In this document: positions 1-64,000 of the stretch, piece by piece | Numbering within the stretch: the stretch's first letter is position 1 | Layout of the letters: every line of letters starts with the position of its first letter | Source of the DNA: Minisyncoccota bacterium | GTDB taxonomy: Bacteria; Patescibacteriota; Microgenomatia; UBA1400; PJMF01 | NCBI GenBank assembly: GCA_012515515.1 | Contig: JAAYYE010000013.1 | Coordinates: 2,293 to 66,292, forward strand | Direction: 5' to 3' | Length of the DNA stretch: 64,000 nucleotides | Notes under the pieces: generated by a model | Told to the model about the DNA's origin: nothing | The model's input: only the letters and a program-made list of their open reading frames with translations | The model's database searches: none | Position numbers and translations under genes: made by a program

Positions 1-3000
1 TAGAATAATTTTCCAACGCTCTGACATTATCTCCCATTGCTACGGAAGCAGTTCCACGAGCTTCGGAATTTATACCTATTACAGCGGATGCGTTTCCATA
101 CCCAGAATTATTTTGTCCTATTGCTATAGAATAATTTCCAAATGTTCTGACATTATTTCCCCCTAGTATAGAGTTATTTCCATATGAGAAGTTGTTTTCT
201 CCCACAAACAAATTTCCTGTAGTTTTAGCATCACCAGTAGCACCATCAGCTATAAATTTAGCACTAGCGGTACTATCACCACCGACATAGAGATTAAGAC
301 TAGTATTGGTGGGGGATAAACCTTGATTCTCTAAGTCCCAGTAATTAGTGCCTAGTGAAGCAGCACTAGTCCAAGAGAGATTACCAGACCCATCATTAAC
401 TAAAGCTGTGCTAGCAGCTCCCTGACTACTGGGCCAGGAATAGGCTACATTATTAATCCTAGTTAAATTACCACTACTATCTACTCTAAATTGAGAACTA
501 TTACCTACTGAGAGTAAAGCTAAAGGATTAGTGGTACCGATACCTACATTAGTATTGTTATTAAATAAGTTACTTGAATAAGTCCAACTACTTCCATTCC
601 AGTAAATAGTTTGACCAGCTAAAGTGCCTGTTGGTAGAGCAGTGCCAGTATCATCAACACCCCAATAACCTCTGCCTGATCCATCACTCTTCCAAACTTG
701 TCCATTAGTTCCAGCAGAGTCAATAAAGTATTGACCATAATCTAGTCCTAACATTCTATAAGTACCAGTGGTGTTGATATCGCCAGCTACATCGAGGAGA
801 TATGTGGGAGCAGTATTGCCGATGCCAAAATTACCCGTATGGGTTAGAGTGGCCAGTTCAGTATAAGCAGCTACGGCTGTCCCATGACCTCCATATAAAA
901 ATCTTAATCTACCAGAGGTATCGCTGCCTGATGTGGGTAATGTTTCCATAGAGAAGGCGACGGTGTTGGTTGCGCTACTGGCTGTATTCCAGGCTGTGCC
1001 TCTCATGGTTAGTCTTGGGGAAGGGCGGACTGGGATAGCAGCGGTGGCTGAACCGGCGGTGGTAATAAGGCCTTCCACAGGAGCAGTGGGGGTGCCGCTT
1101 CTAGTCGAAGTTACCGAACTGGTAAATGAACCGCTGGTACCAGAAATTGATCCACCCACTGATAATGCCGTTGGTATCCTGGCTGTATTAGTCTCGGTAG
1201 TTACAAGACTGATGGTTCTCGCTTCAGAATATCGTCTAGCATAAGCGTTGGGCTCTAACTGAGCTCCCCAGGCGATAACAGTATTCTCGCCTACTTCCAA
1301 AGTAACACTTTTGTGGGTATTAGGGTTAGAAAATTTTTGAGTAACCGCATATCTTTGCCAAGTTTCATTGATCTCTACAGACTTTCTAGTTCCACTCTCT
1401 GTATCACTATCTATTTTTAGACCAACTGTAGCAGTACCGCTGTTTGTTTTTAAATAGATGCTAAACACCCAGTCACCTGTAGCATCCACCCCTGCTGCTG
1501 AGGTGGCAACAGTTTGGACTAGTTTTGACCCAGCACTATCGCCAACAATGGTGTCAGCGGTTGAAGCACTCTCTAGGGGAGCTGAGTGAGTATTGGCAGT
1601 AACAGAGGTAATATTAGTTCTCACCCAATCGCTAGCGCCATTTCTTTGAAATTCTTCGGTATACCTTAGAAAGTTTTGATAATAACCAGTTTTAATCCAA
1701 GGAGATTCAATGGCTCCCATGGTGGTAGTCGATTCAGTAGGGATGGAAACAATCCCCGCATATCTTTTTCCACCAATTTCAATGAGGCCGGCGCCCAAAG
1801 GAGATTCAACAAGGATATCTTCAAAGTGGCCAGTGCCTTGAACTTGCAGTTTATGTGTGGGGCTAGTTGTGCCAATCCCAATATTTGTGCCATCGTTATA
1901 TAGTAGGGAATTAGCTACCCAGGTAGTGCCATCGTGTCTTAAAGTTTGACCACTAATGCCTGTTGGTAGTAAAGCTGGTGACAAATCTGTCCAGACTGGG
2001 GCTGCTCCCGCACCTTGACTTTGTAGATAATAACCACTGCTACCAGCATCACTATTTGCTCTCAAAGCTCCTGTTAGATTAATATCACCAGCGACATCTA
2101 ATTTGTATAAAGGATTAGTTGTGCCAATCCCAATATTACCTGTTCCTGCCTGGATAGTCATTCTACTAACATTGTTAGTTCTTAACCAAAAATCATGATT
2201 GGTCATTGATCCGGCAAAAGCTCCACCAGTCGTGGAAGTGCCCATAATAAATTCAATGTCGTTTGTTACATCTCTACCAAGAAAATAGGCTTTTCCAGCC
2301 CCTTGAACGGCAACAGCGGCATTTTGTGAAGAAGCAATTGCTGCTGAGTTTTCTGGAGTCACCCCGCTTTGAGTAAAAAGAGCTAACCAATTGCTGCCAA
2401 CAGCTGAACCAGCAGTGTGCAGGGTACCGCTAGGGTCAGTTGCTCCTCCGATCCCCACATTACCTGTTCCATCTGGGGACAAAATGATGTCACCATTACC
2501 ACCACCTTGGGTTTGGATCATGATTGAATTAGCTTCAATCGTCAAGTCGCTACCTGAGACGGTTTTAATTTCTGGATCATCGGTGCCAAGGACTAATTGT
2601 CCCTGGTCATTAAGCATTAGCAAAGTGCTGTGAGTGGCAACGAGGCTAGGGCGTATGCCTTGCACAGTTTCAGAATTAATGGCATAAGCAACTGTACGAA
2701 TTGGTTGTCTGGGGCTAAGCACTTCAGCACTAGGGGCCGTACCGACTGATACCTCGAGCCAAACATTGCTATTTTCGGTAAATACACTGTCGTCAATAGT
2801 GCCACCACAATCTAGATCATCACTGCCATCCCCGTTGCCAGCTCCTAAGTTGGTGCTAAAAATTCCATCTTGATCTGGCAGTATGGCACAAGTATTTGAA
2901 GACCAAAGTAAATTGCCACCCGTCACATCATCATAAAGGGCATAGGTCATATCAGTTTCAGCGGCAATGGGAGTGCGGGCGGTGTTGGTCAAGCGTCCCT

Positions 3001-3820
3001 GGAAAGAGAGAATCCGATTTGGATTGGTAGGTAGGCTCGGATAAGCAAGTGACAGGACCGCTTGACCGAATTGTTGATAGGCTAGATAGCCTAGGCCGCC
3101 AATAAAAAATAATAATGCAATAATATTTAAAATAAGGCTTAATTTATTTGGTCGACGACGAGCTGAACTATCGGCTTCTTTAGCTCTGCCGAACCAGTTT
3201 CGCTTTTTCTTTGCTTCTTGACTAAGTTTTGCCGAATCTTCGTCTTTTAGTGCTTGATTTTCTTTGGCTAATAATTGTTGAGCCAGTAATTGCTGGGTTT
3301 TTATTTCTCGATCTTGAGCTTTTCTTAAATCAATGGCTCTTAAGTCAAGACTTGAGGCATTGGCTACCTGTTTTGAACTAAGGGGAATTTCTGACTTGAG
3401 TAAGCCCTCAGCTTTTAGCCAGTTTTTGAATTGACCAATGCCAACAATTTTGCGTTTAATTGAACTATCTTTAAGACCCTTTTCCCTCTGGTATTTAGCA
3501 AAAGCTAGTAGTTTGGGTTTGCTTCCCAAAGCATCCAAATTGCTTTCACCTAGAAAATTTAAAAATTGCTTGATATCACTTTTGTAATTGCGAATGGTAG
3601 CAGCTGAGCAGCCAGTATTTTTGACTGCCAAAAGGTAGTCATTGAGATTTTTTTCGATCTCTTTTGTGCTATTGTTGGCATTTTCTTGCAAATTTTCTGT
3701 TTGTTCGGCTTCTTTAACTGAGTCGTTTTGCAAAAGTTCCAAGAACTTTTTCTCAGCTAAAGCCATTTTTGCTTGTTTTTGCACTTCACGGCTAGTATTT
3801 TGCTTTATTTTGGCAGGCAT
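1..3820 (-). CDS. Giant surface protein, partial (C-terminus beyond window start). N-terminal tyrosine-recombinase core-binding (SAM-like) domain, one TM helix, then long Gly/Thr/Ser/Asn-rich extracellular region with tail-fibre-like repeats and a YadA-head-like repeat at the window edge.
   Basis: Hand translation of the minus strand from ATG at about 3818-3820, with an in-frame stop at 3860-3862 upstream, gives an ORF open to position 1. N-term ...LNDYLLAVKNTGCSAATIRNYKSDIKQFLNFL...IKRKIVGIGQFKNWL resembles the XerC/D core-binding domain. Hydrophobic segment LSLILNIIALLFFIGGLGYLAY. Repeats of the type N(I/V)GIGTT(N/S)P...KL(D/Q)V(A/Q)G. Terminal NSILGGNNV...YSIAIGQNNSG...ASAVIGINS is Hep_Hag-like. 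The ORF track does not list it because it runs off the window. Confidence 0.6.
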   Translation of the reverse strand, partial: MPAKIKQNTSREVQKQAKMALAEKKFLELLQNDSVKEAEQTENLQENANNSTKEIEKNLNDYLLAVKNTGCSAATIRNYKSDIKQFLNFLGESNLDALGSKPKLLAFAKYQREKGLKDSSIKRKIVGIGQFKNWLKAEGLLKSEIPLSSKQVANASSLDLRAIDLRKAQDREIKTQQLLAQQLLAKENQALKDEDSAKLSQEAKKKRNWFGRAKEADSSARRRPNKLSLILNIIALLFFIGGLGYLAYQQFGQAVLSLAYPSLPTNPNRILSFQGRLTNTARTPIAAETDMTYALYDDVTGGNLLWSSNTCAILPDQDGIFSTNLGAGNGDGSDDLDCGGTIDDSVFTENSNVWLEVSVGTAPSAEVLSPRQPIRTVAYAINSETVQGIRPSLVATHSTLLMLNDQGQLVLGTDDPEIKTVSGSDLTIEANSIMIQTQGGGNGDIILSPDGTGNVGIGGATDPSGTLHTAGSAVGSNWLALFTQSGVTPENSAAIASSQNAAVAVQGAGKAYFLGRDVTNDIEFIMGTSTTGGAFAGSMTNHDFWLRTNNVSRMTIQAGTGNIGIGTTNPLYKLDVAGDINLTGALRANSDAGSSGYYLQSQGAGAAPVWTDLSPALLPTGISGQTLRHDGTTWVANSLLYNDGTNIGIGTTSPTHKLQVQGTGHFEDILVESPLGAGLIEIGGKRYAGIVSIPTESTTTMGAIESPWIKTGYYQNFLRYTEEFQRNGASDWVRTNITSVTANTHSAPLESASTADTIVGDSAGSKLVQTVATSAAGVDATGDWVFSIYLKTNSGTATVGLKIDSDTESGTRKSVEINETWQRYAVTQKFSNPNTHKSVTLEVGENTVIAWGAQLEPNAYARRYSEARTISLVTTETNTARIPTALSVGGSISGTSGSFTSSVTSTRSGTPTAPVEGLITTAGSATAAIPVRPSPRLTMRGTAWNTASSATNTVAFSMETLPTSGSDTSGRLRFLYGGHGTAVAAYTELATLTHTGNFGIGNTAPTYLLDVAGDINTTGTYRMLGLDYGQYFIDSAGTNGQVWKSDGSGRGYWGVDDTGTALPTGTLAGQTIYWNGSSWTYSSNLFNNNTNVGIGTTNPLALLSVGNSSQFRVDSSGNLTRINNVAYSWPSSQGAASTALVNDGSGNLSWTSAASLGTNYWDLENQGLSPTNTSLNLYVGGDSTASAKFIADGATGDAKTTGNLFVGENNFSYGNNSILGGNNVRTFGNYSIAIGQNNSGYGNASAVIGINSEARGTASVAMGDNVRALENYS

Positions 3821-4310
3821 TAATTTTTCGAGCTTTTTTACTTGTCTAACCCAGATGAGTTAGACAGTTTTTTAGCTTCGTATTTTTTAATCTTATTTAG
3901 TCTAGATAAGGACTCGAACCGAAACAAGCAGCAATTTTTATTCGGGTTTTCATCGATTGAATAAAATATTCACACCAGGCGGAACTACTATATATAGGGG
4001 GCTGTTATTTCACTAATTTTCATGCTAAACAAAGCATAATAAAAGTAGTCAAAGCCTATCAGCAGTCAAAAAGGCAGTTTTCATTATCCCCAAAACAATT
4101 CACAAAATTGCTAGTTGTGAATTTACTTAGCAATGTAGTATTATGTGAAGTAGTATTTAAAAATATGGGTTTTAAGGGGGTTGTCTCTTGAGTAAAATAA
4201 TTTTTTCTTGTTTATTTTGCTCAAAAAAACCAGTTCGGGTTCAAAAAAATGTGGAAAAGTCAAAATTTGTATTTTAAAGCTCAATTTATATTAATGAATT
4301 TATTACAATA

Positions 4311-5075
4311 ATGAAAGAAAATACTCGAAAAATATTGCTATTCTTGTACCCAACTGAGCGATCCTCACCAGATACTCCAGACGAAAAAATTTTACTAAAC
4401 TTTCAACAGATTAGATTTCTATTACCTGACTTGTCTTTGACTGGCTTGCAATCATTACTCTTTTATTTAGAAAAAAGAGAATTGCTGATAAAACATTTCT
4501 TAAACAACGAAGCCCACTATAGCTTGACTAATTATGGCCAAGAGCAGTTAGAAAGGCAGTTTCCGGCTCTTTCTATTGCGCGACGCAATTGGCAAGGTCG
4601 CTGGACAATGATTTTGTTTTTAGAGGCAATCAAAACTGATCAAAATTTTCGTTACTTGCGAGGGTTTTTGCTAAAAAATGGCTGCTTAGCCCTTAATCGT
4701 GGGGTGTTTCTTTATCCTGGTCAATTGAGTGAGTATATTTTAGTCGAGTTGAACAGTCGTTATCGCCAGGCTGTGTTGGTATACGAGTTGGGTGAGTGTA
4801 TTGTGGGTGACGAGCAAATTACTATAGGACAGAAAATTGCCATAAATGACAGTTTAAAAGTTTACTCTGGTATTAGCAAAGAGCTTAACCAACTGATAGA
4901 CATTATTGGTTCAAGAAAAAAACTAAACAATCAGCAAAAAGTGGACTTTTATTCGATTTATAATCGGTTCATTAGCTTTTTGGCAGAAGATAGTGGTATC
5001 ACTGAACACTATTTCCCTCAAGTAGAAGGAGCATTAATAATCCTCTCAAAGCTACAAAAACTGCTCAAAATATAG
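4311..5075 (+). CDS. Hypothetical protein, possible PaaX-like winged-helix transcription regulator
   Basis: 254-aa ORF divergent from the giant surface gene. N-terminal region LLFLY...LTGLQSLLFYLEKRELL is reminiscent of PaaX-type wHTH. Similarity is weak and judged by eye. Confidence 0.3.
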   Translation: MKENTRKILLFLYPTERSSPDTPDEKILLNFQQIRFLLPDLSLTGLQSLLFYLEKRELLIKHFLNNEAHYSLTNYGQEQLERQFPALSIARRNWQGRWTMILFLEAIKTDQNFRYLRGFLLKNGCLALNRGVFLYPGQLSEYILVELNSRYRQAVLVYELGECIVGDEQITIGQKIAINDSLKVYSGISKELNQLIDIIGSRKKLNNQQKVDFYSIYNRFISFLAEDSGITEHYFPQVEGALIILSKLQKLLKI

Positions 5076-5580
5076 GATTTTGGGTTGTCTTCGTTTTAAT
5101 TCCTAAAGTTTCGCCTGGCTTTTGCCTGGTTAATTTAAAGAAAAATTGCCCTTGTACAGCCATTTATTTGCCAAATTTCGCAAATATTTTGGGTATAAAA
5201 TATTGTCTTTCAGCAATTTGGGTAGTAGTAAGCGAACTAATTACCCAAAGCAGATTGATTGTTTAGGATATATTTATATTACCGAAACTAGGTTTTGCGG
5301 TAATCCTTATACTTGATTATGCGGTAATAATGCTTTAAATATGCTTGAATATCTCTTTGCTTAATTATTATATTCTTTCGTGATAACTTTGCTTAATTCT
5401 TGGTTTTTTGTCCTTAGTTTTGGGTGTTTTTTTTCGATTATTTTAATTATCTGGTTTTTTGGCTTCGGTATATTTTTGCTTCAATTGTTTTTATTATATT
5501 TTCTATTTTTTACTAGTTTTTAAATATCTTATGGGATTTTAGCGTGAACTCTTTCTTAATGTCTTTATTTAAGTTAAAAT

Positions 5581-8436
5581 ATGTTTATGTCAAATGTTTT
5601 TTATGATCATCAAGCGATTGAAGAAAAGTGCTTGAGTTATTGGGACGAATTAGCTTTGTTTCAGGATGTCAATCTAGATTTAACGCCAAGTGACTTAGCT
5701 AAAAAAAGTTTTTTACTGTTTGCCTTCGTTTATCCTAGTGGGTCTGGTTTACATGTTGGCCATATTGAATCTAAAACCGCCCTTGATATTTTGGCTCGTT
5801 TTCAACGGATGAAGGGTCAGCAAGTTTATTTTCCAGTTGGCTGGGATGCTTTTGGTTTACCTGCAGAGAATTATGCGATCAAAACCGGCATTCATCCAAG
5901 TCAGACGACTAAGACAGCCATCGACACTTTTCGCCAGCAAATCAAGCGTTTAGCGATCTCTTATGATTTTGCCAACGAGCTGGCTACTAATGATCCAGAT
6001 TATTATCGCTGGACACAGTGGCTATTTTTGCAGCTACATCAAAAGGGATTAGCTTATCAGAAGCAGGGTCGAGTCAATTGGTGTCCAAGTTGTCAAACAG
6101 TCTTGGCCAATGAGCAAGTAGTTAATGGCTTGTGTGAACGTTGTGGGAGTGAAGTTGTCCAGAAAGATCTCAAACAATGGTATTTTAAGATTAAGGCTTA
6201 TCAAGATGAGCTGATCAGTGGTCTTGATGGTTTAGACTGGCCGACTGCCACCAAACAACAGCAGCTCAATTGGATAGGCCGACACGAGGGCGTTAATATT
6301 ACTTATCCAGTTTATGCTTATCCAGATGATGGGAAGAGTTTGGCTGATGGGGGAAATAGTTTGGCCAATGAGGGAAATGACTCGGCTGAAGAGGGGAGTA
6401 GCCTGGCTGAAGAGCAGCTTAATCAGGGTGAGGACACAGGAGCCAGTCGGGCGGGTGAGATTACCTGTTTTTCCAGCCGGCCAGATACTAATTTTGGCGC
6501 AACTTTTGTGGTCTTGGCGCCCGAGCATGCTTTGGCCAAGCAAATTGCAGAAAAAAATGAGCTAGTGGCGGAATACTTGGCTAAGGCAGAGAAAAAAACG
6601 GAGCTCGAGCGCCAACAAGAAGGCAAGCAGAAAAGTGGTGTTTTTACTGGTTTTTATGCTTTTAATCCTTTAAGCAAACGACGAATGCCAATTTGGGTGG
6701 CTGATTTTGTCTTAGCTAATTATGGCACTGGCGCGGTAGTTGGCGTGCCAGCCCATGACAAACGAGATTTCGAATTTGTAGAATTTGCCAATCGGCAAAA
6801 TCCTCGAGAACCCTTGTCGGTGATTCGTGTAGTGAGTGGCCCAGATGGCAATCAGGACGAGATTACTCAAGTTGAGCAAGTTTACAGTGGGGAAGGCCAA
6901 TTAATGAATTCAGCTTTTCTCAACGATTTAAGCGTGCCAGAAGCGATTGAGACAATGATCGATTATCTCGAGGAAAAAGGCTATGGCCAGCGCACAGTAA
7001 ATTATCAATTACGAGACTGGTTAATTTCTCGACAACGCTATTGGGGAACACCGATTCCCATTGTTTATGATCCAGAGGGCAATGCTCATCTGGTTAAAGA
7101 AGAACATTTGCCTTGGACTTTGCCAGACGATGTTGATTTTAAACCGACTGGTGAATCGCCCCTTAAATCTTCAAAAGAATTTCAAGAACGGGTGGAACGC
7201 CTATATGGCAAAGGCTGGACTCCTGAGTATGACACCATGGACACTTTTGTTGATTCGAGTTGGTATTTTTTGCGCTACTGCGACAGTCACAATCAGCAAG
7301 CTTTTGCTGATCCCCAGCGTTTGGAACAGTGGTTGCCGATTGATCTTTATTTAATTGGTCCAGAGCACATTGTTTTGCACTTACTTTATTCGCGCTTCTT
7401 TACTAAATTCTTGCGAGATGAAGGCCATTTAAAAATTAGCGAGCCTTTTGCCAAAATGCGTCACCAGGGCATGATTTTAGGCCCTGATGGTCAAAAAATG
7501 AGTAAGAGTAAGGGTAATGTGATTAATCCAGACCAAATAGTCGATCAGTATGGGGCTGATACGCTGCGGATTTATGAAATGTTTATAGGGCCACTTGAAG
7601 CTGATAAGCCTTGGGATGATCGAGCAGTTGCTGGAGTGGCTCGTTTTTTGCGTAAGTTATATCGTTTGGCAGTTGAGGAAATAGAGCTAATTGCTGAATT
7701 ATGGCCAGTGCTGGATGAAGAAAATAATGGCAATGGCCAAGCTGGAGGAAATAACCAAGCTGAGCTGAGCAGCCCTGAATTTGTGGGGAGAAAAGCCTTA
7801 GTGCAAAAATTGCAGCAAACGATTAAAAAACTCAGCGAGGATTTGCCTAAGTTGAAATTTAATACAGCCATTGCCTCCTTAATGGAATTCAACAATGTTT
7901 GGGAAAAAGCGAGTTTATCGAGGAATAGGCTTAAGACCTTGTCAGAAGAGAATGCTTCATCGAAAAGCACTTTCCACACCCCCTACCTATTGTTAAGTGC
8001 AGAGGAATTACTAAAATTAATAGCCATATTAGCCCCACTAGCGCCATTTTTAAGTGAGGAGCTATATGGACAAGCCAAGTATGCCTGGCAGAATCTAGCC
8101 GATCAGACTCTTGGAGAAATCAAGTGTGAAACAGGAGAAGCGCGAGCGCGCCGGCAAGCACTGGAAAGCCTGGAGTTTGCTGCCTCAATTCATTTGACGA
8201 CTTGGCCGACTTATGATCCCGCGCTCGCGCAAAGTGAGCAAATCACGCTGGCAGTGCAGGTCAACGGCAAAGTTCGCGCAGAATTAAAGCTTGATTATGA
8301 CTTGATCAACGATCAGGCCACAGTTCTAACTCAAGCCAAGGCTTTGCCGGCTTTAGAAAAATGGTTGCTGGGCCAGCAAATTATCAAAGAAATCTATGTT
8401 CCAGGTAAAATTGTGAATTTGGTGCTGGCTGCTTAA
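5581..8436 (+). CDS. leuS: Leucyl-tRNA synthetase
   Basis: 951 aa. Class I HIGH motif (HVGH) and KMSKS (GQKMSKSKGNV). Overall LeuRS-like sequence, including CP1-editing-region features. Confidence 0.9.
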   Translation: MFMSNVFYDHQAIEEKCLSYWDELALFQDVNLDLTPSDLAKKSFLLFAFVYPSGSGLHVGHIESKTALDILARFQRMKGQQVYFPVGWDAFGLPAENYAIKTGIHPSQTTKTAIDTFRQQIKRLAISYDFANELATNDPDYYRWTQWLFLQLHQKGLAYQKQGRVNWCPSCQTVLANEQVVNGLCERCGSEVVQKDLKQWYFKIKAYQDELISGLDGLDWPTATKQQQLNWIGRHEGVNITYPVYAYPDDGKSLADGGNSLANEGNDSAEEGSSLAEEQLNQGEDTGASRAGEITCFSSRPDTNFGATFVVLAPEHALAKQIAEKNELVAEYLAKAEKKTELERQQEGKQKSGVFTGFYAFNPLSKRRMPIWVADFVLANYGTGAVVGVPAHDKRDFEFVEFANRQNPREPLSVIRVVSGPDGNQDEITQVEQVYSGEGQLMNSAFLNDLSVPEAIETMIDYLEEKGYGQRTVNYQLRDWLISRQRYWGTPIPIVYDPEGNAHLVKEEHLPWTLPDDVDFKPTGESPLKSSKEFQERVERLYGKGWTPEYDTMDTFVDSSWYFLRYCDSHNQQAFADPQRLEQWLPIDLYLIGPEHIVLHLLYSRFFTKFLRDEGHLKISEPFAKMRHQGMILGPDGQKMSKSKGNVINPDQIVDQYGADTLRIYEMFIGPLEADKPWDDRAVAGVARFLRKLYRLAVEEIELIAELWPVLDEENNGNGQAGGNNQAELSSPEFVGRKALVQKLQQTIKKLSEDLPKLKFNTAIASLMEFNNVWEKASLSRNRLKTLSEENASSKSTFHTPYLLLSAEELLKLIAILAPLAPFLSEELYGQAKYAWQNLADQTLGEIKCETGEARARRQALESLEFAASIHLTTWPTYDPALAQSEQITLAVQVNGKVRAELKLDYDLINDQATVLTQAKALPALEKWLLGQQIIKEIYVPGKIVNLVLAA

Positions 8437-8548
8437 TTGCTTGGCTAATTTTTAATTTGTGCTCGCTTTTCGCTTTTCGCTTACTGCTTTTTTGCTTTGC
8501 TCCTTGTCATTTGTTTGTCATTTTCGCCTTGTATCATTATTTTAATCA

Positions 8549-9217
8549 ATGAAGCCAAAACATTTTCCTAAACGTCTTTTTTACTTAATATTTCGTTTTT
8601 TACCTGCTTGCCTGATAATTGCTGCCATGATCATCATTAAGCCGGCTTTAGAGTCTTTGCGCGCTTCGGCAGAGAGTTTGGAGTGTTACTGTCCCAGTTG
8701 TCCAGAAAACTTATTGCCTGAGTCAGGATTACAAGCTTTGGGCCAGATTAAAGCAGAAATTGCGGGAGCGGTCAAAAAACCCGGTGTTTATGAACTAACT
8801 TTAGGGCAAAGGCGCGCCGATTTGCTGTCAGCGGCTGGCGGTCTAGATCCAGAAGCTTCTTTAGTACATATGGTCAAGAGTTTTAATTTGAGCACGGTAG
8901 TTGCCGATGGCGAAAAAATTTATATTCCTTATGCCTGGGAAGAGCAATGGCAGTTGCAAGCGATCAATAATACGGAGGATTCATCTAGTGGGCTTAGTAA
9001 TAGCACAACAAGTCAGGACAATAACGAGTCTGCAAGTGCTTTAATCTCGATTAATTCAGCTAGTACAAAAGAACTGCAAACCTTGCCAGAAATAGGGGAA
9101 AAGCGGGCCCAAGATATTATCGACAACCGACCTTACGCCAGTCTTAATGACTTGCTAAATAAAAAAATAATTAGTCAAAAAATTTACGAGACAATTGAAA
9201 AGTTAATTAGTTTGTAA
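8549..9217 (+). CDS. comEA: Competence protein ComEA-like (TM anchor, SLBB, helix-hairpin-helix DNA-binding)
   Basis: N-terminal TM helix. C-terminal STKELQTLPEIGEKRAQDIIDNRPYASLNDL matches the ComEA HhH motif. Confidence 0.65.
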   Translation: MKPKHFPKRLFYLIFRFLPACLIIAAMIIIKPALESLRASAESLECYCPSCPENLLPESGLQALGQIKAEIAGAVKKPGVYELTLGQRRADLLSAAGGLDPEASLVHMVKSFNLSTVVADGEKIYIPYAWEEQWQLQAINNTEDSSSGLSNSTTSQDNNESASALISINSASTKELQTLPEIGEKRAQDIIDNRPYASLNDLLNKKIISQKIYETIEKLISL

Positions 9218-9365
9218 AATATTATAAGATTCTCGATGCCTAAAAGGCAGCAAAAACGAGTAGTCTTGTTGCTAATAAATCAGCAAAAATACGACATAAA
9301 ACAAGAAAAATCTTTAAATTTTAAAAAGTTTTAAGCAACTAGCACATTTTGCATCAATACTAGGC

Positions 9366-10730
9366 ATGACTTATAAAGAAATACATAAAATAAAAAGAAA
9401 TCTTTTGATATTTTTAATTATATTGATATTAATGCAAAATTTTAAGTTAATATTAAACACCCGAAACAAGCCATTTTTCCCGATAATAATCCAAAAAAAA
9501 AGAGAATATTCGCAAAATAAGTCGAAAAACGAAAATATAGCGAAAAGTGCTATTGATGCAGGCGAGTGTATTGGGGATTTAGCGTCTTTTCTAGGCGTTT
9601 TACCTCGAGCTAGAGAGTATTACAAACATATACAAAACATATCAGCTAGCAAGGTAAATGTTCAAGTGTTAGAGATTGCTGGGAGTGTAAAAAGCTTTAT
9701 GAATGGCTTAAAAGTCTTAGTCTCTCTTCTTATCAATTCGTTAAAGTATCGGTTTTTTATCTTTAAAAATTTTGCTGTAATTATGCGGGAAAAGCTTATC
9801 TGGCTACTTGAGGAGAATTTCTCTTCTCGAGAAGCTACTCTGGGCAAAGCTTTTGTCTTCGCTGACCTGTCTAGTGCTCCCGAGAGCATCTATCATTCTT
9901 TTAAAGTTATAGGGATATTGCACTTAGTTGCCGCTTCTAGTGCTAATATATACCTAATTTTGGATTTTTTCCAGCCCCTATTTTTTCCACTTGAGTATTT
10001 ATTTGGTCAAAAGTGCCTTTGTTTTGCTAAAATAGTTTTGGTCATTGCTTATTTTATCTTGATAAATGGGCATTTTAATCTTATTGACTCCAGTCCTTCA
10101 ATACTAAGAGCTTCGCTTTCCGTTATTTTAATTCTTGCTGCCGCTTCTTTCTTCAATTTAGCTTTTAATCGGCTCAATGTCTTATTGCTGGTTGGCATAT
10201 TATGCCTACTCATCAATCCTTTATATATACAATCCTTAGGCTTTCAATTAAGTTTTTTAGCGAGTTACATCATTCTTTTTTACTGGCCATTTGTGCAGAA
10301 AAAGCTTGGCAAATCAAACATTATTCTAAATAGTTTAATCCAAATTCTGATGTGGCCGCTCTTACTTTTTTATTTTGCTGATATTAATTTAATTGCTATA
10401 CCAGCTAATATTATAGTTACACCTCTGGTAGAGTTTTTAACGGTCTTATATTTTTTATTTATTTTTCTTAAAAACCTTCGTTTGGCTTTTTTGCCTGATT
10501 TTATTGGTAGTTTGATATACAAAGCGTGTAATATATTTTTTCAATTATTAGCTAATCTAGAGAAATTGCCGGCTAAGGCCATTCAAATTAATGACAATAA
10601 ATACTGGATAATTAGCTCTTTATTCCTTATTCACTTAGTCTTAATGTACTTGATCTTACGTGATAAAAAATTAACCAATCAAAAAAACAAATATAGGATA
10701 TTCGCTAAATGGAGCAATTGGCAGGCCTAA
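9366..10730 (+). CDS. comEC: ComEC/Rec2 membrane channel portion (DUF4131 + Competence domain), encoded separately from the MBL domain
   Basis: Polytopic membrane protein. GILHLVAASSANIYLILDF resembles the ComEC Competence-domain signature (GLxHLLAxSGLH). Stop overlaps the start of the next ORF. Confidence 0.6.
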   Translation: MTYKEIHKIKRNLLIFLIILILMQNFKLILNTRNKPFFPIIIQKKREYSQNKSKNENIAKSAIDAGECIGDLASFLGVLPRAREYYKHIQNISASKVNVQVLEIAGSVKSFMNGLKVLVSLLINSLKYRFFIFKNFAVIMREKLIWLLEENFSSREATLGKAFVFADLSSAPESIYHSFKVIGILHLVAASSANIYLILDFFQPLFFPLEYLFGQKCLCFAKIVLVIAYFILINGHFNLIDSSPSILRASLSVILILAAASFFNLAFNRLNVLLLVGILCLLINPLYIQSLGFQLSFLASYIILFYWPFVQKKLGKSNIILNSLIQILMWPLLLFYFADINLIAIPANIIVTPLVEFLTVLYFLFIFLKNLRLAFLPDFIGSLIYKACNIFFQLLANLEKLPAKAIQINDNKYWIISSLFLIHLVLMYLILRDKKLTNQKNKYRIFAKWSNWQA

Positions 10731-10731
10731 T

Positions 10732-11709
10732 ATGAAAAAATCATTAGTTTTTCTTCTTTTTATCTATTTTGCCTGGCAATTTCTTGTAAAAATGCCTGAT
10801 AAATCAGCCTATTTAATTGTATGTGATGTTGGACAGGGTGATGCGATTTTAATTCAGCAGGGTTTTTTTCAAGTCCTAATTGATACTGGCCCAGACGAGT
10901 CGGTGACCAGCTGTTTAGAGAAACATCTGCCTTTTACTGATAAAAAGATTGATATATTAGTTTTAACCCATTATGATAGCGATCATATTGGCGGTTTTGC
11001 AGCTATTGCGAAGCAGTACCAATTTGCCAACATTTTTGCTCCCCTAAGTGATTATAAAGAAAGTGAGGTTTTTCTCGAGTTAAATGAGCTATTTTCGCAG
11101 ATGATAATGAATGGAACTAGGGTGAAACAGCCGATTTTGGGGCAACAAATAGCTTATCGGGATTCTAGCCTGGAAGATTCAGCTCCCAGCATCTTGTTGA
11201 CTTTTCTAACTCCCGCTTTTCTCGAGTATGACTTTTTAGAAAATATCAATTTTTTCCAGGAGGAATCCAGGCTACCCGAAACCCTCTTATCGGCCGATAA
11301 TCCGAAAAACTTGGCCAATTCTTCAAGTACAGAAAGCACAAATGACCGATCTATCGCACTATTAATGGAATATGGGCAGTTGCGGGTTTTCTTGCCTGGT
11401 GACCTTGAGGAGGGCGGAGAACTTAGCATTCTGCACTCGGCTCTGATAGATCGAGTAGACATCCTAAAAGTAGCGCATCATGGGTCAAAAACATCGAGTA
11501 GTGAGCTGTTTTTGTCTCAAGTACTACCCGAAATGGCTATAATTTCTGTGGGTAAAAAAAATAAGTTTAATCATCCCTCACCAGAGGTTTTAGCCAATTT
11601 TCAAGCTATTTCTAGCCAAATTGTGCGTACCGACCAAAATGGGGAGGTCAAAATCAAATTATTTAAGGATCATTTCTGTTTTTTAAACAAAAAGAACAAC
11701 TTTCTGTAA
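10732..11709 (+). CDS. comEC: ComEC C-terminal metallo-beta-lactamase domain protein (separate ORF)
   Basis: MBL motif LVLTHYDSDHIGG (HxHxDH), and later KVAHHGSK. Immediately follows the ComEC membrane ORF (TAATATG junction at 10728-10734). Confidence 0.6.
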   Translation: MKKSLVFLLFIYFAWQFLVKMPDKSAYLIVCDVGQGDAILIQQGFFQVLIDTGPDESVTSCLEKHLPFTDKKIDILVLTHYDSDHIGGFAAIAKQYQFANIFAPLSDYKESEVFLELNELFSQMIMNGTRVKQPILGQQIAYRDSSLEDSAPSILLTFLTPAFLEYDFLENINFFQEESRLPETLLSADNPKNLANSSSTESTNDRSIALLMEYGQLRVFLPGDLEEGGELSILHSALIDRVDILKVAHHGSKTSSSELFLSQVLPEMAIISVGKKNKFNHPSPEVLANFQAISSQIVRTDQNGEVKIKLFKDHFCFLNKKNNFL

Positions 11710-12347
11710 GCGGCTCTTTGAGCAAGTTACAAAATTAACTGTTGTTAACAACTTAGCAATGTGGGCAGAATTGCCAAATTATTACTCACAAAATACTATG
11801 CAACAATTTCCAAAAAAATGCAAGTTTTGTGTTCAATTTAAGAAATTTTATTAAAAAAGCCAAGCAAAAATGTGCTCAATTTTGCTGAGTTTATATAGCT
11901 AATTAAGCAAAAACTGAAGCCAATTAAGCAAAAAAACATAGGCCTTTAATTTTTATTTTTCAAAAAAAAGAATAAAAAATCATTGAAATTTGTAAAAAAA
12001 TGCTGTTTATTTAAACTCTTAAATTTGGTCAAAAGTGCTGTTTTGCAAAAAAAAGAGGGAAAATTAAAGAAATTTTACTCTGGAGATCGCAAAAAGCAGC
12101 TCAAGCCAGGTACTTGAGGAAAAATTTCTTGCCAAAAAAGCGCTAGCTATGACCGAAAAACGTCCGAATTAGTAAAAGCTAGTGTTTTGCTAAAATGACA
12201 AAATTGAGTAAATATTTTTTGTCATAAAACAAGGACTAATTTCTTGCATTAAAAAAAGGCTAAGAGTAAAAAATATACTCAAAACCATTCGCCTTTTATT
12301 AGCCAAATTATAAATTCGCTAATTTTCATTAATGCTACAATAGGCTT

Positions 12348-13739
12348 ATGTTTAAGCATCAATTGACTTACATTCCTTTAAAAAAATTTAAGCAACAGTT
12401 GCCATTACTAACGATTGACTTACCTGCTGCTGAGTCAGTGACGGTGATGTTTTTAGCTAATACCGGTTCGCGTTACGAGCCCATTGGCAAAGAGGGGATT
12501 GCTCACTTTTTTGAACACATGGTTTTTAAAGGCTCTGCCAATTATCCAAATGCCAAGATTTTAGCTAGAACCTTGGACAGTGTTGGCGCTGAGTTTAATG
12601 CTTTTACCAGTAAGGAATACACTGGCTATTATGTCAAAGCTGCAGCTAATAATTTTGCTTTAGCTCTAGATGTCTTGTCGGATATGCTTTTTGCTCCTTT
12701 GCTTAAACAAAGCGATATTGATCGGGAGAAAGGAGTGATCATTGAAGAATTAAACATGTACGTGGATACGCCCCAGGCTCATATCGCTAATGTTTTTGAA
12801 GAATTGTTGTTTGCCCAGGAATCACTGGCGCATAACATTGTTGGCAATAAGGCCAGTATTCGCTCGCTCACCAGTGCCGATTTTCAAAATTTTCTCAATA
12901 ATTTTTATGGTCCAGAAAATTTGCTCTTAGTGCTGGCTGGCGGTTTAGATAAAATTGCGCCAAAGCAAAAACTTTTAGCAGACAAAGTTGCTGCTACTTT
13001 TAACAAATTAAATAATAAGCGCGGGCAAAATCAAAAGTTGGCGGTGCCGAAAGTTGAACGCAAGGTGGAGGCTGAACAAAGCAAGGGCGCTCAGCCCACC
13101 ATGGTCAACGAAATCGCCTTTTCTAAGCGTCGATTCAAATTGGTCAAACGGGCTAGTGAACAAGCCCATTTTGTGATGGCTTGGCCAGCGCTAGATCTTC
13201 ATCATCCTGATCGTTATGTTTTGTCAGTTTTAGCTGTGATTTTAGGCGGCAACATGAGTTCTCGCTTATTTACTGAAGTTCGCGAAAAACGTGGCTTATG
13301 CTACTACGTGAGGAGTGATTTTGAATATTATCATGATTGTGGTTATCTAGGAGCGAGTGCCGGTGTCGATCCCAATCGCTTACGAGAGGCTATTCAGGCC
13401 AGTAAAGATGTTTTTTATAATTTAGCCAATAAACGGGGCCAAGTGGGAGAGACTGGCTTAATTAGCGCTGCAGAATTGCTACGTGCTCAAAATTACCTTA
13501 AAGGCAGAACCTTGCTCAATTTAGAGGAAAGCAATAATGTCGCCCAATTTTACGGCTTTAAACAGCTCTTAAATGACAAAATTCTGTCACCCAAGGAAGT
13601 TATAGCGAAAATCGAAGCGGTGACCGTCAAAGATCTTCAGCGATTGGCTAAACTTATTTTTCAAAAGGAACAGTTGCGCTTCGCGATTATTGGCAATTTT
13701 GCCAATGCTAAAGAAATTCAACAGTGGGTTTTTGCATAA
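12348..13739 (+). CDS. M16 (pitrilysin) family zinc peptidase
   Basis: Inverted zinc motif HFFEHMVFKGS (HxxEH) near the N-terminus. Size and layout typical of M16B. Confidence 0.7.
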   Translation: MFKHQLTYIPLKKFKQQLPLLTIDLPAAESVTVMFLANTGSRYEPIGKEGIAHFFEHMVFKGSANYPNAKILARTLDSVGAEFNAFTSKEYTGYYVKAAANNFALALDVLSDMLFAPLLKQSDIDREKGVIIEELNMYVDTPQAHIANVFEELLFAQESLAHNIVGNKASIRSLTSADFQNFLNNFYGPENLLLVLAGGLDKIAPKQKLLADKVAATFNKLNNKRGQNQKLAVPKVERKVEAEQSKGAQPTMVNEIAFSKRRFKLVKRASEQAHFVMAWPALDLHHPDRYVLSVLAVILGGNMSSRLFTEVREKRGLCYYVRSDFEYYHDCGYLGASAGVDPNRLREAIQASKDVFYNLANKRGQVGETGLISAAELLRAQNYLKGRTLLNLEESNNVAQFYGFKQLLNDKILSPKEVIAKIEAVTVKDLQRLAKLIFQKEQLRFAIIGNFANAKEIQQWVFA

Positions 13740-14175
13740 TTAGTTTAATTGTTTTGCTGAATTTTTCTTTAAATATTTATTGAATTTGTTAGTTTGTTTA
13801 GTTTGTTAGTAAATTTTTCGCTGAATTTTTTATTAATTTCATTAAATTTTTTCCCAATTAATGCGCTAATTGTTGTGCGAGCTCTTAATTTAATTAACTT
13901 ATTTTTGATTAGTATATTTACTTTTTGATATATTAATTAATATTTGGATTGATTAAAGTCGAGCAGGCAATTTAATCATCTTTTTTCGTATGCATTAATT
14001 AACCTTTTGATATTTTGTTTAATAAATTGATATATATAAATTGAAGGAATTTTTCTTTATTTAGCCACTTTTAGGCGCTCTTTAGCTAATAAAAAACTGC
14101 ACTTGGCTTTTAGGTAATTTTTTAAGATAATCGGCAGTAGACTAATTATTTTTAATTAAAAAAAGGAATTGCCTT

Positions 14176-14664
14176 ATGAAAACGAGTCGCACTGCAGTTT
14201 TAGTAAAACCCGATGGTTTACAAAGAGGTTTGATCGGGGAGATCATCAGTCGTTTTGAGCGCAAGGGCTTAAAATTAGTTGGCTTAAAAATGTTAAGAAT
14301 GGACGATCAGCAACTTGATCAATGGTATAGCGAACATAGAGAAAAAGCTTTTTTTCGCGACCTCAAGACTTTCATGGGCTCAATGCCGATAGTGGCCATG
14401 GTTTGGGAGGGAATTGATGCTGTGCCAGTAGTTAGATTATTGGTTGGTACCACTTTGGGTAGGCAAGCTGAAGGCGGCTCAATTCGAGGTGATTTTGGCA
14501 TGAGTCAGCAAATGAACTTAATTCATGCTTCTTCAAGTAATGAAGATGCCCAGCGCGAAATCGAAATAGTTTTTGGCAAAGACGAGCTCTTTCATTATCA
14601 CGGAGTTACCGAGGCCGTGATTTACGCTGAAGGAGAAGTTGAGCCTAGTGAAGATGATAGCTAA
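14176..14664 (+). CDS. ndk: Nucleoside diphosphate kinase
   Basis: NDK fold signature including the NLIHASSS region (active-site His) and the KPDG(L)QRGLIGEII N-terminus. Short acidic C-terminal tail. Confidence 0.85.
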   Translation: MKTSRTAVLVKPDGLQRGLIGEIISRFERKGLKLVGLKMLRMDDQQLDQWYSEHREKAFFRDLKTFMGSMPIVAMVWEGIDAVPVVRLLVGTTLGRQAEGGSIRGDFGMSQQMNLIHASSSNEDAQREIEIVFGKDELFHYHGVTEAVIYAEGEVEPSEDDS

Positions 14665-14698
14665 ATTAGGTCTTTACTAGCTTAGATCATAATCTTGA

Positions 14699-15367
14699 CT
14701 AATTTTTTTTATTAATCACTTTACTACCAACAAGGATTAGGGTAGAGGCCAAGAGCATTTCGGCAGTTTCCTCAATTGTCACCAGGCAAAAATAGCTGTT
14801 TTCGTTTAATGATCCTGTTGAGCTAAAAACTTCAGTTAATAAGACAGTGAATAAACTGAAACCACTGAGAGCTAAAATCCAAAAATTGTCTTTCATTTGG
14901 GATTGAAAATATCTTAACCAATAGCCATACCAAAGGCCAAAAATGAGGATGAAAGGCAAGTAATATAGAATCCACAAGGAAGATCGATAGCCCATTTTCA
15001 TTGAAGCCTCAACTATCCTGCTGGGATGAAAAAGATCAAAATATTCAAAAACTCGATAAATATTTTCGTGAATTTGGAGTAATTCATCCAAGCCTAGGTA
15101 AATGAGAAAAATCGACAAAGACAACAAGAAACTTTTCAAATTACCCTTTAGTAACTTCGAGAAATAAAACATAAAGAACAACAGACCAAACGTTATTAGT
15201 TTGAAAGATTGATAATAGGTTGGCAGGTTTTGCTCAAAATCTAAATGAAAAAAATGATTATATTTACCAAAGAAGAGGTGTATTAGCAGCACCAGCGAGT
15301 CAAGAAAGATTAAGTACAAAAATATTTTTTTGTTTTGCTTGAACAGCTTCTTAAGAAATACTTTCAT
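14699..15367 (-). CDS. Hypothetical polytopic membrane protein
   Basis: 222-aa ORF with several hydrophobic, aromatic-rich segments. No recognisable motif. Confidence 0.4.
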   Translation of the reverse strand: MKVFLKKLFKQNKKIFLYLIFLDSLVLLIHLFFGKYNHFFHLDFEQNLPTYYQSFKLITFGLLFFMFYFSKLLKGNLKSFLLSLSIFLIYLGLDELLQIHENIYRVFEYFDLFHPSRIVEASMKMGYRSSLWILYYLPFILIFGLWYGYWLRYFQSQMKDNFWILALSGFSLFTVLLTEVFSSTGSLNENSYFCLVTIEETAEMLLASTLILVGSKVINKKN

Positions 15368-15538
15368 CAGTTTATTTTAAATGAAAAATGCTTGATGAGC
15401 CAGGTGGTAATAATTGCTGCCTCTTTTTATAAATTGTAAGTGTTAATTGTATAAATAATGATTTGTTAATTGTTTAATATTATGATACTATATATTTAGC
15501 CTGGATAACATATACAATTGTTAATTAATTAAAATATT

Positions 15539-16708
15539 ATGAGCAATTATACATATAAAAATATACTTCTTGTGAACCCAGATTTCGATTCTAAATTAAC
15601 AAGTTTAATTATTGATTTAGATTATTTAAGAAAAAGAGAGATGCAGGGCACAACCCCAGCACCAATTTTTTTTCAATTGAAGAGTCTTTTTCACACCTTA
15701 GAAAGTATTGGCTCGGCTCGCATAGAAGGAAATCATACGACCATAGCAGAATTTATTGAGAATAAAATTCAAAAGAATAAAAAACTCTCTGATGAGAAAA
15801 TAAAAGAAATTGAAAACGTTGAAAAAGCATTAAACTTTATTGATAAAACAGTGCGAAAAAATTTTCGTATAGATGGTGAAGTAATAAGGCACTTACATTC
15901 AATTGTTGTGGATGGACTGTCATCAACTGGTGAGGGTGATAAAAATGCTGGAGAATACAGAGAAAATGATGTAAGAATTGCTGGATCTTTACATATTCCG
16001 CCACCCAAATCTGAAGTGAGATATTATATGAAGGAACTCACAGCGTTTATTAATAAAGAAGATGAGGCCAGATATGATTTACTCAAAATTGCTTTAACGC
16101 ATCATAGATTTGTTTGGATACATCCTTTTGGAAATGGAAACGGAAGAACTGTTAGGCTGCTAACTTATGCACAGCTGGTAAAAGCAGGATTTAATGTAGA
16201 AAGAGCTGGAAGAATTATTAATCCAACAGCTATTTTTTGTGGCGATAGAAATAAATACTATGATTATTTAGCTGCGGCTGATTTTGGAACTAGGGAGGGT
16301 TTATTACAGTGGTGCGAGTACGTGCTTACTGGTCTTAAGGAAGAAATAGAAAAAGTTGACAAACTAACAAATTATTCTTATTTATCAGAGAACATATTAT
16401 TGCCAGCAATAAATTTTTCTTTAGATAGAAAAGTTTTAAATGAAACTGAAGCAAGTATCTTAAGGATAGCTTTAAAAGTGAATGGAGGTAGAGGATTTCA
16501 GGCAAAAGATGTTGGGGGTGTTTTTCGAGGAAAACATATGTCTCATGTGTCTAGATATATTGGACGAATGAAGAATAGCCATTTAATTTCTCCAACAACT
16601 AAGAATGCAAGAAAATATTTGATTGATTTTCAAAATAATTATTTAATTAGAGGGGTTATTAAGATGTTAGATAATAACAACTTTTTACCACTTAAAAATG
16701 AAGTTTAG
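15539..16708 (+). CDS. Fic/Doc family protein (class II, N-terminal inhibitory motif), variant active-site motif
   Basis: Fic core HPFGNGNGRTVR (canonical HPFx[D/E]GNGRxxR, here N at the D/E position). Upstream inhibitory-helix motif SARIEGN ([S/T]xxxE[G/N]). Confidence 0.8.
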   Translation: MSNYTYKNILLVNPDFDSKLTSLIIDLDYLRKREMQGTTPAPIFFQLKSLFHTLESIGSARIEGNHTTIAEFIENKIQKNKKLSDEKIKEIENVEKALNFIDKTVRKNFRIDGEVIRHLHSIVVDGLSSTGEGDKNAGEYRENDVRIAGSLHIPPPKSEVRYYMKELTAFINKEDEARYDLLKIALTHHRFVWIHPFGNGNGRTVRLLTYAQLVKAGFNVERAGRIINPTAIFCGDRNKYYDYLAAADFGTREGLLQWCEYVLTGLKEEIEKVDKLTNYSYLSENILLPAINFSLDRKVLNETEASILRIALKVNGGRGFQAKDVGGVFRGKHMSHVSRYIGRMKNSHLISPTTKNARKYLIDFQNNYLIRGVIKMLDNNNFLPLKNEV

Positions 16709-16731
16709 TTTTTTAATGATGTTTTATACTG

Positions 16732-16803
16732 TGCCTCCACCAAGAGTCGAACTTGGATTTAAGGTTTAGGAAACCTTCGTTCTATCCGTTGAACTATAGA
16801 GGC
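16732..16803 (-). tRNA. tRNA-Arg (anticodon CCT)
   Basis: Reverse complement GCCTCTATAGTTCAACGGATAGAACGAAGGTTTCCTAAACCTTAAATCCAAGTTCGACTCTTGGTGGAGGCA folds as a cloverleaf. Anticodon loop TTCCTAA. No encoded CCA. Confidence 0.8.
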
Positions 16804-16813
16804 TATATTTTTG

Positions 16814-16887
16814 TCGGAGATGGCGGACTCGAACCGCCGACCTCGGCGTCCCGAACGCCGCACTCTAGCCATCTGAGCTAATCTCCG
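16814..16887 (-). tRNA. tRNA-Pro (anticodon CGG)
   Basis: Reverse complement CGGAGATTAGCTCAGATGGCTAGAGTGCGGCGTTCGGGACGCCGAGGTCGGCGGTTCGAGTCCGCCATCTCCGA. Anticodon loop TTCGGGA with G37. No encoded CCA. Confidence 0.8.
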
Positions 16888-16975
16888 GTTCTAAATTAAT
16901 TCTCCCTTATTAAACGCTGATCAAACACTTATTAAACAAATTTTGCTTTTAATTGCTGTTAATTTTTTACTAACC

Positions 16976-18478
16976 TTATTTTAGATTAATCGCGTATAGA
17001 TTAAATGGTGAGTCTGGGCTAAAGCTAGTAAAGATAATAATCTGACTGCCGTCTGGCCAGGGATAGACAAATTCGTCAATAAATGGACCCGAATAAATAA
17101 CCGTATTATTTTGCCCATCATATTCCATAATTTGTACTTTGCCATCTGCGACATAGAGTAAATGTTTGGAATCAGGAAACCACTGCAAACTGTTTAGACT
17201 AACTCCAGAATAATAATTAGCAAAATTAGCTGTTGTGGTAATCTTATCGATCGCCAAATCAGCTTGTAAACGCAAGAAAGATTCTGGAGAAGCTTCTAGT
17301 TGGCGCATTTTCTCACTGAACAAGTCGTCGCTAAGCAATTGTTTATTGAGGAAAGTCGATGTTGTTTCTTGAGCCTGTGTGCTAATTGCCTGTTGCTGAT
17401 TTTCCGACTCATCACCAACAACTCCTAACTTTTGTAAAGGAAAATTAGGGCGAACTTCTTCGTTTAAGACCAAAAAGTTTTTATCTTCTTCTCGATCATA
17501 AACATAAATATTGCCCGCAGTTAGATTTCTTTTTTCCTCTTGATTGCTGGTGGTTGGCAATGGAGGCACTAATCCTTCAGGTAAAGTAAGGTCAGCAGTG
17601 GCAGTATAAAGTAATCTCTTTTTATCTGGAGAGATATAAACATTTTTTGCAGATTCAGTTGCCACTTGGATGATTTCTTCAGGAAATTTTTCTAAGAACA
17701 AGCGTTCTTTTTGATAAATTTCTTCTTCCCAAGCTGATAAAGTTTTACTTCTTGAAAAAGAAATATCGCTTTGTTCTAGCAAAGAAGTTTTTCTACTAAG
17801 GGAAATTAAAAATTCTTTTCCGCCAAATTCTTCATCGACCAAAATCATTGCCTCTTGACTATCAGGAGACCAAATAATATGTGCTTTGTCTAGTTCTAAA
17901 GCAGGAATATCATCAGTAATTTGTCGAGGTCCACTTTGTAATGATAAAAAATTGCTAGTTAACTCTAATAAATAGAAGCCATTATTGGCTACCGAGCCAG
18001 CTTGGTTAACAAAAAATAAAATTTTTTGCCCATCGGGAGAAGGGTAGAGATTACTCACACCAGTAAAAGTAAGAGGTGAGAGGCTGGGAGCTGTAGGAAA
18101 CAAAGTAGCATTAGTTTGACTAACCAACTCTTTTTGCACCAGTAATTTTTTTTGCCAGGGTGAATAACCTTCTTTAACAATTTTTACCCAATATTCTCCT
18201 GGATCAATGTAGATAGTATCATCAGTGGCAGTGACCAGGCGATCGTTAATAAAAACTTGAGCGCCAGTGGGAAAAGAATTAGCATTTAACAAACCGGTGT
18301 TAGCCACCATGCCTTCTTTAGTAAATCGCCAACTACCACGAGCATAGCGAATGGCCAGAACACTACCCGCCACAATTATCAGCAAAGAAAAGAGGGCATA
18401 TCCCAATCTGCTGGCAAAAATTTTTTTAACCGAAGTAAGCGTTTTTTTGAAAAAGTTTTGTTTGTTATTCTTTGTCAT
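16976..18478 (-). CDS. Membrane-anchored PEGA-domain protein with PD40/WD40-like beta-propeller repeats
   Basis: N-terminal TM helix. PEGA-like AQVFINDRLVTATDDTIYIDPGEYWVKIVKEGYSPW. Repeated (W/F)SPD...(L/I)LY motifs typical of TolB-like PD40 blades. Confidence 0.5.
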   Translation of the reverse strand: MTKNNKQNFFKKTLTSVKKIFASRLGYALFSLLIIVAGSVLAIRYARGSWRFTKEGMVANTGLLNANSFPTGAQVFINDRLVTATDDTIYIDPGEYWVKIVKEGYSPWQKKLLVQKELVSQTNATLFPTAPSLSPLTFTGVSNLYPSPDGQKILFFVNQAGSVANNGFYLLELTSNFLSLQSGPRQITDDIPALELDKAHIIWSPDSQEAMILVDEEFGGKEFLISLSRKTSLLEQSDISFSRSKTLSAWEEEIYQKERLFLEKFPEEIIQVATESAKNVYISPDKKRLLYTATADLTLPEGLVPPLPTTSNQEEKRNLTAGNIYVYDREEDKNFLVLNEEVRPNFPLQKLGVVGDESENQQQAISTQAQETTSTFLNKQLLSDDLFSEKMRQLEASPESFLRLQADLAIDKITTTANFANYYSGVSLNSLQWFPDSKHLLYVADGKVQIMEYDGQNNTVIYSGPFIDEFVYPWPDGSQIIIFTSFSPDSPFNLYAINLK

Positions 18479-18551
18479 TAGATAATCAATTCTTTAATTA
18501 ATACTTTTGTGCCTTGTTCTTGTGTGGGTCTTTGACTATTATATCAATTAG

Positions 18552-19682
18552 ATGACTAAAAGTCTTGATTTTTTGCAAAAGAGTGAACGGCCCTCATTTT
18601 GGCAACGTTTTGATTGGCGCCAGGCTTTGGCTATTGATTTGGGCAGTAATGAAATTCGCATTTTTCGAGTAAATTTACACAAAAAAGAGCAAATGGAAAT
18701 TCTTAATATTGACCAAGCTTGTGTGGCTGTCAAAAGAACCAGTCGCTTACAACAACCCAAAGTCTTGGCCATTGGTCGAGATGCTTTAGAGATGCGTGAA
18801 AGATTTGGCGAAGAAGTCGACGTGATCTTTCCCATAGTGGCTGGGAGGATTGTTGACGAAAAATTAGCAAAAATCTTAGTCAAAGAATTGCTCAAAAGAG
18901 CACTTAGAGTTGATCGAATTTTACCCTTTGTCATCAGCCCAGTGATCGTACTCACGGTGAAAGCTGGCAGCAGTGAGTTTTCGCGACGCAACTTATGTCG
19001 CTTATTTTATGACTTAGGCGTCAGTGAGTTGCACTTATTGGTGGAACCATTGGCGGCTGCCATTGGTGCCGGCCTACCAATCGCCGACACAAACGGAGCG
19101 CTCCTGGTGCAAATGGGGGCAGCAGGCGTAGAGGCAGCCGCCTTATCTTTAGGTTCGCTGGTTAGTTTTCAAAGCAATTTGTGGACGGGAACAGTGGCTG
19201 GTTGGGAGCTAGATGAATTATTGCGCGCCTATTTGGTTAAAAAACATCATTTATTAATCACTTTAGAAGCGAGTGAGCAACTGAAAAAACAAATTGATCT
19301 AGACTTGATTCAAGAAGACCAGCTGGCTACTCAAAAATCATTCAAGCTGATTGGTAAAGACTTGCTGAGTAAAAAAGCCAAAACAATTAATGTCAGCAAT
19401 CAAGAATTGGTCAAGGCGCTTGAGCCGATCATCAAAGACTACTTGTTGTTAATTGAACAACTTTTGCAAGAAATGCCCAACGCCTTATTAAGCGACATAC
19501 TGGATAGGGGTATCCTGTTATCTGGTAATTTAGCCAAGTTAAAGGGTTTAGACCGCTTTTTAGCTCGATCGTTAAAAATGCCGGTGGCAGTAGTTGAAGA
19601 TCCTGATTTAGCGGCTGCGACTGGCGCGCTGACAGTTTTAGAAAATATAGAATTATTTAAAGCTAGTTTAGCTTATCTTTAA
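18552..19682 (+). CDS. mreB: Rod-shape determining actin homologue MreB-like
   Basis: AIDLGSNEIRIF phosphate-1 motif. EPLAAAIGAGLPI matches the MreB EEPMAAAIGAGLP motif. C-terminal LLSGNLAKLKGLDRFL...VAVVEDPDLAAATGA parallels the MreB end. Confidence 0.65.
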   Translation: MTKSLDFLQKSERPSFWQRFDWRQALAIDLGSNEIRIFRVNLHKKEQMEILNIDQACVAVKRTSRLQQPKVLAIGRDALEMRERFGEEVDVIFPIVAGRIVDEKLAKILVKELLKRALRVDRILPFVISPVIVLTVKAGSSEFSRRNLCRLFYDLGVSELHLLVEPLAAAIGAGLPIADTNGALLVQMGAAGVEAAALSLGSLVSFQSNLWTGTVAGWELDELLRAYLVKKHHLLITLEASEQLKKQIDLDLIQEDQLATQKSFKLIGKDLLSKKAKTINVSNQELVKALEPIIKDYLLLIEQLLQEMPNALLSDILDRGILLSGNLAKLKGLDRFLARSLKMPVAVVEDPDLAAATGALTVLENIELFKASLAYL

Positions 19683-19736
19683 TTTTGTCTACTATTTGCC
19701 TGTTAAAGTAAATTTACTCTAAGTCGTTTGACATTT

Positions 19737-21152
19737 TTACTGATTTTTTACTGCTAACCAGTATGCGCTTTGTCGGCAGAGCACTTTTTTAGCAATAGTC
19801 TTGTCTGCCAATAAAAATTCAATGGCATTCTCTAAATAAATCTCGTTTTGTGAGCCTTTAACCAGGATTAAATCGCCAGCTTGTAAGTTTTTTAAGAGTG
19901 CTTCACCGGCTAAACGACTGTCCTTAAATGTTTCCAGTTTTTGGACTGTGCTTGCTCCTGCTTTAATTTTTTCTTGCAAGATTGGCTGAACATAGCGTTT
20001 CATTAATGGGCCAACCAGATAGATTTCGCTAAAATCTTCGGCAATTTTAGCTGCCACTTGCTGATGAAGAGAGGCAGTTTCTTCACCTAGTTCACGCATA
20101 TCTCCCAAGATTGCTAGTAGACGCTTAACTCGCTGATCTTTATTAGCCAAATGTTTAGCTAAATCAAGCATTTCCAGCATTCCCGAGGCATTATAAGAGC
20201 TGTCCAAAATGTAACTATTTTTTTGCGCTTTCAGCAAGGAACTGCGTCCGGGCTCAACAATAAAATACTTTTCTAGATTATTCTTAATCTCATTTTTTGA
20301 TAAACCCAATCTAAGACCTAGGAGAATAGCACTGGCTAGAACAGGCGCATAGTGTTGACCCAGCACCACATTATTGAGTTTAATGCTTAAAATTTTATTG
20401 TCTGCTTTATTGAGTTTAATGCGTTTATTAATTTCAAAACTAAATTGACTGGCATCTAAATCAACTTGCCAGTCATGGAGGCGCAGATCAACGTCTTGAG
20501 TGTGATTGGAATTATCTTGACTAAATGTATTAATTTCGGCCACACTCTGTTGGCTAAATTGCCAGAGCAATTGATCATCTCGATTAATGATGAGCAAAGC
20601 ATTTTTAGCTAATGACAGAGCTAATTTACTTTTTTCTTGGGCAATCAAGCTGAGAAGAGCTTGTTCACGTTTTTTAGGATCGCTTTCTTTAATTAGTGGA
20701 TCAAAATTTTGACTGTGAACAAGTTTAGCATTGAGCAAAATCGCAATTTGTGGTTGGATAATACTGAGCAAATAGTCCATATTTTTTGGCGAATGAGGAC
20801 TATCAATGCCCATTTCCACCACATAAACATCAAAATGTTGCCAATTAGTTAACAGCTGCCAGGGAGCCAGGAGCATGAGCCTTAGCCAATCGTTGAGACT
20901 GTAATTTTTGACTTGCAAGCCGAGGATATCGAGAGGAATACCAGTTTCAGAATTGGCTTTTTTGTTAATTTTAATTTTTAAGCGGCCTTTATTGTTGCCA
21001 AGAGCTGCCAAAATTGCCAACTGACAGCTAGTTTTGCCAGCACTGCCAGTAATGCCGACGATTTTTGCTTGACGATTTTTTTGTAATTGTAATCGCGCAA
21101 AAAAACGCAAATAGGCAAGGGCAAAAGGGCTTAGCTTTTGTTTAATGTTCAT
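19737..21152 (-). CDS. murF: Mur ligase, MurF-like (UDP-MurNAc-pentapeptide synthetase), short N-terminal domain
   Basis: P-loop GITGSAGKTS. C-terminal ILDSSYNASGMLEMLDLAKHL...AILGDMRELGEE matches the MurF C-terminal domain. 4-nt overlap with upstream murD. Confidence 0.6.
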   Translation of the reverse strand: MNIKQKLSPFALAYLRFFARLQLQKNRQAKIVGITGSAGKTSCQLAILAALGNNKGRLKIKINKKANSETGIPLDILGLQVKNYSLNDWLRLMLLAPWQLLTNWQHFDVYVVEMGIDSPHSPKNMDYLLSIIQPQIAILLNAKLVHSQNFDPLIKESDPKKREQALLSLIAQEKSKLALSLAKNALLIINRDDQLLWQFSQQSVAEINTFSQDNSNHTQDVDLRLHDWQVDLDASQFSFEINKRIKLNKADNKILSIKLNNVVLGQHYAPVLASAILLGLRLGLSKNEIKNNLEKYFIVEPGRSSLLKAQKNSYILDSSYNASGMLEMLDLAKHLANKDQRVKRLLAILGDMRELGEETASLHQQVAAKIAEDFSEIYLVGPLMKRYVQPILQEKIKAGASTVQKLETFKDSRLAGEALLKNLQAGDLILVKGSQNEIYLENAIEFLLADKTIAKKVLCRQSAYWLAVKNQ

Positions 21153-22645
21153 GATTGTTTAAGTTCTGTGTTATTGCTTTGTTTTTTTGCTAAATTATTG
21201 ACAGCTAATTGAAATTGCTGGCCACGATCCAGGTAATCCTTAAATAAGCCAAAGCTAGCACAAGCTGGACTAAGTAGGACCACATCATCAGCTTGGGCCC
21301 AAAGCTGGGCTTGTTCAACGGCTTCCGTCATCGATTGACAAATTCGGTATTTAGGAAAAGTTGCTGCATCTAATTGGCGCTCTTGCCACATTGCTTTTAA
21401 CTCTTCTAAAATTTTTTCACCCAAGGGAGGGAAGAGGAGGAGGGCTTTGACTTTTTGTTCAATAATGCTTATAAAATATTCTTTTAGATCGAGTTTTTTA
21501 TCAGAACCGCCAGCCAGCAAAATGACTTTTCCCTGAGGAAAACTTCTAATGGCAGCACTGCTCGCAGTCGGATTAGTAGCTATCGAGTCGTCATAATACC
21601 TCACCTTGTCCAATTCGGCGACCAATTCAAGGCGATGAGCTAGCCCACGAAAATTGCTAATACTTTGACGCAAGCTACTCTCACTCACTTGAAAAATTTG
21701 CGCTACAGCGATGGCACTCAGCACATTGTAGAGATTGTGTCTGCCTAGCAATTTGATCTCAGCAACTGGCATTAAATTCTGCAAGGCACTCGGATTATCT
21801 AACTTTCGCCAATAAATTTCTTCATCTTTAATAAACACTTGGTAATCTTGATCATCACTTTTATCTATCAGCGAATGTTTCAGTTGATGATTCGGCCTAA
21901 CTGCACTTAAGGCTGCCAATTTACTGGCTCCAGCCAGTTGTGGATTGTAAATTAGCCAATCGTTAGGACTTTGATAACGAGTAATAGCTGTTTTTGAAGC
22001 AGCATACTGGTCAAAATTGACAAAATAATCTAGATGTTCTGGAGTCACATCAAGCAAGACTGCAACTTGAGGGCTAGCCTTGAGTTCAGCCAATTGATGA
22101 GAAGATAATTCAGCCACCACCAAAGTTTCTTGATCAATTACCGACAGATAATTAAGAGCTGGACGGCCAATATTACCCAGTAGGACACTTTTGTAATCGG
22201 CTTGACTAAGAATATCAAAAATTAATTGACTGGTCGTGCTTTTTCCCTTACTACCAGTGATGCCAATAACCGTTCCTTGGCAACGATCAAAAAATAATTG
22301 CATGTTTGAAGTAATTTGCAAACTAGGATTCAGCTCCAGGGCTTGTTGAATAGCGGGTAAGGTAATGGGAATTCCGGCAGTTTTAATTAAAAAATCGTAA
22401 GTAGCTAGCTTTTCCAGATAATGATTGCCAGTTTGCCAGATTAATTTTCGATCTGTTTGGCTAATTTCTTTCCATTCGGGGAAATTAATGAATAAAACAG
22501 CGCTTGGTGATTGATCTGCCAGAGTGAGTTCTTGATCGGGAAATTGCTCACGCAAAAAACGATAACTAGACAAGCCTTCTCTGCCAAGACCTAAAATAAT
22601 AATGCGCCCGTTAGCCAAGTCCGACATACAAATATATTTTAACAT
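21149..22645 (-). CDS. murD: UDP-N-acetylmuramoylalanine--D-glutamate ligase
   Basis: N-terminal ILGLGREGLS (MurD GLGxSG Rossmann motif). Mur ligase P-loop GITGSKGKSTT. Size of 498 aa fits. Confidence 0.65.
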   Translation of the reverse strand: MLKYICMSDLANGRIIILGLGREGLSSYRFLREQFPDQELTLADQSPSAVLFINFPEWKEISQTDRKLIWQTGNHYLEKLATYDFLIKTAGIPITLPAIQQALELNPSLQITSNMQLFFDRCQGTVIGITGSKGKSTTSQLIFDILSQADYKSVLLGNIGRPALNYLSVIDQETLVVAELSSHQLAELKASPQVAVLLDVTPEHLDYFVNFDQYAASKTAITRYQSPNDWLIYNPQLAGASKLAALSAVRPNHQLKHSLIDKSDDQDYQVFIKDEEIYWRKLDNPSALQNLMPVAEIKLLGRHNLYNVLSAIAVAQIFQVSESSLRQSISNFRGLAHRLELVAELDKVRYYDDSIATNPTASSAAIRSFPQGKVILLAGGSDKKLDLKEYFISIIEQKVKALLLFPPLGEKILEELKAMWQERQLDAATFPKYRICQSMTEAVEQAQLWAQADDVVLLSPACASFGLFKDYLDRGQQFQLAVNNLAKKQSNNTELKQS

Positions 22646-22696
22646 TTTACTCTAGCTTTGGGGGATGATAAAAATTCTTTGTGTTATGATTAAAAA

Positions 22697-23563
22697 ATGG
22701 ACGCACAATTTTTTCAATTAGCAATTTATTCTGATAGCTGGCAAGATTTTTGGCATTTGCTCAAAAATCACCTAGAAACAGCTAAACCCAAAGATTTAAA
22801 GATAATTTTTACTCCCAATCCAGAAATATTAGTGCAAGTCGAGCAAAATCCAGCTCTGCGCAAAGTACTGAAAGGTGCCGATATTTTATTACCAGATGGA
22901 ATTGGTTTAATTATGGCCAATCGCTGGATTCGCTGTCGTCAAAGCCTGTTATTTCCTTTTCGCCAAGCAGTGAAGCCAAAAAAAATTGAAGAAAAAATTA
23001 CTGGCGTTGATGTGGCAGATCAATTACTCGTAGAAGCAGCCAAAAAAAATTATGTCACCTTAATTATCGGTGGGCGTAATTATGCTGAGTTTTGGGGGAA
23101 AGCTGGCGGTGAGTATCAGGGAGAAATTTATGAAGATGAAGAAAGCCTGATTCAATTGAAGAAAAACTTGTATTGGACTGAAGCCTATCAAGACAAAAAT
23201 GAGCCTTTGCCAATTGAAGATCAAGCTTTGGAGAAAATTTTAAAGAAATTGAAGCCACAAATAGTGTTTGTTGCTTTTGGTTCTTTGGAACAGGAGCAGT
23301 GGTTGTTGGAATGGCGCGCGCGCCTCGAGCAAGCGGGCGTCTTGGTAGCCATTGGGGTGGGGGGTTCTTTTGATTTGCTGTTTGGCCAGATCGCGCGCGC
23401 GCCTCATGTAATTCGCGCCCTAGCCTTGGAATGGTTGTGGCGTTTGGTCCAGCAACCATGGCGCTGGCGACGTCAATTACGTTTATTCAGATTTCTTTGT
23501 TTAGTGAGACAGGAGGCTAAGCGTTGGCAAAAAATGGCTAAAACCCAACTGAGTCGAGCCTAA
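22697..23563 (+). CDS. WecB/TagA/CpsF family glycosyltransferase
   Basis: IIFTPNPEILV and LLPDGIGL motifs, and C-terminal region typical of Glyco_tran_WecB. Contains two alternating (GC)n palindromes. Confidence 0.65.
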   Translation: MDAQFFQLAIYSDSWQDFWHLLKNHLETAKPKDLKIIFTPNPEILVQVEQNPALRKVLKGADILLPDGIGLIMANRWIRCRQSLLFPFRQAVKPKKIEEKITGVDVADQLLVEAAKKNYVTLIIGGRNYAEFWGKAGGEYQGEIYEDEESLIQLKKNLYWTEAYQDKNEPLPIEDQALEKILKKLKPQIVFVAFGSLEQEQWLLEWRARLEQAGVLVAIGVGGSFDLLFGQIARAPHVIRALALEWLWRLVQQPWRWRRQLRLFRFLCLVRQEAKRWQKMAKTQLSRA

Positions 23564-23612
23564 AGTTGATTTTTTACTATCAGTCTCTTATCAATCCCTT
23601 ATTAATCTCTGA

Positions 23613-23894
23613 TTAATCTTTTAATTCGTCTGGATTAACGCCTAAAAGCCACAAAACGGCCTCTTTCTTATAACGTCGATCTCCGCGTGAATTAATTCTG
23701 ATGGCAGGGAGTTTACCTCGTTTGCCCCAGCGCTTAATTGTTAGGGGAGAGACTCTTAATAAATCAGCCACTTCTCTAACTGTTAGTAGATCTGGTAAGT
23801 TTTTAATATCAAGTTTGGCAGCGTCAGTAGCTCGACCAGTTTTCTTTTCTTCACCATCAGTTTGCATTGGATTAAAGTCTGGACTATCGCTCAT
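23613..23894 (-). CDS. Excisionase-family (HTH_17/MerR-like) helix-turn-helix DNA-binding protein
   Basis: LLTVREVADLLRVSPLTIKRWGKRGKLPAIRI is a classic excisionase/MerR-type HTH. 93 aa with a roughly 35-aa acidic N-terminal extension. Confidence 0.55.
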   Translation of the reverse strand: MSDSPDFNPMQTDGEEKKTGRATDAAKLDIKNLPDLLTVREVADLLRVSPLTIKRWGKRGKLPAIRINSRGDRRYKKEAVLWLLGVNPDELKD

Positions 23895-24095
23895 TTTTCC
23901 TTTCTGTGACCTAAATTATTAGGCCTATAAGTCTTGTTAAATTTAGTAATTGTTCGATCTATTATGACCTATACCTAACAATAGCAGAATAAAACAAAAC
24001 AAGTCAATAAGCAATTTTTATTTATAGATCATAATTGGGCAAACTAGCTACATTTTTTTGTTATTGACGAACTAGGAGAATTCTTCACAAATATA

Positions 24096-24206
24096 ATATC
24101 CTATAATTTTTCAAAATTGAGAAAAAATATCCTATATAATTTTGAACCATAGCAAATTAGCCTTCTAATATAATTTTTAGCCATAGTAAATTAGCCCTCT
24201 AAAACC
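24096..24206. repeat. Two pairs of imperfect direct repeats (about 24 nt and 25-34 nt) in the AT-rich region upstream of the HTH gene
   Basis: ATATCCTATAATTTTTCAAAATTG and ATATCCTATATAATTTTGAACC. CATAGCAAATTAGCCTTCTAA and CATAGTAAATTAGCCCTCTAA. Confidence 0.5.
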
Positions 24207-24214
24207 ATTAAGAA

Positions 24215-24242
24215 ATTACAAAAACCCCGCTATGAAGCGGGG
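24215..24242 (-). terminator. Rho-independent terminator downstream of rplL
   Basis: Hairpin CCCCGCT-ATGA-AGCGGGG followed, on the minus strand, by a T-run (plus-strand A-run at 24220-24224). Lies 40 nt past the rplL stop. Confidence 0.6.
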
Positions 24243-24282
24243 TAAAACAGATTATAAACTTATTTAAACTCAATAAATTTGC

Positions 24283-24684
24283 TTATTTAAGTTCAACGAC
24301 ACAGCCTGCTTCTTCTAAAGCTTTTTTGGCTGCTTCGGCATCTTCTTTTTTAGCGCCTTCTAGAACTGTTTTGGGTGCTGATTCCACGAAGGTTTTAGCA
24401 TCTCCAAGACCAAGTTCTGGTTTGAGAGTGCGCACTGCTTTAATAGCGGCAATTTTATTGTTGCCTGCTTCTTTGAGGATGACGTCAAATTCATCTTTTT
24501 CCTCAGCAGCGGGGGCTGCAGCTGCACTAGCACCAGCGGCCATCATGACTGGAGCAGCAGCGCTGACACCAAATTCTTCTTCAAGTGCGCTGACCAACTC
24601 AGACACTTCCATTAGGGAAAGCTCTTTGACTGCGTCAACGATTTTTTGCACCTTGGCGCTTAGTTTTTTAGCTTCTTCTGCCAT
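24283..24684 (-). CDS. rplL: 50S ribosomal protein L7/L12
   Basis: [31 protein letters not shown]..., Ala-rich hinge, and C-terminal [52 protein letters not shown]. Confidence 0.9.
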
Positions 24685-24766
24685 TGTGATCCTTTCTGTT
24701 AATTAGTGATTTAACTAATTTTTAACTAATTATTAATATTTTTTAATTTTTAATTTTTTTAAACTT

Positions 24767-25273
24767 TTAATTTTTTTTGTCGGCAATTGCTTTAAGTACA
24801 TAAACCAAATCTTTGCTTTTAGCACTGAGAGTATTAACCAAGCCTTGACCAGGTCCTTTAAGTCGCTGAATTAACATGACCACCAATTCATTTTTACTTG
24901 GCAATTTACTTAAGGTTTCAATTTCAGCAATTGATAAGACTTTTTCATCCATGTAGCCTTGCTTAATACTTAATTTTTCAGATTTTTTGTGAAAATCAAA
25001 AAGAGCTTTTAATCCAGCAACAGCATCGTTGTAAGAAAAAACCAGAGCATTCATGCCAGATAGCGATTCAGTTAATTTACCTTTGCCAAGCGCAATATCA
25101 ATTAAAGTATTTTTGCTGACAAACATTTCACCGCCTGCTTCTCTCAAGGCATCGCGCAGGGCAGTTAAATCGTTAACACTGGTTCCAGAATAATCAACAA
25201 TGACTAAAGATTTAGCACGGTCAATTTTTTCTTGGATAATTTTGATTTCTTCAATATTGCTTTTACTTGGCAT
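24767..25273 (-). CDS. rplJ: 50S ribosomal protein L10
   Basis: L10-like from MPSKSNIEEIKIIQEKIDRAKSLVIVDYSGTSVNDLTALR. The ORF-track start at 25327 adds 18 AT-rich codons that are probably leader. I place the start at the MPSK methionine. Confidence 0.8.
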   Translation of the reverse strand: MPSKSNIEEIKIIQEKIDRAKSLVIVDYSGTSVNDLTALRDALREAGGEMFVSKNTLIDIALGKGKLTESLSGMNALVFSYNDAVAGLKALFDFHKKSEKLSIKQGYMDEKVLSIAEIETLSKLPSKNELVVMLIQRLKGPGQGLVNTLSAKSKDLVYVLKAIADKKN

Positions 25274-25299
25274 AGATCCTTTATTTAAATGTTTTTTAA

Positions 25300-25520
25300 A
25301 AAATATAAAAATATTGACTAAGTACAAAAATTAACTTTACTACTTGTTAGCCAAAAACTAGAGAAAGGGGAAACGCTTTGTTTACTTCCTCGGTGTGATG
25401 ATTAAGCTTTGCAGCCCACACTGTCTTTGGACAACAGCAGAATTATAGCAGACAACAGTCGACTGACAAGGCGCAAAAAAGACCAAGGCCTACATTTACA
25501 AGCAGGACTTAATAAGCCAT
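25300..25520 (-). promoter_or_regulatory. Putative rplJ (L10) leader / promoter region
   Basis: GC-richer segment upstream of rplJ with potential stems (e.g. GGGGAAACGCTTTGTTTACTTCCTC...). The position corresponds to the L10(L12)4 autoregulatory leader of other bacteria. Not verified structurally. Confidence 0.3.
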
Positions 25521-25525
25521 AATAA

Positions 25526-27733
25526 GTGTTAATGAAAAAACAGCAGCGATTCTCTCAACTTTTTTTAGTGATCGTCTTTTTCCTTTCTTTCTTAATTTTA
25601 AATCTAATTTCTAGTCGGGCAGTGTTTGCTAGAAGTTACACTATTGACCAAAGCGCTATCGACTTCTTTTTGCAGGAAGATGGTTCAGCCAAAGTGATTG
25701 AGCGCCGAGCTTTTAATTTTCAGGGAGATTATCGTTTTGTTTATCAAAAGATTAATTTGCAAAATAGTCAAAGTGTTACTGATACTGGGCGAAGTGAGCC
25801 TTACTTGCTGAACAATTTTGAGCTCTGTGAAGTAAAACAGATTAGTGGCGTGGATTCTTATGATTGCTATCGGGTTTTAGAAAGCAATGAAGTCAATTTG
25901 AGTGAAGCTCGCAACAATCCAGATAATACTTTTTACATTGAACAGCGGGGTAGTGAATATTATTTACAATGGCACTATCAAGCCAATGATGAAACTAAGC
26001 TTTTTGAATTACGCTATCAAATCGATAATTTATTAAGCAAACAAGACAATGTGGCAGAATTATATTGGCAGTTCGTGGGCGATTCTTGGGAGGTGCCTCA
26101 TGGGCCCGTGAAGATTAACGTTTGGTTGCCAAAAAATTTCTTGACCTCTCAACTCAACGCAGTTCAGGCTTGGGGGCATGGTCCATTAAGTGGCAGAGTC
26201 AGTATTGATAGTTTAGCCAGTGATAATGGTTTATACGGTGTTCATTTTGAGGCAGAGCAAGTCAAGCTTGGCCAATTTTTGGAAGGCAGAATTATTTTGC
26301 CCCTGTCTAGCTTGAGTGCTGTTGAGCAGTTACCTGTTGGCAAACTTAGTCAACAAAAAATTCTAGCCCAAGAACAAAAATTTATTGAGCAAACAATTAA
26401 GGAAGTAAGGAAAGTAGAAAGAATTGCCCAGTTAATATTTTTGGTCTCTGTGGGGCTAAGTATCTTGGGAATTTTCTACTTTGTGCAAAATTTAATTCAA
26501 TATTTAAAAGTGGCTAAAGAAGAACGCTTACAAGTCTTGCCGGGTATCTGGGAACCGCCTAGCGATTTAGAACCGGCTTTAGTTCAGCAGCTTATGACTA
26601 AGACGAAAAAGCTCACTCCCGCGGTTTTTACTGCCACAGTGTTGTCTCTAGTGCATAAAAAAGTTTGTCGAATCGTGCGCAGTGAGAAAAAAGAAGGTTT
26701 AATTGCTAAAGATTACAGTTATTTCTTAGAATTAAGTAACCAAGCGGGGCAGGTGCCTTTATCGCCAGTAGAGCAAGAGGTGTTTAATTTTTTGTTTATC
26801 ACCGTTTCCAATTATTATGCCAAATATTATCACCGGGCAAGTGGCGAGTGGGTCACTGAACAACAGTTTAATCAACTTTGGCGCCAGGCAAATCCACAGG
26901 GTGATCGGGAAGCTCTGGCTTTAGCTAAAGCAAAGACTCGAAAAAATTTAAATCTTAAAGATATAGCCAGATACACTAAAAGCTATGCTAGCAGCAGTTA
27001 TCTTTTTTTTGAAAAGTTAGAAACGATTGCTTTTAAAGATAATCTGGCCAAAGGTTATTTTGATCGAGATGTCCATCAATTTGCGACTAGTTTGAGTAGC
27101 TTAAAGTTATTTATTAGTCCTATGATTAGCTTTATTTTGGCGATGGTCTTGATAAGTTTTTTGGTAAATACCGATTTATCTATCATAGAGGCTTGGATCA
27201 GTGTCACTTGGATATTCCTCACGGGCAATTTAATACTTGGCTTTAATGCTGGGATAGTGATGTCGATTTTGCAAGCTAGTAGTGAAAAAAGGAGTGAAAA
27301 AGGTCACATTGAAGCAGAACAATGGTTGTCTTTTAAAAAACATTTAAAAGATTACAAAAAAACCAAAAACTACGCTATTGACTCAATTATTCTTTGGGAA
27401 AAATACCTCGTTTATGGCACTTTATTTGGGGTATCGATGAAAGCTTTGTCTCAATTACCTGTTCAATTTAAAGATTGGTCAGAGGCTGATCAAAGAACTT
27501 TAGTTAATTATTGGGGAATGTCGAACTTTAATTTGAGTCAATCAGCTGTAGCTGATATGAAGAGTTTTGATTTGGGTAGTGTTACTCACTCACTCAGTTC
27601 TTTGGGTAGTGCTTTTAAGACTATTAGCAGTAGCGCCTCACATAGTTATGGGGCAAGCGGCAGCAGTTCAAGTGGAGGATTTTCTAGTGGAGGTGGCGGC
27701 GGCGGTGGCGGCGGTGGCGGCGGAGCTGGATAA
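25526..27733 (+). CDS. DUF2207-family membrane protein with C-terminal poly-Gly tail
   Basis: Signal/TM at N-terminus, TM helices mid-protein and near the C-terminus. Ends SSGGFSSGGGGGGGGGGGGAG, characteristic of DUF2207 proteins. Confidence 0.6.
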   Translation: MLMKKQQRFSQLFLVIVFFLSFLILNLISSRAVFARSYTIDQSAIDFFLQEDGSAKVIERRAFNFQGDYRFVYQKINLQNSQSVTDTGRSEPYLLNNFELCEVKQISGVDSYDCYRVLESNEVNLSEARNNPDNTFYIEQRGSEYYLQWHYQANDETKLFELRYQIDNLLSKQDNVAELYWQFVGDSWEVPHGPVKINVWLPKNFLTSQLNAVQAWGHGPLSGRVSIDSLASDNGLYGVHFEAEQVKLGQFLEGRIILPLSSLSAVEQLPVGKLSQQKILAQEQKFIEQTIKEVRKVERIAQLIFLVSVGLSILGIFYFVQNLIQYLKVAKEERLQVLPGIWEPPSDLEPALVQQLMTKTKKLTPAVFTATVLSLVHKKVCRIVRSEKKEGLIAKDYSYFLELSNQAGQVPLSPVEQEVFNFLFITVSNYYAKYYHRASGEWVTEQQFNQLWRQANPQGDREALALAKAKTRKNLNLKDIARYTKSYASSSYLFFEKLETIAFKDNLAKGYFDRDVHQFATSLSSLKLFISPMISFILAMVLISFLVNTDLSIIEAWISVTWIFLTGNLILGFNAGIVMSILQASSEKRSEKGHIEAEQWLSFKKHLKDYKKTKNYAIDSIILWEKYLVYGTLFGVSMKALSQLPVQFKDWSEADQRTLVNYWGMSNFNLSQSAVADMKSFDLGSVTHSLSSLGSAFKTISSSASHSYGASGSSSSGGFSSGGGGGGGGGGGGAG

Positions 27734-27908
27734 GTTTCGCATTAATAATCAGCATGAGTATTTGGCATTTGATTGGTATTCGGCAATAGTGAAGCCAAAA
27801 TTCTTATGCTATAATGATTATTCATGTTAAAAATTATCTTAACTACCAGCACTACTACTAGCCCCTAGCGGGTTGTTGTGTGTTGGATTTAGATAATTGC
27901 CAAAAACA

Positions 27909-27937
27909 CCAACCCGCGATCAAGGCGGGTTTTTTAA
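27909..27937 (+). terminator. Rho-independent terminator after the DUF2207 gene
   Basis: ACCCGC-GATCAAG-GCGGGT hairpin followed by TTTTTT. Confidence 0.6.
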
Positions 27938-27991
27938 TAGCAATTATCTGAAAAATTCATTAAAATTAAAATAATAAACAGACAAGGAATT

Positions 27992-30007
27992 ATGAATCAA
28001 GAAGAAAAATTATTCGCTCTCCGCCACAGCGCAGAACATGTGCTAACGATGGCCATGGAGCGATTGTATTCGCCCAATAAAAAAAATCAGGGCAAAATTA
28101 AAACAGCTAGCGGTGAATATAAGTTAACTCAGCCAGCAATAATCAAGGCAATGGGTCCAGCGATTGCTGATGGTTTTTATTTTGACTTTGATATCTCTCA
28201 AGAAGCAGAAAAACTAGGCTTTCGCCTCATTGAAGCTGACTTGCTTAAAATTGAAAAAGAAATGGCAAAACTCATCGAACAAAATTTGCTCATGCACAAA
28301 ATGGAAATCCCAATCGATTTAGCTAGAGCCATTTTTCATGACAATCCCTACAAGCAAGAATTGCTAGATGGTTTAGCTGAATTAGATGCTCATGACCCCA
28401 AAGTTGATCCAGTTTCCCTGCGTTTAGATCAAGAACACGAATTGGTGGCGGCAGGCATAGTCGGCATTTATTTAACCGGTAATAAAGATCAAGTCCAAGC
28501 TGACCAACAATTGCTTCAAGGTTTAATTTCTAACAAATTAAGCACGGCGCAAAGTCGGGTTGATTTACAATGTTTTGTTGACTTATGTAAAGGTCCTCAT
28601 ATAGCAAACATTGGCGAAATTAAAGCCTTTAAATTATTAAGTATTGCTGGTGCTTATTGGCGAGGGAGTGAAGCTAATAAAATGCTCACGCGTATTTATG
28701 GCACAGCCTTTGCTGATCAAGCTGATTTAGATCAATTTCTGCACAATCGCCAACTAGCCTTAGAGCGTAATCATCGCAAAATTGGTAAAGAAATGGAGTT
28801 GTTTGCGGTCATTAAAGAGATCGGGCAAGGGTTGCCAGTGTGGTTGCCCAATGGCTTTGCTATGCGTCGCGCGCTTGAAGATTACATGGTGACATTTGAG
28901 CGTAGTTTTGCTTATAGTCACGTTATCACCCCCAATATTCATCGTAAAGAATTGTTTGAAAAATCAGGACATTTAGGATTTTATGATCAAAATATGTATC
29001 CACCATTACGCTATCAAGAAGAGGGGGATGCTTCGGTGCTTGAAGAAACATATTATTTAAAACCAATGAACTGTCCAGCGGCCATGATGATTTATAAACT
29101 GAAGCCTCATAGCTATCGGGAGTTGCCAATTAAAATGGGCGAGTTTGGCACCGTTTATCGCCGGGAAAAATCTGGAGAATTGCATGGTTTGCAAAGGGTG
29201 CGTGGTTTTACGCAAAACGATGCTCACATCTTTTGTACAGCCGATCAGCTAAAAGAGCAATTTTTAGAAGTGATGCAAATGCTCAAAATCTTTTATCGAG
29301 CAGTGGGTTTTGATAAATATAAATTTCGTTTATCAATTTCTGATCCCAATGATAAAAAATTTCAAGTTTGTGGTTCACCAGCTGAATGGCAAAAGGCAGA
29401 AAATACTTTACGCGAAATTCTTGACGAGGCTGGAGTAGAGTATGAAGAAATCAAAGGTGATGCGGCTTTTTACGGACCCAAGCTAGATGTGCAAGCAATC
29501 AATGTTTTTGGTAAAGAGGATAGTATTTCAACTATTCAAGTTGATTTTAATTTACCAGAGCGTTTCGCTTTAACTTACATTGATGAGCAGGGCGAAGAAC
29601 AAAGACCTTTAATGATCCACCGAGCTTTAATTGGTTCTTATGAACGTTTTTTTGCTTTTCTAATTGAACATCATGGTGGAGATTTTCCTCTCTGGTTTGC
29701 CCCAATTCAAGCAAAATTATTACCGATTGCTGATCGTCATCTAGCTTATGCCCAAACAGTAATGAAAAAATTACTAATTGCTGGGGTGCGGGTGGCTCTT
29801 GATGATCGTTCAGAACGCCTGCAAGCGAAAATTCGCCAAGCTGAAACAGAAAGAGTGCCTTTAATGTTAATTATTGGTGATCAAGAAGTTGCTAAAGAAG
29901 AATTAAGTTTACGAACTAGAGGAAAAGCTGAGGGCTTACTAAAAGAAGGTTCAACAACATTAGAACAAATAATTAGCGTTGCCAAAGTTTTGCCTGAGTT
30001 TGAATAG
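27992..30007 (+). CDS. thrS: Threonyl-tRNA synthetase (lacks the N1/TGS domain)
   Basis: N2 editing-domain motif RHSAEHVL at the start, class II catalytic core, and C-terminal anticodon-binding domain (HRALIGSYERFFAFLIEHHGG, IQAKLLPIADRH). Confidence 0.9.
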   Translation: MNQEEKLFALRHSAEHVLTMAMERLYSPNKKNQGKIKTASGEYKLTQPAIIKAMGPAIADGFYFDFDISQEAEKLGFRLIEADLLKIEKEMAKLIEQNLLMHKMEIPIDLARAIFHDNPYKQELLDGLAELDAHDPKVDPVSLRLDQEHELVAAGIVGIYLTGNKDQVQADQQLLQGLISNKLSTAQSRVDLQCFVDLCKGPHIANIGEIKAFKLLSIAGAYWRGSEANKMLTRIYGTAFADQADLDQFLHNRQLALERNHRKIGKEMELFAVIKEIGQGLPVWLPNGFAMRRALEDYMVTFERSFAYSHVITPNIHRKELFEKSGHLGFYDQNMYPPLRYQEEGDASVLEETYYLKPMNCPAAMMIYKLKPHSYRELPIKMGEFGTVYRREKSGELHGLQRVRGFTQNDAHIFCTADQLKEQFLEVMQMLKIFYRAVGFDKYKFRLSISDPNDKKFQVCGSPAEWQKAENTLREILDEAGVEYEEIKGDAAFYGPKLDVQAINVFGKEDSISTIQVDFNLPERFALTYIDEQGEEQRPLMIHRALIGSYERFFAFLIEHHGGDFPLWFAPIQAKLLPIADRHLAYAQTVMKKLLIAGVRVALDDRSERLQAKIRQAETERVPLMLIIGDQEVAKEELSLRTRGKAEGLLKEGSTTLEQIISVAKVLPEFE

Positions 30008-30008
30008 C

Positions 30009-30869
30009 TTATTTCTCTTCGACTATTTGCCAGTTGAGACGAATAGCAGGGCCCATGCTTGGCGCAATCGCGACTTTGAGCACTCTATTCTTTAATGCTT
30101 TAAGAACGGCCAAAATGTTTTCTTCTAGCATTTTGTCGTCCATGCTCACTTTGCCAATTACCAGGTGCATGAGTGGAGCTTTTTTCTCTGTTTTGAGCGT
30201 AAAGGCTCCAGCTTCTAGCTCTTTCTTTTTTAGTTCTGGTTTTGGGGTGAGGGTGCCATTTTTAGGATTCGGCATCAAACCTTTCGGTCCCAAAATTTTG
30301 GCTAATTTGGCTAATTTTGGCATTAATTCTGGTGAGGCTAATAGCACATCAAAATTAATTTTACCTTGTTCGACCTCGGCTAATAATGCTTCGTCGGCGA
30401 TGGCCACTTTGACGCTTTTTCCCGTGTTGTGAGGTAGGGTTAGGTCGACACTGGTGCCGATTTCTTTCACTACAATATGGGCTTCGACAGAAGCATCAAA
30501 TTTGCTATAAGAAAATTTTTTGACTAAAGCAATGGCTGAAGCAGGGTCATGAGTTTTAGTTTTATCTAATTGAGCTCTGACGGCTTGATATTTTTTGCCC
30601 CTGACTTTTTTTGATTTTTTTTGCAGAACTGGCTTTTTTTCTTCACTGGCTTGTTCTTTAGCATCGCCTGCTGGCTTTTTATCTTCACTCACGGGCTTTT
30701 TATCTTCCTTCGCGTCCTTCACTGGCTCTTTAGCTTCAGCTGCTGGCTTTTTAGCTTCACTCGCTGGCTTTTTAGCTGCTTGATCTTTCTTCTTTTCAGC
30801 TTTTTTTTCTTTGACAATTTTGACAGTAGTCTCAGTTTGAGTCATGTCAACATTTTTTTTGCTTCCCAT
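30009..30869 (-). CDS. rplA: 50S ribosomal protein L1 with about 85-aa Lys/Ala/Glu/Pro-rich N-terminal extension
   Basis: L1 core KKYQAVRAQLDKTKTHDPASAIALVKK...GPKGLMPNPKNGT. Extension MGSKKNVDMTQTE...KKPAAEAKEPVKDAKEDKKPVSEDKKP. Stop adjacent (1 nt) to the thrS stop. Confidence 0.85.
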   Translation of the reverse strand: MGSKKNVDMTQTETTVKIVKEKKAEKKKDQAAKKPASEAKKPAAEAKEPVKDAKEDKKPVSEDKKPAGDAKEQASEEKKPVLQKKSKKVRGKKYQAVRAQLDKTKTHDPASAIALVKKFSYSKFDASVEAHIVVKEIGTSVDLTLPHNTGKSVKVAIADEALLAEVEQGKINFDVLLASPELMPKLAKLAKILGPKGLMPNPKNGTLTPKPELKKKELEAGAFTLKTEKKAPLMHLVIGKVSMDDKMLEENILAVLKALKNRVLKVAIAPSMGPAIRLNWQIVEEK

Positions 30870-30951
30870 ATTTCCTTTCTGTTAACGTGGTGCAAACGAC
30901 TGGGGAAAAGCTTGAGTCTGCCACGTTAATATTATTATTTGATAATTTTAA
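30870..30951 (-). promoter_or_regulatory. Possible L1-binding leader between rplK and rplA
   Basis: Minus-strand palindromic ends CGTGGCAGACTCAAGC...CACCACG could form a hairpin. Position analogous to L1 autoregulatory sites. Speculative. Confidence 0.2.
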
Positions 30952-31377
30952 TTAATCAGTAATTTCGACACCCATGCTTTGAGCAGCGCCAATCACGGAG
31001 CGGCTGGCTGCCTCAACATCTTTAGTATTGAGATCTGCCATTTTTTCTTCGGCAATTTCTCGAACTTGGGCTTTGCTTAATTTACCTTTGTTTTCTCGAC
31101 CAGGTAGAGCACTGCCTTTTTTTAATTTAATTTTTTGTTTAATTAAATCGGCCACTGGAGGTAATTTTAGAACAAAAGTAAAAGAACGATCTTCATAAAC
31201 TGTGATTTCTGCTGGGATAATTTGCCCACGCTTGTCGGCAGTTTTATCATTATATTGCTTGATGAAATCCATCATGTTAATCCCTGCTTGACCTAAAATT
31301 GGGCCCACTGGAGGAGCAGGAGTAGCACTACCGGCTGGTAAATTTAACTTTAAGATTTGTTTGACCTTTTTTGCCAT
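30952..31377 (-). CDS. rplK: 50S ribosomal protein L11
   Basis: [43 protein letters not shown]... is a canonical L11. Confidence 0.9.
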
Positions 31378-31392
31378 GATTAATTCTTTCTA

Positions 31393-32118
31393 CTACACTT
31401 TTTTGACTTGTAAGAAATCTAATTCTACTGGAGTTTCTCGACCAAAAATATTGATTAAGACTGTGACTTTGCCTCTTTCTTCATCGATTTTATCAACACT
31501 GCCCAAGAAATCATTAAATGGACCATCAGTAATTCTCACTGCTTCACCATCAACAAAATCAGCCTTATATTGAGTATCACTTTGTTCGGCATATTTCATG
31601 ATTGCTTCGACTTCGCTCTTAGGGAGTGGGGTAGGACGACTGCTCATGCCCACAAAACCAGTCACACCTTCGGTGGTGCGAATAGCTAACCAGGCATTGT
31701 CGGTAATTTCCATTTCTACCAAAATATAACCTGGAAAAATCTTTTCACTAACCGTACGACGCTGACCGCGTCTGATTTGAATTTTGTCTTGAGTAGGAAT
31801 AAAAACCCGCAAAATCTTGTCTAACAGATGTAATGTTTCAGTTCGTTGACGAAGTGCTTCTGCCACTTTGCGCTCATGGCCAGAATAAACGTGCACGACA
31901 AACCAACGAGCCTTTTTATTAACATCTTCGCTAATAACAATTAGATTTTCGTTAAGGCTTTTTTCACTTTTTTCTGCTTTTAGCTCTTTAGCCTCAGTTT
32001 CTTGAGTTTTTTCAGCCTCAGTTTTTTGAGTTTCTTCAAGCTCAGTTTCTTGAGTTGGTTCCACTGCAAGAACTTGATCTTTTTTTGATTGAGTCTTTTT
32101 ATCTTTACGATTTGCCAT
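31393..32118 (-). CDS. nusG: Transcription antiterminator NusG with about 65-aa acidic Thr/Glu-rich N-terminal extension
   Basis: NGN domain KKARWFVVHVYSGHERKV. KOW GEAVRITDGPFNDFLGSVDKID. Extension contains TQETELEETQKTEAEKTQETEA repeats. Confidence 0.85.
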   Translation of the reverse strand: MANRKDKKTQSKKDQVLAVEPTQETELEETQKTEAEKTQETEAKELKAEKSEKSLNENLIVISEDVNKKARWFVVHVYSGHERKVAEALRQRTETLHLLDKILRVFIPTQDKIQIRRGQRRTVSEKIFPGYILVEMEITDNAWLAIRTTEGVTGFVGMSSRPTPLPKSEVEAIMKYAEQSDTQYKADFVDGEAVRITDGPFNDFLGSVDKIDEERGKVTVLINIFGRETPVELDFLQVKKV

Positions 32119-32159
32119 AAATACCTTTAGAGTTTTTTGCGAAAAGTTATTATACCAGA

Positions 32160-32360
32160 TTAAATGAAAAGTGCTATAAGTTTTTGCAAAATAATATCAA
32201 GAGCACCAATATATAAAGCAAGCAAGAGGCTGACTATCACCACCAAAATGGTGAGGTTTTTCGTCGTCTGTTTACTGGGCCAAGTAGTTTTACTAAGTTC
32301 AGTTTTTACCTCAGATAAATATTTCTTAATTGCTTGCAACATAGACTGGCATTTTATCAC
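32160..32360 (-). CDS. secE: Preprotein translocase subunit SecE
   Basis: Short single-TM protein ...KTTWPSKQTTKNLTILVVIVSLLLALYIGALD, in the conserved position upstream of nusG. Confidence 0.7.
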   Translation of the reverse strand: MIKCQSMLQAIKKYLSEVKTELSKTTWPSKQTTKNLTILVVIVSLLLALYIGALDIILQKLIALFI

Positions 32361-34546
32361 AGACCAAGCTTTTTATTTTCTGGAATTGCTTGTTCTTCTT
32401 TTTCTAATTCTTCCTCTTCAATTTTTCGATCTTCAGCTTCTATATATCCAGCGCCTAGCTCTTCAATTTTTCGATCTTCAGCTTCTATATATCCAGCACC
32501 TAGATCTTCAGTTTCTATATACCCAGCGCCCAGATCTTCGGTTTCTAGGTCACTTGCTTTTCTTACTTCTTGGTCTTCTGTTTTTTCTACCTCAACTGGA
32601 TCGTTTGACTGAGCTTTTTTATCTTTAACTTGTTTTTGCTTTTGTTTCGGGTTATGGCTTAAACCGAGAGTGATAAAAACGATGGCAATAATAATCAGCA
32701 GGCCAGCTAAAGCTAAATATTGCCAATTAAAACGACTAGAAAATTGAGCAAAAGCAGCAGAAAAACCACCCGACGCTTGGTTTTGCTCTGTTTCTTCTTC
32801 AGCAATTGTTGGGCTTGGGTCGGGGCTCTGTACTTCTTCAACATTTTCACTTTCTGAATTTTCTGAGCCAGTTTCAGTTTCTGTTTCATCAACAATAACT
32901 GCAACAGTGGGTGAAACACTTGGACTTACTTCAATGCTTGGCTGAGGTTCTGTAGGGACTACGGTTGCTTGTGCAGTCGGCTGAGGGCTTGGTTTAATAT
33001 CAGTGCTGTCACAAGTGGCACTTTCTGGATTACTGGCTAAACGACAACGACCCTGATAGCAACGGTAGTCGGCCATACAATCACGATTGGTGTTGCAACC
33101 GTGGTTACAGGCATAAGTGGTGATGTCATAAGCTTCGCTAGGTAAAAATGGGCCTTTGATAATATAAGAGGCATCGCTGACTTGCGTGCTCACGCCTGCC
33201 ACTCTGCCCAAACTTAAAGTATCACTAACTAAGTCGGCATTAAAACACCATGGGCTATCTGGATTGCTTTCTAAACGGCATTGGCTGTTGATGCAGGCGA
33301 GACCAGGCGCACAACTGGAACCCTGCTGAGTCTGAACACAAGTATCTTGACAGTTAAGATTTTGACTAGCATTAGCTACGCAATAATTAAGATAGAGTTT
33401 AGGCCCTAACACAAATTGCTCCGCTTGGTCGTTATATAGGCGAAAATAATAGTTTTGATCGGCTTCAAAGCTAAGGATTTGTCCTTTTATGTCCTGGGAA
33501 AAACCAGTTAGTCTCGTTAGATCGATAATAGTATAAGGACCAACTTTTTGCGCCTTTTTAATTGATTTTTGGTAATAATCAGTAAACTGATGATCAAGAC
33601 TCACGTCTAGCCAAGCAAAACCATCATATTTTTCTGTATTCCAGACTAAATAAAATTTTTCTCCAGAATTAGGACCAGCTAAACAAGGGGCGAAATAGTG
33701 GAGGAAAAAATCACTTGCTGCTGCTAAAGAGATGTTGTTAGCTTCAACTTTATTGGTTAGACATTGTTGGCTCAGAGGTTCAAGAGTTTCCTGCTGGTGC
33801 CAGTGACAATTGAGTGGGGCTACTTGGTAATTGCGAGTTTGCCAAAAGTTTTGACAGTCACTCCAATCATCATAAACATAGCGACATTGGGCAAAATCAA
33901 TGCCGTTATCACTAATATAGTAATTAAACTGATTGACACCCGGGTGTTGCAGAATATTTTGCGCAGTGTCGTGGGCAATAGCCTGACTAGTAGTTGTGAG
34001 TTCTAAGTTCACCGCTCCTTCTTTTAGGGGAGTAAACTCAATACTAGCAATCGAAGTTGATAAATTATGACTGGTAAAGGGCTTGTCTGTTTCTTGGCTA
34101 ATCAATAACAAGGTGAGCAGATAGCAATCAGCTTGATCTTCACATTCTGTTTGTTGCAGACTGCTTTGAACCAGTTTTAAGCCCTGATCTTGAGGGGGAA
34201 TAATTTTTACATCATCTACTTGCCACAACCCAGGATCAGTTTTTAGCAGCAAATTAAGTTCCAAAGCGTCAACAAAGTGATTAAAAGTATTGACTTGGAG
34301 TTCAAGCCGACTTGTTTCTCCAACTTGAAAAAAGCTTTGGCTAAAAGGATAGGTATTAAAATCAACTCTTTTTTTAATTTCTTGAGCTTGTTTACGGGTA
34401 TCTAGGCTTTCATCAACAGACTGCAAGAAAATTAAGCCAAAAAGAGTGGCACTGAGAATAAAAATGAGCAGTAATACGCCAAAAACAAAAAAGGCATAAG
34501 ACCAAAAGGGTTTTTTTCTTGATTTTTGTAAAAAATTGCTTTCCAT
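32357..34546 (-). CDS. Cys-rich surface protein with N- and C-terminal TM helices, Pro/Thr linker and repetitive acidic cytoplasmic tail, translationally coupled to secE
   Basis: N-terminal TM FWSYAFFVFGVLLLIFILSATLFGLIF. Cys-rich modules CAPGLACINSQCRLESNPDSPWC and CNHGCNTNRDCMADYRCYQGRCRLASNPESATC. PT-rich linker. Second TM WQYLALAGLLIIIAIVFITLGL. Tail repeats (ELGAGYIEAEDRKIE)n. Stop overlaps the secE start (ATGA). Confidence 0.5.
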   Translation of the reverse strand: MESNFLQKSRKKPFWSYAFFVFGVLLLIFILSATLFGLIFLQSVDESLDTRKQAQEIKKRVDFNTYPFSQSFFQVGETSRLELQVNTFNHFVDALELNLLLKTDPGLWQVDDVKIIPPQDQGLKLVQSSLQQTECEDQADCYLLTLLLISQETDKPFTSHNLSTSIASIEFTPLKEGAVNLELTTTSQAIAHDTAQNILQHPGVNQFNYYISDNGIDFAQCRYVYDDWSDCQNFWQTRNYQVAPLNCHWHQQETLEPLSQQCLTNKVEANNISLAAASDFFLHYFAPCLAGPNSGEKFYLVWNTEKYDGFAWLDVSLDHQFTDYYQKSIKKAQKVGPYTIIDLTRLTGFSQDIKGQILSFEADQNYYFRLYNDQAEQFVLGPKLYLNYCVANASQNLNCQDTCVQTQQGSSCAPGLACINSQCRLESNPDSPWCFNADLVSDTLSLGRVAGVSTQVSDASYIIKGPFLPSEAYDITTYACNHGCNTNRDCMADYRCYQGRCRLASNPESATCDSTDIKPSPQPTAQATVVPTEPQPSIEVSPSVSPTVAVIVDETETETGSENSESENVEEVQSPDPSPTIAEEETEQNQASGGFSAAFAQFSSRFNWQYLALAGLLIIIAIVFITLGLSHNPKQKQKQVKDKKAQSNDPVEVEKTEDQEVRKASDLETEDLGAGYIETEDLGAGYIEAEDRKIEELGAGYIEAEDRKIEEEELEKEEQAIPENKKLGL
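32415..32534. repeat. Coding tandem repeat (45-nt unit x2 plus a partial 30-nt copy) inside the C-terminal tail of the Cys-rich protein gene
   Basis: CTTCAATTTTTCGATCTTCAGCTTCTATATATCCAGC(G/A)CCTAG(C/A)T repeated. Encodes (E)DRKIEELGAGYIEA units. Confidence 0.7.
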
Positions 34547-34587
34547 ATTGCTCTTTGATTGTTCTTTATTGCTCTTTATTTTTTTGC

Positions 34588-34983
34588 TTAATTTGATTCT
34601 TGTGACTCAATAATATGTGTCAAAATTGCGTAATCTTTAGCGTCAACGCGACCATCTTGGTTTAAATCAGCCTTTAAACTTTCGCTATCGATGGCTAAAA
34701 AAGCCTCTTCCATGGTCTGAACATCTGCTTGATTAATTTCTTGGTCTTGATTTAAATCAGCTCTGCTCAGCAAATCATCATTAATCTCTAGGTCAACAGC
34801 GCTATTTATCTCTGAATTTTTAATTTCTTGCCATTTTTGCCAACGCAACTGCTGTTGTTTAGTAACAAAGTGTTTGCAAGTTAGCCCAGCAAAAAAGATG
34901 ACTAAAAACAGCAGGAAAACAATTTCAGGCCAATCCATTTTTTTGATATATTTTGGATAAGATCTAGTATTTTTAGCCATCAA
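34588..34983 (-). CDS. Membrane-anchored protein with two dockerin-type (EF-hand-like) Ca-binding repeats
   Basis: TM helix IVFLLFLVIFFAGL. Repeats DLNQDQEINQADVQTMEEAFL and DLNQDGRVDAKDYAILTHII match the dockerin type I consensus DxNxDGxVNxxD. Confidence 0.5.
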   Translation of the reverse strand: MMAKNTRSYPKYIKKMDWPEIVFLLFLVIFFAGLTCKHFVTKQQQLRWQKWQEIKNSEINSAVDLEINDDLLSRADLNQDQEINQADVQTMEEAFLAIDSESLKADLNQDGRVDAKDYAILTHIIESQESN

Positions 34984-35063
34984 TCTAGCATACTAAATTT
35001 ACAGGGTAGAGGTCAAGTGCCAAGGGGATTTTTATTGGTGAATATGTTATACTCTTTGACATT

Positions 35064-35972
35064 ATGAGCGAAAAAAAAGTCCGAAAAGCTATTATTGCAG
35101 ATGCTGGCTTTGCCAGTCGTTATCTGCCAATTACTAAAACTATTCCTAAAGCAATGTTACCTTTGGGCAATCGACCAATTATGCAACTGGTCATTGAAGA
35201 ATGTATCGAAGCGGGGATTGAAGAAATTATTGTGGTAGCCACCCCAGAAGGTAAACCAATTTACGAAGATTATTTCAACAACAATGTTAATCGCATTCGT
35301 AAACAGCTCGATGTTCAGGGTAAAGCTGATCGTTATGTTCCAGTTCAAGAAGTCTTGAACTTTCCCAAAATGCTGGTGATCACTCAAGATCCAAGCTTGC
35401 CCTATGGCAATGGCTCACCCTTTGCTAGTGCTAAAAATTTTGTCGAAAATGAGGAGGCTTTTTTAGCTTTTTATAGTGATGATGTTGTTTTTGGTAAGCC
35501 TGGTGATGCCAAAACTTTGCTGGAGGCCTATCAACAAAATCCAGACGCCGATGCCATCATCATGGTTAAAGAAATTCTTGGTGATGAAATAGCTAAATAT
35601 GCGGCCGTATCATTAAAAAATGGTCAATATCAAGAAGGAAAGCCCAATATTTTAGCTAATATTGTCGAAAAACCAGATCCAGCTAAAGCGCCTACCCATC
35701 TCGCTTCTTATGGTCGCTATTTGTTTACGCAAAAAATCTTTGATTTTCTAGCAGCACAAAATACGGGGAAAGATGATGAGCTATGGACATCTGACGCAAT
35801 TGGTCGGTTAAATCAAACAGGAGCCAAAGTCCTAGTGCAGAAATCTAAAGGGGAGTGGATGACCACTGGTGATCCAGAAAATTATTTTAAAGCACATCTT
35901 AAATTTGTAGTCGAACAAGAGAAATATGGGAGCAAAATTAAGACTTGGTTAAAAGAATTCGAGGGCAAGTAG
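35064..35972 (+). CDS. galU: UTP--glucose-1-phosphate uridylyltransferase
   Basis: KAIIADAGFASRYLPITKTIPKAMLPLGNRPIMQLVIEE matches the GalU N-terminal nucleotide-binding signature. Confidence 0.75.
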   Translation: MSEKKVRKAIIADAGFASRYLPITKTIPKAMLPLGNRPIMQLVIEECIEAGIEEIIVVATPEGKPIYEDYFNNNVNRIRKQLDVQGKADRYVPVQEVLNFPKMLVITQDPSLPYGNGSPFASAKNFVENEEAFLAFYSDDVVFGKPGDAKTLLEAYQQNPDADAIIMVKEILGDEIAKYAAVSLKNGQYQEGKPNILANIVEKPDPAKAPTHLASYGRYLFTQKIFDFLAAQNTGKDDELWTSDAIGRLNQTGAKVLVQKSKGEWMTTGDPENYFKAHLKFVVEQEKYGSKIKTWLKEFEGK

Positions 35973-36464
35973 ATTAGGCAAGCAGATTAAAATTAGATTA
36001 AAATCGCGTTTTCTAGATCAAAATAAACAGCAAACGCTCAATTTTGTTAAAAAAAGCTTATTAAAAAAAGCTCTCTCGAGCCAATAAAAATTTGCTTAAA
36101 AAAAAGGCTTTTTGAGCCAATACTCCATTTTAGCAAATTTTTGCTCTTTGCAACAGCTGTTCTTTTCTTCTTAAACTTTTTACAATCAATTTAGATCTTG
36201 AATTGTTCTTTAAAATCCACCTTCTTCTGCAGGGAGCTATAGCATTTTTTCCTCAACAGCTTTTCTATGGGCTGATGGGTTGTAAAGTTTTTCCGTGGAA
36301 AAATTTTCGCCTTGCCCACCTGGTTATCCAGGGGAAAGACGCTGGCTTCTTGCACAAGTGGGTGGATTTTGTGTTTTTCTGAGTAGGGCTATATTTTTTG
36401 AGTTTTTTCAATATAATAATGAGGCATTGTTTGGCTAAGTGTAGATTTGTTAGTTTAACCACTA

Positions 36465-36540
36465 GCCTTTGTAGCTCAGTCGGTAGAGCGCAGTCTTGGT
36501 AAGACTGAGGTCTCGGGTTCGATCCCCGACAAAGGCTCCA
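36465..36540 (+). tRNA. tRNA-Thr (anticodon GGT), CCA encoded
   Basis: GCCTTTGTAGCTCAGTCGGTAGAGCGCAGTCTTGGTAAGACTGAGGTCTCGGGTTCGATCCCCGACAAAGGCTCCA. Anticodon loop TTGGTAA. Confidence 0.85.
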
Positions 36541-36610
36541 AACTACAGGCCACTAAATTATTAAAAGAATAATTTAAATAACAATTTAACAAGAGAACTT
36601 AATAAAACGC

Positions 36611-36692
36611 GCCAGGATACTCAAGCGGTCAACGAGGGCAGTCTGTAAAACTGCTGGCTTAGCCTACGTAGGTTCGAGTCCTACTCCTGGCA
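36611..36692 (+). tRNA. tRNA-Tyr (anticodon GTA), long variable arm
   Basis: GCCAGGATACTCAAGCGGTCAACGAGGGCAGTCTGTAAAACTGCTGGCTTAGCCTACGTAGGTTCGAGTCCTACTCCTGGCA. Anticodon loop CTGTAAA. Followed by CCG, not CCA. Confidence 0.8.
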
Positions 36693-36696
36693 CCGC

Positions 36697-36770
36697 GCCC
36701 CCCTAGCTCAACTGGTTAGAGCACCTGTTTTGTAAACAGGAGGTTCAGGGTTCGAGTCCCTGGGGTGGCT
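36697..36770 (+). tRNA. tRNA-Thr (anticodon TGT)
   Basis: GCCCCCCTAGCTCAACTGGTTAGAGCACCTGTTTTGTAAACAGGAGGTTCAGGGTTCGAGTCCCTGGGGTGGCT. Anticodon loop TTTGTAA. One C-U mismatch at pair 4-69 of the acceptor stem. No CCA. Confidence 0.7.
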
Positions 36771-36779
36771 CACTAGCAT

Positions 36780-37544
36780 ATGCTGACATTTTCACTAAAA
36801 AATCTTAATATTTTTATTAGTCAACGTGCCGATGGTGATTTTCGCCAAACTCAAACTGTTGAGCAATTTCTAGCAAGCCGGCAGTTGGTAGCTGCTGAAG
36901 ATCAATTTGTTCATTTGCAATTAGATAATAAAGATCAAGTGCTTGTTTTAGATGCCAAGCAAGTAAAAAGTAAGCAGACGAGTCTTTTACTCACAGGTGA
37001 TGCTATTTTAAGTCATTGGCAAAGAGGGGATAGGCAAGCAAATAAAACCCTAATTAGCATGGTCTTAGGTGACTGTTTTCCCTTAATATTTTTTGATCAA
37101 AAAAGCAAAAATATGGCGATGATTCACGCTGGTTGGGAACCATTATATTTAAATATCTTAGACCAAGTTTGGCAGCAAATGTTGGGCTTGTGGCAAACAA
37201 AAGCAGAGCATCTTCTAGTTTTCTTAGGTCCAGGAATTAGAGCTAAATCATATTTGGTCGAAAAAGAACCACGCCAAAGTCAGGATCCTTCTTGGAAAAA
37301 ATATATTAAAAAACAGCCAGATACGGGATTGTGGCAAATTGATTTACCAGCTTTTATCAAAAATCAATTGTTTGAAACATATAAACTGCCTAAACAGCAA
37401 TTAATTGATTGTCAATTAGATACCTACGCCTTGCCAAAAGAGTTCTTTTCATATCGCCGTAGCCAAGAGTTGCTTGCTGTGGGCAATAAAAAAGCTGCTC
37501 AATCGGCCAATGGTCGCTTTTTTGTCAGCTGTCGGTTGCTGTAG
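36780..37544 (+). CDS. pgeF: PgeF/YfiH (DUF152, laccase-domain) purine nucleoside phosphorylase / peptidoglycan editing factor
   Basis: MIHAGWEPLYLNILDQV matches the conserved HAGWRG core. Length of 254 aa is typical. Confidence 0.65.
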   Translation: MLTFSLKNLNIFISQRADGDFRQTQTVEQFLASRQLVAAEDQFVHLQLDNKDQVLVLDAKQVKSKQTSLLLTGDAILSHWQRGDRQANKTLISMVLGDCFPLIFFDQKSKNMAMIHAGWEPLYLNILDQVWQQMLGLWQTKAEHLLVFLGPGIRAKSYLVEKEPRQSQDPSWKKYIKKQPDTGLWQIDLPAFIKNQLFETYKLPKQQLIDCQLDTYALPKEFFSYRRSQELLAVGNKKAAQSANGRFFVSCRLL

Positions 37545-37693
37545 TGAAACACTTGGCCTAATAAAAATAGCTACTTTAGTGTGGCGAAAACATCAGTCGC
37601 TTTTCACTTCTACAGCTTTTGTGCTAAAATACTGCCTTGTTATCGCACACTTAAATACTTAAAAAACTTAAAAACTTAAACTAAAAAGGAAAC

Positions 37694-37897
37694 ATGGCAA
37701 AAGCAAAAAAAGGCCCTCGACAGCCAATAGGTCTACAATGCAGCGTTTGTAAGGCATTTGGTTACGTGAGCACCTACAATAAAAACAACGAATTACTAAA
37801 AAAACAGACCAGTGGTGAAAGTATTTTTCCCATCAATAAATATTGTAAAGTTTGTCGTAAAAGAACTCCTCATCGTTTGATGAAAAAACTCAAGTAA
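37694..37897 (+). CDS. rpmG: 50S ribosomal protein L33 (zinc-ribbon form, with a short insertion)
   Basis: CSVCK...STYNKNN...KYCKVCRKRTPHRL parallels L33 (C)TEC...TTKNKRN...KKYCPRCRKHTLHRE. Confidence 0.55.
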   Translation: MAKAKKGPRQPIGLQCSVCKAFGYVSTYNKNNELLKKQTSGESIFPINKYCKVCRKRTPHRLMKKLK

Positions 37898-37921
37898 GCT
37901 GATTTGAGCAGCTAGTTTTTT
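37897..37921 (+). terminator. Weak rho-independent terminator after rpmG
   Basis: AGCTG-ATTTGAG-CAGCT followed by AGTTTTTT. 5-bp stem only. Confidence 0.35.
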
Positions 37922-37984
37922 CAATAAAATAAAGGGCTAATTTTTGTAAAATAAGCGATTTTTTTAATGTTTGCTTAAATTTTC

Positions 37985-38587
37985 TCAATCATTATTAAAA
38001 ACTTTGAGCAAATTACTGTTTTCTCCATCTTCAAGTAGAAAATGTTTGAACAAGCCGAATTTTTTTAAATGGTTAGGATTGTATTTGTCGAAGTGAATGG
38101 AGAAGATGTCGCGACCTGCAACTTGATCATAGGCAAGATGAATGTGGCCGATGCGTAATGACTTAAGGTGATTACCGCTCGTAGCAATAAAGCGCGCTAA
38201 AATTTGTCGAGGTTGCCAATTTTGTAGTAATTTTTTCTTCTCTTGGTAAACTTGCGCAAAAGGTCCAGCGCTTAACCAATCTTCAATTTCAACATTAAAT
38301 ACCCCCCTAGGGTATTTTTGACGGAGATAAATTGATAATAATAAAGAATTTTTAGTCTTAAAATTGGCTAATTCCCAAAATTTCTGAAAGAAAACCTCTT
38401 TTTTTAATCTATCCAATTCTTTTTCAAGAGCTTGTTTCAGAAATTGATAGGCACCCGCTACATCACGAAAGGGTAGGTCGAGTGGCATAACTGTTTGCAC
38501 CTTCTGTTCAGGGAATTGGCGACAAATTATTAGTTGGTAGCTTTGTTCTTCTTGATCAAAAAAACAATAATAACGATTTAGAGTCAT
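37985..38587 (-). CDS. Hypothetical protein, co-operonic with the upstream glycosyltransferase-like gene
   Basis: 200-aa ORF with 4-nt overlap with the 38584..40041 ORF. Only a C-terminal GHIHLAYD hint of a phosphoesterase-like motif, which is not sufficient for a call. Confidence 0.35.
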   Translation of the reverse strand: MTLNRYYCFFDQEEQSYQLIICRQFPEQKVQTVMPLDLPFRDVAGAYQFLKQALEKELDRLKKEVFFQKFWELANFKTKNSLLLSIYLRQKYPRGVFNVEIEDWLSAGPFAQVYQEKKKLLQNWQPRQILARFIATSGNHLKSLRIGHIHLAYDQVAGRDIFSIHFDKYNPNHLKKFGLFKHFLLEDGENSNLLKVFNND

Positions 38588-40041
38588 ACTTGTTTACTAG
38601 TTTTGAGGATATTAATCGCGCCTTGATAATAGGAGAGAGGCAACTGTTGCGTATTAAGCATCGCTTGCGCAATCCAAGACATTTGATTGGCCTCATCATC
38701 TGTTAATTGAGGCAGTGGCCTAACACTACTGGTTGGTACGCGGTTGTGAATACTGTGTGAACTCTGTTTTTGACTGAGAGCAATCAATTGCTCAACAATA
38801 TGATCAGTATCAGCTTTTTGACAAATACCAAATTTTTCAAAAACTCGGCGAACATTGTGTTCCCATTCTCCCCATTCTTTCATGCTTAGCAAGGCCGCTC
38901 CAGATAAAGCCGCATCATAAGCCATGTCTCCAGAAGGCTTACTGATAAATAAATCTGCCCAAGAAAAGCCATAACGAATTAGTAATTCATTAGCATCGAT
39001 AATTTGTGGATGATAAATAATGTGAAATTTAACATTATTTTTGAATTGACGCTGCGCCATATTTAGCTCACCAGCTTGGCTAAAATCAGCAGGGTCGTAA
39101 GGACTAATTAAGTGATGCTTAATTTGATGTTTTTTAGCTAGATTAATGGCCATGCGCTGGTGATCAAAGTGAGTACCAGCATAATAAATTATTTCCAATT
39201 TTGGACAATTTGCCTCTGGATTTTTGAGTGCAGGTAAGAGTTGATCAAGAATTTTGTGAATTTCTTGCTTATTGGTGCCCAAACCGCCAGTAGTAATGAG
39301 AATTCTTAAAGCTCGGTCATTGTTCCAAGGCTTTTTCTTTTTGGCGGCGGCGAGGGTGCGAGGATCAACCGGGGGGCCGGTCACCACCACTTTATTTTCG
39401 ATTTGATCGGCAGGGATTTTAATATTTTCCGCCGCCGCCACCCTAAAAAATTCCTCTTTTGTTTCTTGGTCAAAAACCATAAAGCGCATATTACTTTTGG
39501 CCGCGTTTATTACATAATCGCTGCGCACGTGCGGATCGGTAATCATTTGCCAGACTGTTTTGCCATTTTCAGCCAAAATGTTGCCAGTGGCAATATGAAA
39601 AGACAAGATAGGTCGCTCAATATTTTGACTTAAAAACTTGGTGGCTGGCGTGATATTTTCTAAAATGGGTAGTTTGGAGCGAGCAAAACGATCCACTAAG
39701 TCTTTGAGAACTTTTAATAGTGGCTGACGGGCAATAGTCTTGCCAACGTTGTCGGTTAATTTAATAGATTTCCAATCTGCTTGTTTAACGTGATTGGTGG
39801 GATCGACTAGCCAGGCTTTTGTGGCATCGATTTTATTGCCCCAAGCGGACACTGCAACAGCCAGAGCCATCGAGTAGTGCGCTCGAGAAAAAACAATATC
39901 TTGGATTTGGTCGTCTTCTTTTTCGCCATGAAAACCCTTGAGGTCTTCTTTAAAAGTAGCCGAAACGGTAATGATTGGCGTGGCAGTGTTTTCTAATAAT
40001 TTTTTATCCTGATAGAGTAGGGTAAAAGCGTCTTTTTGCAT
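38584..40041 (-). CDS. GT-B fold glycosyltransferase-like protein (MurG/UgtP-like C-terminal half)
   Basis: RILITTGGLGTNKQ resembles the MurG/GT28 (V/I)LV(M/V)GGSQGA motif. Downstream ...ADLFISKPSGDMAYDAALSGAALLSM parallels the MurG C-domain. Confidence 0.4.
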   Translation of the reverse strand: MQKDAFTLLYQDKKLLENTATPIITVSATFKEDLKGFHGEKEDDQIQDIVFSRAHYSMALAVAVSAWGNKIDATKAWLVDPTNHVKQADWKSIKLTDNVGKTIARQPLLKVLKDLVDRFARSKLPILENITPATKFLSQNIERPILSFHIATGNILAENGKTVWQMITDPHVRSDYVINAAKSNMRFMVFDQETKEEFFRVAAAENIKIPADQIENKVVVTGPPVDPRTLAAAKKKKPWNNDRALRILITTGGLGTNKQEIHKILDQLLPALKNPEANCPKLEIIYYAGTHFDHQRMAINLAKKHQIKHHLISPYDPADFSQAGELNMAQRQFKNNVKFHIIYHPQIIDANELLIRYGFSWADLFISKPSGDMAYDAALSGAALLSMKEWGEWEHNVRRVFEKFGICQKADTDHIVEQLIALSQKQSSHSIHNRVPTSSVRPLPQLTDDEANQMSWIAQAMLNTQQLPLSYYQGAINILKTSKQV

Positions 40042-40190
40042 GCATTAAGCCTAACAGCTTTTTATTAAGTGCGCTAGAGTAAGTTTGAAACGGCAGTGTT
40101 TTTGCAAATAATTATTATCCTTGCCAGTTTTGGGTTTTTTCCGCTTTTTATGTTAAAATACTCTAGCAAAAAAAATAACAAGTATTAAAG

Positions 40191-41132
40191 GTGTTTGATA
40201 GCATGAAGAATTGTGAAAATTCTAAGCGCCCCAGTGCTCAAGAAAACAAATCAAGAAAAAAAAAGAAGAGTGCTAGTAGTGGTAGTTCAATGCCACATTG
40301 GTGTATGGAAGCAGCTAGCGCAATAGAAACAAAAAAGCCTCGCACTCAATTGGATAGTCAGCGCCGATCAGCTCAAGAAAAGGTAGTCAAAGGACTTGCC
40401 GAAACTGCACAGACAAAACAAGCTGGTCTAGAATTTTTAGAAGTTCATAATTTACCTAGATATGCAAAAGTAAGTGTGGATTTGGAAAGATTTGTGGAGA
40501 AGCCAGAGCATGTATTTGCTCAGCTACCATCGCCAACTGGTCTTTATTACACCTCTGTCGTTAATCTGGAAACAGGTGCTAGAACTTTTGGTTTAGAGCA
40601 CACTCAAGAAATGGTGAAGGAGTTTATTGCCGAGAAATTAATTAATAAAGAAATTACGCTCAATTCGAAATTGGTATTGTCTGAATATTGGCACAATTAC
40701 TATGGAGGAAATTTAATTATTAGTCGAGATGGCAGAGTATTTGTTGAATTAGTCAAAGGAAAACACGAACAATTAGTGAAGGGAAAAGGTAAGATTTTAA
40801 TGACTGCTGAAACTAATATGCTGATGGGCTTGTTAAAATTTGATGCCACGACAGAGCTGGCTGATCAGGAAGAAACAAAATTGCGTCAGAGCATTCTTGA
40901 TGCCTTAAGTCTAATACCCAAACACTCAGTTGCTCTAACTGAGGGTGTAGTAAAAAGTCGATTTCAAGAACCAGTTGTCAATGATCAAGGAGAGCAGTGT
41001 ACGATGTTGCCTTATGACGGGTACTATGAATTTATTTTGACGAAGGCAAATCCCGATATCGACAACTGGTCTGTTATTTTTTTGGATGCTAGAGTTGGCC
41101 GAGATGCCGACAAGTATCAACTGGCAGAATAG
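40191..41132 (+). CDS. Hypothetical protein with basic low-complexity N-terminus
   Basis: 313-aa ORF. N-terminal KKKKSASSGSS. No recognisable domain. Confidence 0.4.
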   Translation: MFDSMKNCENSKRPSAQENKSRKKKKSASSGSSMPHWCMEAASAIETKKPRTQLDSQRRSAQEKVVKGLAETAQTKQAGLEFLEVHNLPRYAKVSVDLERFVEKPEHVFAQLPSPTGLYYTSVVNLETGARTFGLEHTQEMVKEFIAEKLINKEITLNSKLVLSEYWHNYYGGNLIISRDGRVFVELVKGKHEQLVKGKGKILMTAETNMLMGLLKFDATTELADQEETKLRQSILDALSLIPKHSVALTEGVVKSRFQEPVVNDQGEQCTMLPYDGYYEFILTKANPDIDNWSVIFLDARVGRDADKYQLAE

Positions 41133-41217
41133 ATAGTAGAGTAGAGACTGAAAATATTTCACTAAAGCGAGCGATTAGCTGTTATAATGGTTGCTGTTAA
41201 CATAGCTGTGCCAATAA

Positions 41218-41288
41218 GGGGCGGTAGTTCAATGGTAGAATCAAGGTCTCCAAAACCTTTGATGAGGGTTCGATTCCTTCCCGCCCTG
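41218..41288 (+). tRNA. tRNA-Trp (anticodon CCA)
   Basis: GGGGCGGTAGTTCAATGGTAGAATCAAGGTCTCCAAAACCTTTGATGAGGGTTCGATTCCTTCCCGCCCTG. Anticodon loop CTCCAAA. G1-U72 wobble. Followed by CA. Confidence 0.8.
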
Positions 41289-41328
41289 CAGTCAGTTCCA
41301 AAATCCCGAACAAAACTAATCACTATTT

Positions 41329-41994
41329 TTACTTACTATAAAGGGCAAGTACACAGGGTTTTCTTCCATTGACGTGATGAACAGACTCTGGATTGAGTTC
41401 AAAGCCAAGATCAATCTTTATTTGATGAGAGTAGGCTTGTTTCATAGCTTCTAATTCATTGCCATCACATTTCTTTAAATCTTTTAAAAATTTTTGATAT
41501 GTGTCAGACCCAGATTCAAAGTCTGCCAATATATGTGTGAAATTTTTTTGCCCATTGAGGCACTGAAAAGACCAGGGGATAAATTTTTGGGCTCGAAAAG
41601 CTGGATGGTGTACTCCGTTAATTTTGGTAGTAATATTAAAACTAAGTACACGACTTGAGTGTTTTATTTTTTGTGTAAAAGATGCATTTTTGAGATTAAA
41701 TACATGTTTTAAATACCCCGGGTTATGTTCTACAGCTTCCATTGTGTATTTACCGTCTTTTGAGACTAATCGCAAAACTTGTTTGTAAACACCTGGTTCT
41801 GGGCGTCTAGATAATTGTAGTTCGAAGTACTTGCTTTGATTTTCTTGATCAACCACCTCCACTTTAAAATTAGCTGACATATTCATTGGCATCTCTTTGA
41901 CTAATTGTGGGTCTAAATTACAGGCATCGCCCTGAACAATTTTACCGTGGATGGGCAGATAAAGGCCATTTTGCCTTTCTCGATCTTTGAACAT
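41329..41994 (-). CDS. Hypothetical protein
   Basis: 221-aa ORF with coding-like composition. No recognisable motif. Confidence 0.4.
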   Translation of the reverse strand: MFKDRERQNGLYLPIHGKIVQGDACNLDPQLVKEMPMNMSANFKVEVVDQENQSKYFELQLSRRPEPGVYKQVLRLVSKDGKYTMEAVEHNPGYLKHVFNLKNASFTQKIKHSSRVLSFNITTKINGVHHPAFRAQKFIPWSFQCLNGQKNFTHILADFESGSDTYQKFLKDLKKCDGNELEAMKQAYSHQIKIDLGFELNPESVHHVNGRKPCVLALYSK

Positions 41995-42014
41995 GAGCGT
42001 ATTTTAGCAGAAAT

Positions 42015-44012
42015 TTAATCGCCAGGATGATATCCTGGCTCAATGTTTTGTTGGGCAGTTTCGGCTCTCAAATTTTGACCAAATTTTGTTGTTGCGGGTT
42101 TTAAATCAATTAAGCCCACCAGTTCGTGAGTAAGATTGCCTGACCACAAAGCTCCTAGATCTGTTCGACCCTTTTTTTTGTACAAAGCAGCTAAAGCTTT
42201 AATGTTTTCTAAAATGCGTCGGCCAATTAGCTTGTAAGCTTCAAGTGGGCTGTTGGCACTTATCAATGATTGAATATAATTTTGAAACTCCTGTTCATTG
42301 TATTGTGGCGAGCCAATTAGTTCGTGAAATTTTAATAAGGAAATAAACCAATCTTGTTTATATGCTCCCCACTGGTCTTCAAAACTTATGTTTCGTAACA
42401 GCTCGGTGGCTTGTCTTTCCAGCCACGAGATGGCCATGATGTGATTTGGCTCAATGCCGATCACTTTTTCCTCCATCATTGTGCTTAATTCTTGGTTTAG
42501 ATAGTTGATTGCGTTTGCCAAGACCTCTTTATTGCTCAAAACTCCATTTATTTTAGCTTGTTCTAGTGTTTGCAATTGTTGGTTTAATTCTTTGTCAGAG
42601 GTTGTGGGTGGGAAGTCTGATACCGGTTTGGTGTTTTCTGCCAATCTTCTCAGGACATCAATAGGTTTTACTTTTTTTCTACTTGCGTTTCTTTCTTCAA
42701 TTTCCATTTCATATTTTTCTTTGTTAAACAACAGCTGGATTCGTTCTGCTGAATTAAAATAATCAGCTTTGGGAATTACTTGTTCTAATTGAGATTTATC
42801 ATTAGTATCGTAATAATGAAGCATTGAGGTAATCAGCTCATTCACGTAAGGGCGTTGGTCGTGGATGCAGTCTCGTAAGATACCAAATGGTTTTGCCATT
42901 ATTAGGCCGTCTAATCGATTTTGCTCCAATTTAGCCAAACTTGTGGCTGGGACCTCCCTAGCTGCAAGTAATAATTCATTGAGATTTTCAGAAGATACTT
43001 GACTGGCATAAGCGTGACAAAGATAATCGCCAACCCCAAAATCTCCACGCCTCATTCCCCAAATATTGCCACTTTTTAAAAGAATTTCGACCTGAGGATC
43101 ATTATTTTGCATTGCGGGAAGCAAGCGATCTATTAATCCTCGTAATTTTTCTGCCGTTAAATCATGATTTCTGGTATAACTTGATATTGCCTCAGCAAAC
43201 TTTGCTCCAATATCTCTATCAAAATAATTAGCAACTTCTTTGTAAATCTGTAGCATTAATTTGATTTGATCTGGATTATTAGAGTATAGACCGGATTGAG
43301 TGGCGCCACTCATAAAATTTTTGTCCAACTCATCTTTTGGTCGTTGAGCTGTAACTAGATAATGATGTTCATAAAGCTCAGAAAAGGCATTAAAAAAATT
43401 GATAAATTCTTCAGGTTTTTTTGCAGTTGGGCGTGAGTATCTATTAGACCCAGATATTTCAATTAAAACTTTTTGAAAATCTTGCACCCTTTCTTGAGCC
43501 GTTGGCTCATCTATTTCGCTCATAAATTTTGATTTCCATTGGCTCGCTAAGGATTGGTTAAATTTTGCTTGATCTGCAGTAGCACAAACCCCCGTCCACT
43601 GCCTCATGTTTGCAGGGGTTAATTCGCTTTGAGAAGGAAGAATGCTGATGCTTAAGTCGCGAAGCGCTGTAATATATTCAGCAAAATCTTGATCAGAAAT
43701 TTCTTTTTGAGTAATGTTGAAAATTAAATTTTGTTTATCACGTTTAGTTTTAGACAGCCTTAAACTTGCTTCTTCTTTTTCTTTTTCATCAAGTTGATCG
43801 ACTGGCTTTTGCTGATTGTGTGCAATTTCTTCGTATTGTTGCTCTAAAGTTTTGTCAGGAAAAATAGCATCCACCTGTGGTTGAACGATTGCTGTCCGCA
43901 ATTGAGTCTCTTCTAGAATTTTAAGATCTTCAGCGGTCCATTGAAATAATGTTTCTTTATCGTTATTATTATTAGTTGGTTGGGGTTTAGCTGTTTCTGC
44001 TGGTTGTTGCAT
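42015..44012 (-). CDS. Hypothetical large protein (665 aa)
   Basis: Long ORF 20 nt upstream of the 41329..41994 ORF, in the same orientation. No motif recognised. Confidence 0.45.
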   Translation of the reverse strand: MQQPAETAKPQPTNNNNDKETLFQWTAEDLKILEETQLRTAIVQPQVDAIFPDKTLEQQYEEIAHNQQKPVDQLDEKEKEEASLRLSKTKRDKQNLIFNITQKEISDQDFAEYITALRDLSISILPSQSELTPANMRQWTGVCATADQAKFNQSLASQWKSKFMSEIDEPTAQERVQDFQKVLIEISGSNRYSRPTAKKPEEFINFFNAFSELYEHHYLVTAQRPKDELDKNFMSGATQSGLYSNNPDQIKLMLQIYKEVANYFDRDIGAKFAEAISSYTRNHDLTAEKLRGLIDRLLPAMQNNDPQVEILLKSGNIWGMRRGDFGVGDYLCHAYASQVSSENLNELLLAAREVPATSLAKLEQNRLDGLIMAKPFGILRDCIHDQRPYVNELITSMLHYYDTNDKSQLEQVIPKADYFNSAERIQLLFNKEKYEMEIEERNASRKKVKPIDVLRRLAENTKPVSDFPPTTSDKELNQQLQTLEQAKINGVLSNKEVLANAINYLNQELSTMMEEKVIGIEPNHIMAISWLERQATELLRNISFEDQWGAYKQDWFISLLKFHELIGSPQYNEQEFQNYIQSLISANSPLEAYKLIGRRILENIKALAALYKKKGRTDLGALWSGNLTHELVGLIDLKPATTKFGQNLRAETAQQNIEPGYHPGD

Positions 44013-44175
44013 ATTTTTGTCTCTAAATTAGTGTAATAAATATTAAGATAAATGTAAAATAATGTATAAATAATAAATCTACTTGTTGTCCTAGACAATC
44101 AATATAAGTTCCAACATCTTTCACCAATCCCCACCATTTACTTAAAATCTGTAAAAACAGTGTAAAATTATCCTC

Positions 44176-44397
44176 ATGAGGATTACCGTCAATGTTCACC
44201 CCAACTCTAAGAGACCAAGAATAGAAAAAGATCTGTTGGGAATATTACGTGTTTATGTTATTCAACCACCTTTGCAAGGAAGAGCTAACAAAGCTGCTAT
44301 CGAGGCATTGGCTAAGCATTTTAAGACCAAAAAAAGCAGTATTTATCTAATATCTGGTATGAAATCAAAGATTAAAGTTTTTGAGGTGGGGGATTAA
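44176..44397 (+). CDS. DUF167 (YggU-like) small protein
   Basis: ...NVHPNSKRPRIEKDLLGILRVYVIQPPLQGRANKAAIEALAKHF... resembles the YggU/DUF167 family. 1-nt overlap (TAATG) with the next gene. Confidence 0.55.
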   Translation: MRITVNVHPNSKRPRIEKDLLGILRVYVIQPPLQGRANKAAIEALAKHFKTKKSSIYLISGMKSKIKVFEVGD

Positions 44398-45995
44398 TGG
44401 ATAAAAAATATAACTATTCAGCAATTTTTTGGGTATTAATTTTTGTATTAGCTTTGTCTCTTCGCTATTGGTATAGCAGCACCGAGCTGTGTTTTTATAC
44501 TGATCAGTCTAGAGATGCCATTGTTGTTAAGCAGATTATTCAGGGGGAGTGGAAACTATTTGGCCCCGTTGTTAATGGGCGCGGTGCAGTTTTTCATGGA
44601 GTACTATATTATTATCTAATAGCTCCGCTTTATGCTCTTGGAGGCGGAAACCCCCTTTTTGTAAGTATTGCACTTTCTTTGATCAGCACAATTGCTTTAA
44701 TTCCAACTTATTTTTTAGCAAAGGAAATTTTAAAAAGCAAAACACTGGCTTTTATCGTTATTGCTTTAATAAGTGTTTCCTTCACTAGTATTGAAACTAG
44801 TGCTTCGTTTTGGAACTTACAATTATCAATAATTTTCTTACCGATCTATTGTTTGTTCTTGCTGAAAATGTATAAAGAAATGAATGTTAAACACAGTCTT
44901 CTTGCTGGTTTAATGCTCGGCTTACTTATCCAATCAGGTTTTTCAAACATTCAATGGTTGTTGCCATACGCTGTAGTGATTGTTCTGTTGTTTTTTAAAC
45001 AAAAAGCGAAAGGCAAATATATCAAAAATTTGTTAATCAGCTTGCTTGGTCTGGGAATTACTACATCTTCGATGATTCTTGTTGAAATTTTAGCCTGGAA
45101 AAGAGGCTTATTTGCTTTGGAAGACTCTCTGCATTGGCTTACTGGAGCTGGTTTTTCACTGCAAAATTTTCAAGCAACTTTAATTTGGTGTTTTAATAGC
45201 ATAAATAATTTTCTCATACCGCAATTTCCTTTTATTACATTAGCAATAATCTTAATAGCAATTCTAGTAATTTTTATTTCAAGAAAAGATAGATCTTGGT
45301 TTTGTTTGGGACTTTTGTTGCTGACGCCAATTGCCGGCCAATTGGCCAGTAACGGTGCTGCATCATATATTTTAACTGGTTATGAAAGTATTTTTTATAT
45401 TTTTATAGTCTTAATTTTTTATAAAGTAATTAGATTCTTAGAAAAAAATACTTCTTTCAAGAATCAAACTGTGCTGTTATGTCTAATATTTACGATTTTT
45501 ATGATCAGCAACATCGCTATGTTACAAAAAGATAAAATTAGTAATAACACTCTTACCTGCATGTTGGAAAGCACTAGCCTAGAGGAACTCCAAGCAATTG
45601 ATTATACTTACCAGCAGGCTAATGGCGAAGCATTTTCGATTGATGTTGTGGCAGAGCCATATGGAATTAATACAAAATATGGCTATTTATATTCTTGGTA
45701 TGGGAAGAATAAATACGGTTATACACCTATGTTCAGTGGTGGATCACAAGATGGTTATATTGGGGAGGGCTTACTAGAAGAAGTGGACAGACACTCTCAG
45801 ATACATTTTATAATATACGAGCCAGGCACGTACAATTATTGGTTCCGAATAAGAACAGCTGATGAGCCAGCTACTAGAGAATCTTTAGAATTGTTTTATT
45901 ATCGCCAACCACCCATAGAATACCTGCAAGAAAACAAAGAATTTGGGGATCTTATTAAAGTTGATTATTATTTACTTCCTAAAGATGCTGATTAA
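44397..45995 (+). CDS. Polytopic membrane protein, possible GT-C (ArnT/PMT-like) glycosyltransferase
   Basis: About 11 hydrophobic segments in the first 400 aa followed by a soluble C-terminal domain. Architecture typical of GT-C. No decisive motif. Confidence 0.4.
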   Translation: MDKKYNYSAIFWVLIFVLALSLRYWYSSTELCFYTDQSRDAIVVKQIIQGEWKLFGPVVNGRGAVFHGVLYYYLIAPLYALGGGNPLFVSIALSLISTIALIPTYFLAKEILKSKTLAFIVIALISVSFTSIETSASFWNLQLSIIFLPIYCLFLLKMYKEMNVKHSLLAGLMLGLLIQSGFSNIQWLLPYAVVIVLLFFKQKAKGKYIKNLLISLLGLGITTSSMILVEILAWKRGLFALEDSLHWLTGAGFSLQNFQATLIWCFNSINNFLIPQFPFITLAIILIAILVIFISRKDRSWFCLGLLLLTPIAGQLASNGAASYILTGYESIFYIFIVLIFYKVIRFLEKNTSFKNQTVLLCLIFTIFMISNIAMLQKDKISNNTLTCMLESTSLEELQAIDYTYQQANGEAFSIDVVAEPYGINTKYGYLYSWYGKNKYGYTPMFSGGSQDGYIGEGLLEEVDRHSQIHFIIYEPGTYNYWFRIRTADEPATRESLELFYYRQPPIEYLQENKEFGDLIKVDYYLLPKDAD

Positions 45996-46073
45996 GTAAT
46001 TAGAATCTTTATTAACTCGCTGACCTTCAACTTCTCTTTTTACAAAGCTGATAACTTTTGATATAGTAGCCAC

Positions 46074-46343
46074 ATGAAAATTGAGACAGCTAAAAACATT
46101 TTAACTAAGTACGGTTGCCAAGTTCCCAAGGATTGCCAAGAAGCTAAAGCAATTTTGGATAAATATAGCAATGGAGAAATTGATTTTTGTGGCGATGGAA
46201 TTAACCAGCAAGCTGTTAGAGAAATTTATAATGCACTTAGCATAATTTTATGTTCTGAAATGGGTAAAGAAAATCGACCCGATCCAAAGCGAAAGGATCG
46301 CAAGGCTGCTGAGGAAAGAAAAAAACGCTTAAATATTCGCTAA
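46074..46343 (+). CDS. Hypothetical small protein with basic C-terminal tail
   Basis: 89-aa ORF. C-terminal RPDPKRKDRKAAEERKKRLNIR. Convergent with the giant gene. Confidence 0.3.
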   Translation: MKIETAKNILTKYGCQVPKDCQEAKAILDKYSNGEIDFCGDGINQQAVREIYNALSIILCSEMGKENRPDPKRKDRKAAEERKKRLNIR

Positions 46344-46357
46344 GTAAATTATTCTAA

Positions 46358-46407
46358 TGGTTTTATTGTTTCTCCCAAACAATTGGTTTTATTGTTGTTC
46401 CCAAACA
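46358..46407. repeat. Tandem pair of 25-nt hairpin-forming repeats between convergent genes (probable bidirectional terminator). Second copy overlaps the giant gene stop.
   Basis: GGTTTTATTGTTTCTCCCAAACAAT and GGTTTTATTGTTGTTCCCAAACAAT. Each contains ATTGTTT...AAACAAT inverted arms. Confidence 0.45.
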
Positions 46408-49400
46408 ATATTCATATCTTTGAGTTTGTAATTGGGACTATAAGAAAATATTTTTTCTTCTTCAAAACTAAAGGCTTTATTTATTTGCCGTACCCTTTCG
46501 TCCATAGCTTTTTCAAATTTTCCTCCGGTACGATTGGTTCTAATTGCTCCATTTTTTGATAATAAAATTTTATTAAAACCATTGTTTTTAGCAAAAGTTT
46601 CCAAAACTTTCATCAAGCCATTAAACATCGATGCTTCATCTGTAGAGTAGAGGAAAGTGCTAGAAGGATTTAGGGAAGCGCTGAGCACTTTTTCTCCTTT
46701 TTCCTCAAAATGATGTAGCAATACTAATCCAAGACAGCGATTAGTATCGGGATCTTGTAAAACGAGCTGAAAATAGTTCTCACTATCCCACATGTTTGGT
46801 TTTTGTTGTTCTGGACTTTGATTGGCAAGGGGGTTGTCTTGGCTTACACAAACTCCGCCCACCATTCTGGCATTAGCACTTTCCTTAGTTTTGGAAAAGA
46901 AGCCATTGATTACTTGTCTTTGTTTACCAGATTCGCTTTCAAATTTTGCCAACTCAGTTTCTAGCAGATTTTGTTCATCGGCAAATAAATTGACAAATCT
47001 TAAAGCAGTCAGGGCTTGAAATTGTTCTTCGTCATATTCGCCAGTATCGATTTTGGCTAAAGAAAGGGCTAAATCTTCCAAACTAGTATCGCCTAAACGA
47101 AATTCTTGCAAATTTAGGGAGTTTCCAGTTAGAGTTTCAACGGCCTCCATAGTTTTAGTTCTTTGAGCTTTGACCTGCCCATAAAATGCCCTAGTGCTGC
47201 TTTTTTCTGAAGTGCTATCAACACTTAAACCTTGAGTTAAATTTTCATAATAAAGAATTAATTTTTTGATAGTTTCCGGTGGATATTTTTTACCCATTCT
47301 TTTTTCGATAGTGCGACTGATTTGTGCAATAAAGCTGTCACTCATTCCCAAACGGTCAAGTCTAAACCTATTACTTTGATCACTCAGTTTTGCTTGAGCC
47401 TGTTCTTGAACAATTTTTGCAAAATATTCTTGCATTCTCTCTTTTAGCACTTGGTTTTCCCATCCAGCTTTGACTAAACGCCGATTGACCTCCTTAATCC
47501 GATCAGTAAAAAAACTGTGTAATTCACACATTAGGGCATATTCTTGATTGGAAGCTTGACTAACTCGATCAGTAGTGCCTTGGATGTAATCTCTAACATC
47601 TTCAAACAAAGCAAATTCATAACGCAAAATTAAGTCTTTTAACTCCTGATGGGGGACGGTTTTATCGGTATAAACAGAATCAGCTAAAAGAATAAACATT
47701 TTTTCGTCTAAAGTGTTTAATTGTTTAAGATCAAGATTTTTTAAACCACCCGCAGCCAATTTGTTTTCTAACAATGCATCAACTTTTTCTTCCAACTCTG
47801 TTTGAATTTTTTCTAAATCAAAGCTACTGGCTTTCATTTCCTCTGCCAAAGTTAAAATAGGTTTTTTCAGAGACTCAATAGCTGGCTCATTGATTACTTC
47901 ACCTTCTTTGACTTTAATTTTTGCCGCTGCCAACAAATCAATTTCATATTTTTGATCATAAGTAAACTGAGTTAAATCGGCAGTTCTGTCAACACAAGCT
48001 TTAGTTTTTGCCAAACCTCCCCAGTTTCCAGCATTATTAGGATAAACCGCTTTGAGCAGGTCATTGTAAAAGAGTTTTTGTCTATCTTGTTCAGGAATCG
48101 GTTCCGAGCTGATCATTTGGCTGCCTAGTTGTTGTAATTCTGCAACATAAGCCTCTTCTAAATTTCTCGCTTCAGCTTTTAAATAACCTTCAGCAATTGT
48201 TGGACTTAAAACTCTAAATTTTTGTGTAAAATTTAAAATTTTATTTCTATTTTCACTAGTAATGATACCTGCTTTTATACAAATCACATATTCGTCCAGA
48301 ATAGTTAAAGTTTTTTTACCATGAATCCCAATAAACCTGCTTAAAAATTTTAAATCTTCAGCATTGTTGGCAATATCTTTACCGTGATTAAAGATAAATA
48401 GTCTGAGACTTGCTTGGTCTTTATTAAAAAGATGGGGTAGAATTTTTATATAATCATAAGAAAGTTCGGGTTGAATTTGTCCTTGGCCAACTGCTTGTAA
48501 AACTTCCATGGAAATTTCCTGATCAGAATTGTTTTCAAGACATGTCTGATAAAATTTTGTTAAAAATTGTAGGCCCTCGTCGCTGACAAAATCAAATTTT
48601 GGACTACTTATGAGTATCAAGTGATCTTTATTTAGTAATTTAGGAGCATGTTCATAAAAATTTAAGGCGTTATTTTTAGAAAGTTTGCCATCCACCACAC
48701 TAGATAAAATTTTAACTAATGCTTCAGCATTGCTTGCTTGTGTACTGTCGCCATACTTGTCATCAAACTTTTGATAAAAATCCATACCTGATTTATTAAA
48801 AAAATATGGCAGTTTGTGTTGGAAAAATTGAAACTTCCGCCAATTCTTATTATTATTTAAACAAGGATATGAGTCATAAGCGTCAGCAAGAAAGTTTAAG
48901 TCTTCGATAGAGACCGAGTGCTTTCCACCACAGCTACCCACAATACCTATGAAGTCATAAGAAGTTAAAAACGAGAGTTTTTTTGGATTATCCTGATTTT
49001 TTTCCCACAACTCTGTTAAATATAGGAAAGTTCTAAGATTAGTTAATAAATCTAAATATTTATCACTTTGAGGATCGGCATTATTCAAGTTCTTTAAAAT
49101 ATTTCTAAATATATCTTCCCAATTTAGTAAATTCATTCTAATCTCATGGGCTTCTATTATTGATTCTAGATTGTCGTCATCAACTTGACTAAGTGTCAAC
49201 ACAAGATTGGATGCTCGTTGATAAGCCAAAACATCTTCTTGGCTAAGAATACCCTTAGTAAACGTTTCAGCAACTAGCGTATCATTGGTTAAAGAGTTTC
49301 GAGCCATTGTTCTTAAGCGATCGTCCTCAGATTTATCATCATAAATTCGTTTAGCTAATTGCGAGCTTGTTTCTTTAATATTTGGGTAGTTTTCGTATTC

Positions 49401-50927
49401 AGCAAAATCCCAATTAAGTAATAATTCTCGAATCTGACTTAATTCAGGATAGCTTTGGACTGCTTGCTCTAATAGTTCTGGCCAATCTGTTCTTTGAGCC
49501 AGTCGCTTGAGAGCAGCGTTGGCATGAATAAGTCGGTATCCCACCTGATCATTATCAGTAGCAGCGATGATAACTAAATTTTTAATAGTATTGGGAGTTG
49601 GATAATGAACCAACTTATCAATATAACCACCTTCAGTATCGCTTAATGATTGATCCATTAAAATTGTATAGATTTGATCATCAAAACTTTTAATTAAAGA
49701 AGCATATGTTGCCTGTGCTGTCTTTGATTTCTTAACAGCATTAAAATAACCCAAGTCCACTTGGTCTATAAACTCATCTACTTGCCAATTACCGTACCTG
49801 TTATAACCAGGTTGTAAATGTTTGCTTAAGTAGGGGATAAGCTTGTTTCTAATTTGATCGGGTAAATTTTCTAAGAAAGCTTGCTGAACTTCGCCTTCTT
49901 GGTCGTAAGCTAAGTCCATGAGTAAAGCCTGAATTATTTTTAGGTCTTCTTTTTGATATATGGATTGCAGCTGAGAGTCTACTGCATAAAAAGCAGAAGT
50001 GTTTTTTTCCATTTCCGCTCGCGCTTCTTGCTGTTTATCATCATTGCCGGCATTTCTAGCATCAATATATTTAGTCAAATTTTTCATGAACTTATCCACA
50101 TCTTGTTTGCTAAAATTTTCTCCCACCTGTGCTTCTAATTTAGTCAGGATTTCTGTATCAATGTATTCTTGAGTGATTTCTTGTCTAATCCAAGCTGAAT
50201 TTTCCACATTTTGTATAGGTTTTCTCCAGGCTTCCACCACTTGTTGAATATCTTCCTCTAAATAAAATGTGGCTTGAGTGGCTGAATATTGATCAAGCTT
50301 TATATTTGCATCTTCAATCGACTCGAGTTGTGATTCAAGCTTCTGCAATTCTTCGTTTAATTGTTCTTTCTCTGTTTGATAATTTTTTTCAACCAATTGT
50401 TGGCTAGATTCTTGGCTAGTGCTGAATATGCTTCTAATTTGTTTGGCAATTTTTTTATACCAGCTTGCCGAAGACGACTCTTCACTATCTCTGATTAGTT
50501 CTTGCTCTTGCTGGCGCTTTAATTCTGCTAGTGCCAAATCAAGCTCTGAAACTTGTTTTTCAAGTTGCAAAATGCTTTCTTTCAGAGAATTTTCTTCAAT
50601 AGTTAGTCGAGATTGGGCCTGATTAAGCGCTGGCCAATCAAGGTTTTCTGCTTTGACATTCTGCTGGAGTTGTTCGTCTGTGGGCACAGCTGCCAGAGCT
50701 ACTTCTAGGGAAAGCTCGCTGTGATCTTGATCTAGCTTAGGAATTAAATTCTGTTTAAAAGCTTCTAACTTTTTTTTGATGTTGGCAGTAATTAATTGAG
50801 CTTGAACAACTTCAGGATCCATTTTGGCTTCAGCTGGTCGCTGAACTTCATCTGTTAAAGGATTATTAACATTGGCTTGCTGATTGGCATTATTAAGTGA
50901 ATCCTTCATTAAGTTTAATCCTATCAA
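46389..50927 (-). CDS. Giant (1512 aa) cytoplasmic coiled-coil-rich protein with a distinct C-terminal globular Cys/His-containing domain
   Basis: No signal peptide or TM. N-terminal 350 aa heptad-like (LQLEKQVSELDLALAELKRQQEQE...). C-terminal about 170 aa ...MVGGVCVSQDNP...NRCLGLVLLHHFEEKGEK...IRTNRTGGKFEKAM... Asn/Lys-rich composition. Confidence 0.55.
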   Translation of the reverse strand: MIGLNLMKDSLNNANQQANVNNPLTDEVQRPAEAKMDPEVVQAQLITANIKKKLEAFKQNLIPKLDQDHSELSLEVALAAVPTDEQLQQNVKAENLDWPALNQAQSRLTIEENSLKESILQLEKQVSELDLALAELKRQQEQELIRDSEESSSASWYKKIAKQIRSIFSTSQESSQQLVEKNYQTEKEQLNEELQKLESQLESIEDANIKLDQYSATQATFYLEEDIQQVVEAWRKPIQNVENSAWIRQEITQEYIDTEILTKLEAQVGENFSKQDVDKFMKNLTKYIDARNAGNDDKQQEARAEMEKNTSAFYAVDSQLQSIYQKEDLKIIQALLMDLAYDQEGEVQQAFLENLPDQIRNKLIPYLSKHLQPGYNRYGNWQVDEFIDQVDLGYFNAVKKSKTAQATYASLIKSFDDQIYTILMDQSLSDTEGGYIDKLVHYPTPNTIKNLVIIAATDNDQVGYRLIHANAALKRLAQRTDWPELLEQAVQSYPELSQIRELLLNWDFAEYENYPNIKETSSQLAKRIYDDKSEDDRLRTMARNSLTNDTLVAETFTKGILSQEDVLAYQRASNLVLTLSQVDDDNLESIIEAHEIRMNLLNWEDIFRNILKNLNNADPQSDKYLDLLTNLRTFLYLTELWEKNQDNPKKLSFLTSYDFIGIVGSCGGKHSVSIEDLNFLADAYDSYPCLNNNKNWRKFQFFQHKLPYFFNKSGMDFYQKFDDKYGDSTQASNAEALVKILSSVVDGKLSKNNALNFYEHAPKLLNKDHLILISSPKFDFVSDEGLQFLTKFYQTCLENNSDQEISMEVLQAVGQGQIQPELSYDYIKILPHLFNKDQASLRLFIFNHGKDIANNAEDLKFLSRFIGIHGKKTLTILDEYVICIKAGIITSENRNKILNFTQKFRVLSPTIAEGYLKAEARNLEEAYVAELQQLGSQMISSEPIPEQDRQKLFYNDLLKAVYPNNAGNWGGLAKTKACVDRTADLTQFTYDQKYEIDLLAAAKIKVKEGEVINEPAIESLKKPILTLAEEMKASSFDLEKIQTELEEKVDALLENKLAAGGLKNLDLKQLNTLDEKMFILLADSVYTDKTVPHQELKDLILRYEFALFEDVRDYIQGTTDRVSQASNQEYALMCELHSFFTDRIKEVNRRLVKAGWENQVLKERMQEYFAKIVQEQAQAKLSDQSNRFRLDRLGMSDSFIAQISRTIEKRMGKKYPPETIKKLILYYENLTQGLSVDSTSEKSSTRAFYGQVKAQRTKTMEAVETLTGNSLNLQEFRLGDTSLEDLALSLAKIDTGEYDEEQFQALTALRFVNLFADEQNLLETELAKFESESGKQRQVINGFFSKTKESANARMVGGVCVSQDNPLANQSPEQQKPNMWDSENYFQLVLQDPDTNRCLGLVLLHHFEEKGEKVLSASLNPSSTFLYSTDEASMFNGLMKVLETFAKNNGFNKILLSKNGAIRTNRTGGKFEKAMDERVRQINKAFSFEEEKIFSYSPNYKLKDMNIVWEQQ

Positions 50928-51085
50928 ATATGAGGGCTGGGCTACAAGGGGGAGCTGGTGGGGGGGATTTTAGCTTTTGTACAAAATTGTTCAAAGAGGA
51001 GTTGGGAGAATTTTGTAGTAGTCAAATTAATGAATCAAAGATTTAATACAAGCCTAAAAAATATATTACTGTATAATCAGAAGTA

Positions 51086-51433
51086 ATGTCGAAAATTAAA
51101 GAACTTACTCAAAGATTAATTGATTTTCGTGAAGTTCGCAATTGGAAACAATTCCATAGCCCAAAGAATTTAGCAGAATCAATTTCTATAGAAGCAAATG
51201 AGCTGCTAGAACACTTTCAGTGGTTGGATTTAGAAGAAAGTAAAAGATATAGTGTGGAACACAAGCAAGAACTAGCAGAAGAAATTGCTGATGTTCTGAA
51301 TTATCTAGTTTTATTAGCTCATGACCTAGACATTGATTTGATTGAAGCTGCAATTAAAAAAATAGAGATAAATAATAAGAAATATCCAATAAAAAAGTCA
51401 AAAGGTATAAGCACAAAATATAATAGATTATAG
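51086..51433 (+). CDS. MazG-like / DCTPP1-like all-alpha NTP pyrophosphohydrolase
   Basis: FREVRNWKQFHSPKNLAESISIEANELLEHFQW ... EEIADVLNYLVLLAHDLDIDL ... NNKKYP aligns motif-by-motif with the DCTPP1/MazG-like family (RDWEQFHQPRNL...GELAELFQW...ELSDVLIYLV...RYP). Confidence 0.75.
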   Translation: MSKIKELTQRLIDFREVRNWKQFHSPKNLAESISIEANELLEHFQWLDLEESKRYSVEHKQELAEEIADVLNYLVLLAHDLDIDLIEAAIKKIEINNKKYPIKKSKGISTKYNRL

Positions 51434-51442
51434 AATTACAAA

Positions 51443-53305
51443 ATGGTTGTTTATAAAAATACAGCTACTGGATTTTGCTACGACGTTGAGACCAATAAGA
51501 TAGCTGACAGCATAGAATTAGCTTTCAAAAATAGTCTTGGTCGAAAAGTAAATCCCAGTGAAAAAAGTGCTTGGATAAACTCCATGTCATTTATGGAAAG
51601 AATAGTTCGTAATTCTGGAGTGGCTCAAGACTGTGGGGTTTTAATAGAATATAATATTCCAGCTACTTCTAAAAGAATAGATTTCATAATTGCTGGTTGC
51701 GACAGTGAAAACAAAAAAAAATTTGTTATTGTTGAACTTAAACAATGGCAGCTAGCGCATAACACTTTTAAAGATGGGCTTGTAACTAGTTTTTTTAGAG
51801 GTGGCGAAAGAGAAACTCCACATCCGTCTTATCAAGCATACTCTTACAAAAGTTTCTTAAAAGACTATAACGAGAATATTTATAACGGTAAAATTAATCC
51901 CTATTCATGTGCATATTTACACAATTATAAGGAAAAACACCCAGAGCCTCTAAAAGCTGATATATATAAAGAATATGTAGCTGATTCTCCAATTTACTTT
52001 CAAGATGACTTTGAAAAGTTAGCAAATTTTATAAAAATGCATGTTGGTAATGGCGGTGGGGAAGAAATTCTTTATGACATAGAGTCGGGGAGAATCAGGC
52101 CTAGTAAAAGATTAATTGACTGCGTAAACGCAATGTTTAAAGGCAATCAAGAATTTATTCTGTTGGACGAACAAAAGGTTGCCTATGAAACAGCTCTTCA
52201 TAATGCTATCAATAGTAAAGAAAAAACTGTGATTATTGTTAAAGGTGGCCCCGGCACTGGCAAATCAGTTGTTTCAATGAATTTATTTGGAGGATTACTC
52301 ACTAAACAGTTAAATACAGTTTTTGTAGCACCCAATGCCGCTTTTAGAAGTGTAATGAAACATAAATTAGCTGGAGAGGAAAGGAGAGAGAGATTAAATC
52401 ATTTGTTTAAAGGTTCGGCAGCTTTCTACGGATTACAAGATAACGTTTATGACGCAATTGTTGTTGATGAAGCGCATCGTTTAAAAAATTATAAAGCTTA
52501 CCAATATTTTGGACAAAATCAAATTGAAGATATTGTGAAGGCTGGTAAAACTAGTATTTTTTTTGTTGACGAAAATCAAATTATTCGTCCAGAAGACATA
52601 GGTTCGATTGAAGAAATTAAAAAAATAGCCAATCAACAACATGCAACAATTAATGAAATAGAACTACAGGCTCAATTTAGATGTTCTGGTTCAGACGGAT
52701 ATATAAATTGGTTAGATAATACTTTAAGAATCAAAGAAACAGCAAATTTTGATGGCTGGGAAGACAAAAACTTTGAATTTATTATTTTTGATGATCCGAA
52801 TGATTTAAGGCAAGCTATTAAGAATAAACAAAATCAGGGGTTTGATGCTCAATTGTTAGCAGGATACGCTTGGAAATGGACGAGTGCAAAAGAAGGCAAC
52901 TCTAATTCTCAGAGTGAAGATGTCCAGATACCAGAATACAACTTTAGTATGCCTTGGAATTCACGAAAAGCTGGGTCAAATTGGGCAATTGATGAAAGTA
53001 GCCATGAACAAATTGGTTGTGTGCATACAAGTCAAGGTTTAGAATTTGATTATGTGGGTGTAATCGTTGGCAATGATCTGCGCTTTGATAAAGAAAAATT
53101 TGAGTATTTTGTTCCCTGGAACTCTTATAAAGATATGGCTGGAAAAAAGGGTTTAAAAAATGAACCTGAAAAGCTATGCTTATTGGTAAAAAATATTTAT
53201 AAAATTTTAATGACCAGAGGTATTTATGGTTGCTATGTTTTTTTTCAAGACAAAAATTTGAAAGAGTTTATTGAAAGTAGATTGAAAAACGATTCATACA
53301 AGTAA
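51443..53305 (+). CDS. DUF2075-type protein: N-terminal PD-(D/E)xK nuclease-like domain fused to a Schlafen-like/SF1-like P-loop ATPase
   Basis: Putative nuclease core KRIDFIIAG...FVIVELKQW (D...ExK). Walker A VKGGPGTGKSVV. Walker B DAIVVDEAHRL. C-terminal CVHTSQGLEFDYVGVIVG typical of the DUF2075 / UvrD-like C-terminal region. 9 nt downstream of the MazG-like gene. Confidence 0.7.
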   Translation: MVVYKNTATGFCYDVETNKIADSIELAFKNSLGRKVNPSEKSAWINSMSFMERIVRNSGVAQDCGVLIEYNIPATSKRIDFIIAGCDSENKKKFVIVELKQWQLAHNTFKDGLVTSFFRGGERETPHPSYQAYSYKSFLKDYNENIYNGKINPYSCAYLHNYKEKHPEPLKADIYKEYVADSPIYFQDDFEKLANFIKMHVGNGGGEEILYDIESGRIRPSKRLIDCVNAMFKGNQEFILLDEQKVAYETALHNAINSKEKTVIIVKGGPGTGKSVVSMNLFGGLLTKQLNTVFVAPNAAFRSVMKHKLAGEERRERLNHLFKGSAAFYGLQDNVYDAIVVDEAHRLKNYKAYQYFGQNQIEDIVKAGKTSIFFVDENQIIRPEDIGSIEEIKKIANQQHATINEIELQAQFRCSGSDGYINWLDNTLRIKETANFDGWEDKNFEFIIFDDPNDLRQAIKNKQNQGFDAQLLAGYAWKWTSAKEGNSNSQSEDVQIPEYNFSMPWNSRKAGSNWAIDESSHEQIGCVHTSQGLEFDYVGVIVGNDLRFDKEKFEYFVPWNSYKDMAGKKGLKNEPEKLCLLVKNIYKILMTRGIYGCYVFFQDKNLKEFIESRLKNDSYK

Positions 53306-53309
53306 TTTC

Positions 53310-53495
53310 TTATTCTTTTAGTAATTTAGATTCATTGGTGAATCTGTTAATTGATATTTTTTTGAGAATTTTTTTACCCCGCTTGGTGTCAAAATGAATG
53401 ATTTTTAATTTTTGTTTTTTATTAATAAAGCGAAATTGACGTAATTTTAAATCTACAGTATATTTTTCAAAAGTTGGAAGCTTTGTTATTGCCAT
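53310..53495 (-). CDS. Hypothetical small basic (Lys-rich) protein
   Basis: 61-aa ORF MAITKLPTFEKYTVDLKLRQFRFINKKQKLKIIHFDTKRGKK... Start codon abuts a perfect palindrome. Confidence 0.3.
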   Translation of the reverse strand: MAITKLPTFEKYTVDLKLRQFRFINKKQKLKIIHFDTKRGKKILKKISINRFTNESKLLKE

Positions 53496-53525
53496 TGTAA
53501 CTATTTTTTAAAAAAATAGTTACAA
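53495..53525. promoter_or_regulatory. Perfect 31-bp palindrome (15-nt arms), putative operator
   Basis: TTGTAACTATTTTTT-A-AAAAAATAGTTACAA, followed by an extra GTTACAA half-site copy at about 53530-53536. Confidence 0.4.
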
Positions 53526-53588
53526 TTGTTGTTACAAATTAAAAAAATCACTTGCTGCATTTAATGTAAACTTATTCTAATTAATTTC

Positions 53589-53747
53589 TCACCCTCTCTC
53601 CCAATCCAATTCATCAATTAAGCCCTCGGCATTGTCTAGGTCACCTAGGTCAATTAATTCCTCGATTTCAGCACTTTCGTCATCTGTTAGCAGCTCTTCT
53701 ATATCCCCAAGCCTTGATGTCAGCTCATCTTGTCTTTCTACATCCAT
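53589..53747 (-). CDS. Possible small highly acidic protein (52 aa), not in the ORF track
   Basis: Hand translation gives MDVERQDELTSRLGDIEELLTDDESAEIEELIDLGDLDNAEGLIDELDWERG*. Divergent from the DUF2779 gene. Could be non-coding. Confidence 0.25.
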   Translation of the reverse strand: MDVERQDELTSRLGDIEELLTDDESAEIEELIDLGDLDNAEGLIDELDWERG

Positions 53748-53769
53748 TCTTTAATTATATAATCAAGTT

Positions 53770-55341
53770 ATGACCATTTCCAAATCCGATTACATGCTTT
53801 TTCTTCGCCATCCGGCTTGGTTGTGGCTTAAAAAACACCAGCCCCAGCGTTTGCCCGAAGCCGATGCCAATCTCCAGGATATTTTTGCCAGTGGCCATCA
53901 ATTTGAGGCTTATGCGGAACAGCTTTTTCTTGGTGCCGTTAAATTGGGCTTTGCTGGCTATGATCAATATTTGAGCCTGCCAGAGAAAACTCAAGCCTTA
54001 ATTGACCAGCACACTCCCTGTATTTTGCAGGGGAGGCTAGAAGTTGATGGTCTGACTTGTATTTTTGATGTGTTGGAGCGGGTGGATGAGCAGACTTTTA
54101 ATTTAATTGAAATCAAATCTAGTACTAAGGCAAAAAACGTTCATCTTTACGATTTAGCTTTTCAAAGCTTGATTTTAGAGCGTTTGGGCTGGCAGGTGGG
54201 GGAGATTAGTGTGTTGCACGCTAATAAAGATTATCTGCGCCAAGGGGCAATTGATCCCGAGCAGTTGTGTAGTCGTAGTGAGGTCACTCAAGAGGTAAAA
54301 GCCCTTTTACCACAGACTAAAGACTTAGTTGAGCTAGCCAAAACTGTGCTCAAGCAGCCAGAGCCACCGTCTTTTTCACCCAGTTTAGTTAATATGGCTG
54401 GGGTAAAAGAGACCAACTGGCTCAAAGAGTGGTTGGCTATTTATTTACAAGAACTCCATCCAGATTTAAACAAATACAATATTTATCAGTTAGCTGGAGC
54501 AAAAGCCGAGCAATTGGGCAAACTCGAAAAGCAGGGCATTCAGCTCTTAGCCGATATTCCTGACGAATTAACCCTCGGCACTAAACAAAAGTTGCAAATC
54601 CAGACCACTCGGACTGCTCAGCCCTTGATTAATCAGTTGGCAGTTAAGGATTTTTTAGCCAGTTTGCACTATCCTTTATATTTTTTAGATTATGAAACGA
54701 TGACCTCAGTCATTCCTTTTTTTGACGGGATGAGGCCTTATCAGGATTATCCTTTTCAGTATTCGCTACATTTATTAAGGGAACCTGCTAGCAAATTAGA
54801 GCATTTTGCCTATTTGCATCAAGACAAGAGCAATCCTTTGCCAGGATTAATTGCTCAATTAAAGCAGGATTTGGCTGAGCAGGGTAGTATTCTGACCTGG
54901 AACATGAGCTATGAAAAGGGTTGTCACCAGCGCTTGGCCGATTTTTGTCCAGAGAAAGCGGAGTTTTTTGAGCAAGTTAATGAGCGCATTGTGGATTTGA
55001 TGACCGTCTTTAAAAACTTAGATTTTGTCGATCGAGATTTTATGGGCAGTGCTAGTTTGAAAAATGTTTTGCCCGTTTTAGTTCCCGAATTAAGTTACGC
55101 TGATTTAAATGTTAGCGATGGCATGTTCGCTAGACGGCTGTGGACAGACACTATTTTGCTAGGTAAAAATAAGCGGGAGAAAGAGGCAATTTTGCAAGAT
55201 TTGCTGGATTATTGTACTCTAGATACCTACGGCATGGTTCGGATTTTAGAGCTGTTGGAGAGGGTGGTGGAGGTGGAAAAGGCGGAGGGGGTGGAAAAGA
55301 TGAAAAAGGTGGAGAGCGCCACTCACACGCCCGACATGTGA
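53770..55341 (+). CDS. DUF2779-like protein: N-terminal RecB/Cas4-like PD-(D/E)xK nuclease plus C-terminal DnaQ-like (DEDD) 3'-5' exonuclease domain
   Basis: N-terminus MTISKSDYMLFL (DUF2779 ISKS signature). Nuclease motifs FDVLERVD...LIEIKSS and QSLILERLGW (QxxxY-like). C-terminal YFLDYETMT (Exo I DxE), WNMSYEKG (Exo II-like) and LLDYCTLDTYGMVRIL (Exo III Y...D). Confidence 0.6.
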   Translation: MTISKSDYMLFLRHPAWLWLKKHQPQRLPEADANLQDIFASGHQFEAYAEQLFLGAVKLGFAGYDQYLSLPEKTQALIDQHTPCILQGRLEVDGLTCIFDVLERVDEQTFNLIEIKSSTKAKNVHLYDLAFQSLILERLGWQVGEISVLHANKDYLRQGAIDPEQLCSRSEVTQEVKALLPQTKDLVELAKTVLKQPEPPSFSPSLVNMAGVKETNWLKEWLAIYLQELHPDLNKYNIYQLAGAKAEQLGKLEKQGIQLLADIPDELTLGTKQKLQIQTTRTAQPLINQLAVKDFLASLHYPLYFLDYETMTSVIPFFDGMRPYQDYPFQYSLHLLREPASKLEHFAYLHQDKSNPLPGLIAQLKQDLAEQGSILTWNMSYEKGCHQRLADFCPEKAEFFEQVNERIVDLMTVFKNLDFVDRDFMGSASLKNVLPVLVPELSYADLNVSDGMFARRLWTDTILLGKNKREKEAILQDLLDYCTLDTYGMVRILELLERVVEVEKAEGVEKMKKVESATHTPDM

Positions 55342-55505
55342 CTATGAGCGCAGTAAAAGAGTTTTTGCCAATCTAAGCGAGCTAGCGAATAGCAGCCAAA
55401 GATAAAATTATCTTAGATATAAAGAATGATTATTTTAGCTTATTACAGTATAAAATATAGTCATTATAGTATAAAATGTAGAGGCTATAAAAATAAAAGG
55501 ATTTT

Positions 55506-56723
55506 ATGGTCATTTCCAAAAAAACCAATTTTTTTATTTCCTTTGTTATTGTTTTTTCAGTATTATTGATTGGTTTTGGCTACAAATATAATGAGTGGTA
55601 TGTATTAAATTACTTAAATAATTTGCAAAGAGAGGCCGACCTTGCTGAATTGAAATTAATAGAAAAAAGCAACATACTAGCGCAGGACGATGAAGCGGTT
55701 AATGTTTTTATCGATTCTTTAACAGAAGAGCCTGATGTTATTGAAAGTAATTACAAAAAATTTAATTCTTATTTTTATTTAAACAAAATTACACATGAAG
55801 AGTACTATAAGCTTTTGCTTGATAACTATCATAAATATCAAAAAATAAATAAAAGAGCCACATTCTTACTTGGTTCAAAAAAAGAATTTGTCAATGAATT
55901 TCTTGATCTTACGAGCAATTATTATGAAAATGAGATAGAAAATAATGAAAATATAACAATATCGATAGCTTTTACGGAGAATCTTTATAAATTGTTAAAG
56001 GATCGATTAATTATTGAATATTATTTTTCTATATCTGATGATTTAGACGATCTAGCTAGCAACTTTGGACAAATTTCTAGTGCAGAAAAATACACGCATA
56101 CTGATTTTAAATTTGATCAAGAAGATGCAATTAGTTCTTATTATACTTCTGGATCAGAGTTACTAGACATTAATAAAAACTATATTTCTAGTTTATATTT
56201 GATTGCTAAAGACGTGGCAGCTGGTAATTATGAATCTGCAAGGTATAAACATGCTAGCCTGACGAATCAGGCAGCTGATTCTAACATTGATACTGACGAT
56301 GCATTTAGTGAAAACGAAGAGAGCAAAAGGAGATTGAGCCAAGAAATTGCGGCAATTAATATTAAAAAAATATTATTATTAGACGATTTGAATAAAAATC
56401 CCATTGATAATTATCCTTTTGTTGAATCATTAAAACCTTGGGAGGTTGATGCCCTTATTTGTAATTTATCTTGGTATAAAACCTCAATCTATGAAGATGT
56501 ATTTGATGAGATACCGATTGTTGATAATTTAGAAAACTTAATTGCTGAATTAAATAAAGTTCCACCAAGCACTGAACAACTAAGCGCAATTGTCAATTAT
56601 GAAACAAATAAAATTGAGTATGACACAGAAAATGGCAAATTAAGATTTATTTGTAAAGCAAATACCACAGGAGAAGAACTTGTTTTTATAACAGATTTAC
56701 CTCCTGCAGAAGAAAATGAGTAA
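55506..56723 (+). CDS. Hypothetical N-terminally anchored protein, very Asn/Lys/Ile/Tyr-rich
   Basis: 405-aa ORF. TM FFISFVIVFSVLLIGF. 8-nt overlap with the next ORF. Confidence 0.45.
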   Translation: MVISKKTNFFISFVIVFSVLLIGFGYKYNEWYVLNYLNNLQREADLAELKLIEKSNILAQDDEAVNVFIDSLTEEPDVIESNYKKFNSYFYLNKITHEEYYKLLLDNYHKYQKINKRATFLLGSKKEFVNEFLDLTSNYYENEIENNENITISIAFTENLYKLLKDRLIIEYYFSISDDLDDLASNFGQISSAEKYTHTDFKFDQEDAISSYYTSGSELLDINKNYISSLYLIAKDVAAGNYESARYKHASLTNQAADSNIDTDDAFSENEESKRRLSQEIAAINIKKILLLDDLNKNPIDNYPFVESLKPWEVDALICNLSWYKTSIYEDVFDEIPIVDNLENLIAELNKVPPSTEQLSAIVNYETNKIEYDTENGKLRFICKANTTGEELVFITDLPPAEENE

Positions 56724-58611
56724 ACTAGCTCACTTAGTTTTTAAAATTAAACCCTTTCTTTTAATTATTTTTATTTTATTGTTGTTGTTAATTTTGTCTT
56801 ATGTTTATAAAGATTTATTTTATGTTGTCTTAGCAGCTTTGATTATTATTTTTCTCCTTCTTAAAAAAGTTTTATCTCAGGCGAAATTTTTAAAATCAAA
56901 AAAAAAGATAAAAGAAAAAAAACCAAAGGCGAAATCTACAGACATCAATTTTGAGAAGACTTTTAAATTAAGTAAGCGATTAATTAAAAAACCAAAAAAA
57001 ATTGTATTTTTTTTGGTCGGCTTGTTGGTTTGTTTACTTGTTTATTTACTTATTTTTGTATTTAAAGTAGGCGATATAGGCGATTTTAGTTTTTTTTCAG
57101 ACACCCTTAACAATGTTATTTCAATTTTCCAAAACCTTTATCTCATTGCTTCTTTCGGTCTAATATTTTTAGTTTTTTTAATTTATTTTATTAAACAAAA
57201 ATCAAGTGTTATCAGCAAGTTTATTCATTTTATTATTTATTTATTTATTGCCGTCTTTATCGCTTTTTTCCTAGTTTTTACCCTAACATTCTTTTATAAA
57301 AATTATTTATTATGGAGAATGCCTTCTTCAAACTCGATCATAATTGATTCCGATTTGATTAATGAAGAACTACGAAAAATGGACAAACCACCCACAGTCT
57401 TAGTTTCTTTTGAGGATCTTGGTTCAGAAATTCATCATGCCTATTTAGCGAGTCAAGTTGCTTTTGGCAATAGTTATTTTAAAAATCTTGTGTCTATAAG
57501 TCCAACTTTCATCGAGACAGACACTACTTTTGCAGAAGCGAAAGCAGTTTTAATAGAAAATCAATTGATATTTCCAAAAATAGATAAAGACACAATTGAA
57601 AAACTAAGTCCTAATTTGGGGAAGCTTTATGTGCAATCTTATTTGGAAGATAAATATGTAAAAGAATTACCAACAGTTACTGTTCTAGGCAGACAAGATT
57701 ATCTTTCATATCGAGCAGACATGATAAATGACCAAGTTCTTGAGTTAGAAGAGATAAGCGCCAAACTACAATCAGAATTAAATGGTGTTTACGGAATGAT
57801 CAATGAAGCCGAGAGGGCAATTTCACAAAACGAATACTATATTCAAGAGGCTACTTTAAGAAGAACGAGCGATTACGATTATTGTATGACTGCTGGATAT
57901 TATTCATATTATTTGGAAGTTTTTTATCGAACATACAGCGACTCAACATGTGAAAGTGAATGGAATCAATGGTCGGCTATTATCCAAGAATATTATGATA
58001 ATATTGATAGCTTAAACCAAACAATAGCTTGGGCTAGACAAGAAGCAGCCTTTTACAAAGAAACTTTGCAAGAGTTCGATGCCTATATTTCATTAATAGA
58101 GTCCCAAAAAGAAGCAACAGTTTATGAATTAGGCCTATTTGAACCTGGTGAAAATATAAAAATCGCATTAGATAACACTGGCGCCAATTCTTTAGCTGAT
58201 TATTTATCGACTTTGGTGCACGAATATTTTCACTATACAAGCTATGTTTCAGATGAAAAAGTTTTGCCACTTTTTTTTGAGGAGGGCTTAACCGAATATT
58301 TTGCTAGAAAATCAATTGAACAAGAATTAAAAATTAGCACGGAGTTGGGCTATCCAGTAATAGTAACAATAATTAACAAAATGGTTGATGATATTGGCTT
58401 AGATAAGCTACAAAATATCTATTTAACTAAGAGTAAAGATGTGCTTATTGCAGAACTCAATCAGGCTTATGGAGATACTTTTTATGAAGATACTGAGTAC
58501 TTTTTTATGCTAATGCTTTATTTGGGGATAGAAGATCAATTGGGAATAGCTAATAATATCCTTTTTAGAATTGGAGGGGACCAATTAAATCTAGAAGACT
58601 ATAAAATTTAA
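56716..58611 (+). CDS. Polytopic membrane protein with C-terminal gluzincin-like HExxH...E metallopeptidase motif
   Basis: At least five hydrophobic segments in the first 200 aa. LVHEYFHYTSYVSDEKVLPLFFEEGLTEYFA (HExxH + EG(L)TxYF, reminiscent of the M1-type (W/F)xxEGxAxY third-ligand motif). Confidence 0.5.
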   Translation: MSKLAHLVFKIKPFLLIIFILLLLLILSYVYKDLFYVVLAALIIIFLLLKKVLSQAKFLKSKKKIKEKKPKAKSTDINFEKTFKLSKRLIKKPKKIVFFLVGLLVCLLVYLLIFVFKVGDIGDFSFFSDTLNNVISIFQNLYLIASFGLIFLVFLIYFIKQKSSVISKFIHFIIYLFIAVFIAFFLVFTLTFFYKNYLLWRMPSSNSIIIDSDLINEELRKMDKPPTVLVSFEDLGSEIHHAYLASQVAFGNSYFKNLVSISPTFIETDTTFAEAKAVLIENQLIFPKIDKDTIEKLSPNLGKLYVQSYLEDKYVKELPTVTVLGRQDYLSYRADMINDQVLELEEISAKLQSELNGVYGMINEAERAISQNEYYIQEATLRRTSDYDYCMTAGYYSYYLEVFYRTYSDSTCESEWNQWSAIIQEYYDNIDSLNQTIAWARQEAAFYKETLQEFDAYISLIESQKEATVYELGLFEPGENIKIALDNTGANSLADYLSTLVHEYFHYTSYVSDEKVLPLFFEEGLTEYFARKSIEQELKISTELGYPVIVTIINKMVDDIGLDKLQNIYLTKSKDVLIAELNQAYGDTFYEDTEYFFMLMLYLGIEDQLGIANNILFRIGGDQLNLEDYKI

Positions 58612-58719
58612 AGTAAAAATCAACATTTTAAAATATTTTCTTTATAAGCTCCTAGCACACCAACATAAAGTTATCATAAAGTTTTTCTAAAAACTTGCAA
58701 TTATGCTACACTAAACCTA

Positions 58720-59658
58720 GTGCCAAAGCCTACACCTGCTCTAGTTATTCATGCTCTTGTGCTGTCTTTAAGTATTTTAGCTTTTTATGTTTTTTGCTTT
58801 GCCATTACCGATCGTCAACTGATTTTTCTTTACGGTCACCTAGGATATGGGCCTTTGGCAGACTTTAATTTGTCTCGACATTGGATGACTGCTTTGGTAG
58901 TGGGGGGTTTGCTTTTAATTTCTTACTTGCCCCTTAATGTAATTCTTCAGCAACTATATAAAAAATATCAATTCCCAGATTGGGCGAACTTAAGTTGCTA
59001 TGTTTGTTTATTTTTATCCCCACCCTTATATTTCTTGCTTAATTTTATTGTGCAGCCGGTTTTGCCTTTTTTACTTAATTTAACTATTTTTTTAATTTTA
59101 TTTTTAAGCCTGCGGCTGGTTTTATATTTAACTCATCTCGCTCTCAAAAATTTCAAAGACTTTTTTTGGCTGACGATTGATGCTTGTTCGCTCTTGCCAG
59201 TGCTTTTTATTTTGCCGATCTTGACGCAATTTGGTCTGAGGCGTTCTTTTCCGCTTTTTGGCTTATTTCTTTTATCACCGCTAGTGATGATGTTGCTGGC
59301 TGGCTTAGCTTTTGCTCTGACAACTTGGTTAAGCAAGCGCTTTAAACGCACTCAGCCCAGCTCTCTACAATTGTTCTTGTCGGCTTTGAGCAGTGCTTAT
59401 CTATTATTGCCTTTTTTGCACTATTTTTCCTCAAATCCTGGCGGCACTTTATATATTAGCAATAGCGATAACTTTTTTGCGAATAATCCGCTTATTCAAA
59501 TTGCCAGTTATCTATTAGTGCTGGTCTTGCTCAAAGTTTTTAATAAGTGGCGGGGACAAGAGCGAAGTGATGATTTTAAAGCGACGCTTAAACTGTTTTT
59601 AGTTTTAGTTGGCTTGGTTTTGTATATTTTTGCCTTACGCCAGCTTTTAAGCACTTAA
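58720..59658 (+). CDS. Hypothetical polytopic membrane protein
   Basis: 312 aa with about 9 hydrophobic helices. No motif recognised. Confidence 0.45.
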   Translation: MPKPTPALVIHALVLSLSILAFYVFCFAITDRQLIFLYGHLGYGPLADFNLSRHWMTALVVGGLLLISYLPLNVILQQLYKKYQFPDWANLSCYVCLFLSPPLYFLLNFIVQPVLPFLLNLTIFLILFLSLRLVLYLTHLALKNFKDFFWLTIDACSLLPVLFILPILTQFGLRRSFPLFGLFLLSPLVMMLLAGLAFALTTWLSKRFKRTQPSSLQLFLSALSSAYLLLPFLHYFSSNPGGTLYISNSDNFFANNPLIQIASYLLVLVLLKVFNKWRGQERSDDFKATLKLFLVLVGLVLYIFALRQLLST

Positions 59659-59732
59659 TATTTTTCTTGAAACTTGGACTTGAAACTTGAAAAGCTGATT
59701 TTTTCAGCCTATCATAAATGCATAGTAATTAA

Positions 59733-60710
59733 TTGAAAGTAATTATGCCCAAATCTTCCTCTAAACGCCCTTCTAAACAAACTTCTCAACGCCCTTCTAA
59801 ACAGCCCTCTCAACAGCCAACACTGCGCTTTTCTTATATTTTCTTTTTTATTATTTCTTTAGCCATTTTGGCTTTAGCGCTCACTTACAAACATATTACT
59901 CGACAAACACCAATCAATGGCATTCTCCTGCTCATTGAAACAACTGGTGATATTACTGGTTATTATAAGTGGGAAGAAACTTTGGACGCTAAAAATTATA
60001 GGGCAATTGTTCAGCCTGATCGAGCGGTGCTGGAGGCTTATCCAGACTATTTCCGTAGTTTAGCGGCTAAAGGTTATGAAGTAGCGACTGTTTATGCTGA
60101 GGCCCCTTTTTGGCACATGCCTTATGCGGAACAGTACGCAATTATGAAAGAATATAAGGAAACGGCCGAGGCTATTTTGCAGCAGCCGATCAAAATTTTT
60201 GCCTCTAAATATTTTGCTTATGATGAAAATACCCTCAAGGCAGCCGATGCTTTAGGCATTCCCTATGTGCTGGGACGGGGAAGCGGTATTGAAGCCCTCA
60301 TCTATACCCCCCAGGAGTATCAAGCGCGGATTTTGTCGGTGTCAAATTTAGTTTTTGGCGAGATGGGTTCGGGTTCGCTTTGTGATGTGAGTTTGTATCA
60401 ACGCGGTTCGCTGACTGAAGACTTTGCTCAACTCTTACAAGAAAGTTGTGATCAACGGCCGCAGGATATGGTTTTAGTATCTCACGTTTATATTGGCGGC
60501 ACTCGGCTTGACTGGTGGAATGTTTATGAGCAGGCACTTAATTCCAGGCAAGTTGATTGGCAAAGCTTTGACCAGTGGGCGAGCACCGCCCAGACCATTA
60601 GTTTGCCTTACGCAGAAATTCCCTTTAATGACGAAGTGAAATATGTCGATCCAAAGCCAGCTATGCCTTTGGAAGAGATGGAACTCTTGCCAGAATTAAA
60701 GAAAAATTAA
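59733..60710 (+). CDS. Hypothetical membrane-anchored protein with Ser/Pro/Gln-rich N-terminus
   Basis: N-terminal KRPSKQTSQRPSKQPSQQP then TM YIFFFIISLAILALALTY. Soluble domain unassigned. Confidence 0.45.
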   Translation: MKVIMPKSSSKRPSKQTSQRPSKQPSQQPTLRFSYIFFFIISLAILALALTYKHITRQTPINGILLLIETTGDITGYYKWEETLDAKNYRAIVQPDRAVLEAYPDYFRSLAAKGYEVATVYAEAPFWHMPYAEQYAIMKEYKETAEAILQQPIKIFASKYFAYDENTLKAADALGIPYVLGRGSGIEALIYTPQEYQARILSVSNLVFGEMGSGSLCDVSLYQRGSLTEDFAQLLQESCDQRPQDMVLVSHVYIGGTRLDWWNVYEQALNSRQVDWQSFDQWASTAQTISLPYAEIPFNDEVKYVDPKPAMPLEEMELLPELKKN

Positions 60711-60778
60711 GCATTCTGCTCACTAAATACTAAAACCAACATGGTCAGAGCAGAGATCTTAGCGAAAATTGAGTCAGT

Positions 60779-62230
60779 TTAATCAGCTTTTGCTTTATTT
60801 AGATCCAAAGCATTTTCGTTAAGCGAGACCTTTAAAAACTCTTCTTCTTTATTAGGGAAAAGATTAAGCATTGCTTGATAGCTCCATTGCTCGTATTTGT
60901 TAAAATACATTTCTTCAGCTAATTGATGATCAATCTGAAAATTTCGTATAAAAGTTAACCAATTAACGCTCGGATCTAGAGAAGCTGTTAGTAGCTCTAT
61001 GCCAAAAGCACTTGCTCCTCTTTCTTTAAAAGTGGCTAGAGCCGTAAAGTAATTAGTGGCTGCTTCATCTAATCCTACTAAAAATTTATTTGCGCCACTT
61101 AATATGTGTAGACACTCATGATAAGCAGCTGTCCACAGTATGTGTTCAAGCATTTCTTTTTGCTTAATTATTGTTGGTTTTTCTGATTTAAAATTTGGGG
61201 ATATTGGTTTATATATTCCAAATCTATATGGAATATATTCGGCCAACACATCGATCATTTGTTCTTGATTCTTTGGTAAGGTAAAATCTTCTCTTTGTAT
61301 TAAGTCATATAGTTGTAAAAAATATGGATTAGCCGCTGTTTGCAGCAAAAGTTCTTGGTTGAAGACAATTACACCTTTAAAATAAGTGCCTGCTAGACAA
61401 GATTTACTAGTGGGTGTATCAGAAAAATTATTTGAAAAATTTCGATAATCTTTGTTGTTGAGAAAAATTACTCGACTATTTTGTAAAGCTTTAAAGAGTT
61501 CTTGGAATTGTGGATTTGCTTTATGATAAAAATCTTTAGCGACGCTAATATAGGCATCTCTAAATATTTTCTGCCTATTTATTCCCTCAATTTCAGGAGC
61601 TTGTTCCATGTTGCTGATTATGTCATAAGCTAAGTTCATCGCTTTTGGCTCAATATCAAAATTTAATCGATCATCATTTTCTTGATTTTGGATTGTTTCT
61701 TCTGCTCTTTTTCTTAATTCTCGAAAATGCGCTAAAGACATGGTTTTTTCAACTTCAATCAAATCTGAGTATTCAACGCTGTTTTCAGTAAATTGAAAAA
61801 TTTTATTCAAGATTTCTTGCTGTTTTTCAGGGTCAATGATGTTGATTTTGAGCCTATTATCTGCAGTAATCACGATTTGAGTCGGTTTTTTACCAGTTTC
61901 TTCAACAGTGATTAAAATCTCATCATTAATTTTTTCGACATTAAAATTTCCAATCTGTTTGGGTAGATTACTATTGCTTGTTTCTGCCTCTGTTCTTTGA
62001 ACTAATTTATGATTAAAACCATTTTTCCAAAACTGTAGGCTTGACTCAAACTCGTCTTTAAGTAAAGAAATTTGTTCTGGCTTAAGCAAGTTTTGAGTTT
62101 CAATTGGCAGCTGTTCAGTTTCATCAAGGGGAGGATAGATAGTCGCTGGATCAAGCGTTTTACGTTCTTGATCTGGATTGCTTGCCTTGCTAATAACTGC
62201 TTGGTTCTTGTTTTCTTGTTTTATTTGCAT
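60779..62230 (-). CDS. Soluble protein with gluzincin-like HExxH...E motif, probable paralogue of the 56716..58611 C-terminal domain
   Basis: AAYHECLHILSGANKFLVGLDEAATNYFTA has the same HExxH + (G)L(D/E)E..T.YF arrangement as HEYFH...FFEEGLTEYFA. Confidence 0.5.
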   Translation of the reverse strand: MQIKQENKNQAVISKASNPDQERKTLDPATIYPPLDETEQLPIETQNLLKPEQISLLKDEFESSLQFWKNGFNHKLVQRTEAETSNSNLPKQIGNFNVEKINDEILITVEETGKKPTQIVITADNRLKINIIDPEKQQEILNKIFQFTENSVEYSDLIEVEKTMSLAHFRELRKRAEETIQNQENDDRLNFDIEPKAMNLAYDIISNMEQAPEIEGINRQKIFRDAYISVAKDFYHKANPQFQELFKALQNSRVIFLNNKDYRNFSNNFSDTPTSKSCLAGTYFKGVIVFNQELLLQTAANPYFLQLYDLIQREDFTLPKNQEQMIDVLAEYIPYRFGIYKPISPNFKSEKPTIIKQKEMLEHILWTAAYHECLHILSGANKFLVGLDEAATNYFTALATFKERGASAFGIELLTASLDPSVNWLTFIRNFQIDHQLAEEMYFNKYEQWSYQAMLNLFPNKEEEFLKVSLNENALDLNKAKAD

Positions 62231-62325
62231 TTCTATAATTGATTTATTTGATTGGGGGAGATGTGGCTAAGGTAATTATGTAAATCAACATTATATAAAT
62301 TAACTCTGCCTATTTTAGATGTTCT

Positions 62326-62940
62326 TTAGATTAACCAACTACTAAGCAAGTTAATAATTGGGCTAAGTAGTTGCACCACTGCCGACTGACCATTAAAAAT
62401 AGGCAAAATGAGAAATAATAAAATAAACTGACCATAGCGTTCCATGATCGCTTCATACTCTAAACTACTTTCTCTAGGTAGAATAGCTCTCATAATTTTT
62501 CCACCATCAAGTGGATAAACTGGCAATAGATTAAACAAAGCGAGGGAGAGATTGATCTGAATTAAAACTCTAGCAAAAAGACTGAAAAAATCGCTAGCAA
62601 ACATTCGAGAAAGAACAGATAATATAACTGCAATTAACAAGTTGGTTAGTGGCCCAGCCAGCGCAATAATAGCAGTGTCACGAACTGGTGATTTAAGGTT
62701 GTAGGGATCGTAGGGGGCCGCCTTGCCCCAGCCGAAGCCAGTGAGGATGATTAAGATGGTGCCTAATGGATCTAGATGTGCGCGTGGATCAAGAGTGAGG
62801 CGGCCCTTCAATCTGGGAGTAGGATCGCCAAGCCCGTCAGTCACGTAACAATGAGCAGCCTCATGCAGACTAATCGACAACAATAAGCCGATTAAGATTA
62901 AAAAAAAGGCTAGTGGACTGCTAAATAATAATCCAAGCAT
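62326..62940 (-). CDS. M50 family site-2 protease (SpoIVFB/RseP-like, no PDZ)
   Basis: TM-embedded HEAAHCYV (HExxH) and NLLPVYPLDGGKI (LDG motif). Four hydrophobic helices. Confidence 0.75.
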   Translation of the reverse strand: MLGLLFSSPLAFFLILIGLLLSISLHEAAHCYVTDGLGDPTPRLKGRLTLDPRAHLDPLGTILIILTGFGWGKAAPYDPYNLKSPVRDTAIIALAGPLTNLLIAVILSVLSRMFASDFFSLFARVLIQINLSLALFNLLPVYPLDGGKIMRAILPRESSLEYEAIMERYGQFILLFLILPIFNGQSAVVQLLSPIINLLSSWLI

Positions 62941-62969
62941 TGTTTCATTCTACTATATGTAACAACTAC

Positions 62970-63103
62970 ATGTACGACAAGCGTGAGCAGCAATTATATG
63001 TGACAAATAAATGTGTGACAAGGGTGAGCAGTAATTATATGACGAGCCTGTGAAACTATCTATGACAAACCTGTGCAACTATTTATGACAAGCCTGAGTG
63101 CAA
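62970..63103. repeat. Imperfect tandem direct repeats upstream of rpmB (28-nt unit x2, then 23-nt unit x3)
   Basis: ATGTACGACAAGCGTGAGCAGCAATTAT and ATGTGTGACAAGGGTGAGCAGTAATTAT. ATGACGAGCCTGTGAAACTATCT, ATGACAAACCTGTGCAACTATTT and ATGACAAGCCTGAGTGCAA. Confidence 0.6.
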
Positions 63104-63135
63104 AGACTTGAGCTGATTGCAGAAAAGATCGCTAC

Positions 63136-63387
63136 ATGTTAAAATTCTCTCCTATGAAAAAAGCCACAGTTAGCAAGCTTATCAAAAAGCTCCCTCGAGC
63201 GTCTCATGTTGGACACAATGTCTCTCATGCTAAAAATCGCACCAAGCGTAAATTTAAATATAATTTACATGCGACCACAGTTGTTTTAGACGGTGTGAAG
63301 AAAAAAATCAAAGTGCCAACTAGTCAATTGCGCCAGTTAAAAAAAGCTGGTTTGACGACTCATTATCAAAAGCCCGAGAGTAATTGA
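63136..63387 (+). CDS. rpmB: 50S ribosomal protein L28
   Basis: ...SHAKNRTKRKFKYNLH... matches the L28 signature (SHAxNxTKRRFxPNLH). Confidence 0.7.
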   Translation: MLKFSPMKKATVSKLIKKLPRASHVGHNVSHAKNRTKRKFKYNLHATTVVLDGVKKKIKVPTSQLRQLKKAGLTTHYQKPESN

Positions 63388-63451
63388 GAGCAATTGAGAA
63401 TAATTGAGAGCAGTTAAGAGCAACTAAGCTTAGCGAAAAATTCTTGACCAT

Positions 63452-64000
63452 TTACCTGAGTAAATTTTGCATTTGTTTGAATTGACAAGCTTCTTTACCT
63501 GCCAATTGTACTTTTCCCAAAAGCAAACGCTGACCACTTGCCGTTTTTTCAATTTGGCAAGTTAATATTTTTAGTCGCAGATCGCCTTTGTGTGTGGGAA
63601 TAATAGTCCATAAACCAGGCCAAGGTTGAAAAGCCCGACAGGCATTGTTGATTAAGTGCATTTGTTCGAGTTTTGTTAATGGAAAATTACCCAAGATGCC
63701 CTGCGCAGCCAATAATTGACAGAGTAAAGCTTCTTTTTGACCACTCAGCGAGGAAGGGTTTTTAGCTAAATTATTGAGTTGGTTTTCTGGAGTTGGGCTC
63801 ATCAGTTTTTTTAATTGCACCCATGAAACATAGGCATCTGCTTTGCTTAAACGTTGGGCAAAGGGAGTGGGTGATTGTTTGGGCTGTGGAGTACTGGTTA
63901 ATTCGCCGGCAATAAATTGTTTGATGTTCTTGGCTAGGGATTTTGCCATTAGGGCAAAAGCCTGTGCATAATAATCACTGAGAGTCCAGTTATCTTCGAT
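63452..64000 (-). CDS. fmt: Methionyl-tRNA formyltransferase, C-terminal domain (partial, N-terminal catalytic domain beyond window end)
   Basis: ...PFAQRLSKADAYVSW...NNACRAFQPWPGLWT... parallels Fmt ...YAEKLSKEEARIDW...IRAFNPWPMSW... The reading frame continues open to position 64000. Confidence 0.6.
   Translation of the reverse strand: MEDNWTLSDYYAQAFALMAKSLAKNIKQFIAGELTSTPQPKQSPTPFAQRLSKADAYVSWVQLKKLMSPTPENQLNNLAKNPSSLSGQKEALLCQLLAAQGILGNFPLTKLEQMHLINNACRAFQPWPGLWTIIPTHKGDLRLKILTCQIEKTASGQRLLLGKVQLAGKEACQFKQMQNLLR

Follow-up and report, generated by a model that had tools for sequence, protein, structure and literature searches.

A family of giant fibre-like proteins in Patescibacteria with an N-terminal recombinase-type core-binding domain

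What is a protein that begins like a tyrosine recombinase and continues as a fibre? The question is raised by one end of a 64,000-nucleotide stretch of DNA (here called the window) from a bacterium of the Patescibacteria (Pacebacteria/Woesebacteria-like; Microgenomatia). A minus-strand open frame spans position 3859 to base 2, where it is cut by the window edge, and its first start codon past the upstream stop is the ATG at 3820. The 1273 codons from this ATG onward (2..3820, minus strand) constitute the 5' part of a giant gene. The original prediction looked to the flanking DNA for the full-length gene, but this gene is not recoverable on this contig, because the open reading frame (ORF) runs off the contig end. 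A database protein (P0001) identical to the window protein reaches 2037 aa and is itself marked as partial. Close homologues begin with the same residues, MPAKI(P)K, and therefore the SAM-like region described below lies inside the protein; together with the ATG at 3820, this argues against a true start located farther downstream.

By profile and predicted structure, the N-terminal domain (aa 56 to 145; 3386..3655, minus strand) is a tyrosine-recombinase core-binding fold (i.e., a XerC/D-type, SAM-like, four-helix domain). In a Pfam profile search, PF02899 (Phage_int_SAM_1) matched aa 62 to 139 with 35.2 bits (E = 1.5e-8), above its gathering score of 22.3 bits. The NCBIfam XerD, XerC, and XerA models aligned solely via their positions ~1 to 95 of 263 to 300, and the Xer equivalog models reached 26 to 40 bits versus cut-offs of 220 to 335. 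AlphaFold modelled aa 56 to 137 with a pLDDT of ~90 (range for the SAM-like domain, 87 to 95), and the best 16 Foldseek matches in the PDB were all N-domains of tyrosine recombinases (matches include XerA [4a8e; probability, 1.0], Cre, IntI, Tn1549 Int, and Brujita Int). Six residues (N78, Y79, S81, D82, R123, and F131; signature NYxSD...R...F) are invariant in the family alignment, and both the fold and the signature residues are common to XerC, XerD, and XerA. The original prediction was thus right about the identity of the domain but not about its extent, which it had given as the first ~100 aa. The domain is preceded by a Lys/Glu-rich helix and is basic (16 K/R versus 8 D/E within aa 61 to 145). 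Across the family, SAM-like domains (n = 208) carry a mean net charge of +5 (93% are positive), while comparison 90-aa windows from the ectodomain average -4. Family members bear one or two SAM domains, the tandem duplication being found in ~15 to 30% of them.

The catalytic domain (PF00589) was not found in the 1273-aa window protein (E ≤ 1) or in the 2037-aa P0001 and the 2084-aa P0002 (E ≤ 0.01), and no catalytic-domain family was matched anywhere in the proteins of 2037 to 2144 aa. As had been anticipated, then, no catalytic domain follows; therefore, the giant protein cannot recombine DNA. It further differs from the Xer recombinases in being membrane-tethered and sometimes tandem-duplicated in its core-binding domain.

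The SAM-like domain is joined to the membrane by a long cytoplasmic helix rich in Q, K, E, and A (aa 153 to 210; 3191..3364, minus strand), possibly a coiled coil, whose counterpart in other family members is a variable, low-complexity segment of 80 to 200 aa. Hydrophobicity, the alignment, and the AlphaFold model together define the sole transmembrane helix (aa 229 to 247; 3080..3136, minus strand; Kyte-Doolittle value, 2.32; AlphaFold helix at aa 226 to 252 with a pLDDT of ~95), which is followed by a conserved G(Y/F)xQF motif with an invariant Y248. The sequence ahead of the helix carries a net charge of +4 and that behind it 0, which places the N-terminus inside. The 228 aa ahead of this only hydrophobic helix include the folded SAM-like domain, and of 78 large representatives of the family, 68 have a single hydrophobic helix, no more. 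The giant protein is thus predicted to be single-pass, with its N-terminus in and its C-terminus out, in agreement with the one transmembrane helix that had been proposed.

The best-conserved part of the family (66 to 68 of 80 in the conservation count) is an ecto-proximal domain at aa 267 to 387 (2660..3022, minus strand), recognised by its conservation, invariant columns, pLDDT, and matches to the NCBIfam model NF053851. It bears the motif LSFQGRL...PDQDGIF...VWLEV...PRQPI..VAYA and is predicted to be beta-rich (pLDDT, 75 to 89); the monomer model of the ectodomain is confident only there. NF053851, which models the N-domain of the mosaic adhesive trimer (MAT) proteins, is the only NCBIfam family matched by 19 of 19 members. 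The matches span model positions ~6 to 147 of 162, and all of them are below the cut-off (best E, 2.9e-9; at most ~40 bits versus 60 bits). This domain therefore appears to be remotely homologous to the N-domain of the MAT fibres.

MAT proteins are chimeric fibre proteins of Bdellovibrio bacteriovorus (Caulton et al. 2024; PMC10769870), i.e., of a bacterium that attacks other bacteria or attaches to them. They are ~1000 aa long and have an ordinary cleaved signal peptide followed by a beta-rich N-domain (PMC10769870). In them, as in the giant family, a long fibre of mosaic, swappable modules follows, and both S74-containing and S74-lacking members occur. However, the MAT N-domain (~130 aa) comes directly after the export signal, whereas its putative counterpart in the giant family follows the transmembrane helix; ahead of it is a cytoplasmic stretch of ~160 to 490 aa that includes one or two core-binding domains, and an ordinary N-terminal signal peptide is missing. 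The giant proteins are also longer (2000 to 7700 aa versus ~1000 aa) and belong to monoderm-like Patescibacteria, and the similarity is remote, with all scores below the family cut-off.

The shaft opens with tail-fibre-like modules, identified by repeats and PHROG matches, at aa 454 to 660 (1841..2461, minus strand; NVGIGG and NIGIGTTNP..KLDVAGDINLTG units). A lineage-specific insert (aa 690 to 950; 971..1753, minus strand), possibly a ligand-binding module, matched no family and is alignable in only 2 of 80 homologues. Further fibre modules at aa 997 to 1224 (149..832, minus strand) are 77% identical to aa 1917 to 2015 of the full protein, and at aa 1225 to 1273 (2..148, minus strand) YadA-head-like SIAIG/SVAMG repeats start that extend past the window. 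Eleven N[IVF]GIG units occur in the 2037-aa protein, five of them within the window, and the ~95-aa fibre modules are 40 to 87% identical to one another. The homologues have a conserved proximal and a mosaic distal part. The shaft matches the PHROG tail-fibre families phrog_9942 (E = 2.4e-13) and phrog_18345 (E = 2.6e-7), and the view of the ectodomain as a series of tail-fibre-like repeats is borne out. For the YadA-head-like units, the repeats themselves are present, but the Pfam score is borderline (PF05658, YadA_head; aa 1231 to 1290; 24.0 bits versus a cut-off of 25; E = 5e-5).

An S74 domain (PF13884) is present in the orthologues P0002 and P0004, as it is in those phage tail fibres and tailspikes whose C-terminus is a Peptidase_S74 intramolecular chaperone, although in P0002 it is located ~520 aa from the C-terminus and is not terminal. 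In contrast to phage tail fibres, the giant protein has an N-terminal membrane anchor, and its gene is chromosomal and cellular rather than placed among virion structural genes. Its anchor is also unlike that of the YadA trimeric autotransporters, being helical and N-terminal; in the complete orthologues P0002 and P0004, no YadA anchor family (i.e., beta-barrel translocator) was matched. In addition, Patescibacteria have no outer membrane. The ectodomain is more closely related to the Bdellovibrio MAT fibres and to the tail fibres of phages than to trimeric autotransporters.

The fusion of SAM domain, transmembrane helix, and fibre is not peculiar to one genome but defines a large family of Patescibacteria. 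At least 155 clusters (defined at 50% identity) matched at E ≤ 1e-30 and 1455 at E ≤ 1e-10; the proteins reach 7697 aa in length, and almost all members are from Patescibacteria. An additional 140 relatives, nearly all from Patescibacteria, were found in GTDB species genomes. The search for the same architecture elsewhere thus yielded the same continuous ORF in >150 distinct clusters from independent assemblies, so the architecture is neither a chance nor a one-off fusion. We found no published description of this family in the literature. The locus neighbours (i.e., the PaaX-like gene described below, leuS, comEA, comEC, pilins, obg, and rho) form a chromosomal housekeeping neighbourhood, and phage genes are absent from the conserved neighbourhood with leuS, obg, rho, and comEC. 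This conserved synteny among related small genomes may in part reflect inheritance rather than functional coupling.

The divergent gene next to the giant gene (4311..5075, plus strand) had been suggested to be its regulator. Profiles and synteny assign its 254-aa product to the PaaX family as a putative transcription regulator with a winged helix and a Cas2-like middle domain. That middle domain (PF20803) was matched by 17 of 23 orthologues (best E, 1.1e-20) and PaaX_C by 2, while the window copy alone gave an E value of 0.008; the family profile aligns to Escherichia coli PaaX (8a39; E = 2.7e-5) over positions 21 to 235. The gene is divergently upstream in 77 of 77 loci with enough flanking DNA. 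The intergenic region (3821..4310) is unusually conserved, with 86% column identity among relatives whose flanking proteins are only 61 to 72% identical. It contains the motif GTCTAAC-TC-ATCTGG (3851..3865, minus strand) 45 nt upstream of the ATG and within a hairpin or inverted repeat (3843-3866); this is the sole exact copy in the window. Of 78 intergenic regions, 64 carry GTCTAAY-N2-3-ATCTGG on the sense strand ~45 nt upstream of the start (expected, 3.2; antisense, 2), and its density there is 27 times that of the remaining locus DNA. Inspection of the anchored alignment revealed a TAnACT box, conserved across loci ~25 to 35 nt upstream of this motif, that resembles a -10 element; the window copy, TAGACT (3899..3904, minus strand), is the putative promoter of the giant gene. 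A perfect palindrome (TTCACAA-N9-TTGTGAA; 4099..4121), which does not vary among close relatives (15 loci of arrangement A), is a candidate operator. The PaaX-family winged helix, the 77 loci, and the conserved intergenic motif strongly back the suggested regulatory role.

We propose, with a probability of about 0.6, that the giant gene encodes a regulated, membrane-anchored host-recognition fibre with a non-catalytic recombinase-derived cytoplasmic domain. The ectodomain would form a trimeric fibre for host-cell recognition and attachment (we infer trimer formation and surface exposure from homology), and specificity would lie in its variable modules, as it does in MAT fibres and in the tail fibres of phages. 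The transmembrane helix would hold the fibre in the cytoplasmic membrane, and the PaaX-like protein would control expression via the conserved operator-like elements. At the inner face of the membrane, the recombinase-derived domain would bind nucleic acid, most likely double-stranded DNA, and would couple the fibre base to the nucleoid, physically or by signalling. The central claim of the original prediction, that a recombinase module serves as the cytoplasmic N-terminus of a fibre-like protein, is thus supported; for the domain itself, we infer a role in DNA binding, signalling, or tethering, and a core-binding domain on its own might just as well serve in protein interaction.

Database labels suggest something else. 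Family members are called "site-specific integrase," "site-specific integrase, partial," or "site-specific recombinase XerD," and the PHROG family phrog_1 ("integrase") matches the N-terminus of P0002 (E = 2.6e-5). An integrase or other mobile-element part, or a degenerate integrase-adhesin fusion produced by frameshift or assembly error, is nevertheless effectively refuted by the missing catalytic domain, the low scores of the Xer models, the recurrence of the continuous ORF in independent assemblies, and the conserved chromosomal locus free of phage genes. The SAM-like domain and the helix might instead constitute a very long cleavable export signal, cut at A|(Y/F)P ~12 residues past the helix to free a MAT-like fibre, which would attach to the cell surface by its N-domain; we consider this unlikely. 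The ~260-aa stub would stay in the membrane, perhaps acting as a separate factor, and might be freed by intramembrane proteolysis, being made one-for-one with the exported fibre. The homologous MAT domain does come after a cleaved signal peptide (PMC10769870). In addition, A-[YFW]-P, with the A at -1, is located exactly 12 aa before LSFQGRL in 114 of 118 motif-bearing family proteins (153 examined), and the residue at -3 is S or T in 67 of the 118. Signal peptidase might cut at this sequence, and the helix would then not anchor the protein permanently. However, 29 of the 118 have proline at -3, a residue disfavoured at that position by the -3/-1 rule for signal peptidase I, and we know of no precedent for a signal n-region of ~230 aa that holds a folded domain.

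A somewhat doubtful alternative is that the cytoplasmic domain acts as a protein-protein module, without DNA binding. It might provide a docking site for the PaaX-like regulator, for a factor of secretion or assembly, or for the pilus/competence machinery of the neighbouring genes; it might also be no more than a folded stopper that prevents a fibre under load from slipping out of the membrane. The strict linkage to the PaaX-like gene is consistent with such docking, as is the retention of comEA/comEC and type IV pilin genes nearby across relatives even where gene order differs; known precedents are the sequestration of regulators at the membrane and single-pass, RsgI-type anti-sigma factors. 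The recombinase core-binding signature and the net charge of ~+5 kept across the family argue against it, and tandem duplication is more typical of DNA-binding modules. We find it improbable that the protein is a ToxR-like or Notch-like transducer from contact to DNA, in which binding at the tip or mechanical pull would free the SAM-like domain or alter its oligomeric state, so that it would bind to particular sites, perhaps to the GTCTAAY motif of its own promoter, and switch gene expression. Its topology is that of membrane-bound one-component regulators (ToxR, CadC, and TcpP) and of single-pass anti-sigma sensors such as RsgI, which likewise have an N-terminal cytoplasmic effector, one transmembrane helix, and a ligand-binding extracytoplasmic part at the C-terminus, and a predicted nucleic-acid-binding fold in the cytoplasm is shared with the ToxR-like regulators. 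However, the giant protein has a recombinase four-helix domain instead of an OmpR/PhoB-type winged helix or an anti-sigma domain, and an extracytoplasmic fibre of thousands of residues instead of a compact sensor. A gene-specific, strand-specific motif does adjoin the promoter, and it is in tandem more often where there are two SAM domains (6 of 9 proteins versus 13 of 59 others; Fisher P = 0.011, uncorrected for phylogeny), but the correlation is a small one and confounded by phylogeny. The motif accompanies the adjacent PaaX-like gene and is missing in the clade where that gene is not adjacent, which speaks for the PaaX-like protein as its binder. There is also no sign of regulated proteolysis.

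As a putative membrane-anchored fibre, the giant protein family is a good candidate for host-cell recognition by the ultra-small episymbionts of the CPR/Patescibacteria. It is a long shot that the outside is also coupled to the genome, with host contact being signalled via the helix to, or releasing, one or more recombinase-derived domains that bind specific DNA; the target might be the conserved GTCTAAY-ATCTGG element at the promoter of the gene itself, or DNA taken up through the neighbouring ComEA/ComEC/pilus system. If this were true, host contact would directly reprogramme transcription or DNA uptake of the episymbiont, and the protein would be a bacterial analogue of Notch/ToxR signalling made from a domesticated recombinase domain.

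The plus strand of positions 1-3900 is stop-rich throughout and contains no long ORF, and a plus-strand reading was thus rejected in favor of a giant gene on the minus strand. A single open frame runs on the reverse strand from 3859 to base 2 and continues past the window edge. Its start is the ATG at 3820, the first start codon downstream of the in-frame stop, and the resulting N terminus (MPAKIKQ) agrees with those of close homologues (MPAKI(P)K). A database protein, P0001 (2,037 aa; "site-specific integrase, partial"; Candidatus Pacebacteria), is 100% identical to the window protein and extends it. It also stops at the end of its contig (70,117 bp), so this genome cannot yield the full gene, and the hope of obtaining it from the flanking sequence was disappointed. 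The assembly break inside the gene is probably explained by near-identical internal modules (amino acid identity, up to 87%). The G+C content of the fibre gene (1-3820) is 42.9%, versus 37.1% for the whole window. An orthologue of 95% identity (L007) lies on contig CAZBEW010000005.1.

The N-terminal part of the protein carries a domain of the tyrosine recombinase core-binding family. The Pfam model PF02899 (Phage_int_SAM_1) matches aa 62 to 139 (35.2 bits; gathering score, 22.3; E = 1.5e-8), and three sister SAM models match more weakly. In an AlphaFold model built on a 19-sequence alignment, aa 56 to 137 form four or five helices (pLDDT, 87 to 95). In the PDB, the best 16 Foldseek matches are without exception N-terminal recombinase domains of the tyrosine type, among them archaeal XerA (4a8e; probability, 1.0; 85 residues; rmsd, 3.5) and those of Cre, integron IntI, Tn1549 Int, and Brujita Int; their E values are weak because the query model also contains long single helices. 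Residues N78, Y79, S81, D82, R123, and F131, which are invariant in the family, correspond to the NYxSD...R...F signature of the core-binding domain. The original prediction of such a domain is thus confirmed, with its extent corrected from the first 100 residues to aa 56 to 145.

The catalytic domain that defines tyrosine recombinases is missing, as had been predicted: searches of the window protein, P0001, and two complete orthologues (P0002, 2,084 aa; P0004, 2,144 aa) detected no catalytic-domain family. Likewise, the NCBIfam equivalogs of XerD, XerC, and XerA align via their first ~90 positions only, with 26 to 40 bits against cutoffs of 220 to 335. The database label "integrase" is wrong in the functional sense. 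In a separate observation, residues 21 to 101 of a 401-aa ribosome-associated chain named "RaiA" (PDB 9i5v, chain 14) match the SAM-like profile (E = 1e-3), which would give this domain another non-recombination setting.

Exactly one strongly hydrophobic segment (aa 229 to 247) is present in the giant protein, and an AlphaFold helix (226 to 252; pLDDT, ~95) covers it, in agreement with the single transmembrane (TM) helix originally proposed. The 20 residues preceding the helix carry a net charge of +4 and the 20 following it one of 0, and lysine falls from 14% before the helix to 1% after it, where the protein is rich in Gly, Ser, and Thr. Family-wide, the net charge of the SAM-like domains (n = 208) averages +5, with 93% of them positive, and that of 90-aa ectodomain windows averages -4. 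The charge bias, the composition, the domain charges, and the homology of the post-helix part to a domain that secreted Bdellovibrio fibres have after the signal peptide together indicate an N-in, C-out orientation.

The best-conserved part of the family comprises the TM helix and aa ~250 to 470, where 66 to 68 of the 80 homologues align. Within it, a beta-rich domain (aa 267 to 377; pLDDT, 75 to 89) contains many invariant positions. Its sole NCBIfam match is NF053851 (Bdello_MAT_N), the model for the mosaic adhesive trimer (MAT) fibres of Bdellovibrio bacteriovorus, which was matched by 19 of 19 members (best E = 2.9e-9; model positions ~6 to 147 of 162), all below the 60-bit cutoff. In all 21 MAT fibres, a beta-rich domain of ~130 aa directly follows the signal peptide; it is presumed to lie at the predator surface and lacks a PDB homologue (PMC10769870). 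Foldseek searches with the beta-rich domain of the giant protein returned generic Ig-like folds only.

The remainder of the ectodomain is a mosaic shaft. Modules of ~95 aa begin at aa 562, 997, 1346, 1583, 1820, and 1917 (mutual identity, 40 to 87%), and aa 690 to 950 constitute a lineage-specific insert. The tail-fibre-like units that had been recognized in the repeats were confirmed, with eleven N[IVF]GIG units in the giant protein and PHROG tail-fibre families matching the shaft (E = 2e-13); the YadA-head-like repeats reached 24.0 bits against a cutoff of 25. A weak gamma-carbonic-anhydrase (beta-helix) match at aa 830 to 945 (E = 0.014) in a whole-protein PDB sequence search was discarded. 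Both complete orthologues contain a Peptidase_S74 domain, and the MAT fibres, which are trimers with swappable tips, are split into S74 and non-S74 subfamilies (PMC10769870). The fibre part of the giant protein appears to be a remote relative of MAT fibres and phage tail fibres and probably works in a similar manner. The MAT-like base and the tail-fibre-like mosaic shaft with variable modules make the protein a candidate host-recognition fibre.

The suggested search for this architecture elsewhere revealed a large family. A word-indexed search yielded 81 relatives (700 to 2,200 aa), most of them with precomputed SAM-domain matches; the named ones belong almost exclusively to Woese-, Pace-, Roizman-, Shapiro-, or Levybacteria or "Patescibacteria group." With the N-terminal module as the query, an exhaustive profile search returned 11,311 representatives at E <= 1e-3, 1,455 at E <= 1e-10, and 155 at E <= 1e-30 (longest match, 7,697 aa). 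Among the 78 top representatives of at least 1,000 aa, 68 contain exactly one TM helix at the threshold used, 70 carry an LSFQGRL motif ~45 residues past the helix, and several possess a tandem pair of SAM-like domains. A scan of one genome per GTDB species identified 140 relatives, nearly all in Patescibacteria assemblies, with two copies in two of the genomes; the sampled loci have one or two copies per genome.

Some records carry unexpected taxon names. The family locus occurs in dozens of metagenome-assembled genome records titled "uncultured Pseudomonadales bacterium" and in single records titled Methylococcaceae, Limisphaerales, and Vitreimonas. Many of the Pseudomonadales records appear to be mislabelled Patescibacteria bins, and isolate names such as HK-STAS-PATE-15 suggest that the taxon labels of such records (among L007 to L086) are wrong. 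A typical member (MLAKIPK..., SAM domain, TM helix, LSYQGRL) is also located at 1-6899 of CP011212.1 (L017; "candidate division TM6 GW2011_GWF2_28_16, complete genome"). The G+C content of this stretch is 40%, versus the ~28% implied by the bin name, which probably reflects a chimeric end or contamination by a Microgenomatia genome.

On the divergent side of the giant gene, the window contains a 254-aa gene (4311-5075, plus strand), followed by leuS and, at 8549-11709, by comEA (SLBB and HHH domains), a gene for the comEC "Competence" domain, and a metallo-beta-lactamase ORF of its own, so that ComEC is split over two genes. The LeuRS-like ORF (5581-8436) encodes 951 aa, versus 838 aa in the orthologous locus L004, and has a low-complexity, acidic, Gly/Ser/Ala/Glu-rich insertion at aa ~250 to 295. 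Orthologous loci keep the window gene order. On the downstream side of the giant gene they have three genes whose products show canonical type IV pilin N termini (and which fall past the end of the window contig), then a TPR protein gene, obg, a LysM-M23 peptidase gene, and rho. In more distant clades the genes are rearranged but still adjacent (comEA, comEC, metallo-beta-lactamase, PaaX-like, three unknown genes, a Big_1 gene, and the giant gene). Across the window, L003, L004, and L006, the comEA, comEC, and metallo-beta-lactamase genes are close to the locus, and they remain near the giant gene even in clades with another gene order.

The 254-aa protein, which had been proposed as a regulator of the giant gene, fits that role. 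PF20803 is matched by 17 of 23 orthologues (best E = 1.1e-20), the family profile aligns at positions 21 to 235 with Escherichia coli PaaX (8a39; E = 2.7e-5), and the N-terminal 80 residues resemble winged-helix proteins; judged by these similarities, the neighbour is a PaaX family member. A homologue lies divergently 0.45 to 1.7 kb upstream of the giant gene in 77 of 80 GTDB loci, the three exceptions having less than 600 bp of upstream DNA.

The 490-bp intergenic region (3821-4310) shows 86% column identity, versus 61 to 72% for the N-terminal protein regions of the same relatives. An anchored comparison of 78 loci revealed a motif, GTCTAAY-N2-3-ATCTGG, at 3851-3865 on the minus strand of the window. 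It occurs on the sense strand in 64 of the 78 regions (3.2 expected from shuffles; maximum, 8) and on the antisense strand in 2, at a density 27 times that elsewhere in the loci; its median distance upstream from the called start is 45 nt. Since it is kept in any reading frame and is followed by stops in several loci, the motif is noncoding. Inspection of the anchored alignment located a TAnACT box ~25 to 35 nt upstream of it (TAGACT, 3899-3904, in the window), and an extra (G/A)TCTAA copy is frequent 10 bp upstream.

The motif is tied to the giant gene. The window holds no other exact copy, with two-mismatch copies at about chance level; in L001, L002, and L004 a strong copy again occurs at the giant gene only, and the clade without an adjacent PaaX-like gene is also without the motif. 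In a metagenome scan with the exact 15-mer, most of the 120 matches (111) were due to chance, and 9 of 9 family loci had the motif at the expected place; the scan added nothing on a wider regulon. At 4099-4121, ~190 nt ahead of the PaaX-like start, lies a perfect palindrome (TTCACAA-N9-TTGTGAA) that does not vary within the close clade (15 loci with the comEC-comEA-leuS-PaaX arrangement) and is a candidate operator. Tandem motifs ((G/A)TCTAA-N4-6-TCTAA) accompany two-SAM proteins in 6 of 9 cases versus 13 of 59 otherwise (Fisher p = 0.011), which is only a lead because the loci are not phylogenetically independent.

The intergenic region is read as a promoter with one or more putative operators, the simplest binder of which would be the PaaX-like protein. 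The strand specificity of the motif also allows a 5'-UTR element, and in the clade of the window an inverted repeat (3843-3866) has the motif as its left arm and loop. The right arm is missing in most distant loci, so that an RNA hairpin common to all loci is not supported. An Rfam scan of the region gave nothing meaningful (a single snoRNA match; E = 0.75), and the variation among six intergenic sequences was too low for RNAalifold, the stems of the 3843-3866 hairpin never varying. For the protein itself, an alternative to a membrane-held fibre is that signal peptidase cuts at an invariant A-(Y/F)-P located 12 residues ahead of LSFQGRL, so that the fibre would be released and a stub of SAM domain and TM helix would stay. 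The -3 residue of this site is S or T in 67 of 118 cases, as this alternative would favor, but P in 29 of 118, which speaks against it.

Starting from the observed domain order, topology signals, family conservation, homologies, and linkage to a regulator and motif, we propose that the ectodomain forms a trimeric fibre held by the N-terminal helix, which would recognize and attach to host cells, with the mosaic modules setting specificity as they do in MAT and tail fibres. Held by 80 to 200 aa of flexible or coiled tether, the basic domain derived from a recombinase may bind nucleic acid at the inner membrane face, and the PaaX-like protein would control expression of the giant gene. The cytoplasmic domain may act as a DNA tether, in signalling, or in protein docking; the topology resembles that of ToxR-type and RsgI-type single-pass transducers.

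Elsewhere in the window, a second giant ORF (46389-50927, minus strand; 1,512 aa; TTG start; acidic, with coiled-coil-like composition) was rejected as a paralogue of the fibre gene, having no TM helix, BLAST similarity, or Pfam match. The 665-aa ORF beside it (42015-44012) has no Pfam match either. At 51443-55341, a Schlafen-group-3-like DNA/RNA helicase gene (PF09848; E = 2.5e-92) is followed by a DUF2779 gene; the two may be defence or mobile element related.

Giant fibre adhesins are a known kind of protein; a cytoplasmic recombinase module on such a fibre is, as far as we found, unprecedented. In the literature that we searched, no Patescibacteria surface protein is described as carrying a SAM-like domain, nor is the whole architecture described. 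The Vampirococcus and Strigamonas papers state in general terms that CPR predators target their giant proteins to the membrane or surface, and neither they nor the giant-gene papers contain anything on this architecture beyond such remarks. The core-binding fusion represents a domestication of a DNA recombination module for which we found no published description. At present, databases name family genes "site-specific integrase" or "XerD," and PF02899 serves widely as a mobile element or prophage marker; therefore, integrase, prophage, and mobile element counts in CPR genomes will be inflated.

It has yet to be settled how CPR/Patescibacteria episymbionts, very few of which are cultivated, locate their hosts and keep hold of them, and to our knowledge almost nothing is known of gene regulation in this group. 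The strictly linked PaaX-like regulator and the conserved upstream motif constitute a regulatory module. The family is large, conserved, and easily recognized, so that host specificity could be predicted and tested on a concrete candidate, and the recombinase-domain fusion raises the testable possibility of a coupling between the cell surface and DNA.

What the first reader, a model, noticed from the sequence alone, without database searches (positions are those of the whole stretch)
15368..16730. Class-II Fic protein with non-canonical active-site motif (HPFGNGNGR) next to the tRNA-Arg/tRNA-Pro pair
The canonical Fic motif is HPFx[D/E]GNGRxxR. Here the acidic position is Asn (HPFGNGNGRTVR), while the N-terminal inhibitory motif SARIEGN is intact. 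Loss of the acidic residue changes substrate/nucleotide handling in other Fic proteins. The gene abuts the 3' end of tRNA-Arg, a classic island insertion point. Its upstream region (15400..15538) carries three TGTTAATTG repeats that may be operators.
Basis: partly seen in the sequence, partly recalled or inferred. Interest (0 to 1): 0.55.

Follow-up and report, generated by a model that had tools for sequence, protein, structure and literature searches.

The report
CccR-type Fic enzyme with own operator
This gene encodes an ordinary member of an already studied family of protein-modifying enzymes (Yersinia CccR) that also repress their own gene; the "odd" active-site residue is normal for the family, and the upstream repeats are very probably the repressor's binding sites.

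Summary
ORF 15539..16708 encodes a 389-aa class II Fic protein with S59ARIEGN and H195PFGN199GNGRTVR206, convergent with tRNA-Arg(CCT).

The Asn is not an oddity of this gene. The protein matches crystallised Yersinia CccR (PDB 7XUX) end to end (E 1e-109, 45% identity). CccR has the identical motif and is reported to AMPylate FtsZ and to repress its own promoter through a C-terminal HTH domain. Of 239 homologues with a recognisable motif, 236 have Asn.

The repeats are two exact TGTTAATTG copies plus one TGTTAATTA. They are invariant in four orthologues (68-89% identity); three of these lie in unrelated contexts, and two are saturated at synonymous sites. Box 2 contains the -35 hexamer. Across 51 family loci, clade-specific boxes sit 22-23 and 64-66 bp apart, the putative recognition helix co-varies with box type, and the published CccR footprint covers the equivalent box pair.

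Eight related genomes keep Mur-MreB-PEGA-tRNA-Pro-tRNA-Arg, and the seven whose contigs extend past tRNA-Arg lack the Fic gene. It is therefore an accessory cassette (15433..16708) in a variable spot, without integrase or att repeat.

Verdict: new member of a known kind, modest interest.

The parts
15433..15538 (+). Promoter/operator region that travels with the gene (left edge of the conserved cassette)
   Evidence: blastn homology to the 89% orthologue locus L004 begins at 15433, 8 nt before box 1, and runs through the gene. In the five-orthologue alignment A2 the invariant columns are the boxes and the -10 positions.
15441..15449 (+). Box 1, TGTTAATTG (about -58 relative to the inferred transcription start)
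   Evidence: Exact copy. Invariant TGTTAATT in 5 of 5 orthologues. It lies 23 bp from box 2, the family-wide spacing.
15464..15472 (+). Box 2, TGTTAATTG; the inferred -35 hexamer TTGTTA (15463..15468) lies inside it
   Evidence: Exact copy. TTGTTAATT is invariant in 5 of 5 orthologues, followed by a 17-nt spacer and a TAnnnT hexamer.
15486..15491 (+). Inferred -10 hexamer, TACTAT
   Evidence: It aligns with TATAAT in L005 and L006, TACTAT in L004 and TATCCT in L003. T, A and the final T are invariant. It fell below the 9-of-12 threshold of the consensus scan, so it is inferred from conservation only.
15519..15527 (+). Box 3, TGTTAATTA (8 of 9); in the inferred 5' UTR, 12 nt before the ATG and 55 bp from box 2
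   Evidence: TGTTAA is invariant in 5 of 5 orthologues. The 55-bp spacing is shared by 6 loci of this clade, against a shuffle mean of 0.4.
15539..16708 (+). CDS of the CccR-like class II Fic-wHTH protein (389 aa)
   Evidence: Pfam Fic. Full-length match to PDB 7XUX, CccR: E 1.1e-109, 45% identity. 100% identical to a 'Fic family protein [Candidatus Pacebacteria bacterium]'. dN/dS is 0.11 against L004.
15713..15733 (+). Inhibitory-helix motif S59ARIEGN (class II alpha-inh)
   Evidence: Read directly from the sequence. It aligns with CccR S59ARIEG, whose S59 and E63 contact R203 in the crystal. It is SARIEGN in about 108 of the best 120 homologues.
16121..16156 (+). Fic motif H195PFGN199GNGRTVR206, with Asn (16133..16135) at the metal-binding D/E position
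   Evidence: Read directly from the sequence. Identical to CccR H192PFGNGNGRTVR203. Asn is present in 236 of 239 motif-bearing homologues.
16373..16690 (+). [quoted passage not shown]
   Evidence: It aligns with the CccR HTH domain, residues 276-380. The helix sequence co-varies with the box type across 40 family members. The helix boundaries are inferred from the alignment and were not modelled.
16731..16803 (-). tRNA-Arg(CCT), convergent with the Fic gene (context only; right edge of the variable spot)
   Evidence: ARAGORN and Rfam. The tRNA-Pro/tRNA-Arg pair is conserved next to the PEGA-protein gene in related genomes; tRNA-Arg is seen in seven of eight.
16813..16887 (-). tRNA-Pro(CGG) (context only)
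   Evidence: ARAGORN and Rfam.

Best explanation
The gene encodes a CccR-type class II Fic enzyme, an AMP-transferase fused to a C-terminal HTH DNA-binding domain. It comes with its own promoter and operator as a compact 1.3-kb accessory cassette (15433..16708). Proposed mechanism, all inferred for this protein: (1) His195 and the GNGR anion hole transfer AMP from ATP to a Ser/Thr/Tyr hydroxyl of a target protein. Asn199 stands in for the usual metal-binding Asp/Glu, as in every member of this family. (2) Glu63 of the N-terminal SARIEGN helix contacts Arg206 and keeps the enzyme autoinhibited. (3) A dimer binds the direct TGTTAATTG boxes through the HTH domains. Boxes 1 and 2 are 23 bp apart and box 2 covers the -35 hexamer. 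Box 3 lies in the 5' UTR, 55 bp further on. Binding represses the protein's own transcription, so a potentially toxic enzyme is held at a low level. The physiological role and target in this Patescibacteria (CPR) host are unknown. I consider a self-regulated toxin-like, defence or competition module carried by horizontal transfer more likely than a housekeeping function.
For: Shown for the homologue CccR: AMPylation of FtsZ Thr8 that depends on His192; S59 and E63 contacting R203 in the crystal; the HTH domain (residues 201-380) binding and repressing PcccR, by DNase I footprint, EMSA, ITC and lacZ fusion. Shown here: full-length homology to 7XUX (E 1e-109, 45% identity) with identical Fic and inhibitory motifs; purifying selection, dN/dS 0.11. 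The three boxes and a TAnnnT -10 are the invariant columns of the upstream alignment of five orthologues. These comprise the window, L004 in a related NDK/tRNA context, and three loci in unrelated contexts; two of the loci are synonymously saturated. In 51 non-redundant family loci, exact 8-mer direct repeats occur at 22 bp (17 loci) and 23 bp (19 loci), against a shuffle mean of about 0.5 and maximum of 3-5, with further peaks at 55, 64-66, 78, 86-89 and 110 bp. The box sequence is clade-specific and co-varies with the putative recognition helix: H[VI]SRYI with TGTTAATTG, QxTYQ with AGATAAT, and so on. In the Y. pseudotuberculosis-complex cccR promoter the boxes GAGATAATC lie at -126, -103, (-39) and -16, and the published 46-nt footprint (-125..-80) contains the 23-bp box pair. 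Accessory status: the Fic gene is absent from the seven related genomes that show the region beyond the conserved PEGA/tRNA-Pro/tRNA-Arg block; an eighth contig ends before tRNA-Arg. GC is 0.319 against 0.371 for the window. Homologues sit at a prophage end in E. coli and in a P4-like island in Yersinia.
Against: No biochemistry exists for this protein. Activity, target, DNA binding and the transcription start are all inferred. The acidic residue replaced by Asn is described as the Mg2+ ligand that is critical for AMPylation and deAMPylation in other Fic enzymes, and the CccR paper never addressed how Asn substitutes for it. The boxes are direct repeats, whereas a two-fold symmetric dimer would be expected to read inverted repeats, and the CccR authors describe their operator as a palindrome. 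The window has three boxes, not the two pairs seen in many relatives. The CccR dimer-interface pair K175/D22 is R178/S22 here. The CccR target site, FtsZ Thr8, is reported as confined to Enterobacteriaceae.
Confidence: 0.72

Rival explanations
1. Physiological role: a single-gene anti-phage abortive-infection system of the SoFic kind. The autoinhibited and autorepressed Fic enzyme is unleashed on infection and AMPylates an essential host protein such as EF-Tu.
For: The PADLOC SoFic model hits at E 5.4e-46 over most of its length. SoFic-type proteins share the class II Fic + wHTH architecture and bind their own promoter. Sofic is reported to give phage protection by abortive infection. Distribution is accessory and the spot is variable. 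The E. coli homologue is cargo at the end of a prophage-like element at two or more chromosomal sites.
Against: The NCBIfam SoFic equivalog scores 40.8 bits against a cut-off of 550, so this is not SoFic proper. There is no AS1-like small gene downstream: only 22 nt separate the stop codon from the tRNA. No CccR-clade member has been tested against phage. There were no homologues in the phage genome collection. This rival concerns the role and is compatible with the molecular mechanism given as best explanation.
Confidence: 0.3
2. Physiological role as published for CccR: a secreted interbacterial toxin and signal, delivered by a type VI secretion system, that AMPylates FtsZ of competitors.
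For: CccR is the closest characterised homologue. In Yersinia the gene lies beside a PAAR-pyocin S effector/immunity locus.
Against: The host is a roughly 0.8-Mb Patescibacteria genome. Such genomes are not known to encode T6SS (my knowledge; not tested on the whole genome), and no T6SS gene lies within 10 kb. The orthologues examined sit in diverse contexts without T6SS genes. The FtsZ Thr8 target is reported as restricted to Enterobacteriaceae. The FhuA receptor route is specific to Gram-negative bacteria.
Confidence: 0.05
3. The Asn substitution makes the Fic domain catalytically dead or changes its chemistry. The protein would then be mainly a transcription factor with the Fic fold as a sensor, or it would perform a reaction other than Mg2+-dependent AMPylation, for example with another nucleotide, another metal regime, or no deAMPylation.
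For: The acidic residue is the metal ligand, and its mutation (E115A) abolishes deAMPylation in EfFIC; it is called critical for AMPylation. Asn is conserved too strictly to be neutral drift: 236 of 239. The CccR study did not examine metal dependence or this residue.
Against: CccR, with the same HPFGNGNGRTVR motif, is reported to AMPylate FtsZ in vitro and in vivo in a His192-dependent way. All other catalytic residues (His, Phe, GNGR, the second Arg) and the inhibitory Glu are invariant, which argues for a working, regulated active site. An Asn side-chain carbonyl can still ligate Mg2+ (general chemistry; my knowledge).
Confidence: 0.2
4. The TGTTAATTG copies are chance AT-rich repeats or plain promoter elements (a -35-like TTGTTA and UP-like sequence), not binding sites of the Fic protein.
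For: Three copies with one mismatch allowed are reached by 74% of dinucleotide shuffles of this spacer. Box 2 contains a -35-like hexamer. No binding experiment exists.
Against: The boxes are invariant across orthologues whose synonymous sites are saturated. The 22-23 bp and 64-66 bp spacings recur in loci whose box sequences are quite different and not -35-like, such as GGAAGTAGT, TTGCAAAT and GAGATAATC. Box type co-varies with the HTH helix. The equivalent boxes in Yersinia lie inside the DNase I footprint. In the 64-kb window the only box pairs with these spacings are at this promoter.
Confidence: 0.05

Closest known systems
CccR (YPK_0951) of Yersinia pseudotuberculosis, PDB 7XUX (Wang et al., Nat Commun 2022, PMC9755527)
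   Same: Collinear over the full length (residues 3-384 against 3-378; E 1e-109; 45% identity). The Fic motif HPFGNGNGRTVR and the inhibitory motif SARIEG are identical. Both have a C-terminal HTH domain. Both have repeated boxes upstream on the same 23-bp lattice, with one box close to the start codon. Both are accessory and associated with mobile elements.
   Different: The box sequence differs (TGTTAATTG against GAGATAATC) and so does the recognition helix (HVSRYI against QITYQI). There are three boxes spaced 23 and 55 bp, against four spaced 23, 64 and 23 bp. The host is a CPR bacterium with no T6SS context. The dimer-interface K175/D22 pair is not conserved (R178/S22). The target cannot be assumed to be FtsZ Thr8.
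SoFic / EcSofic (Shewanella oneidensis SO_4266, PDB 3EQX; the PADLOC/DefenseFinder 'SoFic' defence gene)
   Same: Class II Fic with an N-terminal inhibitory helix and a C-terminal wHTH. SoFic forms a dimer, binds its own promoter and is toxic when derepressed. The PADLOC SoFic HMM matches at 5e-46.
   Different: Similarity to the SoFic structure entries is only distant (E about 6e-7 to 2e-5, over residues 152-263 in the best matches), and the NCBIfam equivalog is failed by a wide margin. A different dimerisation mode is reported for CccR. There is no AS1-like partner gene.
CbFic2 of Coxiella burnetii (PMC10628234)
   Same: Class II Fic with an N-terminal inhibitory helix and a C-terminal HTH domain; DNA binding modulates AMPylation and deAMPylation.
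   Different: CbFic2 has the canonical HPFDDGNGRIGR motif and binds DNA; its reported target is histone H3. It was not among the hits reported here.
Canonical bifunctional Fic enzymes FICD/HYPE and EfFIC
   Same: The Fic core aligns (E about 1e-12 to FICD), with the same inhibitory Glu logic.
   Different: They carry Asp/Glu at the metal-binding position, which is needed for AMPylation and deAMPylation. They have no HTH domain and no autoregulatory operator.

Membership tests
Fic/Fido superfamily (Pfam PF02661) | Profile match above the curated threshold | tested here: met
   66.6 bits against a cut-off of 24, residues 112-213.
Fic/Fido superfamily (Pfam PF02661) | Signature HxFx(D/E)GNGRxxR, including the acidic metal ligand | tested here: not met
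   H195, F197, G200-N-G-R203 and R206 are present, but position 199 is Asn, with no shifted D/E (position 198 is Gly). The same deviation occurs in 236 of 239 relatives and in CccR, so this is a family-level variant and not grounds for exclusion from the fold.
Class II Fic proteins | Inhibitory motif (S/T)xxxE(G/N) on the same chain, N-terminal to the Fic motif | tested here: met
   S59ARIE63G64N aligns with CccR S59ARIEG.
CccR-like Fic-HTH proteins | Full-length collinear homology to CccR, including the C-terminal HTH domain | tested here: met
   phmmer E 1.1e-109, query 3-384 against chain 3-378; BLASTP 45% identity over 381 aa. The HTH fold itself was taken from the published structure and not modelled here.
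CccR-like Fic-HTH proteins | Repeated operator boxes in its own promoter, bound by the HTH domain (autorepression) | tested here: inconclusive
   The in-silico side is met: conserved boxes, family-wide 22-23 and 64-66 bp spacing, helix/box co-variation, and equivalence to the footprinted Yersinia boxes. Physical binding and repression cannot be tested with these tools.
CccR-like Fic-HTH proteins | AMPylation of FtsZ Thr8 | not testable with these tools
   No ftsZ lies in the window. Thr8 is reported as limited to Enterobacteriaceae.
CccR-like Fic-HTH proteins | Secretion by a type VI secretion system | not testable with these tools
   No T6SS gene lies within 10 kb on either side. The whole genome was not available.
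SoFic defence system (PADLOC / NCBIfam NF046030) | Match to the family model at the family's own threshold | tested here: not met
   The PADLOC HMM hits at 5.4e-46, but the NCBIfam equivalog scores 40.8 bits against a cut-off of 550. This is a relative, not an orthologue.
SoFic defence system (PADLOC / NCBIfam NF046030) | Small downstream antitoxin gene (AS1), as described for EcSofic | tested here: not met
   Only 22 nt separate the stop codon (16708) from tRNA-Arg (16731).
tRNA-linked genomic island | Variable presence among relatives at a conserved tRNA flank | tested here: met
   Seven related genomes that keep PEGA/tRNA-Pro/tRNA-Arg lack the Fic gene, and the content beyond tRNA-Arg differs in the four loci examined (window, L010, L013, L014); an eighth contig (L011) ends before tRNA-Arg. 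L014 shows tRNA-Arg followed by NDK. L004 shows NDK, Fic, then tRNAs.
tRNA-linked genomic island | Integrase gene and a direct repeat of the tRNA 3' end (att sites) | tested here: not met
   There is no repeat of the tRNA-Arg 3' end in 12000..17000. The neighbours are NDK, a 222-aa membrane protein and the PEGA protein; none is an integrase.

The most novel reading that the evidence does not exclude
HPFxNGNGR Fic-HTH proteins (CccR-like; thousands of members from Patescibacteria to Enterobacteriaceae) would be self-contained mobile 'operator-promoter-enzyme' cassettes. Their repressor domain would read a lattice of direct repeats (pairs 22-23 bp apart, pairs 64-66 bp apart, flanking the core promoter) and not the palindrome proposed for CccR, with a recognition-helix/box specificity code. 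The conserved Asn in place of the Mg2+-binding acid would give them a distinct metal regime or AMPylation/deAMPylation balance. In T6SS-less hosts such as this CPR bacterium they would act as single-gene defence or addiction modules and not as secreted effectors.
Probability: 0.3. Interest if true: 0.55.

Novelty: new member of a known kind. Interest (0 to 1): 0.3.

Why it matters
For this window, it matters little. The gene can be annotated with confidence as a CccR-family class II Fic-HTH protein with an autoregulatory operator, and the "non-canonical" Asn should not be read as a lesion or a unique innovation.

Three wider points are worth keeping.

1. An acidic metal ligand regarded as essential in Fic catalysis is replaced by Asn throughout a very large family whose one studied member is reported active. 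The biochemical consequence has not been examined.
2. The family's operators follow a conserved direct-repeat lattice that co-varies with the HTH helix. The published CccR footprint fits this lattice better than the palindrome reading. This gives a ready-made specificity code for experiments.
3. The family occurs in CPR bacteria, at a prophage end in E. coli and in a P4-like island in Yersinia. This argues that T6SS delivery is not its general mode of action.

Tried and rejected
- **att site search.** A search for a direct repeat of the tRNA-Arg 3' end in 12000..17000 found none; only AT-rich chance repeats came up.
- **Copy-number statistic.** Counting copies of a 9-mer with one mismatch allowed against shuffles did not discriminate in AT-rich spacers: only 16 of 52 loci reached p<=0.05, and the window gave 0.74. 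I replaced it with the spacing histogram of exact 8-mers, which gave sharp peaks.
- **Consensus promoter scan.** It returned only a hit whose -10 overlaps the start codon. I rejected that hit in favour of the conserved TTGTTA-N17-TAnnnT.
- **Terminator-like hairpin at 15402..15422.** It lies outside the block homologous to L004 and has no upstream + strand gene, so I treat it as chance.
- **Phage and plasmid collections.** There was no hit in phage genomes and only three plasmid hits, so there is no evidence of phage or plasmid carriage for this clade.
- **Other regulon targets.** No other box pair at family spacings exists in the window.
- **Rfam.** The region holds only the two tRNAs.
- **ftsZ.** It is not in the window.
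- **The 222-aa membrane protein as a functional partner.** Rejected: its orthologue in L013 is not next to a Fic gene, and L004 has the Fic gene without it.
- **Structure prediction.** Not run, because the full-length match to a crystal structure made it unnecessary.
Full report
**1. What is in the sequence**

ORF 15539..16708 (+) encodes 389 aa. Pfam assigns a Fic domain (66.6 bits, cut-off 24) and a sub-threshold Fic_N.

The inhibitory motif S59ARIEGN lies at nt 15713..15733. The Fic motif H195PFGN199GNGRTVR206 lies at nt 16121..16156. In the alignment to human FICD, Asn199 sits under the Asp of HPFIDGNGR, so the acidic residue is absent and not shifted.

The gene is convergent with tRNA-Arg(CCT) (16731..16803, -), followed by tRNA-Pro(CGG) (16813..16887, -).

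Upstream there are two exact TGTTAATTG copies (15441, 15464) and one TGTTAATTA (15519). The statement "three TGTTAATTG repeats" is therefore slightly generous.

**2. The protein belongs to a characterised family**

The protein matches PDB 7XUX chain A end to end: E 1.1e-109, residues 3-384 against 3-378, 45% identity.

7XUX is CccR (YPK_0951) of Yersinia pseudotuberculosis (PMC9755527). The paper gives its motif as H192PFGNGNGRTVR203 and its inhibitory helix as S59ARIEG. Both are identical to the window protein.

The paper reports the following:
- His192-dependent AMPylation of FtsZ Thr8.
- Contacts of S59 and E63 with R203 in the crystal.
- A C-terminal HTH domain that binds and represses the cccR promoter.

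The exact window protein is already in public databases as "Fic family protein [Candidatus Pacebacteria bacterium]", on a contig of about 804 kb.

**3. The Asn is a family hallmark**

Among the best 120 homologues of the window protein, 118 of the 119 with a recognisable motif have HPFxNGNGR, and one has Asp. Among the best 120 homologues of CccR, 118 have Asn, one has Tyr and one has no recognisable motif.

The family is large: more than 5,000 clusters at 90% identity pass E 1e-10, or 1e-60 for the CccR query. It spans Patescibacteria, Bacteroidota, Syntrophales, Thermodesulfovibrionales and many Enterobacterales.

HPFxNGNGR also occurs in Fic proteins only 24-35% identical to this one. That sample was selected with this very pattern, so it shows existence, not frequency.

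All other catalytic positions and the inhibitory Glu are invariant in a 29-sequence alignment. The gene is under purifying selection, with dN/dS 0.11 against its 89% orthologue.

The replaced acidic residue is described as the Mg2+ ligand needed for AMPylation and deAMPylation in EfFIC and FICD. The CccR paper quotes the canonical motif and does not comment on the Asn. How the family manages without a carboxylate is therefore an open, if modest, biochemical question. It is not a feature specific to this locus.

**4. The repeats are very probably operators**

I fetched the four closest orthologues (89, 75, 74 and 68% identity). The three more distant ones lie in unrelated gene neighbourhoods. 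All carry three TGTTAATT boxes in the same places.

In the alignment of the five upstream regions, the invariant columns are these:
- Box 1 (TGTTAATT).
- Box 2 (TTGTTAATT).
- Box 3 (TGTTAA).
- The T, A and final T of a hexamer placed 17 nt after TTGTTA.

That hexamer reads TATAAT in two orthologues, TACTAT here and in L004, and TATCCT in L003. Synonymous sites are saturated against two of these orthologues (pS about 0.8), so the boxes are under constraint.

Inferred layout in the window:
- Box 1 at about -58.
- Box 2 containing the -35 hexamer (15463..15468).
- The -10 hexamer at 15486..15491.
- Box 3 at about +21 to +29 in a 5' UTR of about 40 nt.

The block homologous to the 89% orthologue starts at 15433, 8 nt before box 1. 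The operator therefore travels with the gene.

**5. The architecture is family-wide**

A metagenome scan gave 80 further loci. In the 170 nt upstream of the start codon, almost every one carries three or four direct copies of a clade-specific box. The box types seen were:
- TGTTAATTG
- TGTTAAAT(G/C)
- TTGCAAAT
- GATGTAAAATG
- GTTACA
- (C/G)AGATAAT
- GGAAGTAGT
- CTTTAAATAATGA
- GTGAAATA

A simple copy-count statistic was not discriminating in AT-rich DNA, but the spacings are. Over 51 non-redundant loci, exact 8-mer direct repeats occur at 22 bp in 17 loci and at 23 bp in 19 loci. Shuffles give a mean of about 0.5 and a maximum of 3-5. Further peaks lie at 64-66, 86-89 and 110 bp, and at 55 and 78 bp for the window's clade.

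The general plan is [box-22/23-box]-64/66-[box-22/23-box] flanking the core promoter, with the last box often touching the start codon. The window has 23 + 55, which is one helical turn shorter, and lacks a fourth box.

The segment aligned to window residues 334-346 co-varies with box type:

| Box type | Helix segment |
|---|---|
| TGTTAATTG | H[VI]SRYI |
| TGTTAAAT | E[IV]SRQI or QRSRII |
| TTGCAAAT | EISR[LI]I |
| AGATAAT | Q[IR]TYQ[IV] |
| GGAAGTA | KK[AS]xxM |

This segment is the putative recognition helix of the HTH domain.

**6. Link to experiment**

I recovered the promoter of the exact CccR protein from a Y. pseudotuberculosis-complex genome. GAGATAATC lies at -126, -103 and -16, and AAGATAATG lies at -39, giving spacings of 23, 64 and 23 bp.

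The published 46-nt DNase I footprint is AGATAATCAT-N26-ATGATAATCT. It corresponds to -125..-80 and contains the box 1/box 2 pair. The "N26" includes a full GAGATAATCT.

The published palindrome reading is therefore one possible description. The comparative data favour direct repeats 23 bp apart; this is my interpretation and is untested.

The Y. frederiksenii orthologue has four perfect boxes at -125, -102, -38 and -15. Window boxes 1 and 2 are thus positional equivalents of sites known to be protected by CccR.

**7. Genomic context**

Eight species-representative genomes of related Patescibacteria keep Mur ligase, MreB, the PEGA protein and tRNA-Pro(CGG). PEGA-protein identity is 59-94%. Seven of them also show tRNA-Arg(CCT); the eighth contig, L011, ends just after tRNA-Pro. 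None has the Fic gene.

What follows tRNA-Arg differs between genomes:
- L014: NDK and an M16 peptidase. The only ORF of 40 aa or more that fits in the gap is an 84-aa one (7660..7914), and tblastn finds no Fic.
- L010: an FtsX-like/ABC pair.
- L013, the closest at 94%: large membrane proteins and then the orthologue of the window's 222-aa membrane protein. L013 also has a 1.3-kb gap containing a long ORF between the two tRNAs.
- L004, which holds the 89% Fic orthologue: NDK, Fic, tRNA-Arg(CCG), tRNA-Arg(CCT), tRNA-Pro.

The Fic cassette is thus accessory and sits in a recombination-prone spot beside the tRNAs. However, there is no integrase and no repeat of the tRNA 3' end. The GC dip is only mild: 0.319 against 0.371 for the window and 0.43 for NDK.

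Elsewhere the family is cargo of mobile elements. In E. coli the gene follows portal, HNH, TerS and TerL at the end of a prophage-like element, at two or more chromosomal sites. In Yersinia it lies in a P4-like island (D5 primase, Gp49, AlpA) next to a PAAR-pyocin S effector.

There were few plasmid copies and none in the phage collection.

**8. Comparison with known systems and verdict**

The protein works like CccR and, by sequence, is a member of the CccR family. The features I could test are met:
- Full-length homology.
- Identical catalytic and inhibitory motifs.
- The HTH domain.
- Operator boxes on the same lattice.

T6SS secretion and FtsZ Thr8 targeting cannot be tested. They are unlikely to apply in a CPR host.

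It is a distant relative of SoFic. The PADLOC model hits at 5e-46, but the NCBIfam equivalog is failed at 40.8 against 550 bits. Defence-annotation pipelines will probably label it "SoFic". It has no AS1-like partner gene.

The molecular mechanism is well supported by homology and comparative evidence: an autoinhibited AMP-transferase that represses its own promoter through the three boxes. The physiological role is open; it could be defence, competition, or an endogenous reversible regulator such as SoFic acting on EF-Tu.

The finding is real but largely explained. It is a new member of a known kind, with modest interest that rests on three side results: the unexamined family-wide Asn, the direct-repeat operator lattice, and the helix/box co-variation.

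Noticed in passing
L100 2731..3003 (Y. pseudotuberculosis-complex cccR promoter); L095 4670..5003: The published CccR operator 'AGATAATCAT-N26-ATGATAATCT' (a palindrome with a 26-bp spacer) contains a complete third GAGATAATCT inside the 'spacer'. The promoter actually carries direct GAGATAATC boxes at -126, -103, (-39) and -16, spaced 23, 64 and 23 bp, the same lattice as in the rest of the family.
   Followed up: yes
L097, L098 and L099, gene at 5001..6143: The E. coli CccR homologue (73% identical to CccR) is the last gene of a prophage-like element (portal, HNH, small and large terminase, a 97-aa ORF, then Fic). The element is inserted at two or more chromosomal sites: next to a comM-like Mg-chelatase gene and next to proVWX-like genes.
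   Followed up: partly
L013 7624..8893 and L008 7639..8916: In two relatives the tRNA-Pro and tRNA-Arg genes, 9 nt apart in the window, are separated by about 1.3 kb. In L013 the gap contains a long ORF for a polytopic membrane protein of up to 442 aa. This is another sign that the tRNA pair marks a variable spot.
   Followed up: no
window 14699..15367 (-): This 222-aa multi-pass membrane protein has no significant Pfam family (DUF2162 only at E 0.008). It also moves between contexts: its 86% orthologue in L013 lies 2.9 kb from tRNA-Arg, next to different genes. It is absent from L004 and L014. GC is 0.326, as low as that of the Fic gene.
   Followed up: partly
window 15402..15422 (+): A terminator-like hairpin with a T-run (AGGTGGTAATAATTGCTGCCT CTTTTTATAA) lies between the divergent membrane-protein and Fic genes. 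It has no upstream + strand gene and sits just outside the block homologous to L004. It may be a relic of an earlier arrangement, or chance.
   Followed up: no
window 15463..15485 and 15518..15542: Box 2 and box 3 are each followed, about 12-14 nt later, by AATATTATGA (10 of 10 identical). Box 2 therefore precedes a 5-codon mini-ORF (ATG at 15482), just as box 3 precedes the real start codon. L004 shows a similar (A)ATTATG after both boxes. This may be a duplicated box-plus-start module, or chance in AT-rich DNA.
   Followed up: no
window 19447, 38701, 53345 (+) and 62631 (-): Four further exact TGTTAATTG copies occur in the window. With the promoter pair that makes 6 in total against 1.5 expected, and 0 of 100 shuffles reach 6. 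None has a partner at the family spacings, so there is no evidence that they are operator sites.
   Followed up: partly
L017 and L020 (start codon region); L031, L039, L050, L070: In several family members the last operator box overlaps or contains the start codon (for example TGTTAAATG, where the final ATG is the start). No Shine-Dalgarno sequence is evident. Repressor binding there could block translation initiation as well as transcription.
   Followed up: no
motif list (for example HPFDNGNGRTVR in 12 of the best 120 homologues): A minority of family members carry Asp at the x position immediately before the conserved Asn (HPF-D-N-GNGR). This could be an acidic residue shifted by one position in those proteins. 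The window protein has Gly there.
   Followed up: no

Follow-up and report, generated by a model that had tools for sequence, protein, structure and literature searches.

The locus and its question

What does a giant open reading frame encode that lies beside defense-like genes in a Minisyncoccota bacterium, and does it belong with them? A large part of bacterial diversity belongs to the Patescibacteria, in which most lineage-enriched protein families lack annotation (PMC6744442). In the 64,000-nucleotide stretch of DNA that was analyzed, hereafter the window, the frame adjoins MazG-like, DUF2075 and DUF2779 genes that are transcribed divergently from it. The initial annotation had described its product as a giant, cytoplasmic, coiled-coil orphan with a C-terminal Cys/His globular domain, bordering a putative island and lying near possible defense or mobile modules.

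The gene and its product

The large frame was confirmed as 1512 codons without interruption on the minus strand (46389..50927). This mechanical frame reaches back to a TTG at 50927 that has no Shine-Dalgarno sequence, and the ATG at 50909 is the more probable start, yielding 1506 aa, because it is preceded by AGGA at -13..-10 and agrees with both the NCBI gene model (P0001) and the start of a homolog, P0002. Residue numbers below follow the 1512-aa frame unless P0001 numbering is stated.

46389..50909, minus strand: gene in its likeliest expressed form, 1506 aa plus stop, with ATG start (upstream AGGA, NCBI model P0001, homolog P0002)

The protein is helical and rich in Q, E, K and L. No transmembrane segment (maximum 19-residue Kyte-Doolittle hydropathy, 1.22) or signal peptide (polar N-terminus) was found, in agreement with the cytoplasmic location first proposed. 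All three regions of the protein are acidic, with median pI values of 5.2, 5.35 and 6.0, more in keeping with the binding of protein than of nucleic acid.

A sparse family centered on Patescibacteria

Comparison of the protein with Pfam, NCBIfam and PADLOC, and with PDB sequences by phmmer, gave no family match; hits to YfiT (E=0.026) and PDCD5 (E=0.23) were regarded as noise. Pfam domains were also absent from 20 C-terminal fragments and from the five longest members (1741-2140 aa), and literature searches found no description of the family. A word-index search with the full-length query returned only 2 matches, swamped by coiled-coil words, and the C-terminal domain was used as query instead, together with an exhaustive search. 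The exhaustive HMMER search recovered 326 cluster representatives at E<=1e-3, of which 146 reached E<=1e-30, so that the protein is not the orphan it had been taken for. Matched proteins are mostly 1300-1800 aa long (family range, about 900-2200 aa), and overall identity among family sequences is only 28-71%.

Members were located at 43 loci in 38 species genomes, which represent many Patescibacteria classes and two non-CPR-looking MAGs (HKST-UBA20 and 139588_S189). Single MAGs carry 2-4 paralogs, one of these MAGs being labeled Bdellovibrionales (label only). No further copy and no sister-family paralog was found elsewhere within the window. The initial annotation had asked for the phyletic distribution and had considered conservation across the lineage; a broad, Patescibacteria-centered family does exist, but its occurrence is sparse and patchy across deep lineages. 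The gene is thus a member of an unnamed, undescribed family of large acidic cytoplasmic proteins centered on Patescibacteria (CPR). One retrieved protein, P0131, joins a TRAM/RumA-like N-terminus to a GNAT-like domain; it might have pointed to an RNA substrate but was dismissed as a probable assembly chimera, since it comes from a single Logan contig with an abrupt junction within a RumA motif.

Genomic context

A role as sensor or effector of an anti-phage defense or abortive-infection island would fit the adjacency of the MazG-like, DUF2075 and DUF2779 genes, the PADLOC matches of the DUF2075 protein to PDC-S41, AbiO and Nhi and, weakly, of the DUF2779 protein to Cas4, and the presence of a MazG-superfamily gene upstream of the giant in two close relatives (L001 and L006). 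However, the MazG of these relatives has no detectable homology to that of the window (BLASTP E=6.5), and the giant itself has no match in PADLOC-DB v2. When 47 related loci were searched by phmmer to 10 kb around the gene, even a cutoff of E<0.01 recovered none of the 15 window neighbors, these three genes included. The neighbors found elsewhere (144 genes in 35 loci) are heterogeneous housekeeping genes with only sporadic and generic PADLOC matches, and no member of the family was found on viral contigs, in phage records or on plasmids. Thus, the giant does border the island by position, as first noted, but the association does not recur, and the co-occurrence and the link to defense or mobile modules that had been suggested were not borne out. 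We consider the defense reading largely refuted and very improbable, and a false lead is thereby removed, the giant not being part of the adjoining defense-like island.

The gene stands alone, without a conserved partner. Its most frequent neighbor family, class I aminoacyl-tRNA synthetases (aaRS), occurs at 6 of 44 loci, a frequency that chance could account for in genomes of ~1 Mb, and the sole small ORF nearby (46074-46343, convergent) has no homolog near other family members.

Modular architecture

Conservation is low in residues 1-850 and high and gap-free in residues 850-1506, with a local peak at residues 401-550 (all P0001 numbering). The architecture is modular, comprising a fast-evolving helical N-terminus, a helical-repeat scaffold and a strongly conserved core of 673 residues folding as a single unit. 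Variability marks the first ~840 residues, of which 1-405 in particular are poorly conserved and contain many gaps.

50277..50630, minus strand: main heptad-like (possible coiled-coil) stretch, residues ~100-217, within residues 1-405 (heptad score against shuffles)
48465..49712, minus strand: common helical scaffold, residues ~406-821, with HEAT-like motif YPTPNTIKNLVIIAATD...HANAALKRLA (phmmer, conservation, consensus)
48168..49007, minus strand: weak tandem helical repeats of ~70 aa, four units, residues ~641-920, running into the conserved core (segment test against shuffles)
46947..48410, minus strand: conserved all-helical domain, residues 840-1327 (~490 aa), without structural match (invariant residues; pLDDT ~90)
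46392..46946, minus strand: C-terminal GNAT-fold domain, residues 1328-1512 (~185 aa) (models with pLDDT 80-98, fold matches)

The description as a coiled-coil giant was overstated. Heptad-like stretches are present, a crude heptad score flagging residues 100-143, 184-217 and 1140-1168, but these amount to 107 of 1512 residues (~7%; shuffles, 15 +/- 22), and the modeled helical part is a helical-bundle domain without a long coiled coil. An SMC-like or cytoskeletal coiled-coil structural protein, which had also been considered, would share the large size, the helical and Q/E/K/L-rich character and the single heptad-like stretch of ~120 residues; however, no Walker A motif and no match to SMC or any other Pfam or NCBIfam family was found, and the conserved part consists of a globular helical domain and a GNAT fold. 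With the ATPase head motifs absent and the model at hand, this reading is refuted, and we give it next to no credence.

A sister family has the same helical scaffold (residues ~406-821) but ends in another C-terminal module (phmmer E 1e-25 to 1e-45 against P0147, P0154-P0156, P0160, P0161 and P0166), and a scaffold role for the helical part, raised in the initial annotation, is plausible. Self-BLAST of the giant found no internal repeats, but a segment-wise test against shuffles did find them (units 2 vs 3, z=8.2; 1 vs 3, z=4.2; 2 vs 4, z=4.0), and an offset in the alignment indicates that P0002 holds one unit more.

A conserved core with a novel helical domain

The conserved core, residues 840-1512, was modeled as one unit with a pLDDT of 90.5 and a pTM of 0.82 from a 68-sequence alignment. 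In this model, the ~490-aa helical domain is packed against the GNAT-fold domain and represents a novel domain, fold searches with it having returned only low-probability helical-bundle matches. It contains a conserved segment, YIxGTxDRVSxAxNxxYALxCE...DRIKE (nt 47490-47594), and a loop/beta insertion, YPNNxGxW...CxDRxxDL...YEIDL (nt 47940-48044), in which N, C, D, R, D and Y are invariant. The DRxxD ... NxxxxxxxE spacing in the helical core could be read as terpene synthase-like; this reading was dropped because the fold matches included no terpene synthase and the first motif is placed in a loop rather than a helix.

The C-terminal GNAT-fold domain

The globular C-terminal domain noted initially does exist and always lies at the C-terminus within the family, and conservation across the family peaks at the three motifs singled out with it. 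Two AF2 models, one of them smaller and independent, gave the same topology, b1-a1-a2-b2-b3-b4-a3-b5-a4-b6-b7, in which the core fold and topology of GNAT enzymes are present. In three Foldseek searches (PDB and BFVD), the matches with probability >=0.9 were solely GNAT acetyltransferases, namely NatD/Naa40, Naa50, HAT1, RimJ, Gcn5/PCAF, AAC(3), GNA1 and viral GNATs, with modest scores (E ~3e-3; TM against target 0.4-0.63). Of the well-known housekeeping enzyme that had been considered at the outset, the fold of the superfamily was found, but no specific enzyme. The model thus places the end domain in a known enzyme superfamily from which it is highly diverged.

This divergence is evident in the sequence. 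Neither the window protein nor any of 20 members matched a curated GNAT family (Pfam Acetyltransf_* or NCBIfam) at E<=1, and profile searches against PDB sequences with the family alignment (A1) or a GNAT-only alignment (A4) returned no GNAT; a 37-residue match to a WASP WH1 hairpin (E=0.014) was judged to be chance. Motif A (Q/R-x-x-G-x-G/A in the b4-a3 loop) is absent over 68 sequences, and S-x-N-P-S-S-T-Y-L-Y-x-V-D-E stands in its place. The domain accordingly has a GNAT fold without the canonical acetyl-CoA motif and carries family-specific, near-invariant loops at both classical cofactor-contact positions, SxNPSSTYLYxVDE after b4 and IRTNRTGGxFE after b5.

46830..46859, minus strand: GGVCVSQDNP, a1/a2-b2 loop, C1360 in 68/68 (column counts)
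46701..46721, minus strand: LLHHFEE, strand b3, H1405 in 67/68 (column counts)
46656..46670, minus strand: NPSST, core of SxNPSSTYLYxVDE, b4-a3 loop, site of the pyrophosphate-binding motif in canonical GNATs (model, column counts)
46512..46544, minus strand: IRTNRTGGKFE, b5-a4 loop, family signature motif with two invariant Arg, an invariant Asn and Gly-Gly (column counts)

R, N and R of IRTNRTGGKF, the Gly-rich loop of the initial annotation, are kept in 67-68 of 68 sequences, and the signature motif lies 46-78 residues before the C-terminus in all but one of 124 carriers (168 proteins retrieved). C1360 sits in the substrate-side loop and H1405 on b3, at the start of which C1398 is present in 65/68. 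The conserved His-His of the initial annotation thus holds for H1405, but the second His is found in only 35/68.

Active site, donor and role

The polar residues that are near-invariant (C, H, N, R, T, S, D, E) cluster in loops corresponding to the cofactor and substrate contacts of GNATs, which speaks for an active site that has been retained. If the GNAT-like module were instead catalytically dead and the protein purely a structural or adaptor scaffold, this would explain the loss of the canonical cofactor motif, the lack of sequence similarity to active GNATs and the helical-repeat or scaffold nature of most of the protein. However, pseudoenzymes usually relax their active-site loops, whereas here the cofactor and substrate loops are the most conserved part of a 1500-aa protein, and C, N, R, T, P, G and W are invariant across sequences as divergent as those of this family. 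We therefore find a dead module unlikely.

If the domain is active, its donor might be something other than acyl-CoA. GNAT-fold enzymes without motif A typically use aminoacyl-tRNA (FemX, MprF, L/F-transferase) or acyl-ACP (LuxI, OlsB, HlyC-type enzymes), and here motif A is replaced by a different invariant loop, while the two invariant Arg of the b5-a4 loop could bind RNA or ACP phosphates. However, no Fem, L/F-transferase, ATE1, MprF, LuxI or HlyC-type protein was among the top 50 fold matches in either PDB search, all of which were classical acetyl-CoA enzymes; the whole protein is acidic, which is unfavorable for tRNA binding; and the aaRS genes near the giant are no commoner than chance. 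Such a donor seems improbable to us.

Finally, the protein could be an exported or injected effector or toxin that epibiotic or predatory cells direct against hosts, with a common scaffold delivering various C-terminal "warheads", the GNAT-like core being one example. Effectors and toxins with a GNAT fold are known from other bacteria, and the patchy distribution over deep lineages, the multiple paralogs in single MAGs, the fast-evolving N-terminus and the sister family with another C-terminal module would all suit this role. However, the protein has neither signal peptide nor transmembrane segment; no secretion-system, immunity or other conserved neighbor was found at the loci surveyed; the C-terminal module is strongly conserved rather than diversified; and phages, plasmids and viral contigs lack the family. 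The arrangement also differs from that of polymorphic toxins in its conserved C-terminus, variable N-terminus and lack of a conserved downstream gene. An effector role seems conceivable but, in our view, unlikely. Judged from the sequences, C-terminal modules may have been exchanged on a common scaffold, since the sister family carries an alternative one on the same scaffold. A bolder version, which we regard as quite unlikely, would see a Patescibacteria-centered modular superfamily with one scaffold and alternative large C-terminal enzymatic modules, here a motif-less GNAT fold with an invariant Cys (forming a covalent acyl-enzyme) and the 490-residue helical domain, its proteins being host-directed effectors of an epibiotic or predatory lifestyle whose delivery involves no classical signal peptide.

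Proposed function

We favor the reading that the gene encodes a scaffold-tethered, atypical GNAT-type acyltransferase, for which we see an even chance on the basis of the model, catalysis and substrate being inferred. The C-terminal domain would be an active acyl-group transferase, its donor, most likely acyl-CoA, being held by the NPSST and RTNRTGG loops. Catalysis may involve C1360 and/or H1405, possibly through an acyl-Cys intermediate. On its acceptor-binding side, the active site would be formed by the conserved helical domain, and the variable acidic scaffold would recruit or position a macromolecular, probably protein, substrate, much as in eukaryotic N-terminal acetyltransferase complexes, where the GNAT subunit is positioned by helical auxiliary subunits.

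What was a "giant hypothetical protein" is now a defined family with domain boundaries and a high-confidence model of its 673-residue core. It also gains a probable enzymatic class, that of an acyltransferase whose cofactor site is non-canonical and which has an invariant Cys/His, and it offers specific targets for mutation. An active enzyme would extend the GNAT superfamily by a lineage without the hallmark CoA motif and add a new helical domain to fold space.

Comparison with known systems

Classical GNATs (NatD/Naa40, 7kd7, 4u9v and 4ua3; Naa50; AAC(3)-Ia; RimJ; Gcn5/PCAF; HAT1; GNA1) share the mixed alpha/beta fold and the secondary-structure order of the C-terminal ~185 residues. They differ in having no detectable sequence similarity to the giant, in possessing motif A where the giant has SxNPSSTYLYxVDE, and in lacking the IRTNRTGGxFE loop and invariant Cys/His, which are specific to its family; moreover, they are stand-alone enzymes of ~150-200 aa, whereas the domain here makes up the final eighth of a protein of 1500 aa. 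The GNAT toxins TacT, AtaT and GmvT are weak fold matches (GmvT, 9ils, at rank 34-36), but they are ~170 aa long and have an adjacent antitoxin, in contrast to a stand-alone gene for 1506 aa with no conserved small neighbor.

FemX/FemAB, L/F-transferase, the MprF C-domain, LuxI and HlyC/TAAT have a GNAT-type fold without motif A and a non-canonical donor site, which the giant resembles; however, none was among its fold matches, and the duplicated GNAT lobes of Fem proteins are absent from its model. PatZ/Pka/YfiQ-type enzymes and the mycobacterial cNMP-regulated Pat are large cytoplasmic proteins in which, as in the giant, a C-terminal GNAT is fused to a sizeable N-terminal region that regulates or recruits. 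Their N-terminal domains are recognizable (NDP-forming acyl-CoA synthetase-like and cNMP-binding, respectively) and their GNAT domains match Pfam and have motif A, unlike the corresponding parts of the giant.

The eukaryotic and archaeal NatA/B/C complexes combine a helical-repeat auxiliary subunit with a GNAT catalytic subunit, and the likeness of a large helical scaffold joined to a small GNAT unit serves as our working model for substrate positioning. The helical domain of the giant has no structural match to the TPR-type Naa15/Naa25 scaffolds, and its scaffold and GNAT fold are fused in one polypeptide.

The gene and its product

The annotated 1512-codon ORF at 46389..50927 on the minus strand was confirmed exactly, and the coordinates of all parts of this giant were verified by translation. 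The mechanical ORF opens with TTG, whereas an ATG six codons downstream, at 50909, is preceded by AGGA at -13 to -10, a site that the TTG lacks. This ATG is the start of both the NCBI model of the giant, P0001 (1506 aa; 'MAG: hypothetical protein GX559_03240 [Candidatus Pacebacteria bacterium]'), and its closest homolog, P0002. Maximum hydropathy over 19 residues was 1.22, i.e., there is no hydrophobic segment, and the N-terminus is polar, so that the claimed lack of transmembrane segments and signal peptide is correct. The description as a coiled-coil protein was overstated: a simple heptad score marked only residues 100-143, 184-217 and 1140-1168, a total of 107 of 1512 residues vs. 15 +/- 22 in shuffles. 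No Walker A motif was found in the giant; that it is an SMC-like structural protein is extremely improbable.

Family size and distribution

The giant, initially annotated as an orphan, has 326 related proteins at E<=1e-3 (268 at 1e-10 and 146 at 1e-30) in an exhaustive HMMER scan of residues 313-1512 against 1.84 billion cluster representatives. In a word-indexed database, coiled-coil-type words crowded the candidate list of the full-length protein, which left a single homolog besides the protein itself; the C-terminal 213 residues as sole query recovered 19 unnamed relatives. Most HMMER matches were 1300-1800 aa long, with alignments spanning at least the last ~700 residues, and many of the 'short' ones were pieces of giants, i.e., contig-end fragments or frameshift products. 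Giants broken into at least two same-strand ORFs were seen at related loci L006 (6263-11003), L009 (6384-10987), L023 (6659-11008), L029 (8021-10945), L044 (7871-10869) and L004 (1338-5425), the last a run of small same-strand ORFs across ~4.1 kb. Such broken giants are either pseudogenes or the result of frameshifts introduced by erroneous sequencing or assembly, and they partly account for the many short homologs in word-index searches. The signature R[TS]NR[TS]GG was present in 124 of 168 retrieved proteins and lay 46-78 residues before the C-terminus in all but one of them; thus, the domain bearing it is always terminal.

There is no paralog elsewhere in the 64-kb window and no curated coverage of the giant in Pfam 2025, NCBIfam 2026, PADLOC or the PDB, and even the longest family members (1741-2140 aa) carry no Pfam domain. 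Literature searches found no description of the family, including the text of Méheust et al. 2019 (PMC6744442), which reports 106 CPR-enriched families, mostly unannotated.

Source names of the retrieved relatives were Patescibacteria lineages throughout. Two search patterns, with an estimated catch of ~80% of members from motif frequencies, were scanned against one genome per GTDB species (185,579 species) and found 43 family loci in 38 genomes, labelled Gottesman-, Roizman-, Levy-, Uhr-, Nomura-, Taylor-, Komeili-, Kerfeld-, Berkel-, Dojka-, Saccharibacteria, Peribacteria or 'Patescibacteria group'. At this frequency and catch, the family appears phylogenetically broad yet sparse. Some carriers have 2-4 paralogs per genome. 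Other carriers bear titles or features from outside this group:

L005, L006, L010, L011, L013, L015, L017, L022-L025: loci titled 'uncultured Gammaproteobacteria/Pseudomonadales'
L035 2342-5593; L036 3223-6798; L037 2239-5451; L039 1-687: four copies in 'Bdellovibrionales HKST-UBA20'
L040 7736-10600: one copy in 'Pseudomonadota 139588_S189'

The first set of titles looks wrong, and we consider them unreliable, because every one of these loci belongs to a MAG deposited in bulk from co-assemblies, the contig of P0002 is among them, their GC content is 30-41%, and they nest among Patescibacteria, including Gottesman- and Pace-, in a neighbour-joining tree of the conserved core (residues 840-1512). 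The other two MAGs do not look like CPR: their contigs have ~46-50% GC, the proteins are shorter (954-1191 aa), and neighbours include homocitrate/isopropylmalate synthase, a CopA-type multicopper oxidase, a cytochrome-c-like protein and a Na+/H+ antiporter. Because these copies form the deepest branches of the same tree, the family may predate Patescibacteria or extend past them.

Domain architecture

When 60 full-length members were aligned (P0001 numbering), residues 1-850 were gappy and weakly conserved (top-residue frequency ~0.2), with a modest rise at 401-550; the remainder, from ~850 on, was free of gaps and abruptly more conserved (0.4-0.64). Identity of P0002 to the giant was 39% in the N-terminal half vs. 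64% in the C-terminal half, and motif stretches near the C-terminus were almost identical. The part under constraint consists of a novel helical domain (840-1327), which has no known counterpart, fused to a GNAT-fold domain (1328-1512). Four weak ~70-aa helical repeats occupy residues ~641-920 (z up to 8.2 vs. shuffles), and P0002 has one additional unit. Median pI values of the family's three regions are all acidic (5.2, 5.35 and 6.0).

A scaffold at residues ~406-821 (window 48465-49712, minus strand) is common to a sister family (E 1e-25 to 1e-45):

P0147, P0154, P0155, P0156, P0160, P0161, P0166: sister family members, 1464-1715 aa

These proteins lack the helical and GNAT-like module; in its place they have another C-terminal region of ~700 aa, conserved among them and with the tail ...VNVxESAxxDHYxEFGG..., and this region had no Pfam or PDB match. 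Because the scaffold is kept while the C-terminal region is swapped, one scaffold bears alternative C-terminal modules. Such swapping, together with the sparse distribution and paralog expansions, would fit an effector directed at a host; however, export signal, immunity gene and secretion neighbour are all lacking, and we regard this reading as unlikely.

Active-site-like motifs

Columns were counted over 68 sequences. The b4-a3 loop, which in GNATs is the site of the Q/R-x-x-G-x-G/A pyrophosphate-binding motif, reads S-x-N-P-S-S-T-Y-L-Y-x-V-D-E, with P1421 and T1424 invariant. In the b5-a4 loop, I-R-T-N-R-T-G-G-x-F-E, N1465, R1466 and F1471 are invariant and R1463 is found in 67/68; the a1/a2-b2 loop, A-R-M-V-G-G-V-C-V-x-G-D-N-P, has invariant G1358 and C1360; and strand b3, C-x-G-L-V-L-L-H, has C1398 in 65/68, G1400 in 68/68 and H1405 in 67/68. 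By these counts, the three motifs of the initial annotation are real and are family hallmarks, but the second His of its 'HH' occurs in only 35/68. In the helical domain, invariant N, C, D, R, D and Y cluster in a loop/beta insertion (YPNNxGxW...CxDRxxDL...YEIDL), and a second cluster of invariant polar residues reads YIxGTxDRVS...NxxYALxCE...DRIKE.

In a profile comparison, the stretch GGVCVxGDNP...LWDxxNYFQLV (residues ~1352-1390; window 46830-46900, minus strand) locally matched the WASP WH1/EVH1 hairpin (GAVCFVKDNP...LLWEQELYSQLVY; whole-sequence E=0.014, domain E=0.07), a match that we judged to be chance. In P0131, a 390-aa relative on a 4210-nt Logan contig, the first ~197 residues resemble a RumA-type TRAM + Fe-S methyltransferase; this part stops inside a conserved RumA motif and runs straight into the GNAT-like domain. 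Chimeric assembly is the probable origin of P0131; a real fusion would hint at an RNA-related substrate.

Genomic neighbourhood

A MazG-like gene (PF12643) is transcribed divergently from the giant, and genes for a DUF2075/Schlafen-type helicase and a DUF2779 protein come after it:

51086-58611, plus strand: candidate defence-type island beside the giant

The helicase (DUF2075/Schlafen-group-3) matches PADLOC models PDC-S41, AbiO and Nhi (E 7.5e-22 to 1e-14) and the DUF2779 protein weakly matches Cas4, so that a defence-type island is plausible here. Also in the island are an ORF of 405 aa without annotation and one of 631 aa that matches LmuB weakly (E 8e-4), and GC falls to 0.29 at 56-58 kb. 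The giant itself has no PADLOC match, and homologs of its 15 window neighbours within 10 kb were found at 0/47 related loci (BLASTP 1e-5, phmmer 0.01); the suggested co-occurrence with MazG, DUF2075 and DUF2779 genes was thus absent from all 47. The defence-island lead is therefore unsupported for the giant, and a role as defence component is very unlikely. Three related genomes have a MazG-superfamily gene (~115 aa) upstream of the giant:

window 51086-51433: PF12643
L001 7632-7982 (contig of P0002): PF03819 (weak)
L006 2646-2996 (its relative): PF03819 (weak)

The window gene cannot be aligned with the other two (BLASTP E=6.5), and this pattern would be either coincidence or non-orthologous replacement.

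Clustering of all flanking ORFs revealed no recurrent partner, the best being a class I aaRS at 6/44 loci. Among the 144 nearest neighbours (35 loci), 160 Pfam families were recognised, each in at most three proteins; they were mainly housekeeping or metabolic (aaRS, SmpB, iPGM, CTP synthase, DnaB, PurA, MacB/FtsX), with sporadic, generic PADLOC matches. No family member was found in 2.9 million viral contigs, 50,697 phage records or 72,556 plasmids. In line with unremarkable chromosomal DNA from a small Patescibacteria genome, the window carries:

25297-25448 (-), 16732-16887 (-), 36465-36770 (+), 41218-41288 (+): ribosomal protein L10 leader and six tRNA genes

On the giant's strand, and separated from it by a PMT_2 gene, a 665-aa protein (42015-44012, minus) is unlike the giant and had no Pfam, NCBIfam or PADLOC match and no homolog at the 47 related loci.

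Discussion

Altogether, the giant is a conserved, stand-alone, cytoplasmic, acidic, modular protein, whose GNAT-fold domain has strongly conserved polar loops at canonical cofactor/substrate positions without the canonical CoA motif. In GNAT superfamily tests, the fold agreed, but the motif and sequence profile did not. This domain may well be active in transferring acyl groups, with acyl-CoA as the most likely donor and possibly with Cys/His chemistry. NPSST and RTNRTGG would form a re-invented phosphate-binding site, and the acceptor site would take its shape from the conserved helical domain. Recruitment of a macromolecular substrate, probably protein, would fall to the variable scaffold. 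Use of another acyl donor is improbable, and it is similarly doubtful that the giant is a pseudoenzyme scaffold. While no paradigm is changed, this is a well-defined 'dark-matter' family that is tractable by experiment. As an acyltransferase, the giant would be functionally analogous, with no membership claimed, to the scaffold + GNAT N-terminal acetyltransferase complexes and to large bacterial protein acetyltransferases.
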